A stretch of 64,000 nt of DNA from assembly GCA_052139695.1 (NCBI GenBank), contig JBKQWF010000307.1:72297-136296 (forward strand), given 5' to 3'. The notes below the pieces were generated by a model. It had not been told where the DNA came from. It searched no databases and was given only the letters and a program-made list of their open reading frames with translations. The translations under genes and the position numbers were made by a program. The first letter of the stretch is position 1; each line of letters opens with the position of its first letter. This stretch comes from Limisphaerales bacterium. GTDB taxonomy: Bacteria > Verrucomicrobiota > Verrucomicrobiia > Limisphaerales > Palsa-1400. Below, one piece after another: positions 1 through 64,000 of the stretch.

Positions 1-41
1 TCATCCTCAGGGCGCATCAACGTGTTCTGGTAATTGCAAAT

Positions 42-452
42 ATGAACGCGGCCGACACTTTTCTGGATTTTGTCAACGCCATCAACGCGCACGACGTTGT
101 TCGTCTATGCGATCTCATGGACACGGACCATGTATTTGTCGATTCTTTGGGGCAGGAGCATCGCGGGCGCGCCGTTATGAGCGAGGGATGGACAGCTTAC
201 TTTGCGATGATTCCTGATTACAAGATATCCGTTGCCCAATTTCTGGTGGACTCAAGCACGATCCTCGCCGTGGGTGAGGCCTGCGGAACATATGCCCGCG
301 ACGGTCAGTTGTCCCCGGAAGACCGCTGGCGCGTTCCCGCAGCCTGGCGGGCGGTGGTCAAGGGCCGGCATGTCGGACGCTGGCAGGTTTATGCCGACAA
401 TGAGCCTATTCGCGCGCTCATGCGCAAAGCCAATCAACCGAAATCGACTTGA
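42..452 (+). CDS. SnoaL-like / NTF2-fold small protein
   Basis: 136-aa ORF. The N-terminal FLDFVNAINAHDVVRLCDLMDxDHVFVD pattern is typical of SnoaL_2/NTF2-like fold proteins. No signal peptide. Confidence 0.55.
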   Translation: MNAADTFLDFVNAINAHDVVRLCDLMDTDHVFVDSLGQEHRGRAVMSEGWTAYFAMIPDYKISVAQFLVDSSTILAVGEACGTYARDGQLSPEDRWRVPAAWRAVVKGRHVGRWQVYADNEPIRALMRKANQPKST

Positions 453-536
453 ATCGGCCATGGCCCGCGCTGAACACCTGGCGCGCATCGCCTCATGATT
501 GTAGGAACAGACAAAGAATATGCGATTATGTGGGAC

Positions 537-643
537 TGACCCCGTCGTCGTGACCCCGTCGTCGTGATTTGGCTAACCGATTGCAGCTTAAACGCAAAGG
601 CGCAATGGCGCAATGGCCCAAAGACGCAAAGAAACGCAAAGAA
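537..643. repeat. Cluster of micro-tandem duplications in an intergenic region
   Basis: Read directly: TGACCCCGTCGTCG x2 plus a partial copy (537-567), CGCAATGG x2 (601-616), ACGCAAAGAA x2 (624-643). Confidence 0.9.
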
Positions 644-745
644 TCCGATTTCTATTTCCAATCTGGGAATTAGATGCGTTTGCCCCGATATCCATATCCG
701 GCCCGTTTCTTTGGGCGTCTGCCTAGCCAACCTCCGCTCTGGCTC

Positions 746-2260
746 TCAGTTCGTTTTTTGCAGGGGGCCGACGCCGTTGGTCATCAGCGCGTTGTCGGCG
801 CGCCAGCCGCCGCCCAGCGCTTTGATCAAGACGACCGTGGTGACGATGCGCTGCCCGTTCAATTCGTAGGCCAGGATTTGGTTTTCCAAGGCAGTTCGGT
901 CCGCCACCACGACTTCCAGGTAGCTCGCCAAACCCTCTTTATAGCGCATGCGGGAAAGCTCGGCCACCTTGTTGGCCGCCGCCACCGCGCTCATTTGGCG
1001 GTCGAATTGCTCTCGCAGCAGGCGCAAGCCAACGAGACTGTCCTCCACTTCGCGAAAAGCGACCAAGACCTGCGCGCGATATTGGGCCACCGCCTCATCA
1101 TAGGAGGCCCGGGCGCGCTGGACATCGGCGTGAATGCGCCCGCCGGCGAAAATGGGCAGGCTGATATCGGGGCCAATGCTCCAGGCCCGATTCTCCCAGT
1201 TGAAAATGCTCTTGAGATCGATGCTGGCCGTGCCGGCCGATCCTGTCAACTGAATCGCTGGAAAATACGCCGCCTTGGCAATGCCGATGCCTTCGCTGGA
1301 AGCCGCCATCAACCGTTCCGCTTCCGCCACGTCCGGCCGACGTTCCAACAAGTCCGCGGGCAGCCCGACCGGAACGTCCGGCGGCTGGTAGATGCGATCC
1401 GTTTCCGCCAGCGCGAAGCTGGAGGCCGATTGTCCGCACAGGACCGCGAGGGCGTTTTCCAATTGCGCGCGCTGCAATTGCAGTCCCACCAGGTCCGCTT
1501 CCGCCGAGGACAGTTCCGTTTGCGCTTGGGCTACATCTACTTGACTGTCAGCGCCGCCCAGATGGAGCGACTCCACCAGGGAGAGGTTCTTCTTGCGCAA
1601 TTCCACCGTGGCCGCCACGACATGGTGGTCCAGGTCAATCGAGCGAATGGAAAAATAGGTCTGGGCGACATCCGCCTGCAGCGAGAGCAACGCCGTTTGA
1701 TAAGCGGCGGCGCTGGCTTGCGCCTGCTCCCGCGCGGCGCGGAAGGAGCGCCGCACGCGGCCCCAAAGGTCAACCTCGTAGCTGACATCCATCGGAACAA
1801 AATACCCGTTGCCGGTATAGGGCAAAACAGAGGAGTTCGGTTGGACGGTGCGGCTGGCGGAGTAATGGGTGCGGTTTCCGTTCGGGTCAAAACTGACGTA
1901 GGGCAAGAGGTCCGCCCGAGTGATCCGCGCGACGGCGCGGGACTGTTCCACCCGTTCAAACGCGGCCCGCAAGGTTGGACTGTTCGTGGTCGCTTGCTCT
2001 TCCAGTCCGGTCAGGACTGGGTCGTGAAAGAGTTCCCAGAATTTCTGCCGAATTTCGGCGTCCCGCGGCTGGCCTTCTTTCCAGGGGACCCCCGCTTTCC
2101 AAGCCACGGGCGTGGGACCGGGAGAGGGCCGATGGTAATCCGGCCCCACCGAGCATCCCGCGAAAGCCAGGACGCAAAGCAAGACAGCCTTGACGCCCAA
2201 GCCGCAACGATGGAGGGGAGAGCTGGAGTTTGGACATTTTTTGGCCAATTCAAAAGCCAT
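746..2260 (-). CDS. RND efflux outer-membrane factor lipoprotein (NodT/TolC-like)
   Basis: I place the start at the internal ATG at 2260 (MAFELAKK...). This gives a signal peptide plus lipobox LAFAGC followed by SVGPDYxRP, the hallmark of NodT-family OMF lipoproteins. Two TolC-like repeats follow. The upstream 150 codons of the tracked ORF run through a repeat element. Confidence 0.9.
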   Translation of the reverse strand: MAFELAKKCPNSSSPLHRCGLGVKAVLLCVLAFAGCSVGPDYHRPSPGPTPVAWKAGVPWKEGQPRDAEIRQKFWELFHDPVLTGLEEQATTNSPTLRAAFERVEQSRAVARITRADLLPYVSFDPNGNRTHYSASRTVQPNSSVLPYTGNGYFVPMDVSYEVDLWGRVRRSFRAAREQAQASAAAYQTALLSLQADVAQTYFSIRSIDLDHHVVAATVELRKKNLSLVESLHLGGADSQVDVAQAQTELSSAEADLVGLQLQRAQLENALAVLCGQSASSFALAETDRIYQPPDVPVGLPADLLERRPDVAEAERLMAASSEGIGIAKAAYFPAIQLTGSAGTASIDLKSIFNWENRAWSIGPDISLPIFAGGRIHADVQRARASYDEAVAQYRAQVLVAFREVEDSLVGLRLLREQFDRQMSAVAAANKVAELSRMRYKEGLASYLEVVVADRTALENQILAYELNGQRIVTTVVLIKALGGGWRADNALMTNGVGPLQKTN

Positions 2261-2468
2261 TCCCGAAGGGAATGTATCATTCAGCCCACGGGTTGCGAGG
2301 AACGAGCTACCCTGGGGGAGATAACCCAAATTATTGATCAACCCTGCAAGGGTTGTATCAATCCCGCGATTCAACTCTTTCAGAGTTGATGCTACAACTG
2401 AGGCCATGCCCCAAGGTAGCTCGTTCCTCGCAACCTTGGGCTGAGTGATGACAATCCCTTCAGGATTG
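2261..2468. repeat. Palindromic REP/MITE-like element between the MFP and OMF genes
   Basis: The left arm (2261-2317) is the imperfect reverse complement of the right arm (2409-2468). The arms are about 56 bp with roughly 8 mismatches and share the core GTTGCGAGGAACGAGCTACC. The centre holds two more hairpins (CAACCCT-GCA-AGGGTTG and TCAACTCT-TTC-AGAGTTGA). Confidence 0.85.
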
Positions 2469-2558
2469 TCTCCGCACATCGCATGCGCTCCGCAATCCAC
2501 CCGCATGGTAGGGGCACAAGGACGATGACCCTCGTGGCCTTGTCTTTGGCCTGGAGCC

Positions 2559-3809
2559 TCATTCATGGGCTGGGCGGGCGGTATTATTGGTCTCGGCTTT
2601 GGCAATTCGCACGGGCATGCCCGCTTCCAGCGAATCGGACGGGTTGATGATGACGTTGTCGGTTTCAGAGAGGCCGTGAATGATTTCAACCGACGTGCCG
2701 TAGTCGCGGCCAATCGTGACGTCGGCCAGACGGACGGTGTTGTTGGAGCCCACGACGCCCACTTGCACTCCCTGGTCGTTGCGGAAGAGCAAGGTATTGA
2801 CCGGCACCACCACGGGATCAGCGCCGGTATTCAGGTTCAAGCGCACCATGACGTGGGCGCCGGGAAAGAGCTTTCCGTCCCGGTTGGAGACCAGGACCTC
2901 CGTCAGCAGCGTGCGGGAGAGCGGATCAATCGCGCCGGCTGTCCGGTCCACCTTTCCGGTAAAAGTCTGCCCCGGCATTTCGGAGAAGGTTAAAATTGCC
3001 TGATCGTTCGTCTTGACCATCTGGCTGTTGGCTTGCGGCAAGCTGAGATAGACGCGCAGCGGGTCGATGCGGGCCAGGCGAAAAATCTCCCGCGACGACC
3101 CGGCGGTAATGAGCGTGCCCGCGTCCATCGTGCGGACCGTGATGATTCCCGGGAAGGGAGCGGTCAGTTTTTTGAAATTGGTCAATTCCATCAAGCGTTT
3201 GACGTTGGCTTTCGCCGCCGCCACATCGGCTTCCCGGGCGTGCCAGGTGGCCACCCTCACGTCGGTGTCCTGCTGCGAGACGGAATCGCTCTTGCGCAAG
3301 TTTTGCCAGCGCTCGGCGGAGATGCGGGCAATTTCCAGGTTGGCGTTGGCCTGGTCGAGGGCGGCGTTGGCCTGGACAAGCTCTTCGTCCAATTCAGGCG
3401 TATCGATTTCCGCCAGCAACTGCCCGGCCGCCACTTGTGTGCCAATGTCCGTGTACCATTGCTTCAAGTAACCGCTGACCCGCGCGTAAATGGGAGATTC
3501 CTCGTAGGCGGTAATGTTGCCCGGAATATCAATGTGGATTTGCGCCGGACCGCGCTTGGGGTGAACGACGCTCACGGTGGGAGCCAGGTTCTCCAGGGTG
3601 TCGCTTTCCAGTTCGGCGCTGGCGCGCGAGCGCGACAAGACGGTCAGGCCCGCCAGAATGGCCAGCGCGCTTCCCAGCACCATCAGTAAATACAGCGGCG
3701 TCCGGCCCGCCGGACCTGGCGGCGCGGTTTGCTCGCCAGGCATTCCTAACTGCGCGCCGTGCGGGGCGGCGTGCGGCTCGGAATGGGGCACTTTTTCTTC
3801 GGCGTTCAT
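2559..3809 (-). CDS. Efflux RND periplasmic adaptor subunit (MFP/HlyD family)
   Basis: 416 aa with an N-terminal TM anchor, a coiled-coil hairpin (EIDTPELDEELVQANAALDQANANLEIA) and beta-barrel regions typical of MFPs. It lies 3 nt downstream of the RND pump gene. Confidence 0.9.
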   Translation of the reverse strand: MNAEEKVPHSEPHAAPHGAQLGMPGEQTAPPGPAGRTPLYLLMVLGSALAILAGLTVLSRSRASAELESDTLENLAPTVSVVHPKRGPAQIHIDIPGNITAYEESPIYARVSGYLKQWYTDIGTQVAAGQLLAEIDTPELDEELVQANAALDQANANLEIARISAERWQNLRKSDSVSQQDTDVRVATWHAREADVAAAKANVKRLMELTNFKKLTAPFPGIITVRTMDAGTLITAGSSREIFRLARIDPLRVYLSLPQANSQMVKTNDQAILTFSEMPGQTFTGKVDRTAGAIDPLSRTLLTEVLVSNRDGKLFPGAHVMVRLNLNTGADPVVVPVNTLLFRNDQGVQVGVVGSNNTVRLADVTIGRDYGTSVEIIHGLSETDNVIINPSDSLEAGMPVRIAKAETNNTARPAHE

Positions 3810-3812
3810 AGT

Positions 3813-6800
3813 CTAATTCGCGGGGGATAATTGCTGGCCCTGGCCAGGGCTTGCTTCGCGGTCGCTTCCGGTTCGGATCAAGCAGAAGATCACGGGCACA
3901 AAAAAGAGCGTGGCGACGGTGGCGAAGAGCAGCCCGCCGATGACCGCGCGGCCCAGGGGCGCATTCTGTTCGCCGCCTTCGCCCAAGCCCAGCGCCATCG
4001 GCACCATGCCGATGATCATGGCCAGCGCCGTCATGACCACCGGGCGCAGCCGGATGTAGCCGGCGTCCAGTGCCGCGCTGAAAGCGTTGCCCGTTTCCAC
4101 CAGGCGCTCCTTGGCAAAAGTGACCACCAAAATGCTGTTGGAAGTGGCCACGCCAATGCTCATGACCGCGCCCATGAGCGACGGCACGTTCAGAGTTGTG
4201 CGAGTCAAGAAGAGCATCCAGACAATGCCGCACAACGCCCCGGGCAGCGCGGTGATGATGATGAATGGATCGCTCCAGGACTGAAAATTGATCACGATGA
4301 GCAAATACACCAGGACGATGGCAAAGAGCAACCCCAGCCCCAGGCCAACGAAGGAGGACTTCATCGTCTCCACCTGGCCGCGCACGATGATGGTGCTTCC
4401 GCGCGGCAGCTTCTTTTCCGCCGCGCGCACGATCTTTTGAAAGTCTTTGGCAACGCCGCCAAGGTCGCGTCCCTGCACGTCTCCATAGACGTCGATCACC
4501 GGCTGAATATTGTAATGGCTGACGACGCCTTGCTCCGTGCCGCGGGTGATGGTTGCCAGATTGCCCAGCAACTGCCGGGCGGCCCCGCTGGGCCCGGTCA
4601 CCGGCATGGCGGCCAGGCTCTGCAAAGAATCGAGCTGGTATTGGGGCGTTTGCGCCGCCACTTGATAACTCACGCCATTGGCCGGGTTCAGATAAAAGGA
4701 CGGCGCGGTTTGAAAGCTGCCGCTCAAGGCCACGAGCAAGCTCGCGGCCACGTCCCGTTCCGTGTATCCGACCTCTTGCAGCTTGGTGCGATCGGCCTGC
4801 AATTTCAGGCTGGGGAGATCGAACATCTGCTGCACATGCACATCCACCGCGCCGGGGACGGCGCGCAATTGCGAGGCGATGCTTTGGGCGATTTGGTAAT
4901 TCTTGGCCTGGTCGTGGCCCATGATTTGAATGTCAATCGGCGAGGGCAAGCCGAAGTTTAGCACCTGGCTGACAATATCCGCCGGTTGAAAAAAGAAGGA
5001 CACGCCTGGGAACTCCCGACTTAAATCATGGCGAAGCCTTCGTATATAACCGGCGGTGGGATGGTGCTTTTCCCGATTGAGCGAAATGAGGACTTCCGCG
5101 TCAAACGGTCCGACGGTGCCGCCGTTGTTATAAGAGTTGTTTATGCCGCTGGTGGCCAGGCCGATGTTATCGACAATACTTTCCAATTCCTTTGGCGGGA
5201 CGACGCGCCGAATGACTTCTTCCACGTGGTCGCACAAGAGGGCGGTTTGCTCCACGCGCGTCCCGGTTTTAGCTCGCACATGCAACCGCATTTGCCCGGC
5301 GTCCACTTTTGGAAAGAAATCTTCGCCGAGAAAAGGCGTTATAAAGCACGAACCGGCGCAAAAGGCCAGAAAACAAGCGGCGAAAACGCCCCGGTGGTGC
5401 AGGCAGGCGTTGAGCCAGTTTCGATACCCGCCGCGCAGCCGTTCAAATCCTTTTTCAAAGCCGGCATGGAACCGGCCAAACCAGCCCCTCGCTTCCGTGC
5501 CGGTCTCATGCACGTGCTTGCGCAGAAAGTACATGACCAGCGTTGGCACTACGGTGCGCGAAAGAAAGTAAGAGGCCAGCATGGCGAAAACCACCGCTTC
5601 CGCCAGCGGCACAAAGAGGTAGCGCGCCGTTCCGGTAAGAAAGAACATCGGCACGAAGACGATGCAGATGCAGAGCGTCGAGACAAACGCCGGCACGGCG
5701 ATTTGCGCGGCGCCATCGAGGATGGCGGTGCGCAGTTCCTTTCCCTGCCGCAGGTTGCGTTCGATATTCTCAATCTCCACCGTGGCGTCGTCCACCAGGA
5801 TGCCCACCGCCAGCGCCAAGCCGCCCAAGGTCATGATGTTCATCGTCTCCCCCAGCGCGCTAAGCGTGATAATGGAGCAGAGAATCGCCAGCGGAATGGA
5901 AATGACGATGACGAAGGTCGTGCGCCAATTGCCCAAAAAGATCAGGATCATGATGGCCGTCAAACAGGCGGCGATGACCGCTTCCTTGATGACCGATTGC
6001 ACCGCCGCGCGCACAAATAGAGATTGGTCCAGCAAAGTGCGGATCTCCAAACCGGTGGGCAGCGTTTTCGCCACTTGTGGCACGGCTTTCTTGATCCGCG
6101 CCACAATATCCAGGGTGGAAGCCTTGCCGGATTTAATGATGGTCAACAACGAAGCACGGATGCCGTCACTCCGCACAATGTTCTGCTGCACCGCGAACCC
6201 ATCCCGGATGTGGGCCACGTCGTGGATGTAGATCATGTGGCCGTTGATCTGCTTCAGCGGCAGGTCATTCAATTCCTCCACGGAAAGCGGACTGCCGTTT
6301 AATTCCACCGCGTACTCGGTATTGCCGATTTTCTCCGTGCCGGCAGGCAGGATCAAGTTTTGGGCGCTGATGGCATTGACGACGTCGGCGGGCGAAAGCC
6401 CTTTTCCGTTCAATGCGGAAAGGTCCACATCGACCATGATTTGGCGGGTTTTTCCACCGTACGGATTGGGCATGGAGGCCCCTTGCACCGTGGCCAGGCC
6501 GATGCGTAGAAAGTTCAACCCCAGGTCATTGACCTGCGATTCCGAGAGGGTCTTGCTGCTCAAGCTCAATTGCAAAATCGGAACACTGGAGGCGTTGTAG
6601 GTGATAATGAGCGGAGGCGTAATGCCCGGCGGCAAACTGCGGACCGCCGCCTGGCAAATGGCCGTGATCTGGGCGACGGCCATGTCAATTTTCACATTGG
6701 GATGAAAGAAAACCTTGATCACTCCCATCCCGTTGAGCGATTGCGACTCGATGTGCTCGATGTCATCGACGGTCGTGGTCATGCCGCGCTCACTCACCGT

Positions 6801-6992
6801 CACAATACGCAATGCCATTTCCTGGGCCGACATTCCGGCGTAGCCCCAAACCACGCTGACCACCGGGATGCTAATGTCGGGGAAGATGTCCGTCGGGGTG
6901 CGCAAAATGACCACCGGGCTGATTAATAAAATCATCAGCGCCACAACCACGAAGGTATAAGGCCGGTTCAGGGCCAGTCGGACAATCCACAT
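3813..6992 (-). CDS. RND efflux permease (AcrB/AcrD/AcrF, HAE1-like)
   Basis: 1059 aa. N-terminus is MWIVRLALNRPYTFVVVALMILL. Two large periplasmic loops and a 12-TM layout. The operon also carries MFP and OMF genes. Confidence 0.95.
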   Translation of the reverse strand: MWIVRLALNRPYTFVVVALMILLISPVVILRTPTDIFPDISIPVVSVVWGYAGMSAQEMALRIVTVSERGMTTTVDDIEHIESQSLNGMGVIKVFFHPNVKIDMAVAQITAICQAAVRSLPPGITPPLIITYNASSVPILQLSLSSKTLSESQVNDLGLNFLRIGLATVQGASMPNPYGGKTRQIMVDVDLSALNGKGLSPADVVNAISAQNLILPAGTEKIGNTEYAVELNGSPLSVEELNDLPLKQINGHMIYIHDVAHIRDGFAVQQNIVRSDGIRASLLTIIKSGKASTLDIVARIKKAVPQVAKTLPTGLEIRTLLDQSLFVRAAVQSVIKEAVIAACLTAIMILIFLGNWRTTFVIVISIPLAILCSIITLSALGETMNIMTLGGLALAVGILVDDATVEIENIERNLRQGKELRTAILDGAAQIAVPAFVSTLCICIVFVPMFFLTGTARYLFVPLAEAVVFAMLASYFLSRTVVPTLVMYFLRKHVHETGTEARGWFGRFHAGFEKGFERLRGGYRNWLNACLHHRGVFAACFLAFCAGSCFITPFLGEDFFPKVDAGQMRLHVRAKTGTRVEQTALLCDHVEEVIRRVVPPKELESIVDNIGLATSGINNSYNNGGTVGPFDAEVLISLNREKHHPTAGYIRRLRHDLSREFPGVSFFFQPADIVSQVLNFGLPSPIDIQIMGHDQAKNYQIAQSIASQLRAVPGAVDVHVQQMFDLPSLKLQADRTKLQEVGYTERDVAASLLVALSGSFQTAPSFYLNPANGVSYQVAAQTPQYQLDSLQSLAAMPVTGPSGAARQLLGNLATITRGTEQGVVSHYNIQPVIDVYGDVQGRDLGGVAKDFQKIVRAAEKKLPRGSTIIVRGQVETMKSSFVGLGLGLLFAIVLVYLLIVINFQSWSDPFIIITALPGALCGIVWMLFLTRTTLNVPSLMGAVMSIGVATSNSILVVTFAKERLVETGNAFSAALDAGYIRLRPVVMTALAMIIGMVPMALGLGEGGEQNAPLGRAVIGGLLFATVATLFFVPVIFCLIRTGSDREASPGQGQQLSPAN

Positions 6993-7044
6993 AAACGTCT
7001 CAGGCGGCCAGCCAGGATGGGATCAGGATTCTAGGCACGATGCG

Positions 7045-7500
7045 TTACTTCTCGCGGACTCCATTGGCGCAATCATCCGCCGAGTCCTTCAAGTACTGGG
7101 TTTTGAAGGCGGGGCTGGAAAGGCGGTCCACCCGCTCGGTCTCGGATTCGGCCACCAGTTTTGCGATGGCCTGCAGGAGCAGCGGCAGGTTCAACGGCTT
7201 CTCCATCAGGGCATCCACGGCCATGTCCGCAGCCTGCTCATATTGTTTTGGCCGGGCAGTAATGACAATGACCGAAACGAATGGATGGGTGGTGGTTATC
7301 AAGTCAATGGCTTCCCATCCATCCAAGTCTGGCATGTTCAAATCCAGCAAGACCAAATCCGGCGCTTTGGCCGCGAACTGGGCCACAGCTTCACGTCCCG
7401 TCCCGGCAAGCACCACGTCATAGTGCTCTGATTCCAGAACCCGTCCCAACATCTCGCGGATGCCGGGGTCATCGTCAGCCAGTAAAATTCTCTTTTTCAT
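7045..7500 (-). CDS. Receiver-only (CheY-like) response regulator
   Basis: I place the start at the internal ATG at 7500 (MKKRILLADDDPGIREML). The phospho-acceptor context is DLVLLDLNMPDLDG. There is no output domain. It lies directly upstream of the RND pump on the same strand. Confidence 0.85.
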   Translation of the reverse strand: MKKRILLADDDPGIREMLGRVLESEHYDVVLAGTGREAVAQFAAKAPDLVLLDLNMPDLDGWEAIDLITTTHPFVSVIVITARPKQYEQAADMAVDALMEKPLNLPLLLQAIAKLVAESETERVDRLSSPAFKTQYLKDSADDCANGVREK

Positions 7501-7820
7501 CGCCGGAACTTGCCGGAAGATCAGTCTATTCAGCACAGCCCGTGCCAATGCGGATGCGTGCATCGAGCAATTCTGCTGGGGCGGAGCTGCTGCTCCGTAA
7601 GGTCAGGCAGCAGCACGCACCCTAGCGATTCGCGCCCTGCCGCGCGCCCATCATCCACAGTGGCTAAGGAAGTATGCAGAACGGCAAAGTTACTTCGCAG
7701 CCAAGGCACGCAATGGTGGATGCCGGTGGATTGGAGGACTGCGGGGACTGCGGACGTTGACCACGGCGGGAGTTGCGCTACCTTAGACTTCGTCCCTGTT
7801 CCCAGGGATAGCCACCTGAT

Positions 7821-8357
7821 ATGCGCATAGAGTCTGAAACCGAGACGATTGCCGGCGTTTTGCCGGGAAGCAAGGAACGGCGAAAATACTGGATGGCCGC
7901 CGGCATTACGGGCGCGGTTTTCGCGCTGGCGCTGGCCGGGGGAAAGAATTGGTGGAAGGCGCAGGAAACTGATTTTCGCACGCGCCTGCGCGAGGGGGGA
8001 TGGCCTGATCTTGCGGCCACGGCGCGGGTGGAAGGCGGGCAGCGCATTCTTAGTTTGACATTGGGCAATAGCGCGCAACCAGAACTCGACCTCGCGCCCG
8101 ACCACGGCAAGCTCCTGCACTTGTTTTTGGCAGGGCAGCCTGACCACAGAGCTTTTGGTCATGTGCATCCAGTGCGGCGCGGTGATCGGAACTTTGAAGT
8201 GGCTCTGCCGCCGCTCCCGGAAGGGGATTATGAATTGTTCTGCGATTTAACGTTTGCTTCCGGCTTCAGCTCCACCGCGACCAACTTCGTCCATTTGCCC
8301 CCTCTGCCGAAGCTCGCGGCTCCCATTTCCCTGGCCCCGGACGCCGACGATTCCTAG
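7821..8357 (+). CDS. Membrane-anchored Ig-like domain protein with H-x-H-P motif (first half of a split gene?)
   Basis: N-terminal TM segment (AAGITGAVFALALAG). The domain carries DHGKLLHLFL...FGHVHP. It ends at a TAG (8355-8357) that is in frame with the next ORF. Confidence 0.6.
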   Translation: MRIESETETIAGVLPGSKERRKYWMAAGITGAVFALALAGGKNWWKAQETDFRTRLREGGWPDLAATARVEGGQRILSLTLGNSAQPELDLAPDHGKLLHLFLAGQPDHRAFGHVHPVRRGDRNFEVALPPLPEGDYELFCDLTFASGFSSTATNFVHLPPLPKLAAPISLAPDADDS

Positions 8358-8378
8358 ACCATCGATTCCGCCGCGGTC

Positions 8379-8879
8379 GTGGAGGAGAATCCCGGCGCGG
8401 ACACGATTTGCCATTTGCCTGGAGGCAGCCGGATCATCTGGAAGGCCCACCCGCCGGCGCGCTGCAAAGAGGATGCGGCGCTGCGATTTGAAGTGCTTGA
8501 CGCGGGCGGCAAACCGGCCAACCTTCAGCCGTACATGGGCATGATGAGCCATGCCGAAGTGTTGCGGGCGGATGGATTGGTTTTTGAACACCTTCATCCG
8601 TCGGGAAATTATTCAATGGCCGCGCAAATATTATTTGACAAAAAAATAGCCGGCGAAACCCACGATGCCGGGATCCGCCTTTCCGACCTCGACCTGGGAA
8701 AGGCCGATCAATGGTGCGGACGGGGGGGCGGCCATAGCGAAGACGGCTCTTTTATTTCATTTCCTTACGCGTTTCCAGCTCCCGGAAAATACCGGCTATG
8801 GGTGCAGGTCAAGACCGATGGCCAGGTTCGGACGGCGATTTTCGACACGATTGTCCAACAGGAGGCGGAAGCGCTTTGA
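8379..8879 (+). CDS. Ig-like domain protein with H-x-H-P motif (second half of a split gene?)
   Basis: Same reading frame as 7821-8357. It carries the paralogous motif PYMGMMSHAEVLRADGLVFEHLHPSG. The tracked start is a GTG. Confidence 0.55.
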   Translation: MEENPGADTICHLPGGSRIIWKAHPPARCKEDAALRFEVLDAGGKPANLQPYMGMMSHAEVLRADGLVFEHLHPSGNYSMAAQILFDKKIAGETHDAGIRLSDLDLGKADQWCGRGGGHSEDGSFISFPYAFPAPGKYRLWVQVKTDGQVRTAIFDTIVQQEAEAL

Positions 8880-9958
8880 CGCCGGACGGCCCATTTTTGT
8901 TCGACGCCCATCTCGACCTGGCCCTCAACGCCTTGGAGTGGAACCGCGACTTGACCCGGCCCATCGCGGAAATCCGCGCCGCGGAGGCGGGGTTGCGTGA
9001 CAAGGCGGGACGCGAACACGGCACGGTTTGCCTGCCGGAAATGCGCCGGGGAAGGGTCGGGCTGGCGGTGGCGACGCAAATAGGAAGAGTCACCGATAAA
9101 ATTCACGGCGATTCCGTCGCGGTCTGGCATTCGGCGGCGCAAGCCTGGGCCATGACCCAGGCACAATGGGCCTGGTATCGCGCCTTGGAGGAAGCGGGCG
9201 AAATAAAAATCATCACCTCGCGCGCCGAGCTGGAGCAGAGCGCGGCTCTTTGGCGGAGCGGGGGAACATCTGCCATCGGCTGCGTTTTAAGCCTCGAAGG
9301 CGCGGATTCCCTCATCAGCATCGGGCATTTGGAGCGCGCGTGGTCGCGGGGTTTGCGGGCGATCGGCCTGGCCCATTATGGCCCCGGCCGCTACGCGCAA
9401 GGGACCAACGCCACCGGCGGTCTGCCGCCGGCAGGGCGCCAGTTGCTGAAGGAAATCGAGCGCTTGGGAATGATTCTGGACCTGACGCACTTAAGTGATG
9501 AGTGCTTCTCGGAGGCGTTGGCCAACTTTTCCGGGCCGGTCTGGGCCAGCCATCATAATTGCCGCGCGCTGGTCCCGCATCAGCGCCAATTGTCCGATGA
9601 CCAGATTCGCGCCCTGATCGAGCGCGACGCCGTCATCGGCGTGGTCCTGGACGCCTGGATGCTCGTGCCCGGCTGGGTGCATGGAGAGACCACGCCGCAA
9701 ACCTGCGGCCTGCGGCTGGCCCAGGCGGTCGAGCACATCGACCATGTGTGTCAAATAGCCGGTAACGCGCGGCATATCGGCCTCGGTTCGGACCTGGACG
9801 GCGGATTTGGCAATGAACAGACGCCGTGCGATTTGGACACCATCGCGGACGTGCGCGGTCTGTTGGATTTGCTGCGCGCGCGCGGCTGGAAAGCGGACGA
9901 CATCACGAGCTTCGCCCACGGCAATTTTCTCCGCGTTCTCGGCCGGGCGCTCGGCTGA
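8798..9958 (+). CDS. Membrane dipeptidase-like metallohydrolase (peptidase M19 family)
   Basis: FDAHLDLALN metal-binding start motif and an overall TIM-barrel dipeptidase pattern. The ATG at 8798 overlaps the upstream gene by about 80 nt. An in-frame TTG at 8876, overlapping the upstream TGA, is an alternative start. Confidence 0.65.
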   Translation: MGAGQDRWPGSDGDFRHDCPTGGGSALTPDGPFLFDAHLDLALNALEWNRDLTRPIAEIRAAEAGLRDKAGREHGTVCLPEMRRGRVGLAVATQIGRVTDKIHGDSVAVWHSAAQAWAMTQAQWAWYRALEEAGEIKIITSRAELEQSAALWRSGGTSAIGCVLSLEGADSLISIGHLERAWSRGLRAIGLAHYGPGRYAQGTNATGGLPPAGRQLLKEIERLGMILDLTHLSDECFSEALANFSGPVWASHHNCRALVPHQRQLSDDQIRALIERDAVIGVVLDAWMLVPGWVHGETTPQTCGLRLAQAVEHIDHVCQIAGNARHIGLGSDLDGGFGNEQTPCDLDTIADVRGLLDLLRARGWKADDITSFAHGNFLRVLGRALG

Positions 9959-10048
9959 ACGAGAAGAGGCATGCAAGTTTAAGGATGAATCGTCAGGGAA
10001 AAATAAACTGAACCTTTTTACGCCCGGCGCCTTCCACTAGGCGTAGAG

Positions 10049-10609
10049 ATGCTTTTGGTGACGCCATACCAACAGGAAGAACTCCCGGTGGGGGAGGCAA
10101 GACAGGGAGAGGCCAGCGCCTGGGAGGTCCTCTTTAAGCGCTACCAGATGCCCCTCTACACCTATGTCAACGAGCTCATCCACCACGAGCAGGCCAGCCT
10201 GGACATCGTGCAGGAGAGCTTCATCAGCGCCGCGCGCCACATCCAACGACTGCGGGAAGACCAAAAGTTCGGCTCTTGGCTCTTTGGGATCGCCCACCAG
10301 AAGTGCGCGCATTACTGGAGAAAACAACGCCCGGAGACTGGGCCCGTGAAAGAAGGGGAGGAACCCCGAGGGGAGGAGGCCGACCGCCCAGACGAAATGC
10401 TCATGCGGGCGGAAGAGGAGGAAAAACTCATGGCTCTCCTAGAAAAACTGCCGCCGCAGCACCGCGCGGCCCTGCTCCTTTACTTCATGGAAGACTTCTC
10501 CATCGAGGACATAGCCCAAATTACGGGAACCCCGACCGGGACGGTAAAATCCCGCCTGCACTACGCCAAAGGTGAGCTGCGGGAGATGCTGAACAAGGAA
10601 ACATTATGA
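10049..10609 (+). CDS. ECF-type RNA polymerase sigma-70 factor
   Basis: Region 2 (LFKRYQMPLYTYVNELI...DIVQESFISAARHI...FGSWLFGIAHQKCAHYWRK) and region 4 (LPPQHRAALLLYFMEDFSIEDIAQITGTPTGTVKSRLHYAK). Confidence 0.9.
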   Translation: MLLVTPYQQEELPVGEARQGEASAWEVLFKRYQMPLYTYVNELIHHEQASLDIVQESFISAARHIQRLREDQKFGSWLFGIAHQKCAHYWRKQRPETGPVKEGEEPRGEEADRPDEMLMRAEEEEKLMALLEKLPPQHRAALLLYFMEDFSIEDIAQITGTPTGTVKSRLHYAKGELREMLNKETL

Positions 10610-10986
10610 AGACCCTGAAAGAAATCCTCTTGGAGCGTAACGCAGGGATGGAAGGAAAGCTCGATGCGGTGCGCGGGCGCGCACTGGAGGCCATATCGCG
10701 GCCGAGCCCGGCGGACCGCTGGCGCGATTTGTGGAGCGGGATGCGAGGTCAGGCAACGGCCCTGGGGGCGGCCTGGGCAGTGATCTGCCTCCTTAACTGC
10801 GACCAGAACCCGAAAGCACCCAGAGCGGAGAACAAGGCTGCCCCCAGCGCCCAGGTCATCCTCTCCACCCTGCGGGAACACCGCAAGGAACTCATAGAAC
10901 TGACCGAAGCGCCGGCTGACCCCGAAGACCCGGCCGCCGCGCTAGAACAGCGGAGCGAGAAGCAAAACAGCAACGAGATCGCTTAG
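10606..10986 (+). CDS. Small single-pass membrane protein, candidate anti-sigma partner
   Basis: Its ATG overlaps the sigma-factor stop (ATGA). One predicted TM segment (ATALGAAWAVICLL). No recognisable zinc-finger anti-sigma motif. Confidence 0.45.
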   Translation: MKTLKEILLERNAGMEGKLDAVRGRALEAISRPSPADRWRDLWSGMRGQATALGAAWAVICLLNCDQNPKAPRAENKAAPSAQVILSTLREHRKELIELTEAPADPEDPAAALEQRSEKQNSNEIA

Positions 10987-11024
10987 AAGTTGTTTTGAAG
11001 CATTACCCTTAACCCACATTTTTT

Positions 11025-12662
11025 ATGGATGACACAACCAACGACAAGCCCCGGCCCTCCACCTGGGAGCGCAGCACCACCCGCCGATTCCTGCGCTGGC
11101 TCTTATCCGGGAAAACCCTGCGCCGGGGCCTCATCAGCCTGGCCTGGATCGCCACCCTGACCGCGCTCTTCTACGGGTTTGTTGACTGGCGAGCCCGGCG
11201 AGCCTGGAACGCCTACCGCCATGACTACGAGGCCAGGAACGGCCCCCTGGCCCTGGAAGCATTTGTTCCCAAAGTGATACCCGACGAGTCCAACTTTGCC
11301 AGCACCCCCTTTGCCCGCGAATGGGTCCAGACCCAAAACAACACCAACTTCCTCTTCAGCAAAGACACCTATGGCAAAGGCGATTTCCAGCCCTGGGACA
11401 AAAAGAAGGTACCCAAAAAATATACCAAATGCTTCGAGGATCTGGTGGCTTGGGAGCAAGTCTATCAAACCGTCCAATCCGGCAAAGCCCTGCCCAAGGG
11501 CGGGGTGCCCCCTGGCCCCCTCGACTTGGCCTCCAGAAGGAAAGCGGCCATCGGAGTGCTCAAGGGGATGCAAGAGGACGCAAAGGCCCTGGAAGAGCTG
11601 CGCCAAGCCAGCAGCCGGCCGCTGGCCAGGTACGCCCTCACCTACAAAATGGATGACCCCGCTTCTATCCTCCTGCCCCACCTCATCTGTGTCAAGGAAG
11701 CCGGCGGACGCCTTCAGACAAGGGCTTGCGCGGAGCTGGCCCTGGGCCAAAGTGACAAGGCGCTGGAGGACGTCATGTTGAGCCTTTACCTTGCCGACAC
11801 GCTCAAGAACGAACCCTTCCTCATCTCCTACCTCGTGAGGGTCGCGGAGATAGAGATCGCCCTGCGCCCCATCTGGGAAGGCCTGGCCGAACACCAGTGG
11901 ACTGACCCCCAGCTACAAGTCCTGCAGCAACGCATGGAAGGATACAATATGATAGGGGACCTGGAACAAGCCCTACGCGCGGAGCGGGCCTTCGGCGTGC
12001 GCATGATGGACTTAGTCAAGGAACGAGGATTGGCGTGGTTCACAAGAATCGGGGATACGCCCAACCTGCCCGCTCCCCAAGGACTGGAGGAGTTTATGCA
12101 AAACCTGGTCAGCTTCTTCATCCCCGCAGGCTGGTATGATCAGGAAAAACTGCACTACTGCCAGGGGTTCGACCAGCTCTTCCAAGGGACGATGGACGCC
12201 AAGGGCAGGCAGGTCTTCCCGCAACAAGTCAAAGAAAATAACGAGCCATGGCAGAACTCTAGCAACTCCCTGCGCAACGCCCTCTGGGACCACAACATGA
12301 TCTCCAAGTTCTTCTTGCCTTCCCTGGGTAAATTGCCCGTGCAGGCGGCCGCCGCCCAGACCGTCAGCCAGGCCGCCATCGCCTGCGCCCTGGAACGCTT
12401 CCGGATTTCCCAAGGCCATTACCCCGAAACGCTGCAGGAACTGACCAATAGCTACATGCCAAATATGCCCCGTGACGTGATCGGCGGCCAGCCCTATCAC
12501 TATCGGACCCTGGAAGGAGGCCGCTTTATCCTGTATTCGGTGGGCTGGAACGAGAAGGACGATGGGGGCGTTAGCGGGGCCAGACAGTATGACCGGACGG
12601 AAGGCGACTGGGTCTGGACCTACCCGGCGGAGTCAGCGTCAAGGGAGGCGGCAGCACGATGA
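11025..12662 (+). CDS. Membrane-anchored hypothetical protein
   Basis: 545 aa with an N-terminal TM segment (LISLAWIATLTALFYGF). The C-terminus GGQPYHYRTLEGGRFILYSVGWNEKDDGG resembles tails common in PVC-group hypothetical proteins. Same strand as the ECF module. Confidence 0.5.
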   Translation: MDDTTNDKPRPSTWERSTTRRFLRWLLSGKTLRRGLISLAWIATLTALFYGFVDWRARRAWNAYRHDYEARNGPLALEAFVPKVIPDESNFASTPFAREWVQTQNNTNFLFSKDTYGKGDFQPWDKKKVPKKYTKCFEDLVAWEQVYQTVQSGKALPKGGVPPGPLDLASRRKAAIGVLKGMQEDAKALEELRQASSRPLARYALTYKMDDPASILLPHLICVKEAGGRLQTRACAELALGQSDKALEDVMLSLYLADTLKNEPFLISYLVRVAEIEIALRPIWEGLAEHQWTDPQLQVLQQRMEGYNMIGDLEQALRAERAFGVRMMDLVKERGLAWFTRIGDTPNLPAPQGLEEFMQNLVSFFIPAGWYDQEKLHYCQGFDQLFQGTMDAKGRQVFPQQVKENNEPWQNSSNSLRNALWDHNMISKFFLPSLGKLPVQAAAAQTVSQAAIACALERFRISQGHYPETLQELTNSYMPNMPRDVIGGQPYHYRTLEGGRFILYSVGWNEKDDGGVSGARQYDRTEGDWVWTYPAESASREAAAR

Positions 12663-12854
12663 CAATAAAAGCGGCGCGGCAGGGAAACCAAATGGGTTAC
12701 GGCTGCGCCGAGTAAAGAATAAAACAGAGACCAAGCTGTTTCTTCCCCGCGCAGTGAGAAGAGAGCCACGGAAAACTGGGAGCACGCGACCCAACACCGT
12801 CTCCATCGCTTTTTGCGAAAGACACGCCACCAAATGCCGTGCCGGTGCGCAAAA

Positions 12855-15800
12855 TCAAGCGGCCTGGTCCAGCGCCTTCTTTTGCTGATTGATGGCTGGA
12901 GGCCGGCAAGGCAATTCCAGGGTGAAAATGGCGCCGCGGCCCGCTCCTTCGCTTTGGACGGTGAGAGAGCCGCCCAGTTCTTTGGCCGCCAGGGCGCCGC
13001 TGTGCAGGCCAAAACCGTGGCCGTCCTTGCGGGTCGTAAAGCCATGTTGGAAAATGCGGGTGAGATTCTCCGGCGGAATGCCAACTCCGTTATCGGCGAT
13101 CGCGATTTTGACGCGGCCCTCGCCATTGATCGCCTTGAGCACAATTCTTTTGTCCGTTCGGCCGGACGTGTTGCAGGCGAATTTGGCGTTGCGCAGGAGG
13201 TTAATGAGGATTTGTAACACCTTGTGTTTATCGGTGCAGACCGGCGGCAGGACGCCGTATTCGCGCACCACTTTGATGTCGTGCCGGTCGAAGGAACTCT
13301 CATTCATGCGCAAGGTGTCTTCGAGCAAGTCGGTCATCTGGATTTCCTCAAAGACACCGGAAACCCGGGCATAGCTTTGTTGCACGGCAATGATTTCCTT
13401 GATGTGCTCGACGTTGGAAGTCAGCGAACGAAGTTCATGCACAATCTCGCCGTGTTCCCGGGACAAGAGCGCGGAAAGGTCGGAGAGATAAGCCGGGACC
13501 TGCCGGCCTTTTGGACTGTCAAAAAAGCCAGGGAGATCCTGGGCATTCTCTTGCAGCAGAGTCGAAAGCTTGGACACATGGGAAATCTTCGAGGCGCGGA
13601 TTTTTTCGCTGACCAGAGAGCTGGAGACATTGACGCTGTTCAGAACGTTGCCGACGTTGTGCAAGACCCCAATGGCCACCTCGGCCATGCCGGCCTTGCG
13701 GGAGGCGGTGAGAAGTTCGTCGTGTGTCCTCTGCATTTCGATCTGCATTTTCTCGCGTTCAGCGATCTCCGCTTCGAGCTTGGCGCCCGTGCGTCTGCGC
13801 TCCTCGACTTCCTCGCTCAGTTGCCGGGTTCTGCGGGCCACTTTGCTGCGGAGCGATCTGACCCATTCCAGCGCCAAAAGCAGGACCAAGGCGAGCCCGC
13901 CCAAAACCCAAACTGTGTGCCGGGCGTTCCACCAGGGCGGTCGGGCCAGCACGGTCAGGTCGGCGGGTGAATTCAGGTAAACTTCAAACGAAGTAATCAC
14001 CTGGCCGAAGTCCGGGACGATGTCGGTTTTAGCTTTGAAGACTCCTTCCACGCGCACGCGGCTGCCCGGCGGGATGGAAGGCATGGCCGCGTCGGTCGCG
14101 GGCAGAAACGCGGAGAAGGTGGTCTCGCTTTTGTCCGGGCGAAACCGCAGCACTTGCAGCGAATCATTGGCGCTCATCCCGAGGTAGGTGGCTTCAATCC
14201 ACCCGCGAGTGGCGTCCTTGCCGCTGAGTGTATTATCTTGATTGAGCGCGAGCAAATCCAAAGCCTTCGGCGCCGGCAAGGGGCCGTGGGAGACCTTGCG
14301 CAGGAGGGCCTGGGCGAGTTTTGGCGAGAAGCCATCCGGCTCCGCCAGGCCGACCACCTCCACCGCATCTCCCGGTTCAACGGGGGTTTCCTCGCGGGGC
14401 AAAACCCGAATGCCGTCCTCGCCATCCTGGACAAAAAGCATGTCGGGAGCCTTATAAGTGACAATACCCGCTGTCTTGACGAGCTGGGTGGCCAAGCTCG
14501 CATTGTCCTCATCCAATTGCATGACTTTGCCGATCGCTTTGGTGGAAAGATCGAAGGGATTGTCCGACAAGGCGGTCACCAACTCGACGTATTCCCCGGA
14601 AGGCACGAGCAGGCGCAACCCCAGCCGCTGGTTGCGGCTGTTGACCACCGCTCCGCAAATCCCGCTAACCCGGACCAGGCTTCCGAGAAGACGCTGCTGC
14701 ACGTCCTTATCCATTTGGTTGACCCAGACAATGATCTCCCCGCCCGCGATGGCCAGGGTCAGGCGTTGCTTTTCAAAAGCGGTCACGACGCCTTCCACTT
14801 GCACCCAGACTCCGTCATCCCGTCCCGTCATCATATAATCCCAGGAATGCCGCAACGGTTCAGGGATGCGGCCTTTGCCGAGGACTGTGGCGGCCGCGGC
14901 GCAAGAAAGTATGCCGTTCTTCACCAGCCCTTGAATTTCGACATAGGTGCCTTCCTGCTCGAGCAGCGGATAGAGGCCGGCTTTGAGCGAGCCTTCCACC
15001 GGGATGCCATTCGAGCCGTTTTGCAAATAGAAGGTGCTTAAACCCAAATCGATGTAGGTAATGACTCCGCGAATCCGGACGGGAAATCTCCTTGCCGGGT
15101 TGTTTTTGATCAGTTCGTTGACTTGCCAGATATCGGTGGCAACGCCCTGCGGGTCTAACGCTGCGCTCTTCTCGTCCTTGGACGCAACGGCAGACTTGTT
15201 TTCAACGGCCTGCGCGCAGGCAAAATAGAGAACGGGCCGATTTCCTTCATGCGTCAGACAACCAATGAAGTTCGCAACGGCGCCGATAGGGACGTCCAGT
15301 TTTTGTTGGCCGTGCGCGACCAACCTGTTGGTTCCTTGGCCGAGGATAAAGGTGCCATCAGGTTTTTTCTGAACCAATGTTCCTCGCACGTGGACATAGC
15401 CGGAGGAATGATTGTTCGCTCGGCAGATCTCTTCCACGGAGAGAGTTCTTCGGCGCCCCCGTTCCCGCGGCGTCACCGCAACGTCGTCCGGAGAAGCGGC
15501 CCAGATCGTTCCGGCGACGCGGCGGCCTTGGTCGTCAAATACAGGTTGGATGACACCGTGGACTGTCAAGGCTTGGCGCGTGAGCGCGGTGAGAGGAACA
15601 TTCCCCGGATTAAGGATTTTCACCCGCAGGCTGGCGGTGCGCTTGGGGTCGGCTAACCGGATGGTTGTGTAATATCTGCCTTGGGAAATGGTCGTGGCCG
15701 TTCCCTCGGCGGCGCCCGTCAGAAACGTCTGGTCGTTCTTGAACAACTGCTCCGCATTGACTGTTCCGGCCTCCTCCAAAGAATCGAGGGGATCGATTTC

Positions 15801-17234
15801 CCGGTCCAACAGCTCCGGCAATTCCCCGCCAAAGCGCACGTGCCCCATCAGACAGATGCGGCTGCCGGGGTCGGGCACGTCGGCGGTTGAATCCAGCGCG
15901 AACATCTGAAATCCCGTTTCATCCAGCAGACCCATGGAATTCGCGGTCCGGCTGACAATCACGCCCTCCAGGTTTACCCTGACCGGGCGGACAGAAAGCG
16001 AGGGAGCGGAGGACGCGGTCGTTTTTTTCATGGCCGCGACGACCGGGTCGAGGCCGCGGAGATTGATCACGGGCAAGCCCTCCACCTCGGGAATACATTG
16101 CCATTGGATCCAATTGGGCTTTTCCGGAGTACAGGGGTCGAAAGAGAGCCATTTGGTCTTGGCGTCGCCGTCAAAAGCCATTTCGGCGGATTCTTGTGGT
16201 GGATTGTCAGTCTGGGCGGAGACGACCAGGGAGTATGGTGTGACGTCGTCACGCGCCGCATAGATCGGCTCCACTTCCGCAATTTGCACTGTTTGACCCG
16301 GCCCAAACGTATTGTCGATTTTAAGCTGGTAGAGGGCAAACGTGCAGGAATTGGTCAAGGTGAACACCCGGCGCTTGAAGCGGGTGGCGAATCGTTCTTG
16401 ATGACGTATGTCGAGGACCTTCCACGTGCCGCCTCCGTCATCGGAGCCGAGCAGGCGCCAATCGGACGGGTCGCGCTGAGGGACATCGTTGGCTGAAGTC
16501 AGCGCGTAACCAACCAGCCGCCGTGGTTTGGCAAGGCCCGCCGTCAAATTGGACAAAATGCCGGGTCCTTTCTCCAGGAGCAGATCGTGGGTGGCTGCGA
16601 GACGGGCGCGCATTCCAAATTGGCTGATGTTCGTGATGAGAATGGCGGTTTCAGCACGGTGGACGTACTGGCACTGAATCCAGCAGCCGCCTGGTTCGCT
16701 CGCCCCAAAATCGACCCAGCGCGTGCGCAAATCGTTGTCAAAGGCGTTCTCCGGGAGGCCGGTCAACGGGTGAGGATGCGAGGATGTGATCAACGTTCCC
16801 ACGGCGGACTCGTTGGTCACGCCCACGAGCGGCCCGAGCAGTTCGATTTCCGCCAGTTGCGCTTGCCATTGCTCCGGGTTTGGGTCGTCCAGCTCCGCAT
16901 TGACGCGCGTGATCTTTAATTGATAGATGTTGAAAGCCGTCGGGTTGGCCACCTCAAAGACGCGTCTCTCGTGGCGTTTGCTAAAGAGCTGGTTCGTCTC
17001 GGCGTCCAGGGTGGTCCAGGATTCGCCGCCGTTGGTTGAGCCGAGGAGGAGCCAATCCCTGGGATCGTAGTAGCTGTAGTCGTGGGTGGATGTCAGGGCA
17101 TAATGGGTGACGATTCGTTCTGGCAAAGGATCAGATTGGGCCAGGGCAGGCTCACCCGTGGCCAGGAGGATGAACAGAGCCGCGACCCGCGGGCAGTGGC
17201 TTCGGTATAATATGTTCAGGGTGTCTCGAAACAC
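12855..17234 (-). CDS. Giant sensor histidine kinase with N-terminal discoidin (F5/8 type C)-like repeats
   Basis: 1459 aa with a signal peptide. Repeated YALTS...DPxDWxLLGSxxGGxxWxxLD...YQLKI modules, one TM segment, a coiled coil, the H-box-like GMAEVAIGVLHNVGNVLNS, and an HATPase_c domain (DNGVGIPPENLTRIFQHGFTTRKDGHGFGLH). Confidence 0.85.
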   Translation of the reverse strand: MFRDTLNILYRSHCPRVAALFILLATGEPALAQSDPLPERIVTHYALTSTHDYSYYDPRDWLLLGSTNGGESWTTLDAETNQLFSKRHERRVFEVANPTAFNIYQLKITRVNAELDDPNPEQWQAQLAEIELLGPLVGVTNESAVGTLITSSHPHPLTGLPENAFDNDLRTRWVDFGASEPGGCWIQCQYVHRAETAILITNISQFGMRARLAATHDLLLEKGPGILSNLTAGLAKPRRLVGYALTSANDVPQRDPSDWRLLGSDDGGGTWKVLDIRHQERFATRFKRRVFTLTNSCTFALYQLKIDNTFGPGQTVQIAEVEPIYAARDDVTPYSLVVSAQTDNPPQESAEMAFDGDAKTKWLSFDPCTPEKPNWIQWQCIPEVEGLPVINLRGLDPVVAAMKKTTASSAPSLSVRPVRVNLEGVIVSRTANSMGLLDETGFQMFALDSTADVPDPGSRICLMGHVRFGGELPELLDREIDPLDSLEEAGTVNAEQLFKNDQTFLTGAAEGTATTISQGRYYTTIRLADPKRTASLRVKILNPGNVPLTALTRQALTVHGVIQPVFDDQGRRVAGTIWAASPDDVAVTPRERGRRRTLSVEEICRANNHSSGYVHVRGTLVQKKPDGTFILGQGTNRLVAHGQQKLDVPIGAVANFIGCLTHEGNRPVLYFACAQAVENKSAVASKDEKSAALDPQGVATDIWQVNELIKNNPARRFPVRIRGVITYIDLGLSTFYLQNGSNGIPVEGSLKAGLYPLLEQEGTYVEIQGLVKNGILSCAAAATVLGKGRIPEPLRHSWDYMMTGRDDGVWVQVEGVVTAFEKQRLTLAIAGGEIIVWVNQMDKDVQQRLLGSLVRVSGICGAVVNSRNQRLGLRLLVPSGEYVELVTALSDNPFDLSTKAIGKVMQLDEDNASLATQLVKTAGIVTYKAPDMLFVQDGEDGIRVLPREETPVEPGDAVEVVGLAEPDGFSPKLAQALLRKVSHGPLPAPKALDLLALNQDNTLSGKDATRGWIEATYLGMSANDSLQVLRFRPDKSETTFSAFLPATDAAMPSIPPGSRVRVEGVFKAKTDIVPDFGQVITSFEVYLNSPADLTVLARPPWWNARHTVWVLGGLALVLLLALEWVRSLRSKVARRTRQLSEEVEERRRTGAKLEAEIAEREKMQIEMQRTHDELLTASRKAGMAEVAIGVLHNVGNVLNSVNVSSSLVSEKIRASKISHVSKLSTLLQENAQDLPGFFDSPKGRQVPAYLSDLSALLSREHGEIVHELRSLTSNVEHIKEIIAVQQSYARVSGVFEEIQMTDLLEDTLRMNESSFDRHDIKVVREYGVLPPVCTDKHKVLQILINLLRNAKFACNTSGRTDKRIVLKAINGEGRVKIAIADNGVGIPPENLTRIFQHGFTTRKDGHGFGLHSGALAAKELGGSLTVQSEGAGRGAIFTLELPCRPPAINQQKKALDQAA

Positions 17235-17238
17235 AACA

Positions 17239-20200
17239 TTATCCGGCCCGGACCGTCTCCGTGCCTGCTGGGGCAGGGGACAAACTGGCAGGCCGTCCTT
17301 TTATCAGGGTGGCGCTGGAGGGGGAGTTTGAGTGCTCCGATGGAGTCGGGCGCCCCGGGTTGGCGGCAGCCAGGGCTTGAAGTTGCACCGGCAGCTCCAG
17401 GATGAAGGTCGCTCCTTCATCCGGGCCATCACTGTGTGCCACCAGCGTCCCCCCCAAATCCTGAGCGGTTAGAGCGCCACTGTGCAAGCCAAAACCATGA
17501 CCGTCCTTTTGCGTGGTGAACCCATGCGAAAAAATGCGGGTCAGATTTTCCGGCGGAATGCCAATGCCGTTGTCGGCCACTTCCAAGCGGATGCCGCGTT
17601 CACCCTGGGGGCGGATACGGACCGTGACGCGGCCGGATCTGCCTCTGCTCTGGCTGCAGGCGCGCTTGGCGTTTTGCAGGAGATTAATGAGGATTTGCAG
17701 AACTTTATGTTTGTCAACGAGGAGAGGCGGCGCTTTTTCAAAGTCACGAATGATCTCAACTTCGTGGGAATGATAACTGGCCTGGTTCATTTTGATGGCC
17801 GTTTCCATGATTTCGGATGGCTGGACCGATTCAAGGACGCCGACCCTATGGGCATTGGCCTGTTGCACGGCCACAATTTCATTGATGTGCTCGATGTTGC
17901 CGAGGAGTGAGCGCAATTCTTCGACCAAATGCTTCCGTTCCCCCGCCAGATGATCATCGAGGCTGGCGAGGAAGGCGGGCAGATTCCTGCCCCTTTCATC
18001 GCGCGTGATGAAGTCAGCCAGATCGGTTTTGTGTTGCTCCAGCAGTTGGACGACCTTGGCGAGGGTGGCAGCGCGGGAAGAGCGCAGGGCATTGACCACG
18101 AGATTGGCGGAAACATTGACACTGTTGAGGACATTGCCCACGTTGTGCAGCACTCCAGTGGCCACTTCCGCCATGCCCGCCTGACGGGAGGCGGCCATCA
18201 ATTGCTGGTGCGTTTGCTCGATTTCCAATTCCATCTGCTTGCGCGCCGTGATGTCGCGGAACATCCATATCCTGCCGTAATATCGGCCGTCTTTGCCGAT
18301 GACGGAGGAAGAGTAGCGGTCGAGCACGGTGCCATTCTTGAGCTCGACCTCGCGACGGTCCTTCACCCCGGGATGCGCGTAAAGGTGGTTGACATCGTCC
18401 AGGAATTCTTCCGGATTCTTGGCCATATTCATGACAAAGCGGGCCTGTTCGGCGTCGTCGTTTCCCGCCGTCAATGAAGCGGGGATTTGCCACAAATCGA
18501 TCGCCTGCTTGTTTTGCAGGATTTTTCTCCGATCGTTGCCGACGACGAGAATCCCGTCCAAAGAAGATTCCACCAAGGCTTCAAAGAAGGCCGTCTTGCC
18601 GCGAAGTTCCTCCTCTGCCTGGCGGCGTTCCGTAATATCGGCCAGACCGCAAACGGCACCGATAATCGTGCCGTCCTTATCGCTCACCGGAGCGAAGGCA
18701 CCCTGGCCAATCACCTTGGCGCCGTTGGGCAGGGTGTATTCATGGACGAATGGCTCCGCCCTGCCGGCCAGGCAATTGGCGATGAAGCCCTGCTGTTTCA
18801 CGCAGATTTCAACCGGCATCACTTCCTTGAAATGCCGCCCCTCGATTTGGGAAAGAGGCTTGCCAAAGAAGGTGCTGACCAGATTATTCGCGAAAACCAC
18901 CTTCCCGTTTTTGTCGATGCAGGCGATGTACATCGGCAGGGCGTCGATCATGGTGCGCAAGAGTCTCTGTTCAGCACGCAAGGCTTCTTCCGCCCGTTCG
19001 CCGGCCCGGATTTCGACCGCGAGCGCGCTGTTTGCCGCTGCCAATTCAGCGGTCCGCAGCCGGACTTTGGAGTCCAACAGGTCATTGGCGGCCTTGAGCT
19101 TGCGCTCCTTCTTTTCACCCCGTTGGGCCAGCCAGCGATAGAGGAGACCGATGCCGCCTGCCCCAAGCAGCGCGCAAATGGCAAAGAACCACGTCGTTTG
19201 GAAAAAGGCCGGCGGCAGTTCAACCTCAAAAGTATCGCCCGTTGTGTTCCAGAGGCCATCGGCATTGCAAGCTTGAACGCGAAAGGAGTATTTGCCGGGT
19301 TTCAAATTGTCGTAAACGACCGAGCGGCGGCCGTCGGCGTCCACCCACTCCTTATCGAAGCCAGCCAACTGATAGCGCAGCTTCATTCTCTGCGGGGCGA
19401 TGTAGCTTAAGGCCGTAAAATGAAATTCCATTTGACCGTTGCCGCCGCGGAGGGCGGGAACCTGGCGGTTCTCCACCTCGATTCCATCGATGCGGATTTT
19501 TTCAATGTGAACCGGCGGAACAACGCGGTTGGTCATGAGGTGGGCCGGGTCGATCATCACCAGGCCCCGGAGATTGGGGATCCAAATCCGGCCGTCCGCC
19601 GTCTTGCAGGCGACCGGCTCCTGGAAGGAACGGCCCGCGACTTTGGCGGATTCCAAGCCATCAAAGAGCATGTATTCGATGCGCGGCAGCTTTCCATCGG
19701 CGAACTCGTTAAGGTCCTGCCGGCTGGCTTTGAGGATGCCGCTGCTGGTATCCATCCAGAAATCACCACGGTCGTCGGGGACGATGGCATAAACGGTATT
19801 GCCGGGCAGTCCATGTTCCGGGGTTAAGTTCTTGATCTGGTTGTTTTTCAGGCGGGCGATGCCATTGGCCAGGCCTGCCCAAAGAGCGTCATCCTCGTCT
19901 TGAAAAACCCAGTTGACACGGTTGTCTGCCAGACCCTCGTTGCTGGACCATTGTTGGAATTCTCCGTTCCGCAGGCGGAAAATGCCGTTATTACTCGCCA
20001 CCCAAAGCGTGCCGTCGCGAGCCACGTAAAGGTTGTTGATCCAATAGAAAACCGGGGCGGCTTTGCCCGCGTAAGAGTAAGGCAGGAATTGGCCATTCTT
20101 AACGCGATAGAGCTGGTCAGAAATGGCCAGCAGCACGCTTTCAGCATCTTCCGCGAGAGCCGAGGGAAACTCTTCATTGGTGTAGGTTCGAACCACCTTT

Positions 20201-21402
20201 TCGCCGGAAAACACGAGTAATTGCTTTTGGTCATCCACCAGATAAAGGTCGCCATTACTGGCTTCGAAGACCCGCTTCATCCATCGATGGGGCAGCGAGG
20301 GATTCTGGGCAAAATTGGTCATGGTGTGTCCATCAAAGAAGCCCAGGCCCGTGTCTGTAGTGATCCAAAGTCCACCCGTCCGGGAATTGCACAGGGAAAC
20401 GGCGGAGCCGTAGGGCAAACCCTCGTGGGTTGAATAGATGGGGAATTTTACGTCGGCGATCTGGCTCAGGCCGAGACGCGTGCCGACCCACAGGCTGCCT
20501 TCATGGTCTTCATAGAGACTGGTGACAGAATCGTCCACCAGGCCATCCGCCTTGCGGAGGAAAGTGAATTCACCTCCCTGGTAGCGCGCCAAACCGCCGC
20601 CCGCGGTTCCAACCCAAACGACGTTATGCCGGTCCATCAGGAGGGCATCGACCTCCCCGAGGAAGTCGAAGTTTGGTTTTGGCTGGAAACTCGAATTATA
20701 GCAGCGCAGCCTTCTTTGAGTGCCGACCCATATCTGGCCTTCGGCATCCTCCAAGACCGAACGGATGTTTTCCTTTTTGAGGGAGTCATCAGGGAAAAGA
20801 CACAGCTTTCCGGCCTGCCAGTACCATAACCCGCGCTCGACTGTTCCAATCCAAAGTCTGCCCTGAGGGCCTTCGGAAAAACTCAAATAATCACCGAGGT
20901 TTTCGCCAAAGAACGTCTGGCGAGCCCCTTCCTTTTCCATGAGCCATCGGCTCACCCCAGAATGACTTGCGGTCCAGACGGCGCCATCGGAGGCCTCAAA
21001 AGCCGAAGTGACACTCTGTGCAGCCGTCGGCCACAACTTATGGCCGTCGTAAAGACCAAAGCCGCTTTCGCCTAACGCCGCCCACAAGCCGCCGGCTTTC
21101 CCCGCGCAAAGGCTCTTTATGTCGCGGCCCGCCGTTTGCTGGCCTGCAAGAGGACATGGCTTGAATCCCATCCCGTCAAACTGGTACAAGCCCTTTTGGG
21201 TGCCCAGCCAGAGATAACCGTCCCGTGTTTGGGCCACAGAGATGATGAGGTCGGCAGGCAGTCCGTTTTGCCCCGTCCAATTCTGGCAATTGTATTGGAA
21301 GAGGGACTTTGCCGGGTCCAAGGCCTGCAACGTCCCGGTCGAAAGCAGGAAGGCGCAAATCAGCGCTTTCCGCCATCGCGGTATCTTCCGGTTCGCCTGC
21401 AT
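17239..21402 (-). CDS. Giant sensor histidine kinase with beta-propeller (Reg_prop) repeats, Y_Y_Y domain and PAS domains
   Basis: 1387 aa with a signal peptide. Many xxGxLWxGTxxGL propeller repeats, a Y_Y_Y-type Ig domain (LRYQLAGFDKEWVD...GKYSFRVQACNADGLW), a TM segment, two PAS-like regions, and the same HNVGNVLNS H-box and HATPase_c core as the downstream paralog. Confidence 0.9.
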   Translation of the reverse strand: MQANRKIPRWRKALICAFLLSTGTLQALDPAKSLFQYNCQNWTGQNGLPADLIISVAQTRDGYLWLGTQKGLYQFDGMGFKPCPLAGQQTAGRDIKSLCAGKAGGLWAALGESGFGLYDGHKLWPTAAQSVTSAFEASDGAVWTASHSGVSRWLMEKEGARQTFFGENLGDYLSFSEGPQGRLWIGTVERGLWYWQAGKLCLFPDDSLKKENIRSVLEDAEGQIWVGTQRRLRCYNSSFQPKPNFDFLGEVDALLMDRHNVVWVGTAGGGLARYQGGEFTFLRKADGLVDDSVTSLYEDHEGSLWVGTRLGLSQIADVKFPIYSTHEGLPYGSAVSLCNSRTGGLWITTDTGLGFFDGHTMTNFAQNPSLPHRWMKRVFEASNGDLYLVDDQKQLLVFSGEKVVRTYTNEEFPSALAEDAESVLLAISDQLYRVKNGQFLPYSYAGKAAPVFYWINNLYVARDGTLWVASNNGIFRLRNGEFQQWSSNEGLADNRVNWVFQDEDDALWAGLANGIARLKNNQIKNLTPEHGLPGNTVYAIVPDDRGDFWMDTSSGILKASRQDLNEFADGKLPRIEYMLFDGLESAKVAGRSFQEPVACKTADGRIWIPNLRGLVMIDPAHLMTNRVVPPVHIEKIRIDGIEVENRQVPALRGGNGQMEFHFTALSYIAPQRMKLRYQLAGFDKEWVDADGRRSVVYDNLKPGKYSFRVQACNADGLWNTTGDTFEVELPPAFFQTTWFFAICALLGAGGIGLLYRWLAQRGEKKERKLKAANDLLDSKVRLRTAELAAANSALAVEIRAGERAEEALRAEQRLLRTMIDALPMYIACIDKNGKVVFANNLVSTFFGKPLSQIEGRHFKEVMPVEICVKQQGFIANCLAGRAEPFVHEYTLPNGAKVIGQGAFAPVSDKDGTIIGAVCGLADITERRQAEEELRGKTAFFEALVESSLDGILVVGNDRRKILQNKQAIDLWQIPASLTAGNDDAEQARFVMNMAKNPEEFLDDVNHLYAHPGVKDRREVELKNGTVLDRYSSSVIGKDGRYYGRIWMFRDITARKQMELEIEQTHQQLMAASRQAGMAEVATGVLHNVGNVLNSVNVSANLVVNALRSSRAATLAKVVQLLEQHKTDLADFITRDERGRNLPAFLASLDDHLAGERKHLVEELRSLLGNIEHINEIVAVQQANAHRVGVLESVQPSEIMETAIKMNQASYHSHEVEIIRDFEKAPPLLVDKHKVLQILINLLQNAKRACSQSRGRSGRVTVRIRPQGERGIRLEVADNGIGIPPENLTRIFSHGFTTQKDGHGFGLHSGALTAQDLGGTLVAHSDGPDEGATFILELPVQLQALAAANPGRPTPSEHSNSPSSATLIKGRPASLSPAPAGTETVRAG

Positions 21403-21501
21403 ATTCTTATTAACATCGTCATTTTCAGCCTTCCGCTTGAATTTGGGTGGAGCGCCAGAATATCCGTCTTGACGAAATTTGCAGGAAGTTGAGTCTAGGG
21501 G

Positions 21502-22833
21502 ATGGAATTTAGCCTCCGTCCCCGGTCATCGTGCCAAATTGGCGCAGTGACGTTTCTTCTTGTCCTCGCTCACGCCGCGCAGGCCGGTGCTGCCGCGGAC
21601 GCCCTGGCGGATTATGTCCACCGCCCGGATGACTCGTTCGCGTGGAAAAAGACCGGGCAACGACAAACGAATTCGCTTCAAGTGGTCGAGTTGGATTGCG
21701 TCTCACAAACCTGGCATGGACAGCCCTGGCATCATCACTTGCTCCTGGCGCGGCCCGCCAAATTGCGCCACCCGGACATCGCCTTTCTCTTCATCACCGG
21801 CAGCGGCAAAGTGGAGCGCGAACTGGGCTTGCTGCAAACATTGGCTGATCGGGCCGGGGCCGTCGCCGCCGCGATTAGCGATGTTCCCAACCAACCACTC
21901 TATGACGGACTCAAGGAAGATGATCTCATCGCCTATACTTTTGAGCACTATCTCGAGTCAAACGACCCGACCTGGCCCTTGCTCTTTCCCATGGTGAAAT
22001 CGGCCGTGCGCGGAATGGACGCAATAACGGCCGAGGCCCAAGCCGATTTGGGCGGGCACATCACCCGTTTCCTGGTCGGAGGCGCATCGAAGCGCGGCTG
22101 GACGACCTGGCTGACAGCCGCCGTGGACAGCCGGGTTGCGGCCATCGCGCCGATGGTCATCGACATGCTGAACATGAACGCTCAGGCGCAGTGGGCGCAG
22201 CAAATGTATGGTGGGCAGAGCGAGCAGATTAACGCTTACACTAAACTCCATCTCACCGAGCGCATGGACCCGGCAATGGTGAGGTTGCGCGGCTGGGTGG
22301 ACCCGTTCAGTTACCGCGCCCGCTACACGATGCCAAAACTGCTTTTGCTCGGCACGGACGATCCTTACTGGGTGGTTGATTCGCTGCGGCATTATTGGAA
22401 TGAACTTCCCGACCCGAAACTGGTTTTTCAAACGCCGAACGCCGGGCACGACCTTGCCGGTGGCAGCGAGGCCATTCCCGTCCTGGCCGCCTTTTTTCAG
22501 ATGATTGCCGATCACCAAACAACGCCTCGCATGACCTGGAAATTCAAATCTGAGCCGCCTGAATCCGCCACCGTGACCGTGAACTTGAGCCAGCCGGCGC
22601 AAGCGTTCAAGCTCTGGACGGCTGTTTCGACCAACCGCGACTTTCGCACCAGCACGTGGTCCAGCGCGGATTTGGCGGCGCCGGATGGGACCAATGTCAC
22701 GGCACAGGTGGAAAAGCCGGAGACAGGATTCCGCGCTTATTTGGTGGAAGCGGAAATGAAGGCCTCCACCGGTGACGATTACAAACTATCCACCGAAGCG
22801 CGCGTCATTCCGGATGGGCCGCCGGGGAAATGA
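21502..22833 (+). CDS. PhoPQ-activated pathogenicity-related (PqaA-type) alpha/beta hydrolase family protein
   Basis: 443 aa with a signal peptide. The pattern YVHRPDDSFAWKK...ELDCVSQTWHGQPWHHHLLLARP...FLFITGSG matches my memory of the PhoPQ_related family. Confidence 0.6.
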   Translation: MEFSLRPRSSCQIGAVTFLLVLAHAAQAGAAADALADYVHRPDDSFAWKKTGQRQTNSLQVVELDCVSQTWHGQPWHHHLLLARPAKLRHPDIAFLFITGSGKVERELGLLQTLADRAGAVAAAISDVPNQPLYDGLKEDDLIAYTFEHYLESNDPTWPLLFPMVKSAVRGMDAITAEAQADLGGHITRFLVGGASKRGWTTWLTAAVDSRVAAIAPMVIDMLNMNAQAQWAQQMYGGQSEQINAYTKLHLTERMDPAMVRLRGWVDPFSYRARYTMPKLLLLGTDDPYWVVDSLRHYWNELPDPKLVFQTPNAGHDLAGGSEAIPVLAAFFQMIADHQTTPRMTWKFKSEPPESATVTVNLSQPAQAFKLWTAVSTNRDFRTSTWSSADLAAPDGTNVTAQVEKPETGFRAYLVEAEMKASTGDDYKLSTEARVIPDGPPGK

Positions 22834-22890
22834 CGGTTGCGGGAAAACTTTGTTGTTTAATTCTTAATCTCGGAGCCCTTTGAATTATTT

Positions 22891-22912
22891 GGGCGGCGCA
22901 GCAGCGCCGCCC
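22891..22912. terminator. GC hairpin between convergent genes
   Basis: GGGCGGCGC-AGCA-GCGCCGCCC is a perfect 9-bp stem. It sits between the convergent PqaA-like gene and nifJ. There is no clear U tract on either side. Confidence 0.45.
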
Positions 22913-22964
22913 CACCATACTTGGGTAGGGCGCGCGCAGCCGCAACGCCCTCAAATAAATCTGG

Positions 22965-25900
22965 CTATGATTTTGTCAGCGCTTCGGCGGCGGCGGGCGT
23001 CTTGGAAAGCTGTTCGTACTGTGCGAATTTTTTCAACACGTCGGCTTGCGCGATTTCGAGCAATTCCTTGCCACGCGCCGGATTTTTGCCGGCCAGCATT
23101 TGGAAACGGCGTTCCAGGGACCAGAGGTTTTCCAACGGCAGCTTGGGAGCGGCGGAATCCAGTCTCAATCCAGGCTTGCCTTCGGCCACCCGGCGCGGGT
23201 CAAAGCGATAGAGCGGCCAATAACCCGATTCCACAGCTACTCTTTGGTGCTCCAAGCCTTGACCAAGGTCGAAGCCGTGCTCGATGCAAGGGCCATAAGC
23301 AATGATCAACGACGTGCCAGGATAGCTTTCGGCCTCTTCAAAAGCCTTCACAGTTTGAATGTCTTTGGCGCCCAAAGCCACCTGCGCGACGTAAGCCGTG
23401 CCATACGACATGGCGATCAGGCCAAGGTCCTTGCGGGCGGTGGCCTTGCCGGAGACAGCGAAGCGGGCGGCGGCCCCCAGCGGGGTCGCTTTGGATTGCT
23501 GGCCCCCGGTGTTGGAATAAACTTCTGTGTCAAGCACGAGAATATTCACGTTGGCGTTCATCGCGATGACGTGGTCCAGGCCGCCAAAACCGATATCATA
23601 CGCCCAGCCGTCTCCGCCGACGATCCAGACGGACTTGCGGACGAGGCTATCGGCCAGGGCAAAAAGCCGGGAAGCGTCCATGCCCTCGATTTTTTCCAGG
23701 CGTTGGCGCAAGTCTTTGACCCTCACCCGTTGAGCGGCAATTTCGGCCTCGTTGGTTTGCGGCGCCTTGAGCAGTTCATCGACGAAACTATCACCCAATT
23801 TCGGGGCCAGGAGGCGGGCAAGGTGCCGCGCGAAGTCGGCTTGTTTTTCCAAGCCGATTCGCTGGCCCAAGCCGTATTCGGCATTGTCCTCGAAGAGTGA
23901 ATTGGACCAGGCAGGGCCGCGTCCGTCGCCATTGACGGAGTAAGGCGTGGTCGGCAAATTGCCGCCGTAAATGGAAGAGCAGCCGGTGGCGTTGGCGATG
24001 ACAAGACGGTCGCCATACATTTGGGTCAACAATTTGAGATAAGCCGTTTCTCCACAGCCGGAGCAGGCGCCGGAGAACTCGAAGAGCGGCTCCAGGAATT
24101 GGGTGCCTTTGACGTCCGCGGCCAGGCGCGTGCGGTCGGGCAACGGCAGGTTGAGGAAGAACTCAAAATTCCGATGCTCCTGCTCGCGCAGAGGTTGGGT
24201 CGGCGCCATGTTGAGCGCCTTGCGACCGGGCTCTGTCTTCGATTTGACAGGGCAGACGGCCTCGCACAAGGTGCAGCCGGTGCAATCTTCCGGCGAAACC
24301 TGGAGCGAATACTTCGATCCTTTCCATTCCTGCGAGCGGAAATCGACCGCCTTGAAGTTGGCCGGCGATCCGTCCAGCGAACTGGCGGGATAAAACTTGG
24401 CGCGAATGGCGGCGTGCGGACAAACGAAGACGCACTTGTTGCATTGAATGCAGATCGAGGAATCCCAAACTGGAATCTCCAAAGCGATGGAGCGCTTTTC
24501 CCATTTGGCGGTGCTGGTGGGCCAGGTGCCATCAACCGGGAACGCGCTGACCGGCAGCAGATCGCCCTTGTTGGCCAGCATCGTGGCGGTGACGCGTTTG
24601 ACGAAATCCGGCGCGTGCTCCGGGATGAAGGAAACCTGGTGCGGCGCGGCGGTGACGGCGGCGGGCAACTCCACTTCGTAGAGGGCGGCCAAAGTTTGAT
24701 CGACGGCGGCGAAGTTTTGCTGGACGACGGCGTCGCCTTTTCGGCCGTACGTTTTGCGGATGGCCTTTTTGATTTGGGCAATCGCTTCCTCGCGCGGCAG
24801 GACATTGGAAATGGCGAAAAAGCACGTCTGCATGATCGTGTTGATTCGCCCGCCCATGCCTGTGGCCTTGGCCACCTGGTAGGCGTCGATCACGTAGCAG
24901 CGGAGCTTCCTGGCAATGATGGTGGCTTGCGTCTCAGCCGAGAACCGGTTCCAAACGTCCGCCGCGCCGTAAGGTGAATTGAGTAGAACGACGGCCCTTT
25001 CCGCCGCGCAGTCAAGGACGTTGTAACGGTCCAAAAAGCTCCATTGATGGCAGGCGACGAAATTGGCGCGTTTGACCAGGTAGGGCGCTTGAATGAGCTC
25101 GGGGCCGAAGCGCAAATGGGAAATGGTGACGGCGCCGGACTTCTTGGAGTCATAGACGAAGTAACCCTGGGCGTAAAGGTCTGTCTCTTCGCCGATAATC
25201 TTGATCGAATTCTTGTTCGCGCCGACCGTTCCATCCGCTCCCAGGCCAAAGAAAACGGCTCGCACGGTATTGTCGGCTTCGATATCGAAATCCGGGTCCC
25301 AGGCGAGCGACTTGTGGCTCACATCGTCAAAGATTCCGATGGTGAAATGATTCAAGGGCTTGGGCAGTCTTAACTGGTCGAAAACCGACTTGACCATCGC
25401 CGGTGTGAACTCCTTGGAAGAAAGTCCGTAACGTCCGCCGACGACCAACGTTTCCCGGCCGAACCATGCCGTATCATGTGTCTCACGCAGGGCTGTGACC
25501 ACGTCCATATAGAGCGGCTCGCCGATCGCGCCGGGTTCTTTTGTCCGATCCAGGACGGCGATTTTGCGCGTGGTTGGCGGCAGCGCTTCCAGGAATGCTT
25601 CGACCGCAAAAGGCCGATACAAGCGCACGCGGAGAACGCCGACTTTTTCGCCGTGGCGGCTGAGCCATTGCGCGGTCTGTTGCGCGGTTTCTCCGCCCGA
25701 ACCCATGATGATGATGACACGGTCGGCTTCGGGATGACCAACATAGTCAAAGAGACGGTACTTGCGTCCGGAGACGGCCGCAAAACGATCCATGGTATCT
25801 TGGACAAGGAGCGGCAGGCGCTCATAATAGGGATTGCAGGCTTCGCGGGCCTGGAAAAAGACGTCCGGGTTTTGCGCGGTGCCGCGCAGACGGGGATGGT

Positions 25901-26609
25901 CCGGCGAGAGGCCGTTGGCGCGGAAGGCCTGGATGGCCATATCGCATTCGTCCATCATTTCGCGCAATTGCTCGTCCGTCAGCACGCGGATTTTGGCCAC
26001 TTCATGCGACGTGCGAAAGCCATCGAAGAAATGGAGAAACGGCACGCGGGATTCCAGGGTCGCGGCGTGGGCGATGCAGGCCAAATCTTGCGCCTCCTGC
26101 ACGGAACCTGACGAAAGCATGGCAAAACCCGTTGACCGGCAAGCCATGACGTCGGAATGATCGCCAAAAATGGACAGCGCGTGCGTGGCCAGGCTGCGCG
26201 CGGTGACGTGCATGCAGAAGGGCAGCAATTCACCCGCGATTTTGTACATGTTCGGGATCATGAGCAACAAGCCTTGCGAGGCGGTGAAGGTGGTGCTCAA
26301 CGCTCCCGATTGCAACATGCCGTGAACGGCGCCCGCCGCGCCTGCTTCGGACTGCATTTCCACCAATTGCGGCACGGCGCCCCAAAGATTGGGACGGGCG
26401 GCCGCCGACCATTGATCGCACCATTCCGCCATCGGCGACGAGGGCGTGATGGGGTAAATCGGGATGGTCTCGCTCAACCGGTAGGCGATGGAGGCAACGG
26501 CTTCATTGCCGTCGAGCGTGGCAAATGGGCTTTCGACGAAATCGGTGGCGGCGACGGTGCGGACGCTCCGTTCATTTGCGCCGGCGATGGGAGTGGAAGA
26601 TGTATTCAT
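22965..26609 (-). CDS. nifJ: Pyruvate:ferredoxin (flavodoxin) oxidoreductase, single-polypeptide NifJ/PFOR type
   Basis: 1214 aa. Two ferredoxin-type clusters (CIQCNKCVFVCPHAAIR and CTGCTLCEAVCP), a TPP-binding region (GGDGWAYDIGFGGLDH) and the cluster-proximal GACSGCGET. The start lies 2 nt after the nuoN stop. Confidence 0.95.
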   Translation of the reverse strand: MNTSSTPIAGANERSVRTVAATDFVESPFATLDGNEAVASIAYRLSETIPIYPITPSSPMAEWCDQWSAAARPNLWGAVPQLVEMQSEAGAAGAVHGMLQSGALSTTFTASQGLLLMIPNMYKIAGELLPFCMHVTARSLATHALSIFGDHSDVMACRSTGFAMLSSGSVQEAQDLACIAHAATLESRVPFLHFFDGFRTSHEVAKIRVLTDEQLREMMDECDMAIQAFRANGLSPDHPRLRGTAQNPDVFFQAREACNPYYERLPLLVQDTMDRFAAVSGRKYRLFDYVGHPEADRVIIIMGSGGETAQQTAQWLSRHGEKVGVLRVRLYRPFAVEAFLEALPPTTRKIAVLDRTKEPGAIGEPLYMDVVTALRETHDTAWFGRETLVVGGRYGLSSKEFTPAMVKSVFDQLRLPKPLNHFTIGIFDDVSHKSLAWDPDFDIEADNTVRAVFFGLGADGTVGANKNSIKIIGEETDLYAQGYFVYDSKKSGAVTISHLRFGPELIQAPYLVKRANFVACHQWSFLDRYNVLDCAAERAVVLLNSPYGAADVWNRFSAETQATIIARKLRCYVIDAYQVAKATGMGGRINTIMQTCFFAISNVLPREEAIAQIKKAIRKTYGRKGDAVVQQNFAAVDQTLAALYEVELPAAVTAAPHQVSFIPEHAPDFVKRVTATMLANKGDLLPVSAFPVDGTWPTSTAKWEKRSIALEIPVWDSSICIQCNKCVFVCPHAAIRAKFYPASSLDGSPANFKAVDFRSQEWKGSKYSLQVSPEDCTGCTLCEAVCPVKSKTEPGRKALNMAPTQPLREQEHRNFEFFLNLPLPDRTRLAADVKGTQFLEPLFEFSGACSGCGETAYLKLLTQMYGDRLVIANATGCSSIYGGNLPTTPYSVNGDGRGPAWSNSLFEDNAEYGLGQRIGLEKQADFARHLARLLAPKLGDSFVDELLKAPQTNEAEIAAQRVRVKDLRQRLEKIEGMDASRLFALADSLVRKSVWIVGGDGWAYDIGFGGLDHVIAMNANVNILVLDTEVYSNTGGQQSKATPLGAAARFAVSGKATARKDLGLIAMSYGTAYVAQVALGAKDIQTVKAFEEAESYPGTSLIIAYGPCIEHGFDLGQGLEHQRVAVESGYWPLYRFDPRRVAEGKPGLRLDSAAPKLPLENLWSLERRFQMLAGKNPARGKELLEIAQADVLKKFAQYEQLSKTPAAAEALTKS

Positions 26610-26611
26610 AA

Positions 26612-28087
26612 TTAGAAAGGGGTGGAATTAAGGGCATGGGAAAGAATGCTGAGCAGCAAACCTGGCGCGCAGCCGAGAATAATAACAAGTCCCGCCAGCA
26701 GCACGATGGCCAATTGCGCCGAGAGCGACGGACGGAGCACGACCGCGGACGGGGACGGATCGGCGGCGTAAATCTGTTTGAGAATCTGCAAGTAATAGTA
26801 AAGAGAGACCGCGCTTGCGGCCACGGCCAGGATTACCAACCACAGCAAACCGAGGTTGGGTGCGGCCCCAACCGCCGCGGTGAAGAGGTAGAATTTTCCA
26901 AAGAACCCCGAAAGCGGCGGAATTCCCGCCAGGGACAGCATGAATACCAACATGCAGAAAGACAGCAACGGCGCGCGCCGGCTCAAGCCGGCGAAATCCG
27001 CCAAGTCGGCGCGGGCGTCGCTGTTTTCAACCACAGCGACGATCGCGAAGGAGCCGAGCACAGTCAGGGCGTAAGTGATGACGTAAAAGAGAAGCGGAGC
27101 CAGGCCGCGTTGCCCGGCCAGGAGCGCGATCATAGCGTAGCCGGCATGGGCGATGGCGGAATAAGCCAGCAAGCGTTTGACGTTGCGCTGCACAAGCGCG
27201 GCGAGATTGCCCGCCACCATTGAGACCACGGCCAGCGTGGCCAGCAGCGGCATCCAGCCCGGCAAGAAAGCTCCAAGAGACGCGCTGCCGCCGTTGCCGC
27301 CAAAGCCGGTGAGCAAAATTCTGGCCACGACAAAGAAGCCGGCAACCTTTGACCCCGAAGCAATGAAGGCCGCGATCGGCGTCGGCGCGCCTTGATAGAC
27401 ATCCGGGGCCCAAAAGTGGAACGGCGCCGCCGCCAGTTTAAAGGCAAACCCCACCAGGGTCATGACCAGCGCGACATAAAAAACAGGCTCCACCCCGCTC
27501 GATTGCAGTTTGACCGAGATCGCGCCCAGATCGATTTCTCCGGTGATGCCGTAGAGCAAACTAATCCCAAAGAGCGTGAAAGCCGCCGACATGCCGCCGA
27601 AGAGAAAGTACTTCAGCGCCGCCTCGGAGGAGGCCACGCTTGCTTTGTCCAACGCCGCCAGCGAATAAAGGCAAACACTGAGCAGTTCGAGCGCGGCGAA
27701 GATCATGAGAAGATTTTCCGAGCTGATCAGGAGCATCAGCCCCGCCGTCGCCAACAGGAGCAAAGCGAAGTATTCGCCAATGTGGGCGGTGAATTTCCTG
27801 GCGACGGGGAAAACCGCGCACACCCCGGCCAGCGCCAGCAGAACAACTTTAATGAGCTGGCTCAATGGGCTGGCGGAAAACATGGCCGCGCCCCGCGGCG
27901 GGGTGACCGCAAGAGTCAGCATGGCCGCAACGCAGGCCAGGCAAGTCAACATCCCGCAGGCCATCCAACGGTCGGTCAGGGTTTTGCGCCGTTTCAGGGC
28001 AAAATCGGCGGCCAGAACCACAAATGCCGACGCGGCGATGACCGCTTCGGGGAGCAGCAAATGGGCCCATTGGAAATCGGGACTCAT
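26612..28087 (-). CDS. nuoN: NADH-quinone oxidoreductase subunit N
   Basis: I place the start at the internal ATG at 28087 (MSPDFQWAHLLLPEAV), which overlaps the nuoM stop (ATGA). It is an antiporter-like 14-TM subunit and the last gene of the nuo cluster. Confidence 0.9.
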   Translation of the reverse strand: MSPDFQWAHLLLPEAVIAASAFVVLAADFALKRRKTLTDRWMACGMLTCLACVAAMLTLAVTPPRGAAMFSASPLSQLIKVVLLALAGVCAVFPVARKFTAHIGEYFALLLLATAGLMLLISSENLLMIFAALELLSVCLYSLAALDKASVASSEAALKYFLFGGMSAAFTLFGISLLYGITGEIDLGAISVKLQSSGVEPVFYVALVMTLVGFAFKLAAAPFHFWAPDVYQGAPTPIAAFIASGSKVAGFFVVARILLTGFGGNGGSASLGAFLPGWMPLLATLAVVSMVAGNLAALVQRNVKRLLAYSAIAHAGYAMIALLAGQRGLAPLLFYVITYALTVLGSFAIVAVVENSDARADLADFAGLSRRAPLLSFCMLVFMLSLAGIPPLSGFFGKFYLFTAAVGAAPNLGLLWLVILAVAASAVSLYYYLQILKQIYAADPSPSAVVLRPSLSAQLAIVLLAGLVIILGCAPGLLLSILSHALNSTPF

Positions 28088-29577
28088 GTGGTCACTCCTT
28101 TCCACAGAGGTTGCATGAGGGGGGAATTCAGCGCCGGTGTGATTAAATCCAGCAACAGTTTCGGATAAAGCCCGATCAACAAGGACGTGCCGAGAAGAAC
28201 GCAGGCGCCTGTTCGCTCGGCGATGGAAATGGGAGCCATGCGCGCCGGCGGAAGAGAGGCCGGTGTCGAATCCTCGGCGTAGAAGGCTTTCAGCAAAGCG
28301 CGCCAGGTGTAAGCCACGCCGATCAAAATCCCCACCCCGGCAAAAATCGTAAAGAGCGGGAAGGCTTGCCATGCCCCCACCAGCACCTGCATTTCCGCGA
28401 TAAAACCGCTGAAGCCCGGCAGCCCCATGGAGGCCGCTCCGGCAATCGCAAAGGTTGCGGCGGCAAAGGGCAAAGTCCGGTTGAGGTTAAGCCGTTGCAG
28501 CTCCGTTAAATCCCGGCTATGGGCGCGGTCATAAACCATCCGTCCCACCACCGCGAAGAGCAGGCCGGCGATGATGCCATGAGAGAACATTTGCAAAATC
28601 GCGCCGCTCAACCCGACCTGGGTCAAAGTCATAAAACCCAGCAAGACAAAGCCCATGTGGCTGACGCTGGAGTAGCCGATGACGAATTTGAAATCCCGTT
28701 GCACCAGCGCGACAGTCGCACCATAGACGATGCCGATGACCGCCAGCAGCGCAATCTCCTTGCGCCAGGTTTGCAGGCCAATCGGGAAAAGAGTCATGCC
28801 CACGCGCAAAGCCCCGTAAGCGCCCAACTTCATGACCACGCCGGCCAGCAGCATCGAAGCAGCCGTGGGCGCGGCCACGTGTCCGGTGGGCGCCCATGTG
28901 TGGAACGGCCAGAGACCCGCCAAAACGGCGAAGCCGACAAACACCAGGAGAAACGCCCATTTCTGAAAGGCCGCCGGGAACGGAAATTGCGCCAAAACAG
29001 GCAGATCAAAGGTGTGGCCACCGGCGACGACAAAAGCCGCGATCAGGCCGATCAACACCATCGCGCTGCCGATGAACGAATAAAGCACCAGTTTCATCGC
29101 GCCGTATTCGCGCCGGGTTGATCCCCAGCGGGCGATCAGAAAGTACTTTGGAATGATGGCCAGCTCGTAAAAGACGAAGAGGAGAAAAAGATCGAAACTG
29201 AGGAAGACGCCATAGATCGCGCCGATTAATCCAAGATAGAGCGCAAAGAATTCCTTGGTCCGGCTTTCGACGTTCCACGAAAACAAAATGCCGCAGACCG
29301 CGGCTATCCCGGTGAGCAGGACCAGTGTCACGCTGATGCCGTCCGCCGCGAGGTGATAGTGAATGCCAAGCTGCGGAATCCAGGCGGCATTGGCGATCTC
29401 CCACAATTGGCCGTTGACCGTCCCTCGTTCACATTCCACCGCGCCTGCTAGGGCCAGGGCCAAGCCGGCCAAGGCGGTCAGGAGGGCGATGACCCGCGCC
29501 GGGCGCGAAGCGAGCGAAGGCCACAGCATCAAAAGCAATGACCCGATGAAAGAAATGTAAATAGTCCAGGCAATCAT
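28084..29577 (-). CDS. nuoM: NADH-quinone oxidoreductase subunit M (copy 2)
   Basis: 497 aa with NuoM/ND4-type motifs (LAADGISVTLVLLTG, FLLFVFYELAIIPKYFLIARWGS). Confidence 0.9.
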   Translation of the reverse strand: MIAWTIYISFIGSLLLMLWPSLASRPARVIALLTALAGLALALAGAVECERGTVNGQLWEIANAAWIPQLGIHYHLAADGISVTLVLLTGIAAVCGILFSWNVESRTKEFFALYLGLIGAIYGVFLSFDLFLLFVFYELAIIPKYFLIARWGSTRREYGAMKLVLYSFIGSAMVLIGLIAAFVVAGGHTFDLPVLAQFPFPAAFQKWAFLLVFVGFAVLAGLWPFHTWAPTGHVAAPTAASMLLAGVVMKLGAYGALRVGMTLFPIGLQTWRKEIALLAVIGIVYGATVALVQRDFKFVIGYSSVSHMGFVLLGFMTLTQVGLSGAILQMFSHGIIAGLLFAVVGRMVYDRAHSRDLTELQRLNLNRTLPFAAATFAIAGAASMGLPGFSGFIAEMQVLVGAWQAFPLFTIFAGVGILIGVAYTWRALLKAFYAEDSTPASLPPARMAPISIAERTGACVLLGTSLLIGLYPKLLLDLITPALNSPLMQPLWKGVTT

Positions 29578-29580
29578 GGC

Positions 29581-31134
29581 TTAGAAGCTTTTCACCATTT
29601 GCAACACGGTCGGATTGGCCACGTCGATCAGGATTCGGGGGTAAATTCCCAGGATGAAAATGAGGACAATGGCGGGAGCGACGATCAACCGTTCCGCGGC
29701 TGTCAAATCCGTCCACCCCGCCCATTTTTTTGCCAGCGGACCGTTAAAAACCCGCTGCAGAATAGTCAAGACGAAAACCGCCGTAATCAGCAGGCCGAGC
29801 GTGGAAACGGGGGCCGCCCATGGCGCCAGCGGCAGGACGCCCTTGAAAATGAGAATCTCCCCGACAAACCCGCTCAGTCCCGGCAGTCCGAGCGAGGCAA
29901 AGAGCGTAATGCCCATCAGGCCATAGAAAACCGGCGCCACTTTTCCCAAGCCGCCAAAATCGTTCAGTCCGCGGTTGCCTCCGGCGCGTTGCTCGATCAA
30001 TCCCACGAAAAAGAAGAGACAGGCGGCGGTAATGCCATGATTGAACATTTGCACCATGACGCCGTTTAAAACCGCCGCTTTTTCGTCCGCCCATGACGCG
30101 CCCGGTGCGGTCAGTTGCGCGGCGGCGAATATTCCCATCAAGCAGTATCCAAGATGATTGATGGAAGAATAGGCGATAATCCGTTTCAGATCGGTTTGCG
30201 CGAAAGCTGCCGCGGCGGAGAAAACAATGGTGGCCACGGCCAGCCAGAGGAGCGGGGTTTGCATGGCGCGCATCGATTCCGGGAAGATCGGCAGGAGGAT
30301 GCGCAGGAACCCATACACTCCCATCTTCGACATCGCCCCCGTCAGGACCATCGACGTGCCGGTGGGCGCTTCGGCATAGGCGTCGGGCAGCCACGTATGA
30401 AACGGCATCAGGGGAACCTTGACGGCAAAGCCAAACAGGGCGCCGAGAAAGACGGCCCCGGCCAGCGCCTCTTTGGAGGTGAAGAGAGACCCGCCCAGCT
30501 TGGCAAAGAGCGCGGAACTAAGGCCGCCATCGCGCGCGAGGCCGGCAAGTTGTCCGAAGTCAAAGAGGCCTGTTGCGGCATAAACCGCCAGGAAAGCCAG
30601 CAGCAAGGTCACACTGCCCGCCAGCGTATAGACGAAGAACTGATAGGCCGCCGCGGTTCGGCGCGGCCCGCCCCAAATCTTAATCAGGAAGAAAGCGGGA
30701 ATGAGGCTCAATTCCCAGAAGAGAAACCAATGGACAAAATTGAGCGCGGTAAAAGTCCCAAAGAGGCCGCTTTCCAGAAAAAGGAGCAAGGAGAAATAGA
30801 GGCGGGCGTTGCGCTCCACGTTTCTTGAAGCCAGGATGGCAAAGGGAACCAAGAGCGCCGAGAGCAGCACCATCAGCATTCCGAGGCCGTCGATTCCCAA
30901 ATGATAATCGACCGCCAGAGACGGGATCCAGGCGGCGCGCTCGACAAACTGCATGCCGCCGTTGGAGCGGTCATAAGCGGTCCAAATCATCCCCGCCAAC
31001 GCGAGTGCCGCCAGGCTGACGGCCATGCCCAGGGACCGGGCCAGCTTCGGCCGGTCTGCGCGGACCGCCAACAGGCCAAGGCCGCCGACTAGCGGGATGA
31101 GCGTCAAAATCGTGAGAACAGGCAATTGGTTCAT
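29581..31134 (-). CDS. nuoM: NADH-quinone oxidoreductase subunit M-like (copy 1, divergent paralog)
   Basis: I place the start at ATG 31134 (MNQLPVLTIL), which overlaps the nuoL stop (ATGA). It has NuoM-type motifs (HLGIDGLGMLMVLLSALL, WFLFWELSLIPAFFLIKIWGG). It differs clearly from copy 2, so this is not an assembly duplicate. Confidence 0.85.
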   Translation of the reverse strand: MNQLPVLTILTLIPLVGGLGLLAVRADRPKLARSLGMAVSLAALALAGMIWTAYDRSNGGMQFVERAAWIPSLAVDYHLGIDGLGMLMVLLSALLVPFAILASRNVERNARLYFSLLLFLESGLFGTFTALNFVHWFLFWELSLIPAFFLIKIWGGPRRTAAAYQFFVYTLAGSVTLLLAFLAVYAATGLFDFGQLAGLARDGGLSSALFAKLGGSLFTSKEALAGAVFLGALFGFAVKVPLMPFHTWLPDAYAEAPTGTSMVLTGAMSKMGVYGFLRILLPIFPESMRAMQTPLLWLAVATIVFSAAAAFAQTDLKRIIAYSSINHLGYCLMGIFAAAQLTAPGASWADEKAAVLNGVMVQMFNHGITAACLFFFVGLIEQRAGGNRGLNDFGGLGKVAPVFYGLMGITLFASLGLPGLSGFVGEILIFKGVLPLAPWAAPVSTLGLLITAVFVLTILQRVFNGPLAKKWAGWTDLTAAERLIVAPAIVLIFILGIYPRILIDVANPTVLQMVKSF

Positions 31135-33140
31135 CCGCACCCCCAGATCAGCAAGAGCAACAATCCGCAAAAGCCCATGGCGATGGCGCGCAAGTAGCGT
31201 TGCGTTTGCCCGTTTTGGCAGCGGGCGGTCAGTTGGCCGGAGGCCCTCACGCCTTCGCAGCCGCCGTCGAAGCCCTGGTTGATCACAGCCTCATCCACTT
31301 TCCTGTCCACCTGTGAAATCAGCCGGGTCAAGCCGGCCACGAGTTTGACCGCGCCGCTCCAGATGGTGAGATCGAGCCAATTGGAAAAGCGGGCGAAAGC
31401 CGCGTTCAGCCGGATGACGGTGGCGTCGTAAAGTTCGTCAATAAACAATTTGCCGCGCAGCCAGGCAAAGAGGGTGGGTTGGAGCGTCTCCAATGGATCG
31501 GTCTCGCGGTGGGCCAGGGCGGCTTTGCCATAAATCCAGGCGCTGAGCCCTGCTCCGGCCAAAACGACGGCGGTGGAAAGGACCATGACCGGGATCTGGC
31601 CATCTTCCAGGAGTTTGGCCAAATCGAACGAAGCGCGCTCCCCGCTCAAATAGGAGGCGAACCACGGCCAAATCGGCGTTCCGGCAAATCCGACGATGAT
31701 GGCAAACACTGCCAGGACAGCGAGCGGAAGAGTCATCGCCGGCGGACTTTCGTGGGCATGAGCGTCGGTTTTTCCATAGAAGACGTAACAAATCTGGCGC
31801 GTCATATAAAAAGCGGTGAGAAAAGCCCCCGCGACGCCCAAGTAAAACGGAATCTGCGAAACCTGCCAGTGATGCGCCGAGTGCAAAATGGCGTCCTTGC
31901 TCCAAAAGCCCGAAAAGAACAGCGGGACACCGCAGAGGGCCATCGTCCCGACGGCATAGCAGGCGAAGGTCAGCGGCATCAGTTTTCGCAGGCCGCCCAT
32001 TTTGCGAATGTCCTGTTCGGCGTGGCAGCCGTGAATGACCGAGCCGGCGCCGAGAAAGAGCAAGGCTTTGAAGAAGGCGTGTGTTGTCAAGTGAAACATC
32101 CCCACGGAAACGCCGCCCATGCCCAAGCCCATCATCATGTATCCGAGCTGCGAAACCGTGGAATAGGCGAGAATGCGTTTGATGTCGTCTTGCGCCACCG
32201 CGACGCAGGCGGCAAAAACCGCGGTAATGGCGCCCACCCAGGTGACCACTTGAAGCGCCGCCGGATTGACCCCGGCGCTCATCAGCGGGTACATGCGGGC
32301 CACGAGAAATACGCCGGCCGCCACCATCGTGGCGGCGTGGATGAGGGCGCTCACGGGCGTTGGTCCTTCCATCGCGTCTGGAAGCCAAACGTGCAAAGGC
32401 AACTGCCCGGATTTGCCAATGGCGCCGAAGAAAATCAGGATGGAGATGGCGCCGGACAACGTCAGCCCGCCGACGGTCGTCAAGGCCGCTAACCGGGTAA
32501 GGGTCGATTGTTCCAGGACACCGTGGCCCCCGTCATAGAAAAGCAGCGTGCCGGACTGAGCGTAGAGCCAGAGCATGCCAAGAAGAAATCCCAGGTCGCC
32601 AATCCGCGTGGTGATAAACGCCTTCTTCGCCGCCGCCGCCGCGCTTGGTTTTTGATGCCAAAATCCGATCAACAAATACGAAGCCAGTCCAACCAGCTCC
32701 CAACAGATGAACAACAGCAGGAGACTGTTCGAGATGACAATGCCAAGCATGGCGGCGGCGAACAATCCAAGGAAGCAAAAGAAGCGCGCGAAATTCTCGT
32801 CCCCCGCCATGTAAGCGGTGCTGTAGATGAAGATGAGCAGGCCAATGAACGTCACGACCAACAGCATGATGGCGGTCAAGGGGTCCAGCACCCAGCCCAG
32901 TTGCAGCGAGCTGTTGCCGAAAGCGAACCACTCAAAATTCCGCGTGGCGCGCGCGAGCTCCGGTCCGTGGTGCAATGTTGCGGCAAAGGCGGCGCAGGAA
33001 AGAAGCAAAGAAAGGCCCAGGGACCCGATCGCCAAGGCGGCGGCTAGACGCCGTTGCGATGGCTTCAGCAGCGCGCCCAATGCGGCCCCGGCCAGCGGCA
33101 GGACCGGTATCAACCATAAATATTGGACAATGGCGTGCAT
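31131..33140 (-). CDS. nuoL: NADH-quinone oxidoreductase subunit L with extended C-terminal lateral-helix region
   Basis: 669 aa with a NuoL/ND5 N-terminal region (WELVGLASYLLIGFW). The C-terminal FIDELYD ... final TM segment is longer than I expect for canonical NuoL. Confidence 0.9.
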   Translation of the reverse strand: MHAIVQYLWLIPVLPLAGAALGALLKPSQRRLAAALAIGSLGLSLLLSCAAFAATLHHGPELARATRNFEWFAFGNSSLQLGWVLDPLTAIMLLVVTFIGLLIFIYSTAYMAGDENFARFFCFLGLFAAAMLGIVISNSLLLLFICWELVGLASYLLIGFWHQKPSAAAAAKKAFITTRIGDLGFLLGMLWLYAQSGTLLFYDGGHGVLEQSTLTRLAALTTVGGLTLSGAISILIFFGAIGKSGQLPLHVWLPDAMEGPTPVSALIHAATMVAAGVFLVARMYPLMSAGVNPAALQVVTWVGAITAVFAACVAVAQDDIKRILAYSTVSQLGYMMMGLGMGGVSVGMFHLTTHAFFKALLFLGAGSVIHGCHAEQDIRKMGGLRKLMPLTFACYAVGTMALCGVPLFFSGFWSKDAILHSAHHWQVSQIPFYLGVAGAFLTAFYMTRQICYVFYGKTDAHAHESPPAMTLPLAVLAVFAIIVGFAGTPIWPWFASYLSGERASFDLAKLLEDGQIPVMVLSTAVVLAGAGLSAWIYGKAALAHRETDPLETLQPTLFAWLRGKLFIDELYDATVIRLNAAFARFSNWLDLTIWSGAVKLVAGLTRLISQVDRKVDEAVINQGFDGGCEGVRASGQLTARCQNGQTQRYLRAIAMGFCGLLLLLIWGCG

Positions 33141-33143
33141 CTC

Positions 33144-33458
33144 TCAGCCTTTAAGCGTGTCGAATTGCTCGGTTTGGATGGTTTTGCGATGACGGTAAAT
33201 CGCAATCACCAGGGCCAGCCCAACGGCCGCTTCCGCCGCCGCGATGGCGATGGAAAAAAGAGCGAACATCACCCCCGTCAACGCTTGCGGATGGGGGCCA
33301 TAGCGCCAGAACGCGATAAAATTCACGTTGGCCGCGTTGAGCATCAATTCCAGGCCAATCAGAACAAGGATGGCGTTGCGGCGAAGGATGGCGCCCGCGA
33401 AACCAATGCTAAAGAGCGTCGCGCTGAAAACCAGGAAGGCAAAGAGCGGAGGGCTCAT
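33144..33458 (-). CDS. nuoK: NADH-quinone oxidoreductase subunit K
   Basis: 104 aa with 3 TM segments (LIGLELMLNAANVNFIAF). Confidence 0.9.
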   Translation of the reverse strand: MSPPLFAFLVFSATLFSIGFAGAILRRNAILVLIGLELMLNAANVNFIAFWRYGPHPQALTGVMFALFSIAIAAAEAAVGLALVIAIYRHRKTIQTEQFDTLKG

Positions 33459-34021
33459 CGCGGACTCTCCTCCAACTGGGGTTTGCGCCTCGGCAGGGAA
33501 CGGCCGGTTTTTGGCGGAGCCGTCCGCTTCTCATCCAGAGCGATGATGACGGCGCCCACCAGGGCCGCCGTCAATAACAGGCCAACCGTTTCCAAAGGCA
33601 GCGCGTAACGCGTCATCAATTCCTCTCCAATGTCTTTGACTGGCGCCGCGACGCGTTGGGGGGCGAGGCGTCGCAGGCTGGGACTGGTGAGAATCGGCAG
33701 AACCAAGCAGCCCAGCATCAATCCGGCGACGGCGATGCCGGCCAGCCAGCCCGGTGAAATCGCGGAGGCGCCTAATTTGATGTCTGCTCCCCGGGTCAGC
33801 AGAACCGTGAAAACAATCAAAATGGCGATGGCGCCGACATAGACGAGGATTTGCGCGAAGCCGACAAACTCCGCGTTGAGATCGAGGTAAATCAACGCCA
33901 GACCCGCGAACGCCGCCGCCGCGCTCAACGCGCAATGCACCAGGTTGCGCAAAGCCATCGCGCCGATGGCGCCAGCGAGCGTCAATGCGGCCAGGGGATA
34001 AAATGCAAGTTCAGACGGCAT
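33455..34021 (-). CDS. nuoJ: NADH-quinone oxidoreductase subunit J
   Basis: I place the start at the internal ATG at 34021 (MPSELAFYPLAALTLAGAIGAM). ND6-like pattern (ILVYVGAIAILIVFTVLL). It overlaps the nuoH 3' end by 11 nt. Confidence 0.85.
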   Translation of the reverse strand: MPSELAFYPLAALTLAGAIGAMALRNLVHCALSAAAAFAGLALIYLDLNAEFVGFAQILVYVGAIAILIVFTVLLTRGADIKLGASAISPGWLAGIAVAGLMLGCLVLPILTSPSLRRLAPQRVAAPVKDIGEELMTRYALPLETVGLLLTAALVGAVIIALDEKRTAPPKTGRSLPRRKPQLEESPR

Positions 34022-35204
34022 ACGAATAACGGCGCGGCGGCGCAGGCAACGGGACCAAGGCTCGGCCGAGGCAGACATAAGAAGGCACAAGAATGACCGC
34101 GCCGAGCAACCAGCGAATTTCCAACGCGCCGGCGAATGGCCAGGTTCGGCTCCAGTACCAAAGGGCCGCGACCAGCAGGTTGATCAGCGCGAGGGGCACG
34201 AGGAATTTCCAGGCGAAAGTCAGCAGCTGATCCAGGCGCAAGCGGGGCAAAGTGGCGCGGACCCAGATGAACAGAAAAATGAGCGTGCCAAACTTGGCCG
34301 CAAACCAAGCCCAGGAAGGTACCCATTCCAGGAAACGGAATGGCGCCTGCCAGCCGCCGAGGAAAAGCGTCACCGCCAGTCCGGTGACCGCGAATAGACC
34401 GAGATATTCACCGAGAAAAAAGAGGGCGTACTTGAAGCCGGAATATTCCGTCAGATAACCGGCAATCAACTCGGATTCGCCTTCCGGCAAATCGAAGGGC
34501 GAACGGTTGGATTCGGCCGTGGCGGCGATGAGAAAGAGTCCGAATGCGGCAAAGCCCCAGGGAGTTAACACGTTCCAGCGGGGCAGGCAGCCAGCGGTGT
34601 AGCCGGCTTGCGCCTGGACGATGTCGATCAAGGAAAGCGAGCCGGCGAGCATCAGGACCGGCACAGTCGAAAGCACCAAGGGAACCTCGTAGCTGATCAT
34701 TTGCGCGATCCCACGCATCGCTCCGAGCAGGGAATATTTATTTTGGCTCGACCAGCCCGCCATAAACACCGCCAGTTCCGAGGCTGAACCGATGGCAAAG
34801 AAAAAGAGAATCCCAGCGTCGAGGTCGATGGCGTTCATGTTGCGGCCAAAGGGCAACACCGCGAAGGAGAGCCAGATCGGGACCGTCAAAGTCAGGGGCG
34901 CCAGGAAATGCAAAAGTTTGTCCGCCGACAAGGGAACCATGTCCTCTTTGATCAGCATTTTGACTCCATCGGCCAGCGGCTGGAAGAGTCCGAATGGTCC
35001 GACGCGGTTTGGGCCGTAACGGTTCTGCATGCGGCCGAGGATTTTACGTTCGAGAATGGTGGTGAGGGCGAAACAGGAGCCGAACAGCGCCATGAGGGCG
35101 GCGATGATCAGCAGCATGGCCACGAGCGGACGGACGCCGGCGGGCGCCAATGCCACCAAACGATGGTGCAGAAAGACGAACAATTGATCGGCCGAGTAAG
35201 CCAT
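34011..35204 (-). CDS. nuoH: NADH-quinone oxidoreductase subunit H
   Basis: 397 aa with ND1 motifs (ERKILGRMQNRYGPNRVGPFGLFQPLADGVKM and AESNRSPFDLPEGESEL). Confidence 0.95.
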   Translation of the reverse strand: MAYSADQLFVFLHHRLVALAPAGVRPLVAMLLIIAALMALFGSCFALTTILERKILGRMQNRYGPNRVGPFGLFQPLADGVKMLIKEDMVPLSADKLLHFLAPLTLTVPIWLSFAVLPFGRNMNAIDLDAGILFFFAIGSASELAVFMAGWSSQNKYSLLGAMRGIAQMISYEVPLVLSTVPVLMLAGSLSLIDIVQAQAGYTAGCLPRWNVLTPWGFAAFGLFLIAATAESNRSPFDLPEGESELIAGYLTEYSGFKYALFFLGEYLGLFAVTGLAVTLFLGGWQAPFRFLEWVPSWAWFAAKFGTLIFLFIWVRATLPRLRLDQLLTFAWKFLVPLALINLLVAALWYWSRTWPFAGALEIRWLLGAVILVPSYVCLGRALVPLPAPPRRYSYAV

Positions 35205-35331
35205 AACCAGTGTGAGAATCGGGCATGGCCGGGGTTGCCGCTTCCCCTATTTTGGGAAAAGGTGCGCAGAATTTGCGAAGTCGCGTGCAGGGACGCCCAG
35301 AAGAAAACAATAACTACTCCCGCAAAATGAT

Positions 35332-35928
35332 TTACGCAACAACGGCTTTTTGAGGAACGGCGGCGCGCGCTTTCGCTTCCGCATCCGCTTTGGCTTTGGC
35401 TTCCGCTTTGCGCTGGGCTTCGGCGCGCCGCGCGTCGATTTCGGCGGCTTGGGTGGGATGGATCTTCTGGAAGTAAGTGTTCGGCTTGGCCAGTTGGGCC
35501 TTGTGCAGGAGCAAGCCGGCAAAACGTTCTCGCACAGCCAGCTCAAAGACGTTGTCCATCTTGATCGAGTCAAACGGACAAACCTCAACGCAAATGCCGC
35601 ATCCCATGCAAGTGGAAATATCGATGTCAAAAACCTTGGGTTGAAGCTGCATCTTGCCGAGGTAATCCGGTTTTTTGACCGCATCTTTGACAATGGAAAT
35701 GCATTGCGGGGGGCATTCCTGCTCGCAAATCGTGCAAGCCGTGCAGCGCAGCCCGCGAGCCGCGTCCTCGCCGTCATAGACCAGGAAGGGGATCGTGCGC
35801 GCGTTTTCGTCCGGGCGGAGTTTCTCTTCCGGATACTGTACGGTTGTCAACCGTTCCGGCTGGTAATAACTGCCGGCGAAATTTCGACCGGTTTCGATCA
35901 GTCCTTTAATGATGCCTGTGCCTAACAT
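35332..35928 (-). CDS. nuoI: NADH-quinone oxidoreductase subunit I (2x[4Fe-4S]) with a Lys/Ala/Glu-rich C-terminal tail
   Basis: CTACTICEQECP and CMGCGICVEVCP cluster motifs. The last roughly 45 residues are AAEIDARRAEAQRKAEAKAKADAEAKARAAVPQKAVVA. The start shares 1 nt with the nuoD stop. Confidence 0.9.
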   Translation of the reverse strand: MLGTGIIKGLIETGRNFAGSYYQPERLTTVQYPEEKLRPDENARTIPFLVYDGEDAARGLRCTACTICEQECPPQCISIVKDAVKKPDYLGKMQLQPKVFDIDISTCMGCGICVEVCPFDSIKMDNVFELAVRERFAGLLLHKAQLAKPNTYFQKIHPTQAAEIDARRAEAQRKAEAKAKADAEAKARAAVPQKAVVA

Positions 35929-37139
35929 TAGCGATCCACTTCCCCCAGGACAATATCAACACTGCCCAGGATAACCACGGCGTCGGCAATCGTATGGCCC
36001 ACGCACATGTCTTCGAGAATAGTCAAATTAATCAAGCTCGGCGGACGCACCCGGTAACGGTACGGATGAGGGCCGCCATCACTGATGAGATAAAAGCCAA
36101 GCTCGCCTTTGGGCGCTTCGATCCGGCCGTAGGCCTCGCCGGCCTTCGGCCGCAAGTTGCGCAGTTTGGCCTTCGGGTCCAGGATCGGCCCGGCGGGAAT
36201 TTCGCCCAAGGCCTGCCGGAGAATGCCGAGGCATTCCCGCGCTTCCAGGATGCGGACCATGTAGCGATCAAACACGTCGCCATGTGCGCCCAGCGGGACC
36301 CGGAACTGGAAACGGTCATAGATGCCGTACTTGTCCACTTTGCGAACATCATAATTGACGCCGCTGGCCCGGAGCATCGGGCCGGTGACGCCCGCATTCA
36401 CGGCCAATTGCGGCGGGAGCACACCCACGTTTTTCGTCCGCGCGTGCAGAATTTCATTGCCGGTGATCAACCCTTCGAATTCGTCCAGAAAGGGCTCGTA
36501 ATTTGTCGTGACCCGCCAGGCCTTATCGAGCCAGCCCTCGGGCAGATCGCAGCGGCATCCGCCAAAGCGCAGGTAATTGTACATCATGCGCGCGCCGGTG
36601 AGGGATTCGAATAAATCGAGGATTTTTTCCCGTTCGCGAAACGCATACATCATCGGTGTGCCGAGCGCGCCCATGTCCTGCAGCAAAAAGCCCGCCAGGC
36701 AAGTGTGATTGAAGAGGCGGGTCAATTCGCTGACAATGACGCGGATGTATTCGGCCCGTTCCGGGACCGCCAAACCGGTCAGTTTTTCGACGCTGAGGAC
36801 GTAGCCCCAGTTGTTTGTCATGGAGCAAATGTAGTCGAGGCGATCGGTGTAGGGAATGGAGCCGAGGTAACTTGTTTTCTCCGCGATTTTCTCATGGTTG
36901 CGGTGCAAGTAGCCGAAAACGGGCTTTAATTTGACCACCGTTTCCCCGTCGAGCACCACGTTCATGCGGAAGACGCCGTGAGTCGAAGGATGGTGCGGGC
37001 CCATCGCCACTTCCAGCAGATCGTTGGCGCCGTCGGGAGCGTCGGACGAGGACAGCGTCCAGCGCGGCTGGACCGGCATCTCCAACGTCTCCTCAGGCTG
37101 GACAGGTTCCACGCTCTCCATAACTTCAGGCACAGTCAT
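35928..37139 (-). CDS. nuoD: NADH-quinone oxidoreductase subunit D (49-kDa)
   Basis: 403 aa with MGPHHPSTHGVFRM and GYLHRNHEKIAE motifs. Confidence 0.95.
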   Translation of the reverse strand: MTVPEVMESVEPVQPEETLEMPVQPRWTLSSSDAPDGANDLLEVAMGPHHPSTHGVFRMNVVLDGETVVKLKPVFGYLHRNHEKIAEKTSYLGSIPYTDRLDYICSMTNNWGYVLSVEKLTGLAVPERAEYIRVIVSELTRLFNHTCLAGFLLQDMGALGTPMMYAFREREKILDLFESLTGARMMYNYLRFGGCRCDLPEGWLDKAWRVTTNYEPFLDEFEGLITGNEILHARTKNVGVLPPQLAVNAGVTGPMLRASGVNYDVRKVDKYGIYDRFQFRVPLGAHGDVFDRYMVRILEARECLGILRQALGEIPAGPILDPKAKLRNLRPKAGEAYGRIEAPKGELGFYLISDGGPHPYRYRVRPPSLINLTILEDMCVGHTIADAVVILGSVDIVLGEVDR

Positions 37140-37771
37140 GCCTTGGCCTCCGGTGAATGGTGGCGGCGCGCCTTTTCCAGGACATCATCATGCGGCGTAG
37201 GTTCGTATTCGTAATCGTCTGGTTCGAGATAATCCTTCCGCATCGGAAAGTCAGTAAATTCCTCCCACATCAGGAGGCGGCGCAAATCGGGATGGCCATC
37301 GAAATGAATGCCAAACAGATCGAAAACCTCGCGTTCTTGAAATTCACAACTGCGCCAAACCGGAGTCAGAGAAGGCAAGGTCACGTTATCCGAACGGTTT
37401 TGGGTGCGTAAACGGATGACGAGCGGGCCGCATTTGAGGGCCATTGAATACAGATGATAGACCGCCTCCAGATAAGCCGGCGTCTTCTTTTCCAGGACCT
37501 CCTCCACTTCCTTTTCGAGGCCGTCCACAGATTTTTTGACTTTCACTTTTTCTTTGACGATTTTTTCCGGCCAATCAACGCCGGTGACATTGGAAGCGTA
37601 ATCAAAGGCAAGGTCAGGGTCCTCCCGCAGGATTTTCGCCACGGCTAACCCATGCTCGCGGTCGATCAGGAGCGAGGATTGGCCGGAAGGACTGCCGTTG
37701 GCAATCACCTCGAGGCGCGCGCCGGGCACGGCAGTTTCGAGGCGAGCTTTAATTTGTTCGATGGGCTGCAT
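37136..37771 (-). CDS. nuoC: NADH-quinone oxidoreductase subunit C (30-kDa)
   Basis: 211 aa with EREVFDLFGIHFDGHPDLRRLLM. Confidence 0.9.
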   Translation of the reverse strand: MQPIEQIKARLETAVPGARLEVIANGSPSGQSSLLIDREHGLAVAKILREDPDLAFDYASNVTGVDWPEKIVKEKVKVKKSVDGLEKEVEEVLEKKTPAYLEAVYHLYSMALKCGPLVIRLRTQNRSDNVTLPSLTPVWRSCEFQEREVFDLFGIHFDGHPDLRRLLMWEEFTDFPMRKDYLEPDDYEYEPTPHDDVLEKARRHHSPEAKA

Positions 37772-37777
37772 CGGCTC

Positions 37778-38386
37778 TCATTTATCCGGCGCCGGGACAG
37801 GCGGCTGCCAAAGTTCGGCGTTTTTGGACGGGACCAGGTCATGTTCCCCGAAATGTGGCACCGGGACCTCGCTGGAATCCAAGTAAGGCTGGCCACCGCC
37901 TACCGTCAGACGCTGGCCCGCGATTTTCTTCTGCAACAACATCAGCCCTTCCAACAAGGCTTCCGGGCGCGGCGGACATCCGGCGATATGCACATCCACC
38001 GGGATGTAGCGATCAATGCCCTTGAGAACGTTGTAACCTTGCTTAAATGGCCCGCCGGAAATGGCGCATGCTCCCATGGCGATGACATACTTGGGCGACG
38101 GCATTTGGTTGTAAAGTCGAACTACCTGGGGCGCCATCTTCTTGGTCACGGTGCCCGCCACGATCATCAGGTCGGCTTGCCGCGGTGAGGGACGAAAGAC
38201 CTCCGCGCCAAAGCGGGCGATGTCAAATCGGGACATGGAGGCGGCGATCATTTCAATCGCGCAGCAGGCCAATCCAAATTGCAAGGGCCAGAGGGAGTTC
38301 TTGCGTCCCCAATTGTAAAGCTCCGCGAGGCTCGTCAGGACGATTCCTTGCTTGCTCAATTCATCGCGTAACTCGTTCGATTCCAC
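37778..38386 (-). CDS. nuoB: NADH-quinone oxidoreductase subunit B (N2 cluster)
   Basis: GLACCAIEM ... [11 protein letters not shown] ... IAGCPPRPE cysteine pattern. Confidence 0.95.
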
Positions 38387-38403
38387 AAATATAAGCGGTT
38401 AAA

Positions 38404-38775
38404 TTATTTCCAGGCCAAAATGCCTTTGGCGAACGCCCAGACCAGTCCTTCCGCCAGCAGCAGAATGAAAACGAGCATGGCTGCGCAAGCGCCCGCGGGC
38501 AGACCTTTGAAAGCAACGGCAAAGGGCAAAAGAAAGATCGTCTCGACATCGAAAATGAGGAAGACAATTCCATAGAGGTAATACTCCGATTTAAACTGGA
38601 CCCAGCCGGTGGGAGCCGATTCCAAACCGCACTCATAGGTGGCATTTTTGACGGAACCCGATTTATGCGGGGAAAAGACACGGGCCCAGACCCAGGCAAT
38701 GGCCAGAGGCGAGAGGGCAAAGACAAGGGCGGCCACGGCGAAAAGAGCCAAAAACTGATAAGGACCAAGATTCAT
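38404..38775 (-). CDS. nuoA: NADH-quinone oxidoreductase subunit A
   Basis: I place the start at the internal ATG at 38775 (MNLGPYQFLALFAVAALVF). ND3 motif YECGLES...FLIFDVE. Confidence 0.9.
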   Translation of the reverse strand: MNLGPYQFLALFAVAALVFALSPLAIAWVWARVFSPHKSGSVKNATYECGLESAPTGWVQFKSEYYLYGIVFLIFDVETIFLLPFAVAFKGLPAGACAAMLVFILLLAEGLVWAFAKGILAWK

Positions 38776-38795
38776 TGTTTTGCGGTGTTGGGACT

Positions 38796-39116
38796 TTACG
38801 CGGCGCTCGCCGCCGGCAGTGGTTCCACTATGATCATCTGGGCCAGTTCGGCGCTGACCGCCAAACGCGCGTTGCAAACCAGGCAGATCAGGTTCGATTG
38901 CCGGATGAGCAGTTTAATCACTTGCTCCTCGACAAAGCCGATTTCCCGCAGATGCTGGGTGAGTTGCGGCGGGGTGGAAAGCCGCTTGATCCGCACAGCC
39001 ATGCCGGCTTTGACCCGGCTGAGCGGGCAGGTGAAAGGGCGCGCGCCGCCGCGTTCGCGAGATCGGCCCGCCGCGAGCAGCCCGGTCGGTTCTTCAAAGC
39101 ATTCCGTCATTTTCAT
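38796..39116 (-). CDS. FeoA-domain small protein
   Basis: PLSRVKAGMAVRIKRLSTPPQLTQHLREIGFVEEQVIKLL...ARLAVSAELAQMIIV fits the FeoA/DtxR-C SH3-like domain pattern. It ends 20 nt upstream of nuoA on the same strand. The start, taken at MKMTE, is uncertain. Confidence 0.65.
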   Translation of the reverse strand: MKMTECFEEPTGLLAAGRSRERGGARPFTCPLSRVKAGMAVRIKRLSTPPQLTQHLREIGFVEEQVIKLLIRQSNLICLVCNARLAVSAELAQMIIVEPLPAASAA

Positions 39117-39659
39117 CTGCCTAATAGATAATCGGACAGAGGCGTCTCGACTTCCCATTGGTTGCTATTTGCACCCCATTTTTTGGTATGTTGGTCAATT
39201 CTCTCCTCTGGCGGGAAGAGGCGGCGCCAAGCCCCCACCCTGCATCGCCAGGGAAAAGAGGTCGGTGAAAGGCGATCCCGGCTAACCACAACTGGCCGAG
39301 GGCCTGGCAATTAATGGCGCATCCCTGCCGGAAGGGGCGGCGCACCCCCGGGAAGCGGCCTTTTGGGTCCGCCGCGGAGCCTCGTAGAATGTGCTCCAAC
39401 CTTTTTCTGGCCTCTTCTTTCCCAAGGGAAGGCCAGAGATTCGCAATCCGTGTGTAGTTCATCATGGTCTCATCACCGATACTTATCCGCGATGAACGAT
39501 CGGACAGGAAGGCGAATACGAGGGAAAAACGGGCAAATGGCGCGCTCCAAGTCCGGCGTTTCGCAAAAGATGAGGAACAAATGGCAATATCGGTGGAGCC
39601 ATTTCCGCCGTCACGCCTAATAATACGGACATCAATAACCAGTGACATCACTTGGAAAT

Positions 39660-40802
39660 ATGATCTTGACTAATTATAGCGGCGAAGCATCCGGCCCCGC
39701 CTCCGCACCCAGCTCCACCCTCTTCGTGGCAGGCATCAGTTTCAGGACGGCGCCGGTCGCGTTGCGCGAGCAACTGGCGGTCATCCCCTCGCGTGTGATC
39801 GAAGCCGCCAAACGTCTCAAAGAGCTGGGCGGCCTCTCCGAGGTGGCCCTGGTTTCCACCTGCAATCGGGTGGAGCTTTACGGAGTGTCGCCCCACCCCG
39901 GCGGGTTCGCCGAGTTGCTCGCCTCCCTGGCGCGCGAGAAAATCGATCTCTCGTCCTACGTCTATGTCCATACCAATGAAGACGCCGCCCGGCATCTTTT
40001 CGCGGTGGCCGGCGGCCTGGATTCCATGGTGCTTGGGGAAACAGAGATTACCGGCCAGATAAAGACAGCTTATGAAGCGGCGCGGGGCGCGGAGTTGACG
40101 GGCCGCATCCTCAATGGGGTCTTCCAGCGCGCCTTCCAGGTGGTCAAAGCCATCCGCACCCGGACGCAGGTCGGACGCGGCGCCACTTCGGTGGGGAGCG
40201 TCGCCGTGCAATTAGCCGAGAAGATTCTCGGGGACGATTTTCAGAGCAAAACGATCATGATCATCGGCGCCGGCAAGATGGGAGAGGCCTGCATCCGGCA
40301 CCTCGCCAAGAAAGGGGTCCGTTCCGTTATTGTCGCCAACCGCTCCCTCGAACATGCCGCGGAATTGGCCCGGGAAGTCGGCGGCCAGGCCGTCAATTAT
40401 ATGGACGATGGCCTGGCGGCCATGCAAGAAGCGGACATTGTCGTCAGTTCGACCGGCTGTCCCGAAACCATTTTGGACCGGGAAGATGTGGAGGCGGTCA
40501 TGCGGCAGCGGCCCAATCGCCCGTTGTTCCTCATCGACATTGCCGTGCCGCGCGACATCGCCGTGGATGTGGAACGGCTGGAGAACGTCTTTCTCTACAA
40601 CATTGACCATTTGCAGCAACTGATGCGGGAAAACGTCCGCCTGCGGGAGCAGGAGCTTTCGCGCTGCCGCGGGATCATTGAAGAACACACCGCGGCCTTG
40701 ATGGCCAAACTCAACCAGGCGCCGAGAAAACCGGTCGTGGTCGAGCTGCCGCCGCGAATGGATTGGGCCTTCTCCCACTCCGCGGGCAATTATGCGAAGT
40801 GA
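39660..40802 (+). CDS. hemA: Glutamyl-tRNA reductase
   Basis: GISFRTAPVALRE, STCNRVELY (catalytic Cys) and IIGAGKMGE (NADPH-binding) motifs. ATG at 39660. The tracked ORF begins at a GTG at 39642. Confidence 0.9.
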   Translation: MILTNYSGEASGPASAPSSTLFVAGISFRTAPVALREQLAVIPSRVIEAAKRLKELGGLSEVALVSTCNRVELYGVSPHPGGFAELLASLAREKIDLSSYVYVHTNEDAARHLFAVAGGLDSMVLGETEITGQIKTAYEAARGAELTGRILNGVFQRAFQVVKAIRTRTQVGRGATSVGSVAVQLAEKILGDDFQSKTIMIIGAGKMGEACIRHLAKKGVRSVIVANRSLEHAAELAREVGGQAVNYMDDGLAAMQEADIVVSSTGCPETILDREDVEAVMRQRPNRPLFLIDIAVPRDIAVDVERLENVFLYNIDHLQQLMRENVRLREQELSRCRGIIEEHTAALMAKLNQAPRKPVVVELPPRMDWAFSHSAGNYAK

Positions 40803-40969
40803 ATTTCACATTTTGAGGAGTTTTAGAATTTTGACAGGCGGGAACCAACAACTTTCCGAGTTGGGACTGGCTGTCAGGAGGTTACGCGGCAGCGCGCTAA
40901 CTGTAAGTCACCCACAACGCTGATGATGGCAAGCCTTAGGAAGTCCCCGACACAATATACAAATGTAAT

Positions 40970-43270
40970 ATGAAAATAAAACAACGAACCAGAAAGGCGC
41001 AATCCTGTCTTTTTGCGATTGCGCTGATAACCACGGTCGCCTTCGCGGCGAAAGCGGCCCCTCCCTACCTCAACGCCCGCATTACCCCGCGGCCGGTCAC
41101 ACCCAACGACGTCACCGTCTATAATCTCGCGGCCAGCACCGAGTATTCGGGCGGCTTGAGCACCATCGGGATTGGCACACCAGCCTATTTGGAGCTGGAT
41201 GTCACTAATACCGTTTCTCTTCAATCCATCACGAACATTACCTGGTCCTTGACCGGGCCTTTTGGGTCGGCTGCCGCCTATACGAACAGCCCGCTGCCGA
41301 ACACCATGCCTGTTTTCCTGCCGTCCGATCGTTTGGTCTATCAGGTTGCCAGCCGCGTTTTGCTCCGCCCGGATGTGGCGGGACAATACACTCTGACCGC
41401 GGCGATCGCCACGACCAACGGCGTTACCAATGTCAGCGCCAACCTGATTGCGGGGACCTATTATGGCGTCGCCGGGTGCGAACTTTGCCACAGCGGCGGC
41501 GTTCAAGCCCCTGACACGTACCATCCCTGGCTCACGACTGGCCACGCCAGCATCTTTACCGGCGGCATCGATGGCTTGGATGGCAGCCATTATAGCGTCT
41601 CCTGCATTAAGTGCCACACGGTCGGATATGATACGAACGCGGTCACATTCCCGGATAACGGCTTCTACTCCGTGGCGCAAAAAGATGGCTGGACGTTTCC
41701 GTCCGTCTTAGTCAGTTCAAATTACGCCAATATGCCGGCCAATTTGCAGAATTTAGCCAATGTGCAATGCGAGAATTGCCACGGTCCCGGCAGCGAGCAC
41801 ATGGCCTTGCTCGGCGACACCACGGCCTCCAATTGGCCGAGTCTTGATGTTCCGGCCACGGTGGGAACGTGCGTGCAATGCCATGACGCTCCTCCAAACC
41901 ATGCCGATGGCACTCAATGGTACGCCTCCTCCCATGCCGTCACGACGACCATTCCTTCCGGGTCGGGCCGGCAATATTGCGTGCAATGCCACACCGAGAG
42001 CGGATTCATCTCTATTGTCTCGAACAATGCGGCGGGCAATGGAATTACTTACTCCTCGAACACCGTCTATGCCGCGATTGGCTGCCAAACTTGCCATGAG
42101 CCGCATGGCCTGACGGCTCCGACCAACGATAGTCACTTAATCCGAGCTATGGTCTCCGCGACCTTCGGGGACGGCACGGTCATCACCAATGGCGGCGAGG
42201 GCAATCTGTGCATGACTTGCCATCACAGCCGTGATGGCTCGGCCGTGACCAACGTCGCCAATTATCCCTTGGGCCGCAACACCTGGCCCGGCGGATCGAG
42301 CTTTGGCCCGCATGATGGCGTGCAAGGAGACATGATCGAGGGCATCAACGCCATTACCTATGGACAAGTGATTCCCAGTTCCGCCCACCGCTATTCGGTC
42401 ACAAATTCTTGCGTTGGTTGCCATATGCAAACCATCGCCTCCACCGACCCCGGCTTCCTCCTCTCCGGCGGACACACCTTCGAAATGAGCTATAAAGTTG
42501 TTTCCAACGGCGTGACGAACAAGGTGGACCAGGTGGCGGTCTGCAATCAATGCCACGGCGGAATCACTACCTTCAACTTCCCGGTGGAAGATTACGCCAA
42601 CACCGGCGCCGTCCAGGGTGTTCAAACCGAAGTTCAGATCCTGCTGAACCAATTGTCCACCTTGTTGCCGAACTCCAGCGGCGTTATCGATGGCTCGGTC
42701 AAGACCAGCCTTTCGGTCAAGACCAACTGGACGACGGCGCAACTGCAAGCCGCCTATGATTGGCAATTTGTCAACAATGACGGCAGCCTCGGCGTCCACA
42801 ATGCCCCCTATGCGACTGGCCTGCTCAAGGCCTCAATCGCTAACCTGACGGGCGTTTCCGTGCCAGGCGGTTTGCCGGATGCGTGGGAGATAGCGAACTT
42901 CGGTTCAGTCACCAACGTCCTCGGCGCCCCCGATGCGGACCCGGCTGGCGATGGCATCCCGAACTGGCTGAAGTATTCCCTGGGGCTTAGTCCCTTCACC
43001 GCGGGTTTGGCTGTTCCTGATGGAGTTGTCTATGCCAATGGCACGGAACTGGGCGGAAGCACCAACACCATCCAGATCTACACGGCGGCGGACGTTACCT
43101 TCGACACCACCGCGGGCACCACCTACCAAATCCAGGAAGTCAGCGCTCTGAGCGATGGATGGCAGAATGTCGGAAACCCGGTTGTGGCGACTAACAATGC
43201 CTCCGTGAGCTACTTGACTCCGACAGTGGGCAATGTCCAGCAGTTCTTCCGCGTCGTCCATACGCCATAA
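40970..43270 (+). CDS. Secreted multiheme c-type cytochrome, 9 CXXCH, with a C-terminal beta-sandwich-like domain
   Basis: Signal peptide. Heme motifs are CELCH, CIKCH, CENCH, CVQCH x2, CQTCH, CMTCH, CVGCH and CNQCH. The C-terminal roughly 150 aa are non-heme (DPAGDGIPNWLKY ... YQIQEVS...FFRVVHTP). Confidence 0.9.
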   Translation: MKIKQRTRKAQSCLFAIALITTVAFAAKAAPPYLNARITPRPVTPNDVTVYNLAASTEYSGGLSTIGIGTPAYLELDVTNTVSLQSITNITWSLTGPFGSAAAYTNSPLPNTMPVFLPSDRLVYQVASRVLLRPDVAGQYTLTAAIATTNGVTNVSANLIAGTYYGVAGCELCHSGGVQAPDTYHPWLTTGHASIFTGGIDGLDGSHYSVSCIKCHTVGYDTNAVTFPDNGFYSVAQKDGWTFPSVLVSSNYANMPANLQNLANVQCENCHGPGSEHMALLGDTTASNWPSLDVPATVGTCVQCHDAPPNHADGTQWYASSHAVTTTIPSGSGRQYCVQCHTESGFISIVSNNAAGNGITYSSNTVYAAIGCQTCHEPHGLTAPTNDSHLIRAMVSATFGDGTVITNGGEGNLCMTCHHSRDGSAVTNVANYPLGRNTWPGGSSFGPHDGVQGDMIEGINAITYGQVIPSSAHRYSVTNSCVGCHMQTIASTDPGFLLSGGHTFEMSYKVVSNGVTNKVDQVAVCNQCHGGITTFNFPVEDYANTGAVQGVQTEVQILLNQLSTLLPNSSGVIDGSVKTSLSVKTNWTTAQLQAAYDWQFVNNDGSLGVHNAPYATGLLKASIANLTGVSVPGGLPDAWEIANFGSVTNVLGAPDADPAGDGIPNWLKYSLGLSPFTAGLAVPDGVVYANGTELGGSTNTIQIYTAADVTFDTTAGTTYQIQEVSALSDGWQNVGNPVVATNNASVSYLTPTVGNVQQFFRVVHTP

Positions 43271-43300
43271 GCGTTGGGCCGCCGCGGAGACGGTTATTCA

Positions 43301-43342
43301 TTGGCGGCTGGCAGGCGCGCGCGAAGCGCGGCCAGCCGCCAA
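43301..43342 (+). terminator. Strong hairpin after the first cytochrome gene
   Basis: TTGGCGGCTGGC ... GCCAGCCGCCAA is a perfect 12-bp inverted repeat with an internal GC-rich sub-stem. It begins 30 nt after the stop codon. Confidence 0.6.
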
Positions 43343-43416
43343 ATCAGGGCAACAAGGGAAAATTTGAACGGTTGCTAGACAGCGTTTCGCGCATTTGGTA
43401 ATAAAATGAAAGGAAG

Positions 43417-44325
43417 ATGATGAGCACGTCGCCAACAAAAAACGTGGAGGTTCCAGAGAAGCGGCGTGGGCGCGTTGTTGTCCGAATCCTCATTCCGTCG
43501 CTGCTCTTCTTCCTCGCAGGCGCGGCTTTGAGCGCGATCTTGATTTCCCGTTTCTCACGCGCCCCAGACCCGGCGAACGATGCGGGGGCCGTCCAGCTCT
43601 CGGAGGCGACCAAGACAATTTTGCAACGACTGGATTCGCCGATAGAGATCCGCTTTTACTCTATTTTAGATACAGCGACTGTGTCAGATTCTGTCCAGGC
43701 TTATGCCGGGCGGGTGGATCAATTGCTCTCTCAGTATGAACAACTGGGCAGCAACCGGGTGAGATTGATACGCTATAATTCTTTGGTCAGTTCCAACGTG
43801 GCCGCCGCGCAAGCGGATGGCATCAGAGCTTTTAATATCGAGAAAGGCGACAGTTCCTTTTTGGGAATAGCGGTCGTCTGCGATGGGCAAAGAGAATCTC
43901 TCTCGTCTCTCGCTCCGGAATGGGAGCAGGCATTGGAACCCGACCTCAGCCGGGCAATCGCGCGAGCCGCCGAAGCGCGGCAGGCGGCGCAACCGGTGGC
44001 TCGGGCCGATGCCGCCACCCTGGCTGAAGTCAAACGTTTAGTTCCTAACGCGGACGCCGTTTCCCTGGCCGACGGCACGGGGCAATTGCGCGGCACGGCG
44101 ATCGCCCAATTCGCCCAAACAGCCCAGGAATTGCAAACGCAAGTGAAGGAAGCGCAGGAACGTTTCCTTAAGGCACAAAGCAGCCAGTCCGAGGAGGGGC
44201 AGAAGGCGGCCCTGGAGCAATTGCGGAAAATCCAAGCTGAAGCAACGGACAGATTACGACAAATCGCCATCAACTCACACGCGCAGGTAGCGGCGCTGCA
44301 ACAAATGAAGAAGGCAGCGCCTTGA
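43417..44325 (+). CDS. Membrane-anchored hypothetical protein with GldG-N-like region and Gln/Ala-rich coiled-coil tail
   Basis: 302 aa with a TM segment (ILIPSLLFFLAGAALSAILI). LDSPIEIRFYS...YAGRVDQLLSQYEQL resembles the N-terminus of ABC-auxiliary GldG-type proteins. It overlaps the next ORF by 4 nt. Confidence 0.45.
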   Translation: MMSTSPTKNVEVPEKRRGRVVVRILIPSLLFFLAGAALSAILISRFSRAPDPANDAGAVQLSEATKTILQRLDSPIEIRFYSILDTATVSDSVQAYAGRVDQLLSQYEQLGSNRVRLIRYNSLVSSNVAAAQADGIRAFNIEKGDSSFLGIAVVCDGQRESLSSLAPEWEQALEPDLSRAIARAAEARQAAQPVARADAATLAEVKRLVPNADAVSLADGTGQLRGTAIAQFAQTAQELQTQVKEAQERFLKAQSSQSEEGQKAALEQLRKIQAEATDRLRQIAINSHAQVAALQQMKKAAP

Positions 44326-44375
44326 GGCCGGAATGCAAATCTCACGATCCTATTCATCGACAATTGCTCCAACGC

Positions 44376-45956
44376 ATGAATAGGGCAATCCGCCATCTCC
44401 TTCGCCGGCCTTCTTTTCTTTTACTGGGAGTGGTGCTGGCTTCCGCGGCTCCAGCGCAAGAGGTTCAACATCTGAGCACTAATTTGCCGGGAGGGATGCC
44501 TGGGCTGCCCATCATTACGGGAATCGCTTCTGTTACCAATGGCGTGAAGGTAACATGGGATGGGCCTTCGGGTTACTATCAACTATTTGAATCTCCAACT
44601 ACCAACAAGCCGGTGTGGCGGGCATTGACCAGGCAAACGGACTTGCTCCGCAATGCCATTGTGCCAAGCCGTTATAGCAATGCTTTTTTCCGAGTAGCAG
44701 GTCCGCCGCCTCAATATGCCGAGGCTGAGACGTGCCTGGCATGTCATGCGCCGATTTTAAATACCGAGATTCATACCCTGCACGCCGTTGCGTTCAGCAA
44801 CGCGTCGTTCGCGGCTTGCGGCGGCCAGACCAATAGCTCTTGCCTGGCCTGCCATACGGTGGGATTCGATTTGCCGACAGGATTTGTCAGCGCGGCCCGG
44901 ACACCGCCATTGGCCAATGTCCAATGTGAGAATTGTCATGGTCCGGCGGGGCCGCACGCCGCCAATCCCGCCGACCCGCTGGTCAGACCGCGTGTCGAGG
45001 TGGCTGCCACCGTTTGCGGCGGCTGTCATTCTGATCCTCGACATCCAACCTACGAAGAATGGACCAACAGCGCTCACGCGCAGGTGGTCGAAGATATGAA
45101 TCCCGCCAGCCGAATCGATGCCTGCGGACGGTGTCATTCCGGGACAGTGCGTTTAAGCTTGCTGGAAAATATGGCGCTGCCCGCGGGCGACGCGGATATC
45201 GGCATTGTCTGCGCCACCTGCCACGACCCGCATCAAACCAATGCCTATCCCGCGCAACTGCGCAACCCGGTGGCATCGACCAATGATTATTTCATGCCGG
45301 CGAACGGCACGTTTGCCAGCTCCTACAATCCGGAGATCAATATTTGCGCCCAATGCCATAATCACGCGGGCGCCTCGTGGACCAATAACGCCTGCGAACC
45401 GCACCATTCACTGCAATACAACATGCTGCTCGGCTCTGTCGGCGAGTTGAGTTCCGGCCTGGCGCCTTACCAACCGGCCACGCACGCGCTGGCGATCACC
45501 AACCAGTGTGTCGGGTGCCACATGCAGACTTCCTCCTTTGTCAGTGATTCACAACCGGCGGTGACAGGCCATAGTTTTAAGGTTGAGACATATACCCTCT
45601 GCCTCAACTGCCATTCTCTGCCTGAGCAGACCGTTGCTTTCACCACCAGCGACGTGTCAAATCAAGTGCAGCAGGTCAAATCCCTTTTGGACGACTGGGC
45701 GACTAACAAGGCGCCGGCGGCCTTGGCCAAGTACGGCGTTCTCGCTTGGGAATATACCACGCCTGGAGGACTTTCTTCGGGTGGACCGGGACCGAACGCC
45801 GCGGAGCAAGCGCTGATTCCCGAGAACATTCGCAAGGCGCGGTTCAATCTCTACCTGGTGCGGAATGACGGCAGCTTCGGCGTTCACAACCCACATTTTA
45901 CCATCAACCTTCTGCAAACGGCGGCAGGCTGGGTTGAGGGGGAACTAGACCCATAA
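44376..45956 (+). CDS. Secreted multiheme c-type cytochrome, 9 CXXCH, with an N-terminal beta-sandwich-like domain
   Basis: Likely start MNRAIRHLLRRPSFLLLGVVLASAAPAQE; the tracked ORF starts at 44322. Heme motifs are CLACH x2, CENCH, CGGCH, CGRCH, CATCH, CAQCH, CVGCH and CLNCH. Confidence 0.85.
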   Translation: MNRAIRHLLRRPSFLLLGVVLASAAPAQEVQHLSTNLPGGMPGLPIITGIASVTNGVKVTWDGPSGYYQLFESPTTNKPVWRALTRQTDLLRNAIVPSRYSNAFFRVAGPPPQYAEAETCLACHAPILNTEIHTLHAVAFSNASFAACGGQTNSSCLACHTVGFDLPTGFVSAARTPPLANVQCENCHGPAGPHAANPADPLVRPRVEVAATVCGGCHSDPRHPTYEEWTNSAHAQVVEDMNPASRIDACGRCHSGTVRLSLLENMALPAGDADIGIVCATCHDPHQTNAYPAQLRNPVASTNDYFMPANGTFASSYNPEINICAQCHNHAGASWTNNACEPHHSLQYNMLLGSVGELSSGLAPYQPATHALAITNQCVGCHMQTSSFVSDSQPAVTGHSFKVETYTLCLNCHSLPEQTVAFTTSDVSNQVQQVKSLLDDWATNKAPAALAKYGVLAWEYTTPGGLSSGGPGPNAAEQALIPENIRKARFNLYLVRNDGSFGVHNPHFTINLLQTAAGWVEGELDP

Positions 45957-45958
45957 TT

Positions 45959-46822
45959 ATGAAGTGGATCAAAACAATGGCAGCCGGTGGTTGCGAGGAC
46001 AAAGTCGCGATCGGCACGCGGGTCCTGGCTTTCACCATCCTGCTGCTTCCGTTTCTGCTTTTCATTTCCTGCGGGACGCCGACCCGTCCGGTCGTCGTGC
46101 TGCCCAATGTGCCGGGCGCCAAGTATATCGGCTCCAAGGAATGCGAACAGTGTCATGACGAACTTTGCCGGGATTTTGTCACGGCCGACCACGCGCGTCT
46201 CATCGCGGAAGGAACCAACGCCATCAACGCGGGCTGTGAATCCTGTCACGGCCCTTGCAGTCTGCACTCGGAATCCGGCGGAGACACCAAACCTCCCTTT
46301 AGCTTCACATCCGGCCGTCCGCAATCCTCCAGTTTTGAGCGGGTGGGGCTGGAGCCTAACCGCTCCATCGAGACGGCTTGCTTTCAATGCCATCCGGAAG
46401 TGCGTGGCAAACTGAACCTGCCCAGTCATCATCCGGTGGCGGAGGGAAGGATGAGCTGCGTGGATTGTCATTCTCCGCACAGAGGTTCCATCCACGTCGG
46501 CGGGGGCACGTCCATGCTCACCCAAAATCAGGCCTGCATCCGCTGCCATCCTGAGGAGCGCGGCCCTTATGTGTTTGAACACGACGCTTTGCGCGAAGGC
46601 TGCACGGTTTGTCATGACGCGCATGGCTCGATCAATCCCAAGCTGCTCACGGTGCGCGATTCCAATCTCTGTTTGAAGTGCCACTTCCAACAATCCAGCG
46701 GCGGCCAGCTCTTCATTGGCGGGCAAGACCATACGCTGCGGGTGCAGCAGGGCTCTTGTTGGACCGCGGGCTGTCATGAAGCCGTTCATGGCTCGCGGGT
46801 CAGCCCGACTCTTCAATTCTGA
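45959..46822 (+). CDS. Periplasmic multiheme cytochrome lipoprotein (7 CXXCH plus 1 CX4CH)
   Basis: Signal peptide with a lipobox-like LFISC. Heme motifs are CEQCH, CESCH, CFQCH, CVDCH, CIRCH, CTVCH and CLKCH, with a terminal CWTAGCHEAVHGS. The heme density (about 1 per 30 aa) is like the periplasmic components of porin-cytochrome conduits. Confidence 0.85.
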   Translation: MKWIKTMAAGGCEDKVAIGTRVLAFTILLLPFLLFISCGTPTRPVVVLPNVPGAKYIGSKECEQCHDELCRDFVTADHARLIAEGTNAINAGCESCHGPCSLHSESGGDTKPPFSFTSGRPQSSSFERVGLEPNRSIETACFQCHPEVRGKLNLPSHHPVAEGRMSCVDCHSPHRGSIHVGGGTSMLTQNQACIRCHPEERGPYVFEHDALREGCTVCHDAHGSINPKLLTVRDSNLCLKCHFQQSSGGQLFIGGQDHTLRVQQGSCWTAGCHEAVHGSRVSPTLQF

Positions 46823-46828
46823 GCCGCT

Positions 46829-48916
46829 ATGATTCCGTTCAAAAACATCTTTCTGGCGCTGGCGGGGACGGTCGTAACGGCGGCGGCGGCGGAATCGACC
46901 AATACTCCCGCGCCTCCCGCGTTGACGCCGGAGCAATTATACGAAGGAGGAACCAACTCCTTCACCAATTGGATCGAGCTGGCCACCGGCGGTTTCTTTA
47001 TCAGCGGCGACAAAGCGCAGTTTCAGCAATTGCATCAAGTCTCAGGCTACCCGTACGGCGGCCTTCAGGATTTTCATTACCAGGAAAACCTGGACAAGAC
47101 GACGACGCTGACCGCGAACGGCCATGCGCTTTTCAATGAGCACGACTACAAATTGCGCCTGGGAATCCAGAGGGAAAAAGTCGGCTACCTCAATCTTTCT
47201 TACGATCAATCGCGGGAATGGGAAAACGGGGCCGGCGGCTTTTTCCCGCCAACGGGCGCTTATTACTCGCTTCCGGGCAACGCCCTGGGACTGGATCGCG
47301 CGAATTTTGGGATCGAGGCTGGTTTAACCCTGGATAATAAACCGAAGATTGTCTTTAAGTACAATCACAAGACACGCGAGGGAGAAGAAGCTTCCACCAG
47401 TTGGGGACTGGCCCATCCCGATAGCGGCTCCTTGACGCGGGGAATCAGTCCGTCCTTCTACGGCATTAACGAGCGGATCGACAGTTTTCAACTGGACATC
47501 AGCCATCACATTGACAAAACGGACGTGGGCTTGGGCTTTACCTTTGAGACCGGCAAACTCAACGACGCTCTCAATATCACGCAGTTTCCCACTGAACCGC
47601 TCCAGCAAAAGACCACCGACCGCGAAGGCACGTCTTACGATCAATTCAGCGTTCACACTTACACGGAGACATGGATTACTAATAACCTCATGCTCTCCTC
47701 CGGCTTTTCCTATACGCATCTGGACAATAATTTTTCCGGCAGCCGGATTTACGGCTCTGACTTTGACGTGGGTTATGTTCCGAATGCGCAAAACGGCTTT
47801 GGTTATTATGGCCTGGCGGGAGATTCGCGCCTGAACGATTACGTGATGGACTTGAACCTCCTCTACCGGCCCTCGCCTCACTTGACAATTATCCCCTCGA
47901 TCCGCGTCCAGGACGAGGACTGGAACGCCTACTCCAGCGGAATGGAGACGTTGGAGAATTATGCGGCGGTGCCTTTCACCTCCGATAGTGACCGGGGGGT
48001 GTTGGATGTGATTGAGCGGCTGGATCTGCGCTACAATGGGCTGACGAACTGGGTCTTCACCGGCCGTGGCGACTGGACGGAAGGTCATGGGAATCTGAAC
48101 GAGAATGGCGGGGTGCTGCCCATCGAAGGCATTGGCTTGCAGCCGGTGCTGGAAGAGATGGAGGATAACCGCTTCTTTCAGAAATACTCTCTCGGCGCCA
48201 AGTGGTATCCAGACCGGCGTGTCGCGATCGACCTTGGGGGATACTATAAGTTCGACCATTACGGCTACGATTTCAATTACGATAGCACGCCGAACAATAG
48301 CGCCAGCCGTTATCCCGGTTACCTTGTCATGCAGGACTTCCAAACGTATGATGGCAACTTTCGCTTGACGATCCGGCCCCGGCAAAATGTCACCTTGATC
48401 TCGCGCTACGAATACCAATGGTCCACCATTGACACCACGCCCGATCCTGTTTCCGGCCTCCCCGACGTGGAATCTTCGACCATGAATACCCACGTCATCG
48501 CCCAAGACGTGAGTTGGGTGCCTTTCTCTCGCTGGTCCTTGCAAGCCGGGCTGGACTATGTTCTAAGCGAAACCAAGACGCCCGCATCGCAAGTCACACA
48601 GGCCATCCTTAATTCCCAGAATAACTACTGGACAGTCAATGTTTCTTCCGACGTTGTCCTGGACAATAAAACCGATCTGCGGTTGAGTTATCTTTATTAC
48701 GCGGCGGATAATTACGTTAATAATGACCTCTATGGCGTGCCCTATGGCGCGAGCGATGGCGAACACAACATTACGGCCACTCTCACCCGCCGCATTCGCC
48801 CCAATCTTCGCTGGATGCTGCGATACGGGTTCTTTCTCTACAACGATCTGACGTACGGCGGCAACCAGGATTTCCGCGTGCATATGATCTACACTTCGCT
48901 GCAATACCGGTTTTGA
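46829..48916 (+). CDS. Outer-membrane beta-barrel protein, MtrB/PioB/OmbB-like by context
   Basis: 695 aa with a signal peptide. Alternating hydrophobic and Tyr/Gly/Asn/Asp-rich strands run throughout, and the C-terminus is YTSLQYRF (terminal Phe, an OMP signature). It lies 6 nt after the 8-heme gene. Confidence 0.75.
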   Translation: MIPFKNIFLALAGTVVTAAAAESTNTPAPPALTPEQLYEGGTNSFTNWIELATGGFFISGDKAQFQQLHQVSGYPYGGLQDFHYQENLDKTTTLTANGHALFNEHDYKLRLGIQREKVGYLNLSYDQSREWENGAGGFFPPTGAYYSLPGNALGLDRANFGIEAGLTLDNKPKIVFKYNHKTREGEEASTSWGLAHPDSGSLTRGISPSFYGINERIDSFQLDISHHIDKTDVGLGFTFETGKLNDALNITQFPTEPLQQKTTDREGTSYDQFSVHTYTETWITNNLMLSSGFSYTHLDNNFSGSRIYGSDFDVGYVPNAQNGFGYYGLAGDSRLNDYVMDLNLLYRPSPHLTIIPSIRVQDEDWNAYSSGMETLENYAAVPFTSDSDRGVLDVIERLDLRYNGLTNWVFTGRGDWTEGHGNLNENGGVLPIEGIGLQPVLEEMEDNRFFQKYSLGAKWYPDRRVAIDLGGYYKFDHYGYDFNYDSTPNNSASRYPGYLVMQDFQTYDGNFRLTIRPRQNVTLISRYEYQWSTIDTTPDPVSGLPDVESSTMNTHVIAQDVSWVPFSRWSLQAGLDYVLSETKTPASQVTQAILNSQNNYWTVNVSSDVVLDNKTDLRLSYLYYAADNYVNNDLYGVPYGASDGEHNITATLTRRIRPNLRWMLRYGFFLYNDLTYGGNQDFRVHMIYTSLQYRF

Positions 48917-48985
48917 TTGCCGGCCAGGTCTGGCTCTTAGCAGTATGGTCTGTATATATCAGACATGGTTCTTGACTGTTGTCGT

Positions 48986-50317
48986 CTATAAAGGTTTGCT
49001 GAATAAAGATGAGCCAGGTGAACGGTAAGCGTAACGGCTGTGCAGCAGCGCGCCGCGCGTGAGCAAGAAGGAGAGCAGAACACACATTGCCACCAAGGTG
49101 GTGCTGAGAGCTGTCGGGATTCCGGGAAAATAGCGATTCGACAATATGGGCAATCCCGCGCCATAAGCGATAACGAGGAGGTACAATGAAATATACGCCG
49201 ACCTCCCGGACCCAAATTGCGTCAGGATAAAAACGCCCAACGCCGCGGGCGCGAGAACAAAGGTGTAGCTTTTCAAAGTCGCCGCCGCGACAACTCTTCC
49301 CCACAACAGACCCGCCGACAAGAACCCCAGCACTCCGACTGCCATGATGGGCAAGAGGGCAATAGCGATAAGCACCCCGGCCAGCGTCGTCGCGGATATG
49401 GGCATTGTTCTGCAAAGGCGCAATTGCTGCATCAGCGGCGGTGTGAGCGTAAAGACGATTATAAAGAGCGCGATAAAACTGGACAATGACGCCAACATCC
49501 CCCCTTCAAAAGCAGGCGTCCGTGCAGACTTGAGCCCCGGCAGGGAACAGGCCGCCATCATGAGAACGACCGCTGCCAGCAAATACCAAAGCCCTCGCCT
49601 CACTGTTTCGCGCAGGAGAAATCGAATTCCACCATAGCCGGTCGGAGGCTGGCCCACGCCGCCCGGAAGGAGGCGTTGCATGTCCGGCAACCGGAAACCA
49701 GCCCGGCCTCGCACAGATTTCTCCGCGCGAATCCAGCTTGCCGCCGTCACGGTGCAGCCAATCGTCAAAAAGAAGAGGAAAGGAACGGATCGCTCAAACA
49801 GGACCTGCGTGGTCCACATGCTGCCAAAAAGCATGACCATCGCCAGAAAGCCAGGCCATGCGCTGCCGACGCGTTCCCTCCAGTTTCCAAGAAACTCATC
49901 CGTCATGCCGTAATTCAACGTGAAGGAGGTCCCCAGCCAAAGAAAACAAAACAAGGAGGCTTCCGCTAAAGCCACCAAAGGCGCAGCCTTCCCCACATGA
50001 TATGCCGACCAGAGAGAAGCGCCGAAACATAAGAGCCCGGCGAAGGCGGCCGCCGGGATGGCGACCGTTGCAAACCACCAGGCGCGTCCGATTTGTCTGG
50101 CCGTCAAGGGCAGTGCCAGCATGGTTCGCGGGAGCCCTTGTCGCAGATCAAAGCCCAGTAACATCGCCCCCATCCACATCGAAAGGAGTAACACCCAAAA
50201 CGCGAACGGCTGGCCCGCCGTAGCAGGGATCAACCAGCCAAGACCCACCGTCAGCAGAGCATTCAAAGCCAGCACCCGCCACCAGCGGCGAAAATGATCC
50301 AGAATCAGCCGTTTCAT
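48986..50317 (-). CDS. Multi-pass membrane protein, permease partner of the ABC ATPase
   Basis: I place the start at the internal ATG at 50317 (MKRLILDHFRRWWR), which overlaps the ATPase stop (ATGA). About 10 hydrophobic segments. Confidence 0.65.
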   Translation of the reverse strand: MKRLILDHFRRWWRVLALNALLTVGLGWLIPATAGQPFAFWVLLLSMWMGAMLLGFDLRQGLPRTMLALPLTARQIGRAWWFATVAIPAAAFAGLLCFGASLWSAYHVGKAAPLVALAEASLFCFLWLGTSFTLNYGMTDEFLGNWRERVGSAWPGFLAMVMLFGSMWTTQVLFERSVPFLFFLTIGCTVTAASWIRAEKSVRGRAGFRLPDMQRLLPGGVGQPPTGYGGIRFLLRETVRRGLWYLLAAVVLMMAACSLPGLKSARTPAFEGGMLASLSSFIALFIIVFTLTPPLMQQLRLCRTMPISATTLAGVLIAIALLPIMAVGVLGFLSAGLLWGRVVAAATLKSYTFVLAPAALGVFILTQFGSGRSAYISLYLLVIAYGAGLPILSNRYFPGIPTALSTTLVAMCVLLSFLLTRGALLHSRYAYRSPGSSLFSKPL

Positions 50318-51195
50318 TGCGCCTCCTTTTCCTTGAACAACGCCACAAATAGGTCTTCGAGCGTCAATCGTGTGAGCGACACCTGTTCCGCCCCCTGCGC
50401 CTTCAGCCATGCCTCGCCGGCGCGAGTCTGGTCCACCAGCGCGCGCCAGCGGTTTTCCTCCCAGCCCAAAACGGTGAATCCGTTGCCATTTTGGAACGTC
50501 GCGCCATTGCGGGTGAAGAATTCCGCCAAGCGGTAACGGTCAAGGATTTCGTCCGTTCGGCCCTCCAGGAGTAACCGGCCGTCGCGCAAAATGCCGATGT
50601 GATCAGCGAACCGTTCGATGTCGCTCAAGCTGTGGGAGGAGATAAGAACGGTGCGCTCCCCCGTTGCGATGGCCTTGAGCAATTCTCCGAAAATCTGCTG
50701 CCTCGAGACCGCATCCAGGCCGGTCAGGGGTTCGTCAAGAATGAAAATCTCCGGCTGCCGCGCCAGCGCCAACAGAAGGCTGAGCTTGGTTTTTGCTCCG
50801 AAAGAAAGCGTCACCACGTGGTCGCCGCTCCGCAGATGAAAGGCGTTCATCAGGTGGGCGCAATAATCATCGTCCCACTTGGGATAAAAGCCGCGAACAA
50901 ACCGGATGGCTTTGCCCACTTTGCCCCAGACCTGGTAATTCAAGTCGGGACCCACGTAAGCCGCGCGGCGCTTAAAGGCGACTTCGTCCGCGCGGTGGTC
51001 CAAACCGAGGACCCGAATCGTGCCCGCGTCGTTGCAGCCCATGCCGAAAATCATGTCCAGGGCGGTGGTCTTGCCGGAGCCGTTGGGGCCAATCAGGCCG
51101 TAAATCGCGCCCCGCGGAACGGTCAAATCGAGCGGCCCGAGTTGGAAGGCTGGGTATTTTTTGACTAAGCCGCGGATTTCGAGGGCGTTGTTCAT
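50314..51195 (-). CDS. ABC transporter ATP-binding protein
   Basis: Walker A GPNGSGKTT, signature motif LSFGAKTKL, Walker B ILDEPLTGLD and an H-loop SSH. Confidence 0.9.
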   Translation of the reverse strand: MNNALEIRGLVKKYPAFQLGPLDLTVPRGAIYGLIGPNGSGKTTALDMIFGMGCNDAGTIRVLGLDHRADEVAFKRRAAYVGPDLNYQVWGKVGKAIRFVRGFYPKWDDDYCAHLMNAFHLRSGDHVVTLSFGAKTKLSLLLALARQPEIFILDEPLTGLDAVSRQQIFGELLKAIATGERTVLISSHSLSDIERFADHIGILRDGRLLLEGRTDEILDRYRLAEFFTRNGATFQNGNGFTVLGWEENRWRALVDQTRAGEAWLKAQGAEQVSLTRLTLEDLFVALFKEKEAQ

Positions 51196-51620
51196 AGGGA
51201 CTCCGGTTCTTTGGAAGGTTGATCGGTTTCTCTGAGGGTCTTATGGGCCAAATTCAGAATTTCCTCTTGATTTAGTCCGGCTTCGGCGGCTTCGCGGAAG
51301 GCTTCCCGCAGCAACCCTGCCGCCGCCGCCAGTTTAGCTTCACGGCTGCGGGCCTGGCCTTGCTCCGCCACGAAGGTGCCGAGGCCGTGCCGGCGGTAAA
51401 TGATGCCTTCACTTTCGAGCTGTTCGTAGGCGCGTTTGACGGTAATGACGCTGACCAGCAGATCTTCCGCCAGTTGGCGGAAGGAAGGGAGGGCATCGCC
51501 GGGTTTGAGCCGGTCGGCGCTGATTTCCCGTTTGAGTCGATTGACGATCTGCTGGTAAAGGGTGGCGCCTTCAGCCGGGGAAACCGGCCCAATCCAGCAG
51601 GATTTGCGATCTTGTCTCAC
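51192..51620 (-). CDS. GntR-family transcriptional regulator (YtrA subfamily)
   Basis: LYQQIVNRLKREISADRLKPGDALPSFRQLAEDLLVSVITVKRAYEQLESEGIIYRRHGLGTFV, with a short C-terminal helical tail. It overlaps the ATPase start by 4 nt. The tracked start is a GTG. Confidence 0.85.
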   Translation of the reverse strand: MRQDRKSCWIGPVSPAEGATLYQQIVNRLKREISADRLKPGDALPSFRQLAEDLLVSVITVKRAYEQLESEGIIYRRHGLGTFVAEQGQARSREAKLAAAAGLLREAFREAAEAGLNQEEILNLAHKTLRETDQPSKEPESL

Positions 51621-51639
51621 TGATATACTGTGTATATCA
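51621..51639. promoter_or_regulatory. Candidate GntR/YtrA operator palindrome
   Basis: TGATATAC-TGT-GTATATCA is a perfect 8-bp inverted repeat that directly abuts the 5' end of the GntR ORF. Confidence 0.5.
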
Positions 51640-51941
51640 CAGCAGCACAGTTGTCAACCGCTTTTCTTTGCGTCGGACGGCCTGGCGGGGCACCAGCGGA
51701 TGTTCAGACCGGGACAAAAAATGACTAGAATGAGGCGCCTGATTTTGAGCCTGTTCGAGAAGAGGCAATTCTTATCTAACCAAAAATCAATTCCTCAGAA
51801 CAAAAAAAGCAAAGCAAATCACAATTACGGTGAGGCAAAGGAATGGCGTTCCCGGCGATGTTATCAGCGGACAAAGTGGCCATGCCGCGGCTCGCACTGG
51901 GGAGTCGAGCGCCGGATGGCGAAGAGAAACGGATAACAACT

Positions 51942-52271
51942 ATGAAAAGATCATACTTACTGCTCGCTGTTCTGGCATTAGCCGCCGGGACATCGGCCGT
52001 GCTGGCGGCTGATTCCGGCGAACTCTGGCAGAAAAACTGCGCCAAATGTCACGGCAATGACGGCGCGGGCGACACCAAAATGGGCAAGAAACTGGAAATC
52101 AAGGACCTGACCGACGCCAAATACCAGGCTTCCTTTACCGATGAACAGGCCTTCAAAGCCATCAAGGAAGGAATCAAGGAGGGCGACAAGACGAAAATGA
52201 AAGCGGGGGAAGGCCTTAGTGACGAGGACATCAAGGCGCTCGTGGCCAAGACTCGCTCTTTCAAGAAATAG
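51942..52271 (+). CDS. Monoheme class I cytochrome c (periplasmic)
   Basis: I place the start at the internal ATG at 51942 (MKRSYLLLAVLALAAGTSAVLA). One heme site, CAKCHGNDGAGDTKMGKK. Confidence 0.8.
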   Translation: MKRSYLLLAVLALAAGTSAVLAADSGELWQKNCAKCHGNDGAGDTKMGKKLEIKDLTDAKYQASFTDEQAFKAIKEGIKEGDKTKMKAGEGLSDEDIKALVAKTRSFKK

Positions 52272-52406
52272 CCGGTGAACAGGGCCGATGCGAAGCAAAG
52301 CGGAGTTCTAACCTGGCCAGCTTCGCGTTGGTTCCACCCCCCAGATTTTTCGGGCGGCTGGAAGGCCGTCCGGGAGAAAAAAGTCACAATCAACCAAGGA
52401 GATTAC

Positions 52407-52733
52407 ATGAAAACAGCACTGGTCCTCGCGCTGGCGGCAGCCGCATTGACGGCCACGACCGCGCGGAGCGACGATGTTAAAGCGACCTACGACAAAGAAT
52501 GCACCAAGTGTCACGGCGCGGACGGCAAGGGCGAGACCAAAATGGGCAAAAAGCTCGGCGCCAAGGATTATACCGATGCCAAAGTGCAGGACGCGTTAAA
52601 AGACGACGCGGCCTTCAAATCGATTAAGGAAGGCCTCAAGAAGGACGACAAAACCCTGATGAAGCCGGCGGAAGGGCTGTCCGACGATCAGATCAAGGGC
52701 TTAGTCGCCTACATGCGTTCCTTCAAGAAATAA
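52407..52733 (+). CDS. Monoheme class I cytochrome c, tandem paralog
   Basis: I place the start at the internal ATG at 52407, preceded by AAGGAG (MKTALVLALAAAALTA). Heme site CTKCHGADGKGETKMGKK. It is colinear with the upstream paralog down to the ...RSFKK end. Confidence 0.85.
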   Translation: MKTALVLALAAAALTATTARSDDVKATYDKECTKCHGADGKGETKMGKKLGAKDYTDAKVQDALKDDAAFKSIKEGLKKDDKTLMKPAEGLSDDQIKGLVAYMRSFKK

Positions 52734-52740
52734 GACAACC

Positions 52741-54222
52741 ATGAGTGCTCCCGCGCCATCCTCGGCTCCGCGTTCAACCGTTTGGAGAAATTGGACCAGC
52801 CTGGCTGGCGCGGTCGTCATGGTCGCCAGCGCCTTCGCATTTATCTTATTGTTCTTTCTCGATGCGGTGGCGCATTCCAATAATCCGTATCTCGGCATTC
52901 TGACGTTTCTTGTCGCGCCTGCCTTCTTCTTCCTGGGGCTTTTGCTCTTTCTCATCGGTGTCTGGCAAAAGCACCGGGACCAGGCCAAGGCCACTGGCGG
53001 GGCCATGCCGCTGCAAATCCGGGTTGATTTCTCGCGCCCGCGCGACCGGCGCATGCTCGCCATCTTTGTCCCGGCGAGCGTTTGCTTCTTTCTGGTGACG
53101 GCCATGGGCAGCTATCACACCTATCACTTTACGGAATCGGTCACGTTTTGCGGCGAGGCGTGCCATACCGTCATGCAGCCTGAACTGACCACTTACCGGC
53201 ACGGCCCGCACGCGCGGGTGGCCTGCGTGGAATGTCACATTGGCAGCGGGGCGGAATGGTATGTGCGCTCCAAATTATCCGGCACTTATCAAGTCTATGC
53301 CACCCTGGCCAAGAAGTATCCGCGGCCGATTCCTACGCCTGTCAAAAACCTGCGTCCGGCGCAGGAAACGTGCGAGGAATGCCACTGGCCGCAAAAATTC
53401 GTCGGCAACCTCGACCGCACTTATTCCTATTTCCTGCCCGACGCCACCAATTCGCTCTATTCCGTCCGTCTTTTGCTGAGAGTGGGCGGAGGCGATCCCA
53501 CGCATGGCCCCGAAGGCGGCATCCATTGGCACATGAACGTGGCCAACAAAATCGAATATGTGGCGGCCGATGAGGCCCGGCAGAATATCCCGTGGGTGAG
53601 GATGACCGATCGCCAGGGAGTGGTCACAGAGTTCCGCACCGCCAGTTTTACCAACGACCTCAGCAAAATGAGCGTGCGCCGGATGGATTGCATGGATTGC
53701 CACAACCGCCCCGCCCATGTCTTCCGCTCGCCGGAGAGCGCCGTGAACATGGCCATGTCTCTGGGCCAAATCGACCGCTCCTTGCCTTACGTCAAAACCA
53801 ACGCGGTCGGCGTTTTATGCGGCAAGTACAAGGATGACGACGAAGCTTTTCAGCAAATAGCCGAGACCTTCCAGAAACGTTATCCGACCAATCTCACCGC
53901 CGGTTTGGCCATCAAGACCCTCCAACAGATTTATAAGGACAATTTCTTTCCCGCGATGAAGTCCGACTGGCGCGCGTATCCGGACAATATCGGCCACAAG
54001 GATTGGCCGGGTTGTTTTCGCTGTCATGATGGCAAGCACAAGACGGCGGATGGGACCCGATCCATCCGATTCAATGATTGCAACGTCTGCCATGTCATTC
54101 TGGCGCAGGGCAGCGGCGAGCAGATGAATCAATTGAGCCCACTTGGGCAGAAGTTCGCCCACCCGTTGGAAGAATATGACCCAGCCTACCAATGCACCGA
54201 CTGCCATAATGGCGGACTCTGA
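52741..54222 (+). CDS. NapC/NirT-type inner-membrane multiheme cytochrome (6 CXXCH plus 1 CX3CH), ImcH-like
   Basis: Three N-terminal TM helices, then a NapC/NirT-like region (CGEACHTVMQPELTTYRHGPHARVACVECH ... CEECH), plus CMDCH, CFRCH, CNVCH and CTDCH. Confidence 0.8.
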   Translation: MSAPAPSSAPRSTVWRNWTSLAGAVVMVASAFAFILLFFLDAVAHSNNPYLGILTFLVAPAFFFLGLLLFLIGVWQKHRDQAKATGGAMPLQIRVDFSRPRDRRMLAIFVPASVCFFLVTAMGSYHTYHFTESVTFCGEACHTVMQPELTTYRHGPHARVACVECHIGSGAEWYVRSKLSGTYQVYATLAKKYPRPIPTPVKNLRPAQETCEECHWPQKFVGNLDRTYSYFLPDATNSLYSVRLLLRVGGGDPTHGPEGGIHWHMNVANKIEYVAADEARQNIPWVRMTDRQGVVTEFRTASFTNDLSKMSVRRMDCMDCHNRPAHVFRSPESAVNMAMSLGQIDRSLPYVKTNAVGVLCGKYKDDDEAFQQIAETFQKRYPTNLTAGLAIKTLQQIYKDNFFPAMKSDWRAYPDNIGHKDWPGCFRCHDGKHKTADGTRSIRFNDCNVCHVILAQGSGEQMNQLSPLGQKFAHPLEEYDPAYQCTDCHNGGL

Positions 54223-56419
54223 TTGTCCGCAAGCAATTAAAACCAAAGTCCGCTCCGCGCGCCCCGCCGCGCGCCCGCGGCGAAGCGGCGCCGTAGCTTT
54301 TCTTGGGCTCTTGGCTGTTACTCTGCTCTTAACGCAAGGCCGCGTCTTTGCCGCGGAAACTCTGGCCAATGCGGATTGCCTGGACTGCCATTCCGACCCC
54401 ACCACTGCGCGCATGGTCGCCGGGAAGCAGGTTCCGATGGCGGTTTTTCCCACCAACATCTTTCTCAAATCGGTCCATGCCAAACTGAATTGCATCGATT
54501 GCCACGTAACTGTCAAAGAGATGGTTCACCCGAGCGGACTGCCGCCGGCCCAATGCGCCGGTTGTCACGACGCGCCCTCCAGCCATCAGAACGCGGTCAA
54601 GGATTACGCCGGCAGCATTCACGGCATGAGCAAAGCCATGGGCGCCTCGGCGGCCGCCTCCTGCGTCGATTGCCACGGCTCGCATGACATTCTGGCCGTG
54701 AAGGACCCCGCTTCGCCGGTTTTCAAGCTGAACCTGCCGCGGACTTGCGCCAAATGCCATAACAACCCCGGCCTGACAACGGAGTATCGGATGAAGTATC
54801 CCGACGTGGCCTCGCAATACAGCGATAGCATTCACGGACGCGCGCTCCTGCAAATGGGCCTGATTCTGGCGCCTTCCTGCAATGATTGTCATGGCGTGCA
54901 TGACATTAAACGGAGCGTCGATCGCAGTTCCACGGTTAACCATGCCAATGTCGCGGCCACTTGCGGCAAGTGCCACCTGGGGATTGAGAAAACCTACAAC
55001 GCCAGCATTCACGGACAGATTCTGGCCAAAGGAGATTCTAGCGGCCCGGTTTGCACCGATTGTCACTCGGCCCATGAAATCGACTCTCCTTCCGGCAGCA
55101 ATTTCAAAGCGCGCAGCGACGAGCGTTGCGGGCGCTGCCACCAGGACCGATTGGCCCATTATCGCGAAACTTATCACGGCAAAGCGATGGCTTTGGGGCG
55201 GCCCAACCACGCCCCGGATGTCGCCGCTTGCTATGATTGTCACGGCTACCACGATGTCCTGCCCCGCTCCAATCCGGCGTCGCATCTGTCCCAAGCCAAC
55301 ATCGTCGGGACCTGTCGCAAATGCCATGCGGATGCCAGTCCCAGTTTCGCCCGATACATTCCGCACGCCAACCCGATGGACGGACGGAACTATCCGCAGT
55401 TGCATTGGACGTTTGTTGGGATGACAACGCTGTTGATCTGCGTTTTTCTCCTCTTCGGCGCGCACACCGGCCTGTGGCTTTTCCGCTCCGGCTACCTTTA
55501 TCTGCACGATTCCAAAGCGTTCCGCGAAGCCAAAGTGGAAACGCAACAAGGCGGCGAATGGTTTACGCGCTTTCCGCCCTTTGAACGCTTCCTCCATTTC
55601 CTGGTGGTGACCAGCTTCCTGCTCCTTGTCATTACCGGCATGCCTCTAAAGTTCTATTATACAAGCTGGGCCAAGGTGCTGTTTAACTTCCTGGGGGGCA
55701 CAGAAGTGGCGCGGAGTCTGCATCATTTCGGCGCGGTCGTGACCTTCCTTTATTTTGGCCTGCACCTGTCCAAGCTGCTGAGCAAGTCCTGGAAAGGCCG
55801 CGCCGCCCTTTCGGGGCCGGGCGGCTTTCTTGGCACGTGCGGACGTCTCAAAACAGTGCTTTTCGGGCCGGATTCCATGATCCCGACTTTCCAGGATTGG
55901 AAAGATTTTATCGCGCACCAGAAATGGTTTTTCGGCAAAGGCCCCAAACCGCAATTTGACCGCTGGACTTATTGGGAAAAGTTTGACTACTTCGCCGTCT
56001 TCTGGGGCGTGTTCATCATTGGCGCTTCCGGCCTGGTCATGTGGTTTCCGCAGTTCTTCTCCCATTTCATGCCGGGCTGGGTGATCAATATCGCCCTGAT
56101 TGTGCATTCGGACGAAGCGCTCCTCGCGGCGGGCTTTATTTTCACCATTCATTTCTTTAACACTCATTTCCGCCTGGAAAAATTCCCGATGGACACGGTG
56201 ATTTTCTCCGGCCGCATCTCCAAAACGGAAATGTTGCACGAGCGCAAACGCTGGTATGAGCGTCTCCTGGCCGCTGGCCGATTGGAAGACCACCGGGTGA
56301 AAGACGAATGGGAACGCTGGAAAGGCATCGCCCGCTCCTTCGGCTACCTCTTTTTCGGCGTCGGCGTCATTTTGCTCCTCCTCATCGTTTATGCCATGGC
56401 CACCCGCTTGAGCCACTGA
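54209..56419 (+). CDS. Fusion of an 11-heme cytochrome c domain and a membrane cytochrome b (FdnI/HydC-like) domain, CbcL-like
   Basis: Likely start at ATG 54209 (MADSDCPQ...), overlapping the upstream gene by 14 nt. Signal or TM segment, 11 CXXCH motifs, then about 5 TM helices with conserved His residues (ERFLHFLV, SLHHFGAV, IVHSDEA, FTIHFFNTHF). Confidence 0.8.
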   Translation: MADSDCPQAIKTKVRSARPAARPRRSGAVAFLGLLAVTLLLTQGRVFAAETLANADCLDCHSDPTTARMVAGKQVPMAVFPTNIFLKSVHAKLNCIDCHVTVKEMVHPSGLPPAQCAGCHDAPSSHQNAVKDYAGSIHGMSKAMGASAAASCVDCHGSHDILAVKDPASPVFKLNLPRTCAKCHNNPGLTTEYRMKYPDVASQYSDSIHGRALLQMGLILAPSCNDCHGVHDIKRSVDRSSTVNHANVAATCGKCHLGIEKTYNASIHGQILAKGDSSGPVCTDCHSAHEIDSPSGSNFKARSDERCGRCHQDRLAHYRETYHGKAMALGRPNHAPDVAACYDCHGYHDVLPRSNPASHLSQANIVGTCRKCHADASPSFARYIPHANPMDGRNYPQLHWTFVGMTTLLICVFLLFGAHTGLWLFRSGYLYLHDSKAFREAKVETQQGGEWFTRFPPFERFLHFLVVTSFLLLVITGMPLKFYYTSWAKVLFNFLGGTEVARSLHHFGAVVTFLYFGLHLSKLLSKSWKGRAALSGPGGFLGTCGRLKTVLFGPDSMIPTFQDWKDFIAHQKWFFGKGPKPQFDRWTYWEKFDYFAVFWGVFIIGASGLVMWFPQFFSHFMPGWVINIALIVHSDEALLAAGFIFTIHFFNTHFRLEKFPMDTVIFSGRISKTEMLHERKRWYERLLAAGRLEDHRVKDEWERWKGIARSFGYLFFGVGVILLLLIVYAMATRLSH

Positions 56420-56538
56420 GGAGCACGGTCTCGCAAATTGAGGTTAATTGCCTGACGACCCGCCCGGCCAACTGCTGCCGGGGCTGGTTCAAAGAGATAA
56501 ATCCATTCCCGCCTTTGAGGGACCGCGCCGCGAAATAC

Positions 56539-57798
56539 ATGCTGCTTCGGCATGGGTCAAAAACTCCTGAAATTGTTCGCGCCGTAAGGGCGAACAGGAT
56601 GCGGAAAATTGCATCAAAGATTTACACCGACGATCTGACTTCCCCGCCCGAAGAAATTGTAAGACGACATCGCCTGGAAATCGCCGCTCATTTTTATCCC
56701 GGCGCATTGATAAGCCACCGCTCGGCACTGGAGGGAGGTAATATTTCGCCGGGTGGCAAACTTCATCTCACGGTGCCGCAAGCCGTGGCAACGGTGCGCA
56801 AACTTCCCGGATTAGAAATTCGTCTTTGGCGAGGACCCGCACCACAGGCGAACGACATTCGGAACCCCTTGGGCGATGGCAAAGAACTGTTCACTTCGAG
56901 CCAGGCTAGAGCCATCCTTGAGAACATGCAGATCGCGCGGGCACACGGTGGCGACGAGGCCAAAACGCTTTCTGCAGGGGAATTGGAGCGCTGGATAGAC
57001 CGATACCTTCGAATCTTTGGGGTCGCATGGCTTGATAAACTCCGAGAGCAGGCGAATGATTTGGCTTCGCGATTTGGCTGGCTACGCGAGCAGCAGGAAC
57101 TCAATCAGCTGGTGGCTGCAATCAAAGGGGAAACATCGAATTACAGGCTCACCACTGACCTCGTCCGTTCCCGTGCCCAAGGGAAGCCTTATGATCCTGA
57201 GCGGGTCACTCTTTTCGGAACGCTCCAGGCGCGTCTGGCAGCGGAGCACTTTGTTGAATTGCCGAGGCCTCCGGCGAACGAATTGGAAAATCGCGCCTTC
57301 TGGGAAGCATATTTTTCCAATTTCATTGAAGGCACAAAGTTCACCGTCGAAGAAGCCAGGGTCATAGTTTACGATCGTGAGGCGGCGAAAGCCTTGGAAA
57401 GAAAGCGTCCCGATGACGCGCACGACATCCTCGAAACCTACCGGCTGATCATTGACCCAAAAATCAGCGGCGAAGTGCCAAAGGACGCGGCACAACTTCT
57501 GGAGCTACTCAAGCGAAGACACGCTCGAATGATGGCCAGCCGCCTGAACATCGAGCCCGGTGTTTTCAAGACAACGAACAACCAACTCGGTTCCCGGGTA
57601 TTCGTCGCTCCCGAGCTGGTAGCCGAAACGTTGACCCGTGGTTGGCCGGCCAGTCGGGAACTGCCATCTGCCTCTGCCCGTGCCCTCTATGTCCTTTTTC
57701 TGATCGCGGAAGTGCATCCTTTCAATGATGGCAACGGTCGTATTTCCCGTTTGGGGATGAACGCGGAATTTTGTCGAGCAGAATCCGCCGCGCAATGA
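56539..57798 (+). CDS. Class II Fic-domain protein, apparently 3'-truncated
   Basis: Fic motif HPFNDGNGRISR lies only about 17 codons before the stop. An alpha-inh type inhibitory motif SNFIEG lies about 133 aa upstream of it. The long N-terminal region has no function I can assign. I chose the start at MLLRHGSK. Confidence 0.7.
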   Translation: MLLRHGSKTPEIVRAVRANRMRKIASKIYTDDLTSPPEEIVRRHRLEIAAHFYPGALISHRSALEGGNISPGGKLHLTVPQAVATVRKLPGLEIRLWRGPAPQANDIRNPLGDGKELFTSSQARAILENMQIARAHGGDEAKTLSAGELERWIDRYLRIFGVAWLDKLREQANDLASRFGWLREQQELNQLVAAIKGETSNYRLTTDLVRSRAQGKPYDPERVTLFGTLQARLAAEHFVELPRPPANELENRAFWEAYFSNFIEGTKFTVEEARVIVYDREAAKALERKRPDDAHDILETYRLIIDPKISGEVPKDAAQLLELLKRRHARMMASRLNIEPGVFKTTNNQLGSRVFVAPELVAETLTRGWPASRELPSASARALYVLFLIAEVHPFNDGNGRISRLGMNAEFCRAESAAQ

Positions 57799-58030
57799 AG
57801 CGATTGAGTCCCTGTTGACGAGTCGTCTGGCACTTCACTTGCAGCTGAAGAAGAAGGCCGGTCGGTCGATGGAGCAGCATCACGGACGTCGCCGACTTAT
57901 TGACATTTTGGCCCCCATGCCCTTCCGATCTCACAAAAGATGCTTCAATATCTGACTCCCGCACCCCCAAGGCGGCCATCCGCTGGGCAAGCTGCTGTGA
58001 CCTTTCTGGGTTCACGGGAAACGCGGTCAC
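57722..58030 (-). CDS. GGQ-domain peptide chain release factor-like / ArfB-type peptidyl-tRNA hydrolase, apparently 3'-truncated
   Basis: FVRSEGHGGQNVNKSATSVMLLHRPTG...VKCQTTRQQGLNRFIARRILLDKI. The last roughly 15 codons are merely antisense to the Fic motif, and the usual basic C-terminal tail is absent. Confidence 0.65.
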   Translation of the reverse strand: MTAFPVNPERSQQLAQRMAALGVRESDIEASFVRSEGHGGQNVNKSATSVMLLHRPTGLLLQLQVKCQTTRQQGLNRFIARRILLDKIPRSSPNGKYDRCHH

Positions 58031-58175
58031 CGCCGCCGTCTAGTCGAGCGGGTCGAGATTCTCAAGGCGGGGCCTCCACTGACCCGGGTCACTGGCAAGT
58101 TCCGTGCGCGTCCGCGTTCGAAAATGATCGCGGCAACTGAAGCTTCTTTTTGGAGATAACAGGTGATATGCCAGT

Positions 58176-58607
58176 ATGCACGATTTGAATGATCAGCACC
58201 ACGATCAATTCCTCCGCCTCTTCGCGGCTTCGCGGCGCATGAACCGGCGTTGCGGACGTTTGTGCGGTCGCAGCTGCCCTCGCTGGGAGAGGTGTTGGAA
58301 GTCATGCAAGAGGTAGCTGTGGTGCTATGGCAGAAATTCGCGGAGTTTGACGCCACGCGGGATTTTCGGAAATGGGCTTTTGGGGTGGCACGTTATCAGG
58401 CGCTCGCGTATCTGCGGGACCGGGCGCGAGACCGGCATGTATTTGATGACGAACTGGTGGGGCGTCTCGCCGATGAGGCCGTGGCGGCCGATCCGCGCCA
58501 CACAACGAGGGCAAACGCCAATGTCCCTTTACAAGTTTCTGCATCGCATCCGGCAGTCGCTGCTGGAGTGTGTGCGGCGCGCCATCGCGATGGAGGGTTT
58601 CTCTTGA
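58176..58607 (+). pseudogene. ECF sigma factor gene disrupted by an 8-bp tandem duplication and a second frame change or deletion
   Basis: Frame 0 reads MHDLNDQHHDQFLRLFAA. The CTTCGCGG duplication (58220-58235) then shifts reading to frame 2 (HEPALRTFVRSQLPSLGEVLEVMQEVAVVLWQKFAEFD...). The region-4 end (SLYKFLHRIRQSLLECVRRAIAMEGFS, then stop) is back in frame 0. The total length is about 40 codons short of a normal ECF sigma. Confidence 0.75.
58220..58235 (+). repeat. Perfect 8-bp tandem duplication CTTCGCGG-CTTCGCGG
   Basis: Read directly. Removing one copy restores FLRLFAAHEPALRTFVRS, a typical ECF region-2 lead-in. Confidence 0.9.
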
Positions 58608-59059
58608 ACAGCCACGGTCACGAACAGATTCAGCGCTACATCAATGGACTGGCCAGTCCGGCGGAAGCCGCCGCCTTGCAGGCGGCGTTGAGCCGGGACG
58701 CGGAGTTGCGTGCCTTGTATCTCGACTACATGAATCTTGATGTGGCTCTAAGCGCGACAGCAGAAACGATGACATTCACTGAGAACGGTCGCAATGGCAT
58801 CGCGACGTCCCCACGGGCGCACCTTCGGTCGTCGCCTCGCTACTGGCGCTGGCTCGCTGCGGCGGCGACATGCGCGGCGCTGATTATCCTTGTGTTGCTT
58901 CCCAGGCATCGCATCTCTTCGCGGGCGCGCCTGGATATTGCCGCCATTTCTTCCACGCAAAGCGCCATTGAGCGGCTTTCTCTTAAACCGCCATCATTGT
59001 TTCCAGACTGGGCGTCGCCCACCGCCTCAATGCTCACACAATCGCCAATTCTAAAATGA
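58604..59059 (+). CDS. Single-pass anti-sigma factor (candidate)
   Basis: A TTG start overlaps the sigma stop. The N-terminus EQIQRYINGLASPAEAAALQAALSRDAELRALYLDYMNLDVAL is the common anti-sigma N-terminal helix pattern. One TM segment (WRWLAAAATCAALIILVLL). Confidence 0.6.
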   Translation: MNSHGHEQIQRYINGLASPAEAAALQAALSRDAELRALYLDYMNLDVALSATAETMTFTENGRNGIATSPRAHLRSSPRYWRWLAAAATCAALIILVLLPRHRISSRARLDIAAISSTQSAIERLSLKPPSLFPDWASPTASMLTQSPILK

Positions 59060-59100
59060 GACCTATGATCACGAAACTTAAATCAACGCTAACTCACACC

Positions 59101-59736
59101 ATGAAGCTTATAACCCTCTTCACCCTCCTGGCTTCGTTATGTCCACTTTTCGCAGCGGACACTCCCAAGACGGGCGCCGATCCGTTTGACGGCGCTTTTT
59201 TTCCGCCAGAACTGATTATGATGGCGCGGGATCGCATCGCTCTGACTTCGCAACAAGAGGAGGTTTTCCGCGCTCGCGTGGAAAAGACACAGGCGCGTTC
59301 CGAGGAACTTCGGGCGAAGTTGGAGCGCGAAACGGCGGCGCTTTCGGCCATCGCGAAACAGGACCACGTGGATGAAGCAGCGCTCGACGCGCAGCTTGAC
59401 AAAGTTCTCGATGTCGAACGTGAGGTGAAGCATCTGCACATCGGCTTGCTGGTGGCGGCCAAGAATCTCCTGACGCCCGAACAACAGGCCAAGCTGAGGG
59501 AGATCGCGAAGGATGGCGGCGCGCAATTCATGCAAGACACTCGCAAACGTCTTTCTGAAAAAGTGGAGCGAGTCAAATCGGGCGCGGAAAAATGGGGAGC
59601 CAGTGGGCGCGACCCGTCGGCCATAGCCAAGGCGATGGAGGAGAAAGTAAAGCCCCTGCTCGATGCAGGCAAGATTATCGATGCCGAAGCCGAACTGGAT
59701 CGAATTCTCGAACAACTCAAGCAGGGCGGGCAATGA
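59101..59736 (+). CDS. Periplasmic Spy/CpxP-like (LTxxQ motif) protein
   Basis: Signal peptide (MKLITLFTLLASLCPLFA). LTSQQEEVF and LTPEQQAKL motifs in helical repeats. An alternative upstream ATG lies at 59056. Confidence 0.65.
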   Translation: MKLITLFTLLASLCPLFAADTPKTGADPFDGAFFPPELIMMARDRIALTSQQEEVFRARVEKTQARSEELRAKLERETAALSAIAKQDHVDEAALDAQLDKVLDVEREVKHLHIGLLVAAKNLLTPEQQAKLREIAKDGGAQFMQDTRKRLSEKVERVKSGAEKWGASGRDPSAIAKAMEEKVKPLLDAGKIIDAEAELDRILEQLKQGGQ

Positions 59737-59788
59737 GAGTTAATTATCTCATTATCATCTGAAGCCCGTCTAATTTCGTGCGGCGGGA

Positions 59789-60481
59789 TTGGGCAACGCT
59801 ATGATGGGCGTTGTGCCTGAATTGTTTTATCGGTTTCCGCGGAATATCATGGCGATCTTTAGCGGTCGCAACCTTTTGTGGCACGCATCGGCCATTGTCC
59901 TGACGATTGTGATCGTTGCTTCCGGTGGCGATTGGGCCTACTATCGGTTGACGCGAGCCGAGGCGTTTTTTGTGCTCGCACGCCCGGCGCTCCGCCTGGG
60001 AATGTTAATGCCTGTCCTGGGCAGTTTGACCATTTTAGTTGTCGGCGAAGCCACAAGGAACCGGCGTCTCATTACGGTCGCTTGGGCTTTGGGACAGGCA
60101 GCTCTTCTCGCCTATCTGATAACTTCTTGCTACAAGGCCGTAACCGGACGTCGCCCGCCGCTATTCTCTGGACATGCGCCAAACGTCGTGCCGCTGGCAG
60201 ATTCCAGCCATGGTTTTCAATTCGGCTTTTTAAAAGGCGGTATCTTTTGGGGCTGGCCGTCAGGGCACACCACTGTGGCCTTTTCCATGGCGCTCTGCCT
60301 GATCATGCTCTATCCCAAGAACAAATTAATTATCTTCTCCGCATTGTTTTACGCGTTTTACATTGGGTTCGCCATTTCAGTCACCATCCATTGGCTTTCC
60401 GAATTCGCGGCCGGAGCCATTATCGGCAGCGTGATCGGGCTGACGGTTGGCCGAAGTTTCAGAACCAGGTCCGGACCGTGA
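59789..60481 (+). CDS. PAP2-superfamily membrane phosphatase
   Basis: KAVTGRRPP, PSGHT and SVTIHWLSE motifs fit the PAP2 pattern KxxxxxxRP / PSGH / SRxxxxxHxxxD, except that the last Asp is replaced by Glu. About 6 TM segments. Confidence 0.7.
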   Translation: MGNAMMGVVPELFYRFPRNIMAIFSGRNLLWHASAIVLTIVIVASGGDWAYYRLTRAEAFFVLARPALRLGMLMPVLGSLTILVVGEATRNRRLITVAWALGQAALLAYLITSCYKAVTGRRPPLFSGHAPNVVPLADSSHGFQFGFLKGGIFWGWPSGHTTVAFSMALCLIMLYPKNKLIIFSALFYAFYIGFAISVTIHWLSEFAAGAIIGSVIGLTVGRSFRTRSGP

Positions 60482-60484
60482 TGG

Positions 60485-60904
60485 TCACGAGTCGCCCATC
60501 ACCGTGACCGCAATCGCACGCCGGCGCGGTTTGATGTCGCACTCAAGATGAAAGATTTGCTGCCATGTCCCCAGCAGGAGTTTGCCATCCCTGATGGGGA
60601 CGGTGAGTGAAGGACCCAGCACCGTCGCCTGCAAATGTGAATGCCCATTGCCATCGTGCCAGGCGTGTTCGTGACCGTAGTCACGGCTCGGCGGGAACAG
60701 TTTATCCAAAATATGGGGCAGGTCTTCCTGGAGACCCGGCTCGAATTCAATGGTGCCAATCGCGGCGGTGCTGCCGATGTTGAAAATATGCACCACGCCG
60801 GAGCGCACTCCGGATACGTTCACGATTCGGGCCACATCGTTGGTGAGATCGTGCATCTCTTTATGTCCGGCGGTTTGAACCAGGATTTCTCGTTGATAGG
60901 TCAT
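60485..60904 (-). CDS. YjbQ/UPF0047 family protein (secondary thiamine-phosphate synthase-like)
   Basis: I place the start at the internal ATG at 60904 (MTYQREILVQT). Motifs HIFNIGSTAAIGTIEFEPGL ... HEHAWHDGNGHSHLQATVLGPSLTVPI ... GTWQQIFHLECD. Confidence 0.85.
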   Translation of the reverse strand: MTYQREILVQTAGHKEMHDLTNDVARIVNVSGVRSGVVHIFNIGSTAAIGTIEFEPGLQEDLPHILDKLFPPSRDYGHEHAWHDGNGHSHLQATVLGPSLTVPIRDGKLLLGTWQQIFHLECDIKPRRRAIAVTVMGDS

Positions 60905-61156
60905 GTCGTTGTTTATATCGAAGCCGCCATCCATGCGAGGCTTTCCCTCCGGCATAAGTGTTGAGAGAAACAAGCCGGTGGCCGTCGTCAAGAAACTTCC
61001 AAAAATTGAACACTTTTCCATGCCGTCGGTCAATGTAACCGGTAGATCACGATTCGATGAAAACTGAGATTGAGCGTTTATGAAAAAACGTGACTTGGCA
61101 ATCAAGATCAATAAAGCCTCAGCGCGTCATCCGAATTCCCTTGCGGGCCTTCCCCA

Positions 61157-61426
61157 TTGATCCAAGTCCATTCACAGAATTATCACTATTCCATGCCAAG
61201 CGATATTCCATTGCCCAGTAAGGTGTTCGTTCGCCACGTCTCGCTCGACAAGTTTTGGGGACCTGCCGGCCGGTGGGTTAAGAGGGCAGAGGCAGCGTTC
61301 AACTTTCCCAATTTATTGAACGCCATCAACACCTGCCTTGGTCGCAGCTTAAAGGATGTCGAGTTGATTTTGCGCTATGACGGCAGGGTGCCCGACCGCC
61401 GCATTCCGCTGGATGCGATTCAGTGA
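61157..61426 (+). CDS. Small hypothetical protein
   Basis: ORF only. No motif recognised. Confidence 0.3.
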   Translation: MIQVHSQNYHYSMPSDIPLPSKVFVRHVSLDKFWGPAGRWVKRAEAAFNFPNLLNAINTCLGRSLKDVELILRYDGRVPDRRIPLDAIQ

Positions 61427-61443
61427 TTCGCGGAGTGATTTTT

Positions 61444-61851
61444 ATGCCAGAGAAATATGCTACATTCGCGCACGAATGGTTTCAAGAAGTGTGGAATCAA
61501 GGCAAGGCGGAAGCGATAGACCGTCTGATGGCCGACGACGCCATCGCGCACGGACTCACGGACAAGAATGGAAAGGAGCTGCGAGGTCCCGCGTCATTCA
61601 AGGAGTTTCATCGGAGTTTTCGCGACGCCTTTCCCGATCTGAAGATTGAGGTGGCGGACACCGTGGCAGCAGGTGACAAACTGGTGGCGCGCTACGTCGT
61701 GCGCGGAACGCACAAGGGTGAAGGATTGGGTTTTAAAGCAACAGGTAAGCCAGCCGAGTTTACCGGAATTTCCATCATTCGTGTCGAGAATGCAAAGATC
61801 GTGGAAGCTTGGAATAGACCCACAGATGAGGTTCGTCGCTTGGGATCATGA
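61444..61851 (+). CDS. SnoaL-like ester cyclase family protein
   Basis: EWFQEVWNQGKAEAIDRLMADDAIAHGL ... FHRSFRDAFPDLKIEVADTVAAGDKLVARYVVRGTHKGE..G..ATGK is the classic SnoaL/ester cyclase pattern. I place the start at MPEKY. Confidence 0.75.
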   Translation: MPEKYATFAHEWFQEVWNQGKAEAIDRLMADDAIAHGLTDKNGKELRGPASFKEFHRSFRDAFPDLKIEVADTVAAGDKLVARYVVRGTHKGEGLGFKATGKPAEFTGISIIRVENAKIVEAWNRPTDEVRRLGS

Positions 61852-62018
61852 AGCCCTTTAAATAGAGCTGCGGCAAAACGTGGTGTCGTCTTTTCGGATT
61901 TGCTCCGCCCGTTTTCATATTCTCTAAGGCGCTAGGACTCGTGCTGGCTGATGGCATTATGATTCAGCTGAGAGTTTGTGTTTTGCTCATATGAAGAGCA
62001 AGGTTCAAGATTGTGACA

Positions 62019-62054
62019 GTGCCCACCGGATGAGTAATCCGACCCGGTGGACAC
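62019..62054 (-). terminator. Hairpin 4 nt downstream of the HNH stop
   Basis: GTGCCCACCGG ... CCGGTGGACAC forms an 11-bp stem with one mismatch and a 14-nt loop. No U tract. Confidence 0.4.
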
Positions 62055-62058
62055 TTAT

Positions 62059-62658
62059 TCACTCGTTGAGGAACAGTTTCCATTCAGCCACAGCGGGTGC
62101 ATTGCGAATGGTAGCCGAGGCCGGCAGCTCCTTCGGTGGGCGTGGAGCGCTGAGCAGTTTCAGGCCGGCTTCGTGCGGCAGGCGGTTGCCCTTGCGGGCG
62201 TTTACGTCCTTGCCGGCCCAAACCAGGTTCTCCCAAGCGTTCTTGCCGCCGCGCGAGCGGGGCAGGACGTGATCTATGCTGCCTTCGTCGGGGCGCAGCA
62301 CACGGCCAGTGTATTGGCAGCGGTTGCCGTCGCGCTCGCGGATGGCGCGGGCGCACAGTTTCGGGCGCTTCTTGGGCACCTTGGCGTAATTGACCGCCAC
62401 AATCACAGTTGGCACGCGGACCGGGCCGCGGACGGTTTGCACTGCATTGTCCTGCGGACGAATAGGCAGCGTGATCCACTCGTCCCAGGCCACGGGACGG
62501 ATGTGGTTTTCGCCTTCGATCTCCAGACCTGTCGCCACGCCCGTCGCCATCATGCAGAAGGCCTCCTGCGGCGTGCGGACGTTGACGGCCTGCCAGTTGC
62601 GGTTAAGCACCAGCACCATCGACTTGTTCAGTATGTCATTCATAAAATGTTTGCGCAT
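62059..62658 (-). CDS. HNH endonuclease family protein
   Basis: The C-terminal HNH core is CQYTGRVLRPDEGSIDHVLPRSRGGKNAWENLVWAGKDVNARKGN. The N-terminal VLVLNRNWQAVNV...VPTVIVAVNY domain is common in short stand-alone HNH proteins. The start is uncertain: ATG at 62658, 62643 or 62712. Confidence 0.8.
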   Translation of the reverse strand: MRKHFMNDILNKSMVLVLNRNWQAVNVRTPQEAFCMMATGVATGLEIEGENHIRPVAWDEWITLPIRPQDNAVQTVRGPVRVPTVIVAVNYAKVPKKRPKLCARAIRERDGNRCQYTGRVLRPDEGSIDHVLPRSRGGKNAWENLVWAGKDVNARKGNRLPHEAGLKLLSAPRPPKELPASATIRNAPAVAEWKLFLNE

Positions 62659-62719
62659 GGCCACCCTGGTTCCTGCGGTGGGGTGTTTGTTCTTTGTTGA
62701 TTCGGATTGCAAACGAAAT

Positions 62720-62794
62720 TGGCTGCCTCGCCCGGTTTTGCTCCAGGTCCTCCGGTGTCAGAGACCGGCGCACTCCTGATTATGCAACGAGGCA
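62720..62794 (-). tRNA. tRNA-like gene, Gln-type, anticodon CUG, non-canonical T loop
   Basis: Hand-folded, 75 nt. Acceptor UGCCUCG/CGAGGCA, G73, encoded CCA. D stem GCAU/GUGC. Anticodon arm CCGGU-CUCUGAC-ACCGG. T arm CCUGG-AGCAAAA-CCGGG. Confidence 0.6.
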
Positions 62795-62795
62795 A

Positions 62796-62869
62796 TGGTC
62801 GCCCGGGAAGGTTCTGCCCCTCCGACTTCTGGGTGTAGGCCAGACGTGATTCTATTTCACCACCGAGCG
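62796..62869 (-). tRNA. tRNA-like gene, Val-type, anticodon UAC, with C33 and a non-canonical T loop
   Basis: Hand-folded, 74 nt. Acceptor CGCUCGG/CCGGGCG, A73, CCA. D stem GUGA/UCAC. Anticodon arm UCUGG-CCUACAC-CCAGA. T arm GGAGG-GGCAGAA-CCUUC. Confidence 0.5.
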
Positions 62870-62874
62870 GAAAT

Positions 62875-62949
62875 TGGCTGCCGGGGCTGGATTCGCACCA
62901 ACATAAGCCCCTCCAAAGGGGGCTGTCCTACGAGTTAGACGACCCGGCA
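62875..62949 (-). tRNA. tRNA-like gene, Gln-type, anticodon UUG, T loop UGCGAAU
   Basis: Hand-folded, 75 nt. Acceptor UGCCGGG/CCCGGCA, G73, CCA. D stem GUCU/GGAC. Anticodon arm GCCCC-CUUUGGA-GGGGC. T arm GUUGG-UGCGAAU-CCAGC. Confidence 0.65.
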
Positions 62950-63001
62950 AAACGGTATCGAGGTGCTAGACGTTACCTGGACCGTCCCGCACATTATTGT
63001 C

Positions 63002-63817
63002 ATGACGCTTCGATTCGAGCGCTACGTCGCGATTGGCGACAGTTCCACCGAGGGGCTCGAAGACCCGGATGGGGCGGGCGGTTACCGTGGCTTGGCGAAC
63101 CGTCTGGCCGAGCACGTGGCGCAAGCGCAGGGCGGGTTGCTCTACGCTAACCTGGGTGTGCGCGGCAAGCGCTCCCGGGAAATCCGCGAGGAGCAACTTG
63201 GACCAGCGCTCGCCATGAAGCCCGACCTCGCGACGGTTTTCGCGGGCTCAAATGACATCCTCGAACGTGGTTTCGATGCTGGCAAGCTGAGGGCGGAACT
63301 TGAGTGCATGATGGGAGCGCTCGTCAGCGGGAAAGCGGTCGTGTTGACCTTCACGCTCCCTGATCTTACCGGCGTTATGCCGATCGGCCGTTTCCTGGCT
63401 CCCCGAGTCCGGGCAATGAATCACGCCATCCGCGAGGCCGCTGCTTCCACCGGCGCCCGCCTCATTGACTTTGCCGCATACTCGGTCGGTTCCGACCCGC
63501 GACTTTGGAGCGAGGACCGCTTCCACGCAAACGCCGAAGGCCACTCCCGGATCGCGGCGGCGCTGGCTCAGGCCCTCGGCCTGCCGCGGACTGATGATGC
63601 CTGGCAGCAGCCACTGCCGGAGGGGAACACACGGAGCCAGCGGACCCGTATAGCCGAAACCTGGTCTTGGTACCGGCACCACTTGCTGGAACGCCTTTGG
63701 TCGGGCAGCAGTGTCGAAGCACAATGTCACCCCAAGCGTCCCCGGCTGAAGGAGGTGCATCTTGGCACGCCCGAAATGGTGGCCCGCCCCGGTAACGCTC
63801 CGGGTTCCACGGCTTAA
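63002..63817 (+). CDS. SGNH/GDSL-family hydrolase
   Basis: Block I YVAIGDSSTEG, block III FAGSNDIL and block V DRFHANAEGH. I place the start at MTLRFERY; the tracked ORF starts at 62963. The last roughly 14 codons overlap a minus-strand tRNA-like gene. Confidence 0.8.
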   Translation: MTLRFERYVAIGDSSTEGLEDPDGAGGYRGLANRLAEHVAQAQGGLLYANLGVRGKRSREIREEQLGPALAMKPDLATVFAGSNDILERGFDAGKLRAELECMMGALVSGKAVVLTFTLPDLTGVMPIGRFLAPRVRAMNHAIREAAASTGARLIDFAAYSVGSDPRLWSEDRFHANAEGHSRIAAALAQALGLPRTDDAWQQPLPEGNTRSQRTRIAETWSWYRHHLLERLWSGSSVEAQCHPKRPRLKEVHLGTPEMVARPGNAPGSTA

Positions 63818-63850
63818 AAGACCGCGGCTTCACTTTAAAGCTTGCAGGCC
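63777..63850 (-). tRNA. tRNA-like gene, Lys-type, anticodon UUU, non-canonical T loop
   Basis: Hand-folded, 74 nt. Acceptor GGCCUGC/GCGGGCC, A73, CCA. D stem GCUU/AAGC. Anticodon loop CUUUUAA. T arm CCCGG-AGCGUUA-CCGGG. Confidence 0.6.
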
Positions 63851-63854
63851 GAAA

Positions 63855-63930
63855 TGGTGCTCGCGGTAGGAATCGCACCTGCACTGGCGACGCTCTCGAC
63901 GTCGTGTCTCTGCTGTTGGACTAAGCGAGC
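63855..63930 (-). tRNA. tRNA-like gene of unclear isotype (loop UCGAGAG, apparent anticodon GAG, short variable arm)
   Basis: Hand-folded, 76 nt. Acceptor has 6 of 7 pairs, A73, CCA. Anticodon arm CGACG-UCGAGAG-CGUCG. T arm GCAGG-UGCGAUU-CCUAC with one mismatch. Confidence 0.45.
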
Positions 63931-63938
63931 AAAGGAAA

Positions 63939-64000
63939 TGGAGCCTCCAGACGGTGATGCTCCGTCTGGATTTCTTTACAAAAGAAATCCGCAGGCTGCT
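63939..64000 (-). tRNA. Partial tRNA-like gene, Thr-type, anticodon UGU (5' part beyond window end)
   Basis: The 3' end is ...GACGG-AGCAUCA-CCGUC-UGGAGGC-U-CCA. The anticodon arm has loop UUUGUAA. It is truncated by the window edge. Confidence 0.45.

What the first reader, a model, noticed from the sequence alone, without database searches (positions are those of the whole stretch)
51942..56419. ImcH-like and CbcL-like quinol-oxidising cytochromes encoded side by side, preceded by duplicated monoheme cytochromes c
ORF 52741-54222 has three TM helices, a NapC/NirT-like region and 7 heme sites; the first is an unusual CX3CH, CGEACH. That is the published architecture of Geobacter ImcH. ORF 54209-56419 overlaps it by 14 nt. 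It fuses 11 CXXCH motifs to an FdnI/HydC-type di-heme cytochrome b membrane domain, the architecture of Geobacter CbcL (which has 9 hemes). In Geobacter these two inner-membrane proteins are encoded separately and serve different acceptor redox potentials. Here they appear translationally coupled and follow two tandem small cytochromes c that could act as periplasmic shuttles. Together with the porin-cytochrome cluster 3 kb upstream, this gives a complete predicted path from quinol to the cell surface. I count about 46 heme-binding motifs in 16 kb.
Basis: partly seen in the sequence, partly recalled or inferred. Interest (0 to 1): 0.75.

Follow-up and report, generated by a model that had tools for sequence, protein, structure and literature searches.

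The report
ImcH-like plus CbcL-like cytochrome operon

Summary
Two tandem monoheme class I cytochromes c (51942-52271 and 52407-52733, 64% identical) come first. They are followed by a 493-aa protein with 3 TM helices and 7 heme motifs (first motif CGEACH). Its 3' end is overlapped by a gene that fuses 11 CXXCH motifs to an FdnI-type di-heme cytochrome b. The 46-heme count is exact.

The family assignments hold. D matches the published ImcH layout: heme spacing, TM positions and the conserved E/H/K/Q/Y residues. E has the same 11-heme/6-TM fingerprint as Verrucomicrobia proteins already listed as CbcL/MtoC/MtrH homologs (Zhong & Shi 2018). No nitrite, hydroxylamine or sulfite reductase partner and no CXXCK motif was found.

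The implied rarity does not hold. In 80 species genomes carrying an ImcH homolog, 41 have a multiheme-c/cytochrome-b fusion directly next to it, usually with 11 hemes. These come from Verrucomicrobiota, Acidobacteriota, Ignavibacteriota, Dadabacteria, Binatia and Omnitrophota. Ten further Verrucomicrobia loci carry porin, 8-heme cytochrome, monoheme c and imcH in a single string.

I conclude that this is an ordinary member of a widespread but little-discussed module. Its most likely role is quinol-to-surface electron export, though the direction of flow is untested. I could not obtain the Geobacter sequences for a direct BLAST.

The parts
51942..52271 (+). Monoheme class I cytochrome c, copy 1 (109 aa, signal peptide, CAKCH, probable Met sixth ligand in KTKMKAG)
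   Evidence: Translation. PF13442 (3e-11) and PF00034. 64% identical to copy 2. B/C-like genes sit directly upstream of imcH in most Verrucomicrobia loci.
52407..52733 (+). Monoheme class I cytochrome c, copy 2 (108 aa, CTKCH). Its stop codon lies 7 nt before the imcH-like start.
   Evidence: The closest solved relative is Kuenenia stuttgartiensis cytochrome c-552 Ks_3358 (5mxy, E=1.6e-9).
52741..54222 (+). ImcH-family inner-membrane heptaheme cytochrome (493 aa): 3 TM helices, a NapC/NirT/NrfH-like quinol site, CX3CH plus 6 CXXCH
   Evidence: AF2 predicts helices 18-43, 49-85 and 100-131. The family profile hits NrfH 2j7a_C at E=1.3e-5. Heme and TM positions are colinear with the published GSU3259 table. 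E132, H142, K178, Q184 and Y193 correspond to the published E127, H137, K173, Q179 and Y188.
54176..56419 (+). CbcL/MtoC/MtrH-family cytochrome bc fusion: signal peptide, 11-heme periplasmic domain, and a C-terminal FdnI/HydC-type di-heme b membrane domain. The alternative start at 54209 gives 736 aa. The gene overlaps the imcH-like stop by 47 or 14 nt.
   Evidence: H463, H505, H633 and H653 (54209 numbering) align with FdnI heme ligands H18, H57, H155 and H169. The heme and TM fingerprint matches OQB93798.1, Oter_2603 and PAW67162.1 in the published CbcL homolog table.
51703..51731 (+). Sigma-70-like promoter match upstream of the first cytochrome c gene (weak, consensus match only)
   Evidence: 9 of 12 positions match. 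Five sites were found against 2.2 expected, so this is not significant on its own.
45959..46822 (+). Periplasmic 8-heme cytochrome (7 CXXCH plus CWTAGCH) of the Verrucomicrobia porin-cytochrome type, with a possible lipobox FISC
   Evidence: GSU2203/DmsE-family hits fall below their cut-offs (169 and 151 bits). It matches the 'eight conserved heme-binding sites' description in PMC5615132. K-like genes lie next to L-like genes in 16 loci.
46829..48916 (+). Probable outer-membrane porin of the porin-cytochrome complex (695 aa)
   Evidence: No Pfam hit. It has a signal peptide, no Cys, no hydrophobic helix after the signal peptide, about 25 amphipathic beta-like 9-mers and a C-terminal YRF. Homologs sit directly after the 8-heme cytochrome in relatives. 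The AF2 single-sequence model was unusable.
44322..45956 (+). 9-heme cytochrome, probably the extracellular partner of the porin-cytochrome complex. The likely real start is the ATG at about 44376.
   Evidence: There is no CXXCK motif. There is a weak PF02335 hit over the C-terminal helical part only.
43417..44325 (+). Membrane-anchored DUF7088 protein that travels with the 9-heme cytochromes
   Evidence: PF23357. I-like genes lie next to H-like genes in L006, L008 and L011.
40970..43270 (+). 766-aa 9-heme cytochrome with an MtrC/MtrF-like domain hit, probably cell-surface
   Evidence: Homologs lie near the imcH/cbcL-like pair in L006, L008 and L011.

Best explanation
This is a four-gene respiratory operon of an uncultured Verrucomicrobiota bacterium: cytochrome c, cytochrome c, imcH-like, cbcL-like.

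Shown: the two large proteins belong to the ImcH family (NapC/NirT-related heptaheme cytochrome with 3 TM helices) and to the CbcL/MtoC/MtrH family (multiheme c domain fused to an FdnI-type di-heme cytochrome b).

Inferred mechanism: both proteins oxidise menaquinol in the inner membrane. The ImcH-like protein would do so at a periplasm-facing NrfH-type site next to its CX3CH heme. The CbcL-like protein would do so through its two b hemes, with a quinone site on the cytoplasmic side as in FdnI. Both would pass electrons up their periplasmic heme chains to the two soluble monoheme cytochromes c. These would carry the electrons to the 8-heme cytochrome/porin/9-heme cytochrome complex encoded 3 kb upstream, and so to an extracellular acceptor such as humic quinones or Fe(III).

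The overlapping reading frames imply co-transcription and probably coupled translation. The two oxidases are therefore made together rather than being separately regulated as in G. sulfurreducens.
For: Architecture and motifs.

Family hits: PF03264, PF01292, TIGR03153 and TIGR01583; NrfH 2j7a_C by family profile, E=1.3e-5, aligning TM3, hemes 1-2 and the quinol-site Lys; FdnI 1kqf_C with all four heme-b His ligands aligned.

Agreement with published positions for GSU3259 and for the Verrucomicrobia CbcL homologs OQB93798.1, Oter_2603 and PAW67162.1. The five conserved ImcH residues are at the expected spacing, and the [ED]-H-K-Q-[YF] pattern holds in most of the 150 cluster representatives.

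Synteny: cyt c, imcH and cbcL occur in that order in L003, L004, L006, L007-L013 and others. A contiguous string of K-like cytochrome, porin, cyt c and imcH occurs in ten Verrucomicrobia loci. This links ImcH, the small cytochrome and the outer-membrane conduit.

Overlap or near-abutment of the two genes recurs in relatives.

Context: complex I, PFOR and hemA lie beside the cluster. Related porin-cytochrome clusters were reported only from MAGs of a humic bog, chiefly its anoxic layer (PMC5615132). None of six annotated relatives has a terminal oxidase or catalytic reductase within +/-10 kb.
Against: No experiment exists for any Verrucomicrobia member. The direction of electron flow cannot be read from sequence.

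Class I His/Met monoheme cytochromes usually have potentials well above those of Geobacter's triheme PpcA carriers (my own knowledge). That would suit electron uptake or delivery to an oxidase at least as well as export.

CbcL-family members (MtoC) occur in Fe(II) oxidisers together with a monoheme cytochrome (MtoD) (PMC6295460).

In this window a divergently transcribed GntR/ABC-transporter unit (48986-51620) separates the operon from the porin-cytochrome cluster. Physical linkage here is therefore looser than in the relatives.

The porin assignment rests on composition and synteny only.

Direct alignment with GSU3259 and GSU0274 was not possible.
Confidence: 0.6

Rival explanations
1. The same proteins run in the opposite or in both directions. 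Electrons taken up from extracellular Fe(II) or reduced humics through the porin-cytochrome complex reach the monoheme cytochromes c. From there they go to a terminal oxidase, and are pushed uphill into the quinone pool through the CbcL/MtoC-like and ImcH-like proteins. This would be a Mto-type lithotrophic or redox-cycling system.
For: CbcL-family MtoC proteins sit with a monoheme class I cytochrome (MtoD) in the mto clusters of Fe(II) oxidisers, and the family is proposed to work in both directions (PMC6295460). The carriers here are class I monoheme cytochromes rather than low-potential triheme c7. Humic lakes and bogs cycle between reduced and oxidised humics (PMC6344600).
Against: ImcH has so far only been linked to quinol oxidation (PMC6295460). 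The monoheme cytochromes do not detectably match the MtoD structure in the PDB search; the best hit is Kuenenia c-552. K and L are not MtoA/MtoB: the DmsE/MtrA model scores below its cut-off and there is no MtrB Pfam hit. No oxidase, RuBisCO or other lithotrophy gene lies in the window or in six annotated relatives. PFOR and a sugar-degrading lifestyle point to organotrophy (PMC5615132).
Confidence: 0.2
2. The operon is a general quinol:cytochrome c oxidoreductase, a functional substitute for the bc1 complex or alternative complex III. It would reduce soluble cytochrome c for a terminal oxidase or periplasmic reductases, and its link to the porin-cytochrome cluster would be incidental.
For: The immediate products of the operon are two soluble class I cytochromes c related to CcoP-type and c552-type carriers. 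In this window the porin-cytochrome cluster is a separate transcription unit 3 kb away. NapC/NirT relatives such as CymA serve many acceptors.
Against: Ten Verrucomicrobia loci place the 8-heme cytochrome, porin, cyt c and imcH in one uninterrupted same-strand string. That is hard to explain if the small cytochrome serves an oxidase. No oxidase genes lie within +/-10 kb in any annotated relative. Freshwater Verrucomicrobia MAGs already carry alternative complex III and cytochrome oxidase elsewhere (PMC5615132).
Confidence: 0.15
3. The ImcH-like protein is an NrfH/NapC-type anchor for a periplasmic nitrite, hydroxylamine or sulfite reductase, and the CbcL-like protein is a formate-dehydrogenase or hydrogenase b subunit.
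For: Automatic annotations call close homologs 'nitrate/TMAO reductase-like tetraheme cytochrome c subunit' and 'cytochrome b subunit of formate dehydrogenase'. There are weak NrfH and FdnI model hits. The 9-heme protein J has a weak hit to the NrfA family PF02335.
Against: The NrfH equivalog model scores 47 bits against a cut-off of 134, and FdnI scores 48 against 116. D has 7 hemes and 3 TM helices, not 4 hemes and 1 TM helix. There is no CXXCK motif anywhere in the cluster. No NrfA, Hao, MccA, Dsr, molybdopterin or NiFe subunit lies beside the pair in the window. The J hit covers only the C-terminal helices.
Confidence: 0.03

Closest known systems
ImcH (GSU3259) of Geobacter sulfurreducens: inner-membrane heptaheme menaquinol oxidase needed for acceptors above about -0.1 V
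   Same: Both have three N-terminal TM helices and NapC/NirT/NrfH homology over TM3 and the first hemes. Both have CX3CH followed by six CXXCH. Motif positions are nearly colinear: 137/162/211/317/425/447/485 here versus the published 132/156/205/311/428/448/486. The E, K, Q and Y residues around heme 1 are conserved.
   Different: D is 493 aa rather than 507 aa, with about 9 fewer residues between hemes 4 and 5. It is about 43% identical to the nearest representative carrying the Geobacter-like fingerprint (P0256). It is encoded in an operon with two monoheme cytochromes and a CbcL-like gene, whereas Geobacter imcH is monocistronic (PMC4251993). The likely periplasmic partner is a monoheme class I cytochrome rather than triheme PpcA.
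CbcL (GSU0274) of G. sulfurreducens and its MtoC/MtrH relatives: multiheme c domain fused to a HydC/FdnI-type di-heme b domain
   Same: Both are single polypeptides with a signal peptide, a periplasmic multiheme domain and then a six-helix b-type membrane domain. The four FdnI heme-ligand histidines are present. Spacing of hemes 4-7 in E (28/44/28) equals that of hemes 6-9 in CbcL (28/43/28). The b-domain motif FGPDS...GPKPxFxRWxYWEKFDxFAVFWG is visible in an OCR copy of the published CbcL alignment (low-quality source).
   Different: E has 11 hemes rather than 9, and 736-747 aa rather than 619 aa. The 11-heme form is the one usually found beside imcH in other phyla (33 of 45 adjacent loci). 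It is already listed for Opitutus terrae and two Verrucomicrobia MAGs in the published survey. The regulatory residues V205 and F525 could not be mapped.
Verrucomicrobia porin-multiheme cytochrome clusters described by He et al. 2017 (PMC5615132)
   Same: The upstream cluster has the reported parts: a large porin-like protein, an adjacent periplasmic cytochrome with eight heme sites, and extra large multiheme cytochromes.
   Different: [quoted passage not shown] Here, and in related loci, the ImcH-like protein, the CbcL-like protein and the monoheme cytochromes fill that gap.
mtoABCD clusters of Fe(II)-oxidising Gallionellaceae (MtoC is a CbcL homolog; MtoD is a monoheme class I cytochrome c)
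   Same: Both combine a CbcL-family protein, a small monoheme class I cytochrome and an outer-membrane porin-cytochrome conduit.
   Different: K and L are not MtoA/MtoB by model scores. The small cytochromes do not detectably match MtoD in the PDB. An ImcH homolog is present here, and none was reported adjacent to mtrAB/mtoAB genes.

Membership tests
ImcH family | Three N-terminal transmembrane helices | tested here: met
   Hydropathy peaks at 21-39, 56-74 and 105-123. AF2 helices at 18-43, 49-85 and 100-131. The published GSU3259 TM helices are 13-35, 45-67 and 100-122.
ImcH family | Seven c-heme motifs, the first an atypical CX3CH directly after TM3 | tested here: met
   CGEACH at residue 137, then CXXCH at 162, 211, 317, 425, 447 and 485. 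The layout matches the published table for GSU3259 and Oter_2584.
ImcH family | NapC/NirT/NrfH homology over TM3 and the first hemes, including the quinol-site lysine | tested here: met
   PF03264 E=5.5e-9. TIGR03153 E=2.5e-12 but below its cut-off. The family profile hits NrfH 2j7a_C at E=1.3e-5 with the Lys aligned.
ImcH family | Conserved E127, H137, K173, Q179 (distal ligand of heme 1) and Y188 in GSU3259 numbering | tested here: met
   E132, H142, K178, Q184 and Y193 lie at a constant +5 offset. The [ED]HKQ[YF] pattern recurs at this spacing in most of the 150 representatives. The residue list comes from bioRxiv 10.1101/2023.05.03.539133.
ImcH family | Direct sequence similarity to GSU3259 | not tested
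   The GSU3259 sequence could not be retrieved. Indirect evidence only: the same HMMER family as P0256, whose heme positions match six of the seven published for GSU3259 (five exactly, one offset by one residue); D is 43% identical to P0256.
ImcH family | Required for reduction of high-potential extracellular acceptors | not testable with these tools
   This needs genetics or electrochemistry.
CbcL/MtoC/MtrH family | Periplasmic multiheme c domain and b-type membrane domain in one polypeptide | tested here: met
   11 CXXCH motifs at residues 57-369, followed by the membrane domain at 400-732, in one ORF. The published family range is 3-23 hemes.
CbcL/MtoC/MtrH family | HydC/FdnI-type di-heme cytochrome b with conserved heme-ligand histidines | tested here: met
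   PF01292 (32.4 bits, cut-off 30.1). TIGR01583 E=1.4e-12, below its cut-off. FdnI 1kqf_C E=5.9e-4, with H463, H505, H633 and H653 aligned to H18, H57, H155 and H169.
CbcL/MtoC/MtrH family | Six transmembrane helices after the heme domain | tested here: inconclusive
   My hydropathy scan found five helices after the signal peptide, with a weaker sixth around 504-526. The orthologous OQB93798.1 is listed with six TMHMM helices at matching positions.
CbcL/MtoC/MtrH family | Nine hemes as in Geobacter CbcL proper | tested here: not met
   E has 11. It therefore belongs to the wider family and is not a CbcL orthologue in the narrow sense. The 11-heme form is listed in the published homolog table.
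CbcL/MtoC/MtrH family | Direct sequence similarity to GSU0274 | tested here: inconclusive
   Only OCR fragments of the published alignment were available. About 30 of 51 positions are identical over the FGPDS...FAVFWG stretch. The source is unreliable.
NrfH / nitrite-reductase anchor | Tetraheme protein with a single TM helix, a score above the equivalog cut-off, and an adjacent NrfA with CXXCK | tested here: not met
   47 bits against a cut-off of 134.2. D has 7 hemes and 3 TM helices. No CXXCK motif in the cluster.
Mto/Mtr porin-cytochrome system | Decaheme MtrA/MtoA and an MtrB-family porin | tested here: not met
   K has 8 hemes and scores 151 bits against a cut-off of 192 for TIGR03508. 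L has no Pfam hit.
Verrucomicrobia porin-MHC complex (He et al. 2017) | Large porin next to a periplasmic cytochrome with eight heme sites, often with an extracellular multiheme cytochrome | tested here: met
   K has 8 sites. L is 695 aa with outer-membrane-protein hallmarks. J and H are 9-heme proteins. Beta-barrel topology itself was not demonstrated.

The most novel reading that the evidence does not exclude
ImcH and an 11-heme cytochrome bc (CbcL-like) may form an ancestral two-protein unit that is made together in fixed proportion and works together. One possibility is a physical complex that combines a periplasm-side quinol site (ImcH) with a cytoplasm-side quinone site reached through the b hemes (CbcL-like). 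That would form a redox loop or a bc1-like Q-cycle substitute. On this reading, the G. sulfurreducens picture of two independent, potential-specialised oxidases would be a derived special case. The pair would then be the missing inner-membrane step for extracellular electron transfer in Verrucomicrobiota, Acidobacteriota and other soil and bog phyla.
Probability: 0.15. Interest if true: 0.65.

Novelty: new member of a known kind. Interest (0 to 1): 0.33.

Why it matters
Verrucomicrobiota and Acidobacteriota are among the most abundant bacteria in soils, peat and humic lakes. Whether they respire humic substances or iron affects carbon budgets.

Published work described their outer-membrane porin-cytochrome clusters but left the inner-membrane step open (PMC5615132). 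The ImcH discovery paper noted that finding ImcH's partners would improve sequence-based prediction (PMC4251993).

This window, read together with the 86 related loci, points to a recurrent set of partners: a monoheme cytochrome c, a CbcL-like cytochrome bc and the porin-cytochrome complex. The set could serve as a genomic marker.

The window itself adds no new protein type. The useful result is the correction that adjacency is the rule outside G. sulfurreducens.

Tried and rejected
1. All three word-index homolog searches returned only close relatives of the query: Verrucomicrobia, and Polyangia, Deferrimicrobiaceae and 'Deltaproteobacteria'. The cluster look-up gave no Geobacter name. The genome scan kept the 80 best hits to the window protein, with no Desulfuromonadia among them. 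I used published motif and TM position tables as fingerprints instead.

2. The single-sequence PDB search with D found nothing. The family profile did find NrfH.

3. The AF2 model of the putative porin L from a single sequence had mean pLDDT 29.5 and was unusable. The AF2 model of D with a 26-sequence alignment had pLDDT 62. Foldseek against the PDB gave no match with E<=0.001, as expected for an apo multiheme model.

4. I looked for ImcH/cytochrome-b fusion proteins as 'Rosetta stone' evidence. None of the 150 best cluster representatives has a b domain. The long forms (up to 1166 aa and 27 hemes) only add c hemes.

5. I checked for CXXCK motifs, catalytic reductases and oxidases in the window and in six annotated relatives. 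None was found.

6. The promoter and terminator scan was not informative beyond one weak promoter-like site upstream of the first cytochrome c gene. Rfam found only three tRNAs elsewhere in the window.

7. Literature searches for a prior statement that imcH and cbcL are adjacent found none in the held library. There is an implicit case in D. acetexigens, where the accession numbers are consecutive.

Full report
**What is in the sequence**

The + strand from 51942 to 56419 carries four tightly packed genes.
- Genes 1 and 2 (51942-52271 and 52407-52733) encode 109- and 108-aa proteins. Each has a Sec-type signal peptide, one CXXCH motif and a downstream Met. Both hit Pfam class I cytochrome c models (PF13442, PF00034). 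They are 64% identical to each other, so they are a tandem duplicate. Their closest solved relative is the small soluble cytochrome c-552 Ks_3358 of Kuenenia (5mxy, E=1.6e-9).
- Gene 3 (52741-54222, 'D') starts 7 nt after gene 2. It encodes a 493-aa protein with three hydrophobic helices (21-39, 56-74, 105-123). It has seven heme motifs, the first being CGEACH at residue 137.
- Gene 4 ('E') ends at 56419. It has 11 CXXCH motifs followed by a membrane domain that hits PF01292 and the formate-dehydrogenase gamma models.

The heme count of 46 over 40970-56419 is exact.

An ATG at 54176 gives a 47-nt overlap and has GGAAGA five bases upstream. The same 47-nt overlap is possible in relatives L003, L004, L005, L007 and L019, and gene callers chose it in L003 and L004. 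The apparent conservation of the extra N-terminal residues is partly forced, because that stretch is the alternative reading frame of D's last heme motif. The start therefore remains open, but the genes overlap under either choice.

**Organism and context**

Named close homologs are all Verrucomicrobiota, including Limisphaerales and several bog- and soil-derived MAGs. The best species-level genome match to D is only 74% identical (L007). The window's species is therefore not among the representatives the scan reached.

Upstream on the minus strand lie a complex I (nuo) operon and a pyruvate:ferredoxin oxidoreductase. hemA comes next, followed by the porin-cytochrome cluster at 40970-48916. 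That cluster holds a 9-heme protein, a DUF7088 protein, a second 9-heme protein, an 8-heme periplasmic cytochrome and a 695-aa porin-like protein.

A divergently transcribed GntR regulator and ABC transporter (48986-51620) separate that cluster from the operon. A Fic-domain ORF follows the operon.

**Is D an ImcH?**

The published definition is three TM helices, NapC/NirT homology, and seven heme sites with the first being CXXXCH (PMC4251993; PMC6295460). D meets each point.
- Its heme motif positions (137/162/211/317/425/447/485) track those tabulated for GSU3259 (132/156/205/311/428/448/486). Its TM helices track them as well.
- The biochemical study of ImcH names E127, H137, K173, Q179 and Y188 as conserved around heme 1. 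D has E132, H142, K178, Q184 and Y193, a constant +5 offset.
- The same [ED]-H-K-Q-[YF] spacing recurs in most of the 150 best cluster representatives.
- A profile of the family hits the solved NrfH quinol dehydrogenase (2j7a_C, E=1.3e-5). The alignment covers TM3, hemes 1-2 and the quinol-site lysine.
- The NrfH equivalog model scores far below its cut-off (47 versus 134 bits). D is therefore a relative of NrfH, not an NrfH.

The family is very large: 3479 clusters at 50% identity with E<=0.001, and 759 with E<=1e-30.

I could not obtain the GSU3259 sequence. The direct BLAST is therefore untested.

**Is E a CbcL?**

E has the defining fusion of a periplasmic multiheme domain to an FdnI/HydC-type di-heme b domain. 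H463, H505, H633 and H653 align with the four heme ligands of E. coli FdnI.

The supplementary table of the published survey of CbcL/MtoC/MtrH homologs lists three Verrucomicrobia proteins with 11 hemes and six TM helices. Their positions match E after a shift of 16-18 residues. These are OQB93798.1, Opitutus terrae Oter_2603 and PAW67162.1. E's type has therefore already been catalogued as a CbcL homolog. The same paper lists Opitutus terrae Oter_2584 as an ImcH homolog.

Geobacter CbcL has nine hemes and 619 aa. E belongs to the wider family rather than being a strict orthologue.

An OCR copy of the published CbcL alignment shows a b-domain stretch, FGPDS...GPKPxFxRWxYWEKFDxFAVFWG, that E shares. 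The source quality is poor, and I count it only as a hint.

**How unusual is the adjacency?**

It is not unusual. In six metagenome or genome contigs carrying close homologs of D, the order cytochrome c, imcH-like, cbcL-like recurs. The two large genes overlap or abut in four of them. In a fifth, a multiheme/FeS/NrfD module is inserted between them.

I searched these with the window's proteins by tblastn.
- 20 loci have a multiheme-c/cytochrome-b fusion directly downstream of imcH. These are mostly Verrucomicrobiota, plus one Omnitrophota.
- 21 loci have one directly upstream. These come from Acidobacteriota (Acidobacteriaceae, Terriglobales, Sulfotelmatobacter, Korobacteraceae), Ignavibacteriota, Dadabacteria and Binatia.
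- Several of the remaining loci are cut by contig ends.
- Adding the four adjacent metagenome contigs gives 45 adjacent loci. In 41 of them the c and b domains lie in one ORF, and in 33 the partner has exactly 11 CXXCH motifs.

A paper on Desulfuromonas acetexigens cites ImcH and CbcL homologs with consecutive accession numbers, both expressed on electrodes.

G. sulfurreducens, where imcH is monocistronic, therefore looks like the exception. None of the papers I could search states this explicitly.

**What the synteny says about function**

In ten Verrucomicrobia loci (Chthoniobacter, Luteolibacter, Akkermansiaceae, Opitutaceae, Didemnitutus and others) the genes form one uninterrupted same-strand string. 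The order is 8-heme cytochrome, porin, monoheme cytochrome c, imcH.

This ties the small cytochrome and ImcH to the outer-membrane conduit. It is the best available evidence that the monoheme cytochromes shuttle electrons between them.

He et al. described this porin/8-heme-cytochrome type in bog Verrucomicrobia and left the inner-membrane step unspecified.

The putative porin L has no Pfam hit, and its single-sequence AF2 model failed. It does have a signal peptide, no cysteine, no hydrophobic helix, about 25 amphipathic beta-like segments and a C-terminal YRF.

**Most likely mechanism and its limits**

The mechanism I consider most likely has four steps.
1. Menaquinol is oxidised by the ImcH-like protein at a periplasm-facing NrfH-type site. 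It is also oxidised by the CbcL-like protein through its b hemes.
2. Both heme chains reduce the monoheme cytochromes.
3. These reduce the 8-heme cytochrome held in the porin.
4. Surface 9-heme cytochromes reduce humic quinones or Fe(III).

The family memberships and the synteny are shown. The direction of flow, the quinone-site sidedness, the partners and the acceptor are inferred.

The main rival is reverse or bidirectional flow, as in Mto systems. Those also combine a CbcL homolog with a monoheme class I cytochrome. Class I His/Met cytochromes are usually high-potential (my own knowledge), which fits that rival or a route to an oxidase.

Several points weigh against the rivals. ImcH is known only as a quinol oxidase. 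No oxidase or lithotrophy gene lies near the pair in the window or in six annotated relatives. The habitat signal also points to anoxic, humic-rich settings.

**Verdict**

However, the arrangement is a common one and both protein types were already catalogued in this phylum. This is a new member of a known kind.

The by-product of the check may deserve a proper census: a cross-phylum imcH plus 11-heme cytochrome bc pair, and a porin-cytochrome / cytochrome c / imcH string in Verrucomicrobia. It leaves open a modest chance that the two oxidases work as a unit rather than as alternatives.

Noticed in passing
L001 11566-14968; L003 3041-6352 and 6942-9444; L004 7011-9531; L005 1519-4160 and 6981-9504; L006 7444-9957: Relatives carry one or two extra quinol-oxidoreductase-type modules beside imcH: a small c3-like multiheme cytochrome, a 4Fe-4S protein and an NrfD-type membrane protein. 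This resembles Geobacter Cbc4/CbcSTU. In one version the NrfD protein (about 570-580 aa) is fused to a cyclic-nucleotide-binding domain (PF00027), an odd combination. The window lacks these modules.
   Followed up: partly
window 44322-45956 and 40970-43270: The two 9-heme cytochromes share a C-terminal motif, NDGS[FL]GVHN. The 544-aa one scores above the Pfam cut-off for the NrfA family (PF02335, 28.7 bits), but only over the C-terminal helical part, and it lacks CXXCK. These are presumed surface cytochromes with an NrfA-like C-terminal domain.
   Followed up: partly
window 22965-38386, minus strand: A complex I (nuo) operon is followed on the same strand by a 1214-aa pyruvate:ferredoxin oxidoreductase. 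A third Proton_antipo_M subunit gene lies between them. The + strand is strongly A-rich here (AT skew 0.17-0.27 over 26-36 kb), which fits T-rich membrane-protein genes on the other strand. NuoE, NuoF and NuoG were not seen among the ORFs scanned.
   Followed up: partly
window 39642-40802: hemA (glutamyl-tRNA reductase, the first step of heme synthesis) sits directly upstream of the 46-heme cytochrome region on the same strand.
   Followed up: no
proteins P0248, P0250, P0274, P0349, P0390: Some ImcH-family members are 876-1166 aa with 19-27 CXXCH motifs. They have an ImcH N-terminus extended by long c-heme chains and no b domain.
   Followed up: partly
L010, L012, L016: Contigs carrying a typical Verrucomicrobia cyt c / imcH / cbcL string are labelled as Bifidobacterium or Bifidobacteriaceae MAGs. 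This is almost certainly a binning or labelling error in the public records.
   Followed up: no
window 56308-57798: A Fic/DOC-domain ORF lies immediately downstream of the CbcL-like gene. Its longest reading frame overlaps that gene's 3' end by 112 nt. The ORF appears to break off within the Fic motif region.
   Followed up: no
window 62723-62949, minus strand: Three tandem tRNA genes (Rfam RF00005, 41-50 bits).
   Followed up: no
window 12855-21402, minus strand: Two adjacent giant sensor histidine kinases (1459 and 1387 aa). One has Reg_prop/Y_Y_Y beta-propeller and PAS domains.
   Followed up: no
window 58250-59736, and L005 16267-17363: An ECF-type sigma factor next to a Metal_resist/LTXXQ periplasmic protein lies about 2 kb downstream of the operon. 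The same pair lies about 3 kb downstream of the cbcL-like gene in relative L005.
   Followed up: no

Follow-up and report, generated by a model that had tools for sequence, protein, structure and literature searches.

tRNA-like units and their neighbours in the window

One end of the window, by which we mean the whole 64,000-nt stretch of Limisphaerales DNA that was analysed, carries an array of tRNA-like genes followed on the same strand by an HNH endonuclease gene. A covariance model derived from the units of related arrays (model R1) identified exactly six units in the window, all on the minus strand, of which five are complete and one is cut at the window edge. The initial annotation had read six such units from the sequence alone, and ARAGORN, Rfam RF00005 and model R1 together placed them at exactly the same coordinates. 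With model R1, the last unit of the array, Gln(CUG) at 62720-62794, scored 82.1 bits (E 2.5e-19), followed by Gln(UUG) at 62875-62949 (78.1 bits), Lys(UUU) at 63777-63850 (52.6), Val(UAC) at 62796-62869 (51.3) and Leu(GAG) at 63855-63930 (37.4); the 3’ part of a Thr-type unit (UGU) at 63939-64000, 5’-truncated by the window edge and covering model positions 14-75, scored 22.9 bits (E 9e-4). At its default setting ARAGORN recovered three of the five complete units (Gln(UUG), Lys(UUU) and Leu(GAG)), and lowering the threshold added Gln(CUG). RF00005 scored Gln(UUG) (49.5 bits), Gln(CUG) (44.3) and Val(UAC) (41.1) above its gathering score and Leu(GAG) (27.7) slightly below the threshold of 29, and no RF00005 match was reported for the Lys(UUU) unit.

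The units have the anatomy of a cloverleaf: a 7-bp acceptor stem, a D arm, a 5-bp anticodon stem with a 7-nt loop, and a 5-bp T stem. Being full cloverleaves, anticodon arms included, they do not belong with bacterial Y RNA/YrlA. All six terminate in a genomically encoded CCA, and within each of the two blocks the spacers measure 1-8 nt. In ascending order of coordinates, the anticodons are CUG, UAC, UUG, UUU, GAG and UGU, and the T loops are AGCAAAA, GGCAGAA, UGCGAAU, AGCGUUA, UGCGAUU and AGCAUCA, with G at position 55 in every one. Both Gln units carry U1-A72, G2-C71, G10 and G73, the Gln identity positions; A73 precedes the CCA in the Val and Lys units. Position 33 is U in four of the six units and C in the Val (C32 C33) and Leu units, and the latter has a short variable arm instead of the long one. 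On each of these points the initial annotation had read the units correctly, and the short U-rich spacer that it noted after the CCA is a trait of the whole family (T frequencies of 0.74, 0.71 and 0.64 at +2, +3 and +4 in 524 units).

Individual units depart further from decoding norms. Positions 54 and 58 are both A in Gln(CUG) and both G in Val(UAC), and the Lys(UUU) T loop combines an A54:U58 swap with G55. Lys orthologs have an identical T loop, and Val(UAC) orthologs in three related loci (L027, L057 and L070) share both the T loop and the anticodon loop of the window unit. The D loop reads AACUCGUA in Gln(UUG) (C18 G19) and CAACAGCAGA in Leu(GAG) (A18 G19). The Leu(GAG) unit, which also has A73-CCA, is represented by 29 distinct sequences in related loci (28 orthologs and the window copy).

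The two blocks are separated by an SGNH/GDSL hydrolase gene on the plus strand (63005-63817; mechanical ORF start at 62963 in the ORF list). The proposal that an opposite-strand SGNH gene interrupts the array was borne out by its match to Pfam Lipase_GDSL_2 (E 2e-27). The gene sits between the Lys and Gln(UUG) units, and its last ~40 nt are antisense to the Lys unit. In a close relative (L005) the same two units lie ~90 nt apart with no intervening gene. The hydrolase gene is cargo, not a conserved part of the array.

The HNH gene (62059-62643, minus strand; Pfam HNH_4/HNH_5) encodes a 194-aa member of a family linked to tRNA arrays. It is co-oriented with the units on their strand, as first proposed, but the proposed distance of 7-60 nt does not hold for its likely start: the MNDILNK start at 62643 is conserved in homologs and lies 76 nt from the last unit, an alternative ATG is at 62658, and a 7-nt gap is true only of the upstream-most TTG. 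The protein has more than 5000 homologs, the best 120 at 76-92% identity, and a median dN/dS of 0.14 marks it as constrained. It joins an N-terminal domain of unknown fold (~residues 1-95), a small domain for which no match was found, to a Cas9/IscB-type HNH domain; the fold of an AlphaFold model (pLDDT 83) matched Cas9/IscB/Gme HNH domains in Foldseek. Residues D124-H125, N139 and N148 of the HNH motif are kept, and the D-H, N and N do not vary in 47 diverse homologs; just one of the four zinc-binding cysteines remains. Judged by its sequence, the protein retains the motif of an active nuclease.

Related arrays and conservation of their units

HNH homologs at 66-91% identity were found in 80 species-level Verrucomicrobiota genomes. 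A survey of their neighbourhoods found the link to tRNA genes conserved, with same-strand upstream tRNAs in 71 of the 76 loci that had at least 600 nt of upstream sequence. The order Leu(GAG)-Lys(UUU)-Gln(UUG)-Val(UAC)-Gln(CUG)-HNH is conserved at the array end, the window included. All 153 units that the covariance model identified in seven loci were on the HNH strand, at least 26 per array; in related loci at least 26 same-strand units occupy ~4.3 kb plus cargo gaps. Full arrays comprise about 30 anticodons with many isoacceptors, strictly conserved among orthologs, and include some class-II-shaped units with Thr or Ile anticodons. Flanking genes differ among related loci, some genomes (MAGs) have two or three array-HNH copies, and related arrays are also present on IMG/VR contigs.

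Genes for RNA repair recur at these loci. RtcB is encoded downstream in 32 of 66 related loci, Ro60 inside the array in 17 of 59, and RtcA is present in 7. YrlA-like RNAs (31-43 bits, below the Rfam gathering score of 69) and short Y-RNA-like genes lie upstream of Ro60 in related islands. None of RtcB, Ro60 and RtcA was found in the window’s 62 kb on the HNH side.

Comparison of orthologs indicated that the fold of the units is maintained. In an alignment of 48 Gln(UUG) orthologs (A4), 98% of cells were paired and 143 cells had changed on both sides; none of 500 shuffles reached the observed level, and sliding the 3’ partners left only 35-47% paired. Leu(CAG) orthologs were 97.9% paired, and their tertiary pair 19:56 was G:C in 11, C:G in 9 and mismatched in none. 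Compensatory changes were strong in all four stems, and anticodons and Gln identity positions showed zero variation among orthologs. Purifying selection evidently acts on the structure of the units, which are not decayed.

An A18-G55 elbow and its context

The G55 shared by the six window units had been taken as a family trait rather than random decay, and 547 of 564 tRNAs in 84 related loci carry it. It is not the general style of these organisms: non-array tRNAs on the same contigs have a UUC T loop and a GG D loop (seen for L052, L059, L009, L072, L083 and L016), and in L009 and L072 a canonical Gly(GCC) stands beside the array’s own G55-type Gly(GCC). The accompanying remark that most D loops lack G18G19 is better put as a coupled change of G18 to A18 and U55 to G55, with G19:C56 kept or covarying. 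Of the 547 G55 units, 7% carry a D-loop GG, and in 90% an A stands before the base complementary to N56; GG is present in 80% of the U55 units (n=15). A set from viral contigs behaved alike, with GG in 98% of 227 U55 units versus 11% of 159 G55 units, and in a single ortholog group only two states were found, A18 with G55 and G18 with U55.

In 150 aligned family units, G55 occurs in 147 and A18 in 105; G53, C61, R57 and CCA are near-invariant and C56 is mostly retained. The anticodon loop has U33 in 113 of the 150 and C33 in 28, and some Arg units would form C19:A56. The canonical set of tertiary nucleotides (G18, G19, U54, U55, C56, A58) is not preserved in these units, and the canonical elbow is retained in the initiator-like tRNA-Met and YrlA-like RNAs of the same islands. 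Nearly all tRNAs of the family have exchanged the near-universal elbow pair G18-U55 for A18-G55, an unusual feature in molecules that still look fully functional.

The array with its HNH gene is an element of a kind already described, and the elbow swap is what is unusual about it. The initial annotation pointed to the mobile arrays of cyanobacteria and phages, correctly, as the arrangement is that of the known L-array with HNH gene (Santamaria-Gomez et al. 2021, PMC8421152). L-arrays are single-strand groups of many tRNA genes, up to about 43, at short intergenic distances, beyond gene accretion; they occur in Verrucomicrobia among other phyla, and their linkage to an HNH gene and rtcB has been reported (PMC8421152). 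The trn operon of Anabaena sp. PCC 7120 and the arrays described here have in common dozens of tightly spaced same-strand tRNA genes, Leu tRNAs without the long variable arm, and an adjoining small HNH gene of the same family (all8564 in Anabaena); rtcB linkage recurs in L-arrays as in the Verrucomicrobial relatives. L-array tRNAs add to a housekeeping set, as those described here probably do, canonical tRNAs having been seen outside the arrays on the same contigs. The window HNH protein is 41% identical to the Anabaena-type protein over the HNH half (E 2e-20; full-length alignment in A6). The two differ in several respects. A UUC T loop and GG D loop are found in 23 of 24 detected Anabaena units, whereas here 97% have G55 and most have A18. 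Here the HNH gene lies downstream of its array, whereas the Anabaena gene lies upstream; the Verrucomicrobial protein also contains an insertion and lacks three zinc-binding cysteines. Unlike the Anabaena array, those of Verrucomicrobiota house Ro60 with Y-RNA-like genes, and RtcA, and the array tRNAs of the two are no more similar in sequence than tRNAs in general.

Phage arrays offer a further likeness. In two phage loci (L087 and L092; e.g. Tunturiibacter phage Tunturi_5) a full-length homologous HNH lies within a tRNA array near an RtcB-type ligase, and on putatively viral IMG/VR contigs relatives of the window HNH adjoin arrays; mycobacteriophage and T4-type tRNA clusters are other examples. 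Phage and IMG/VR arrays mostly have canonical elbows, with A18-G55 only in L094, L127, L129, L130 and L132, where most units lack an encoded CCA, unlike the window units. The last four form a distant A18-G55 lineage whose HNH proteins are just 31-45% identical.

The rsr-yrlBA-rtcBA RNA repair operon of Salmonella combines Ro60, tRNA-like Y RNAs, RtcB and RtcA. Relatives of the window resemble it, in that YrlA-like and short Y-RNA-like genes come before Ro60, with RtcB and RtcA on the same strand; they differ in having the repair genes interspersed with a full tRNA array and an HNH gene, and the window has no repair gene. Natural bacterial tRNAs without a G18 G19/U55 C56 elbow are found in Staphylococcus, where cell-wall tRNA-Gly has U18U19 or C18U19 and no U55/C56, yet is charged (PMC4574755). 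Those are a few isoacceptors for one amino acid, functionally tied to Fem transferases and with no evident compensating pair, whereas here ~30 anticodon species show an ordered A18-G55 swap that keeps 19:56.

Possible roles of the array and its elbow

We consider it probable that the window holds the downstream end of an L-array with its HNH gene, encoding reserve elongator tRNAs with an alternative elbow that are linked to RNA-damage repair. The full array would provide a supernumerary, nearly complete elongator set from one strand. Because the units are spaced 1-10 nt apart, carry their own CCA and have a U-rich trailer, RNase P cleavage and 3’ trimming could yield mature tRNAs without CCA addition. 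These would fold as normal L-shapes, the elbow contact A18-G55 replacing G18-pseudouridine-55 and the stacking pair 19:56 being retained or compensated. Expression, charging by host synthetases and use on ribosomes are predicted by analogy with the canonical-elbow Anabaena array, which is induced by translational stress and whose tRNAs are charged and found on polysomes (PMC8421152). From that behaviour, and from the Ro60/Y-RNA, RtcB and RtcA genes of the relatives, we infer that the array tRNAs would act as a reserve pool upon damage to translation or to the resident tRNA pool.

Members of the same HNH family adjoin canonical T-loop arrays (Anabaena, L089; phages, L087 and L092), and the family also occurs without an array in Acidobacteria (L090). 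High conservation and array-free chromosomal homologs would suit a cellular role no less than a selfish one. Most likely, HNH acts as a DNA nuclease by which the array is maintained or spread, rather than as an RNA partner. The suggestion that the units serve as its guides or substrates found no support, as the family accompanies canonical arrays or stands alone, and beyond the HNH domain the protein has just a small N-terminal domain; no module for binding RNA or a guide could be recognised. The earlier interpretation stands as to a real tRNA array, the G55 trait, the HNH link and the likeness to mobile arrays, and is not supported as to guides and substrates or as to anticodon nucleases; the latter idea, prompted by Lys-UUU and Gln-UUG, is too narrow because full arrays have ~30 anticodons and what they share is an altered elbow rather than an altered anticodon loop.

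It is possible, if on the unlikely side, that the elbow was recoded so that a factor recognising the canonical G18-U55 elbow or T loop would miss these tRNAs or distinguish them, the array then being a damage-resistant adaptor set; a T-loop-cutting toxin, a defence tRNase and T-loop modification enzymes are candidate readers. The same coupled change across ~30 tRNA species per array and in the second, distant lineage without encoded CCA looks more like a common selective pressure than drift, although an ancestral change with inheritance and within-array gene conversion could also give such uniformity. Recoding would fit the canonical state of the initiator-like tRNA-Met and YrlA-like RNAs in the same islands, the linkage to RtcB, RtcA and Ro60 as handlers of cleaved or damaged RNA, and the toxin-, defence- and immunity-type genes within and near related arrays (PIN, SIR2, HipA and, by a weak match, CdiI). 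A CdiA-CT toxin of Burkholderia pseudomallei E479 reportedly cuts tRNAs in the T loop, which we count in its favour. Yet no elbow-directed nuclease or other candidate reader was found in the window or related loci, and there are homologous HNH-linked arrays that evidently function with canonical elbows. Known evasion of tRNases proceeds by anticodon-loop mutations (PMC10264068), and we found no elbow-based evasion in the literature. Stated generally, there is a rather small chance that widespread bacterial and phage-borne arrays encode an orthogonal-looking A18-G55 elongator set that an elbow or T-loop reader either cannot act on or can tell apart. If so, that reader could be a toxin tRNase, a modification enzyme, a quality-control system or a ribosome-associated sensor, and the arrays would amount to a damage-proof adaptor kit deployed alongside the Rtc/Ro60 RNA-repair system.

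We think it improbable that the units are non-decoding, whether as decoys or ligands of Ro60 or HNH, as HNH guides or substrates, or as non-ribosomal amino-acid donors. The altered elbow does recall non-proteinogenic tRNA-Gly (PMC4574755), C33 is frequent in the family, class-II-shaped units bear Thr or Ile anticodons, and the arrays show close linkage with a nuclease gene and with Ro60. However, ~30 strictly conserved anticodons are expected of decoding and not of donors or decoys, no gene for a Fem-type protein, a cyclodipeptide synthase or the like accompanies the arrays, and the HNH family, as noted above, occurs with canonical arrays or alone. Nor does the Rfam YrlA model match the window units or the region around them, even when E values up to 10 are allowed.

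Very improbable, in our estimate, is a scheme of DNA immunity modelled on phage T4 SegB, which cuts within tRNA genes: the HNH protein would cut the GGTTCGAATCC box, the T-loop change would shield the array’s own DNA, the D-loop change would be structural compensation, and the array copies would be immune alleles. The conserved catalytic residues of the HNH protein and purifying selection on its gene suit this scheme, as does the alteration of the most conserved tRNA-gene DNA motif in every unit, and a homing role for HNH has been proposed with reference to the preference of SegB for cutting tRNA genes (PMC8421152). Set against this are canonical GGTTCRAATCC boxes on HNH contigs (in YrlA-like genes, initiator-like tRNA-Met and housekeeping tRNAs), the HNH homologs in fully canonical arrays, and the wide variation of T loops in one array (UGCGAAU, AGCGUUA, GGCAGAA, CGCGAUA), in which only G55 is common.

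We give scant credence to the array being a decaying relic of pseudogenes or selfish repeats, or an ordinary tRNA operon: the opposite-strand gene in the window copy, a closest relative (L001) whose array is down to two or three units, and the poor scores of several units with ARAGORN and Rfam would suit it, but four-stem compensation, tertiary covariation and invariant anticodons across dozens of species contradict a pseudogene reading, and canonical tRNAs, including the Gly(GCC) pairs, on the same contigs and the multiple array-HNH copies of some genomes also speak against this view. The window copy itself may be eroding, given its lack of RtcB, Ro60 and RtcA, the mere six units that the window shows, its interruption by an opposite-strand gene and the reduced array of L001.

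The window carries the end of a long tRNA array

A covariance model trained on 36 units from related loci matched the 64-kb window at exactly six places (E 2.5e-19 to 9e-4), which were the six minus-strand tRNA units located by the initial annotation; the sixth match, a Thr-type unit with anticodon UGU, was flagged as cut by the window end. ARAGORN at default settings missed two of the five complete units, reporting tRNA-Gln(UUG) (62875-62949, minus strand, as are all those that follow), tRNA-Lys(UUU) (63777-63850) and tRNA-Leu(GAG) (63855-63930), and recovered tRNA-Gln(CUG) (62720-62794) at a lowered threshold. The Rfam tRNA model, applied at its gathering score of 29 bits, likewise missed two of the five; it found Gln(CUG) (44.3 bits, 62723-62794), the Val unit (41.1 bits, 62799-62869) and Gln(UUG) (49.5 bits, 62878-62949), and Leu(GAG) fell under the score at 27.7 bits (63858-63930). 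Reading the minus strand of 62720-64000 directly, we obtained the same anticodons, T-loop sequences, encoded CCA ends and spacer lengths as first described, as well as the C33 of two units, the short variable arm of the Leu unit and the Gln identity positions. Pfam confirmed both neighboring genes, the HNH ORF (62059-62643, minus strand) and the opposite-strand SGNH hydrolase. The hydrolase ORF (62963-63817, plus strand) enters the tRNA-Lys unit by about 40 nt, and therefore their transcription would be convergent and overlapping. A promoter and terminator scan of 61500-64000 returned nothing beyond shuffled expectation. The U-rich trailer noticed 3' of CCA proved to be general across the family, and would be compatible with the leader preferences of RNase P and with endonucleolytic 3' processing.

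Database searches return more than 5000 relatives of the HNH protein, the best 120 of which are 76-92% identical; look-ups of the exact protein, made with two alternative start codons, matched no record. Scanning one genome per species yielded 80 loci, nearly all in metagenome-assembled genomes of Verrucomicrobiota (Pedosphaera/Limisphaerales-type), with two or three copies of the HNH locus in several genomes. ARAGORN identified long same-strand tRNA arrays of conserved order upstream of the HNH gene in these related loci, ending in Thr(GGU)-Leu(GAG)-Lys(UUU)-Gln(UUG)-Val(UAC)-Gln(CUG)-HNH, the same order as in the window. Same-strand tRNAs preceded the HNH gene in 71 of the 76 loci with enough upstream sequence, upholding the array and its linkage to HNH as a conserved arrangement, and all 153 units that the covariance model found in seven loci lay on the HNH strand. 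Arrays such as those of related loci L027 and L057 hold at least 26 units with many isoacceptors, covering Gly, Ala, Met, Asp, Pro, Arg, Asn, Ile, Phe, Glu, Thr, His, Cys, Lys, Leu, Gln and Val; a Ser unit was seen in the array of L070. Given this conserved order and length in relatives, the window holds only the last six units of a normally much longer array, with the hydrolase gene inserted between Lys and Gln(UUG). The array of the closest relative, L001, is down to two or three units, and array copies therefore differ in intactness.

The array tRNAs are structurally constrained. Among 48 Gln(UUG) orthologs, 98% of positions were paired over 22 base pairs, with 143 cells changed on both sides; none of 500 shuffles reached this, and sliding the 3' partners by 1-3 columns lowered pairing to 35-47%. 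In this set, U1-A72, C3-G70, G10 and the U33-G36 stretch are invariant, and exceptions at G2-C71 and G73 are very rare. The Leu(CAG) orthologs behaved in the same way, and the pairing and double-sided changes of these two sets exclude pseudogene decay for the family.

Some units combine unusual features. Conserved units of 86-92 nt, whose long variable arm gives them the shape of Leu, Ser or Tyr tRNAs, carry the Ile anticodon UAU (L003 9076-9167, L004 8582-8673, L027 5405-5496) or the Thr anticodons UGU or CGU (L010 4666-4752, L021 3904-3991, L027 4897-4982), an odd combination that could reflect unusual charging. In L048 (5729-5803), the anticodon of an otherwise intact Gln(UUG) ortholog is UUA and would decode UAA, a stop codon.

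A coupled A18-G55 replacement in the tRNA elbow

The G18-U55 and G19-C56 pairs of the canonical tRNA elbow are among the most conserved contacts in biology, and the elbow is read by RNase P, the ribosome, modification enzymes and several toxins. We took a census of T loops in 564 ARAGORN tRNAs from 84 related loci plus the window, 541 of which have an encoded CCA end. The T loop began with UGC in 345, AGC in 88, UGA in 48, UGG in 37 and CGC in 27, and with UUC in only 13. The UUC tRNAs, for the most part located away from the arrays or on the opposite strand, had GG in the D loop; examples are a Gly(CCC) just downstream of HNH (L052), a Met 3 kb downstream (L059) and a Tyr (L083). In L009 and L072, a canonical Gly(GCC) lies upstream of the array's own G55-type Gly(GCC). 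As tRNAs with UUC and GG occur outside arrays on the relatives' contigs, G55 is not the housekeeping style of this lineage, and its proposed status as a family trait is borne out in the relatives' loci.

The change at position 55 is coupled to one in the D loop. D loops of G55 units, such as AACAGCA or AGCAGCNA, have A at the usual G18 site and then G19. Of 547 G55 units in the related loci, 7% had GG and 90% had A followed by the complement of nucleotide 56; 80% of 15 U55 units had GG. An independent set of putatively viral contigs (IMG/VR) gave GG in 98% of 227 U55 units versus 11% of 159 G55 units, the A-plus-complement pattern being present in 99% of the latter. Leu(CAG) orthologs occupied only three elbow states (A18 G19/G55 C56, A18 C19/G55 G56 and G18 G19/U55 C56), and their 19:56 pair was G:C in 11 and C:G in 9, with no mismatches. 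Positions 54:58 were U:A in 444 units and swapped to A:U in 68. Among 150 model-aligned units, G53 (149), C61 (150), R57 (150) and CCA were near-invariant. The coupling of the two loops and the covariation at 19:56 thus indicate that the elbow is kept as a structure, built from different letters.

The same elbow occurs in a second lineage. Five IMG/VR loci (L094, L127, L129, L130 and L132) contain arrays of 19-37 tRNAs, almost all with G55 and A18-type D loops, whereas other IMG/VR arrays, with closer HNH relatives, have canonical elbows. In four of the five, the HNH protein is only 31-45% identical to that of the window and most units do not have an encoded CCA; a Ro60-like gene is present in L130 as well. 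The five initiator-like tRNA-Met(CAT) units in these G55 arrays all keep the U55 T loop and the GG D loop, including those at L094 2088-2163, L127 4106-4254, and L130 5192-5268 and 12033-12106. The coupled A18-G55 swap is specific to array elongator tRNAs.

The HNH protein and genes for RNA repair

The HNH gene is under constraint, with a median dN/dS of 0.14 relative to the window gene (83 orthologs), and the catalytic D-H, N and N residues were invariant in an alignment of 47 sequences from three clades. Three zinc-binding cysteines out of four have been replaced in the Verrucomicrobial branch (CQYCG to CQYTG; AC..CN to WAGKDVN), which has also gained an insertion of about 25 residues, with the catalytic residues kept. 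An AlphaFold model from a 15-sequence alignment (pLDDT 33) was discarded; the alignment over three clades gave a confident model (pLDDT 83). In Foldseek searches of the PDB, this model matched solely HNH domains of the Cas9/IscB/Gme type, and its N-terminal 95 residues had no match. The likeness to IscB and Cas9 prompted a guide-RNA role, which we rejected, since neither RuvC nor RNA-binding modules are present in the protein and all IscB/Cas9 family scores were far under their cut-offs. The initial suggestion that the tRNAs serve as guides or substrates for HNH is not supported, and nothing suggests RNA guidance. An acidobacterial homolog is chromosomal with no array, and no tRNA lies within 8 kb of the plasmid homologs of Acaryochloris and Tsukamurella; HNH genes of this family thus also occur without an array. 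We infer that in the array loci HNH maintains or spreads the array.

Clustering the ORFs of all loci and scanning them with Pfam revealed that the array is physically linked to RNA-repair genes in relatives. RtcB was found downstream of HNH in 32 of the 66 loci whose downstream sequence extended for 3 kb or more, and Ro60/TROVE within the array gap in 17 of 59; an SPFH protein was found in 20 loci, and RtcA and a HEAT-repeat protein in 7 each. The window has no RtcB, Ro60 or RtcA. Upstream of Ro60 in related arrays we noted two to four YrlA-like matches, sub-threshold but recurrent (31-43 bits, below the Rfam cut-off of 69), and a short Y-RNA-like match to the nematode sbRNA or Deinococcus Y RNA models. 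These lie at L033 377-782 and 1097-1165; L017 904-1154; L040 1151-1282 and 1481-1556; L052 706-853, 1202-1312 and 1426-1498; L048 1272-1352 and 2345-2415; and L004 626-695. They are probably a Verrucomicrobial Ro60-Y RNA module. The three YrlA-like RNAs inspected, all in L033, have canonical GGUUCRAAUCC T loops and GG D loops.

Array gaps and flanks also hold variable cargo: PIN, SIR2, HipA and a glyoxalase-family gene in relatives, and the hydrolase in the window. Defense- or toxin-type genes (JetD, HipA with an HTH partner, reverse transcriptase, PIN, SIR2) were observed in L001 (1-9000, 15785-17068) and L004 (6013-7678), with a weak CdiI-like match downstream of HNH, and arrays may be located in variable defense islands. 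The Acido-Lenti-1 RNA motif gave sub-threshold matches (28-35 bits against a cut-off of 37) downstream of HNH and on the strand opposite to it, at a distance of about 20 nt in L033 (6602-6665, minus strand) and about 2 kb in L003 (12597-12660, minus strand).

Relation to known arrays and possible roles of the altered elbow

Santamaria-Gomez et al. (2021, PMC8421152) describe long tRNA arrays (L-arrays), with as many as 43 genes, that supply supernumerary tRNAs and are spread by horizontal transfer, and they count Verrucomicrobia among the phyla with such arrays. Cyanobacterial arrays have a conserved neighbor, the small HNH gene all8564, which is co-induced with the array by translational stress, and rtcB is also linked (PMC8421152). 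The window locus is an L-array-type element with its HNH gene. Over the HNH half, the HNH protein of the Anabaena plasmid array shares 41% identity with the window protein, and the two align at full length in the 47-sequence alignment; the Leu tRNAs of that array similarly have no long variable arm. Full-length HNH homologs also reside inside tRNA arrays with RtcB in the Tunturiibacter phage Tunturi_5 and a phage-like contig, and further homologs were found on 40 IMG/VR contigs. Compared pairwise with tRNAs of the Anabaena or phage arrays, those of the window family were only 62-71% identical, and the partner was often another isoacceptor; we therefore claim no common ancestry for these tRNAs.

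By analogy with Anabaena, we infer that the array tRNAs would be expressed, charged and used as a reserve pool. The initial annotation also envisaged escape from anticodon nucleases, which does not explain a change common to about 30 tRNA species and placed at the elbow. The occurrence of the same change in these species and in two distant array lineages, with initiators and Y-RNA mimics exempt, points to a common pressure on elongator tRNAs; we identified no reader of the altered elbow. A simpler alternative is that the uniform elbow was inherited from an ancestral array and homogenized by gene conversion.

The element itself is of a known kind; what makes it of interest is that a near-universal tertiary contact of tRNA has been replaced systematically and with covariation. 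Natural tRNAs that use A18-G55 and are apparently functional number in the hundreds and span about 30 anticodons; they constitute a natural experiment on the need for the elbow sequence. They also offer cells or phages a possible route to sustain translation while the normal tRNA pool is under attack, and a ready scaffold for engineered tRNAs unrecognized by host elbow-reading factors. L-arrays, the purpose of which is still debated, are moreover tied physically to Ro60, Y-RNA, RtcB and RtcA repair genes in a second phylum. Should the swap be neutral, its value for annotation remains, since some of these genes escape general tRNA detectors.

In the literature searched, coverage of which was incomplete and yields absence of evidence only, we found no description of a G55/A18 elbow in tRNA arrays or phage tRNAs and nothing relevant to elbow-based evasion of tRNases. 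The nearest precedent, the non-proteinogenic tRNA-Gly of Staphylococcus, has neither the canonical elbow nucleotides G18, G19, U55 and C56 nor an ordered replacement. In one unit of the Anabaena plasmid array (pCC7120delta, L089, 3007-3084), the T loop is of the G55 type (UGCAACU) and the D loop lacks GG; the rest of that array is canonical.
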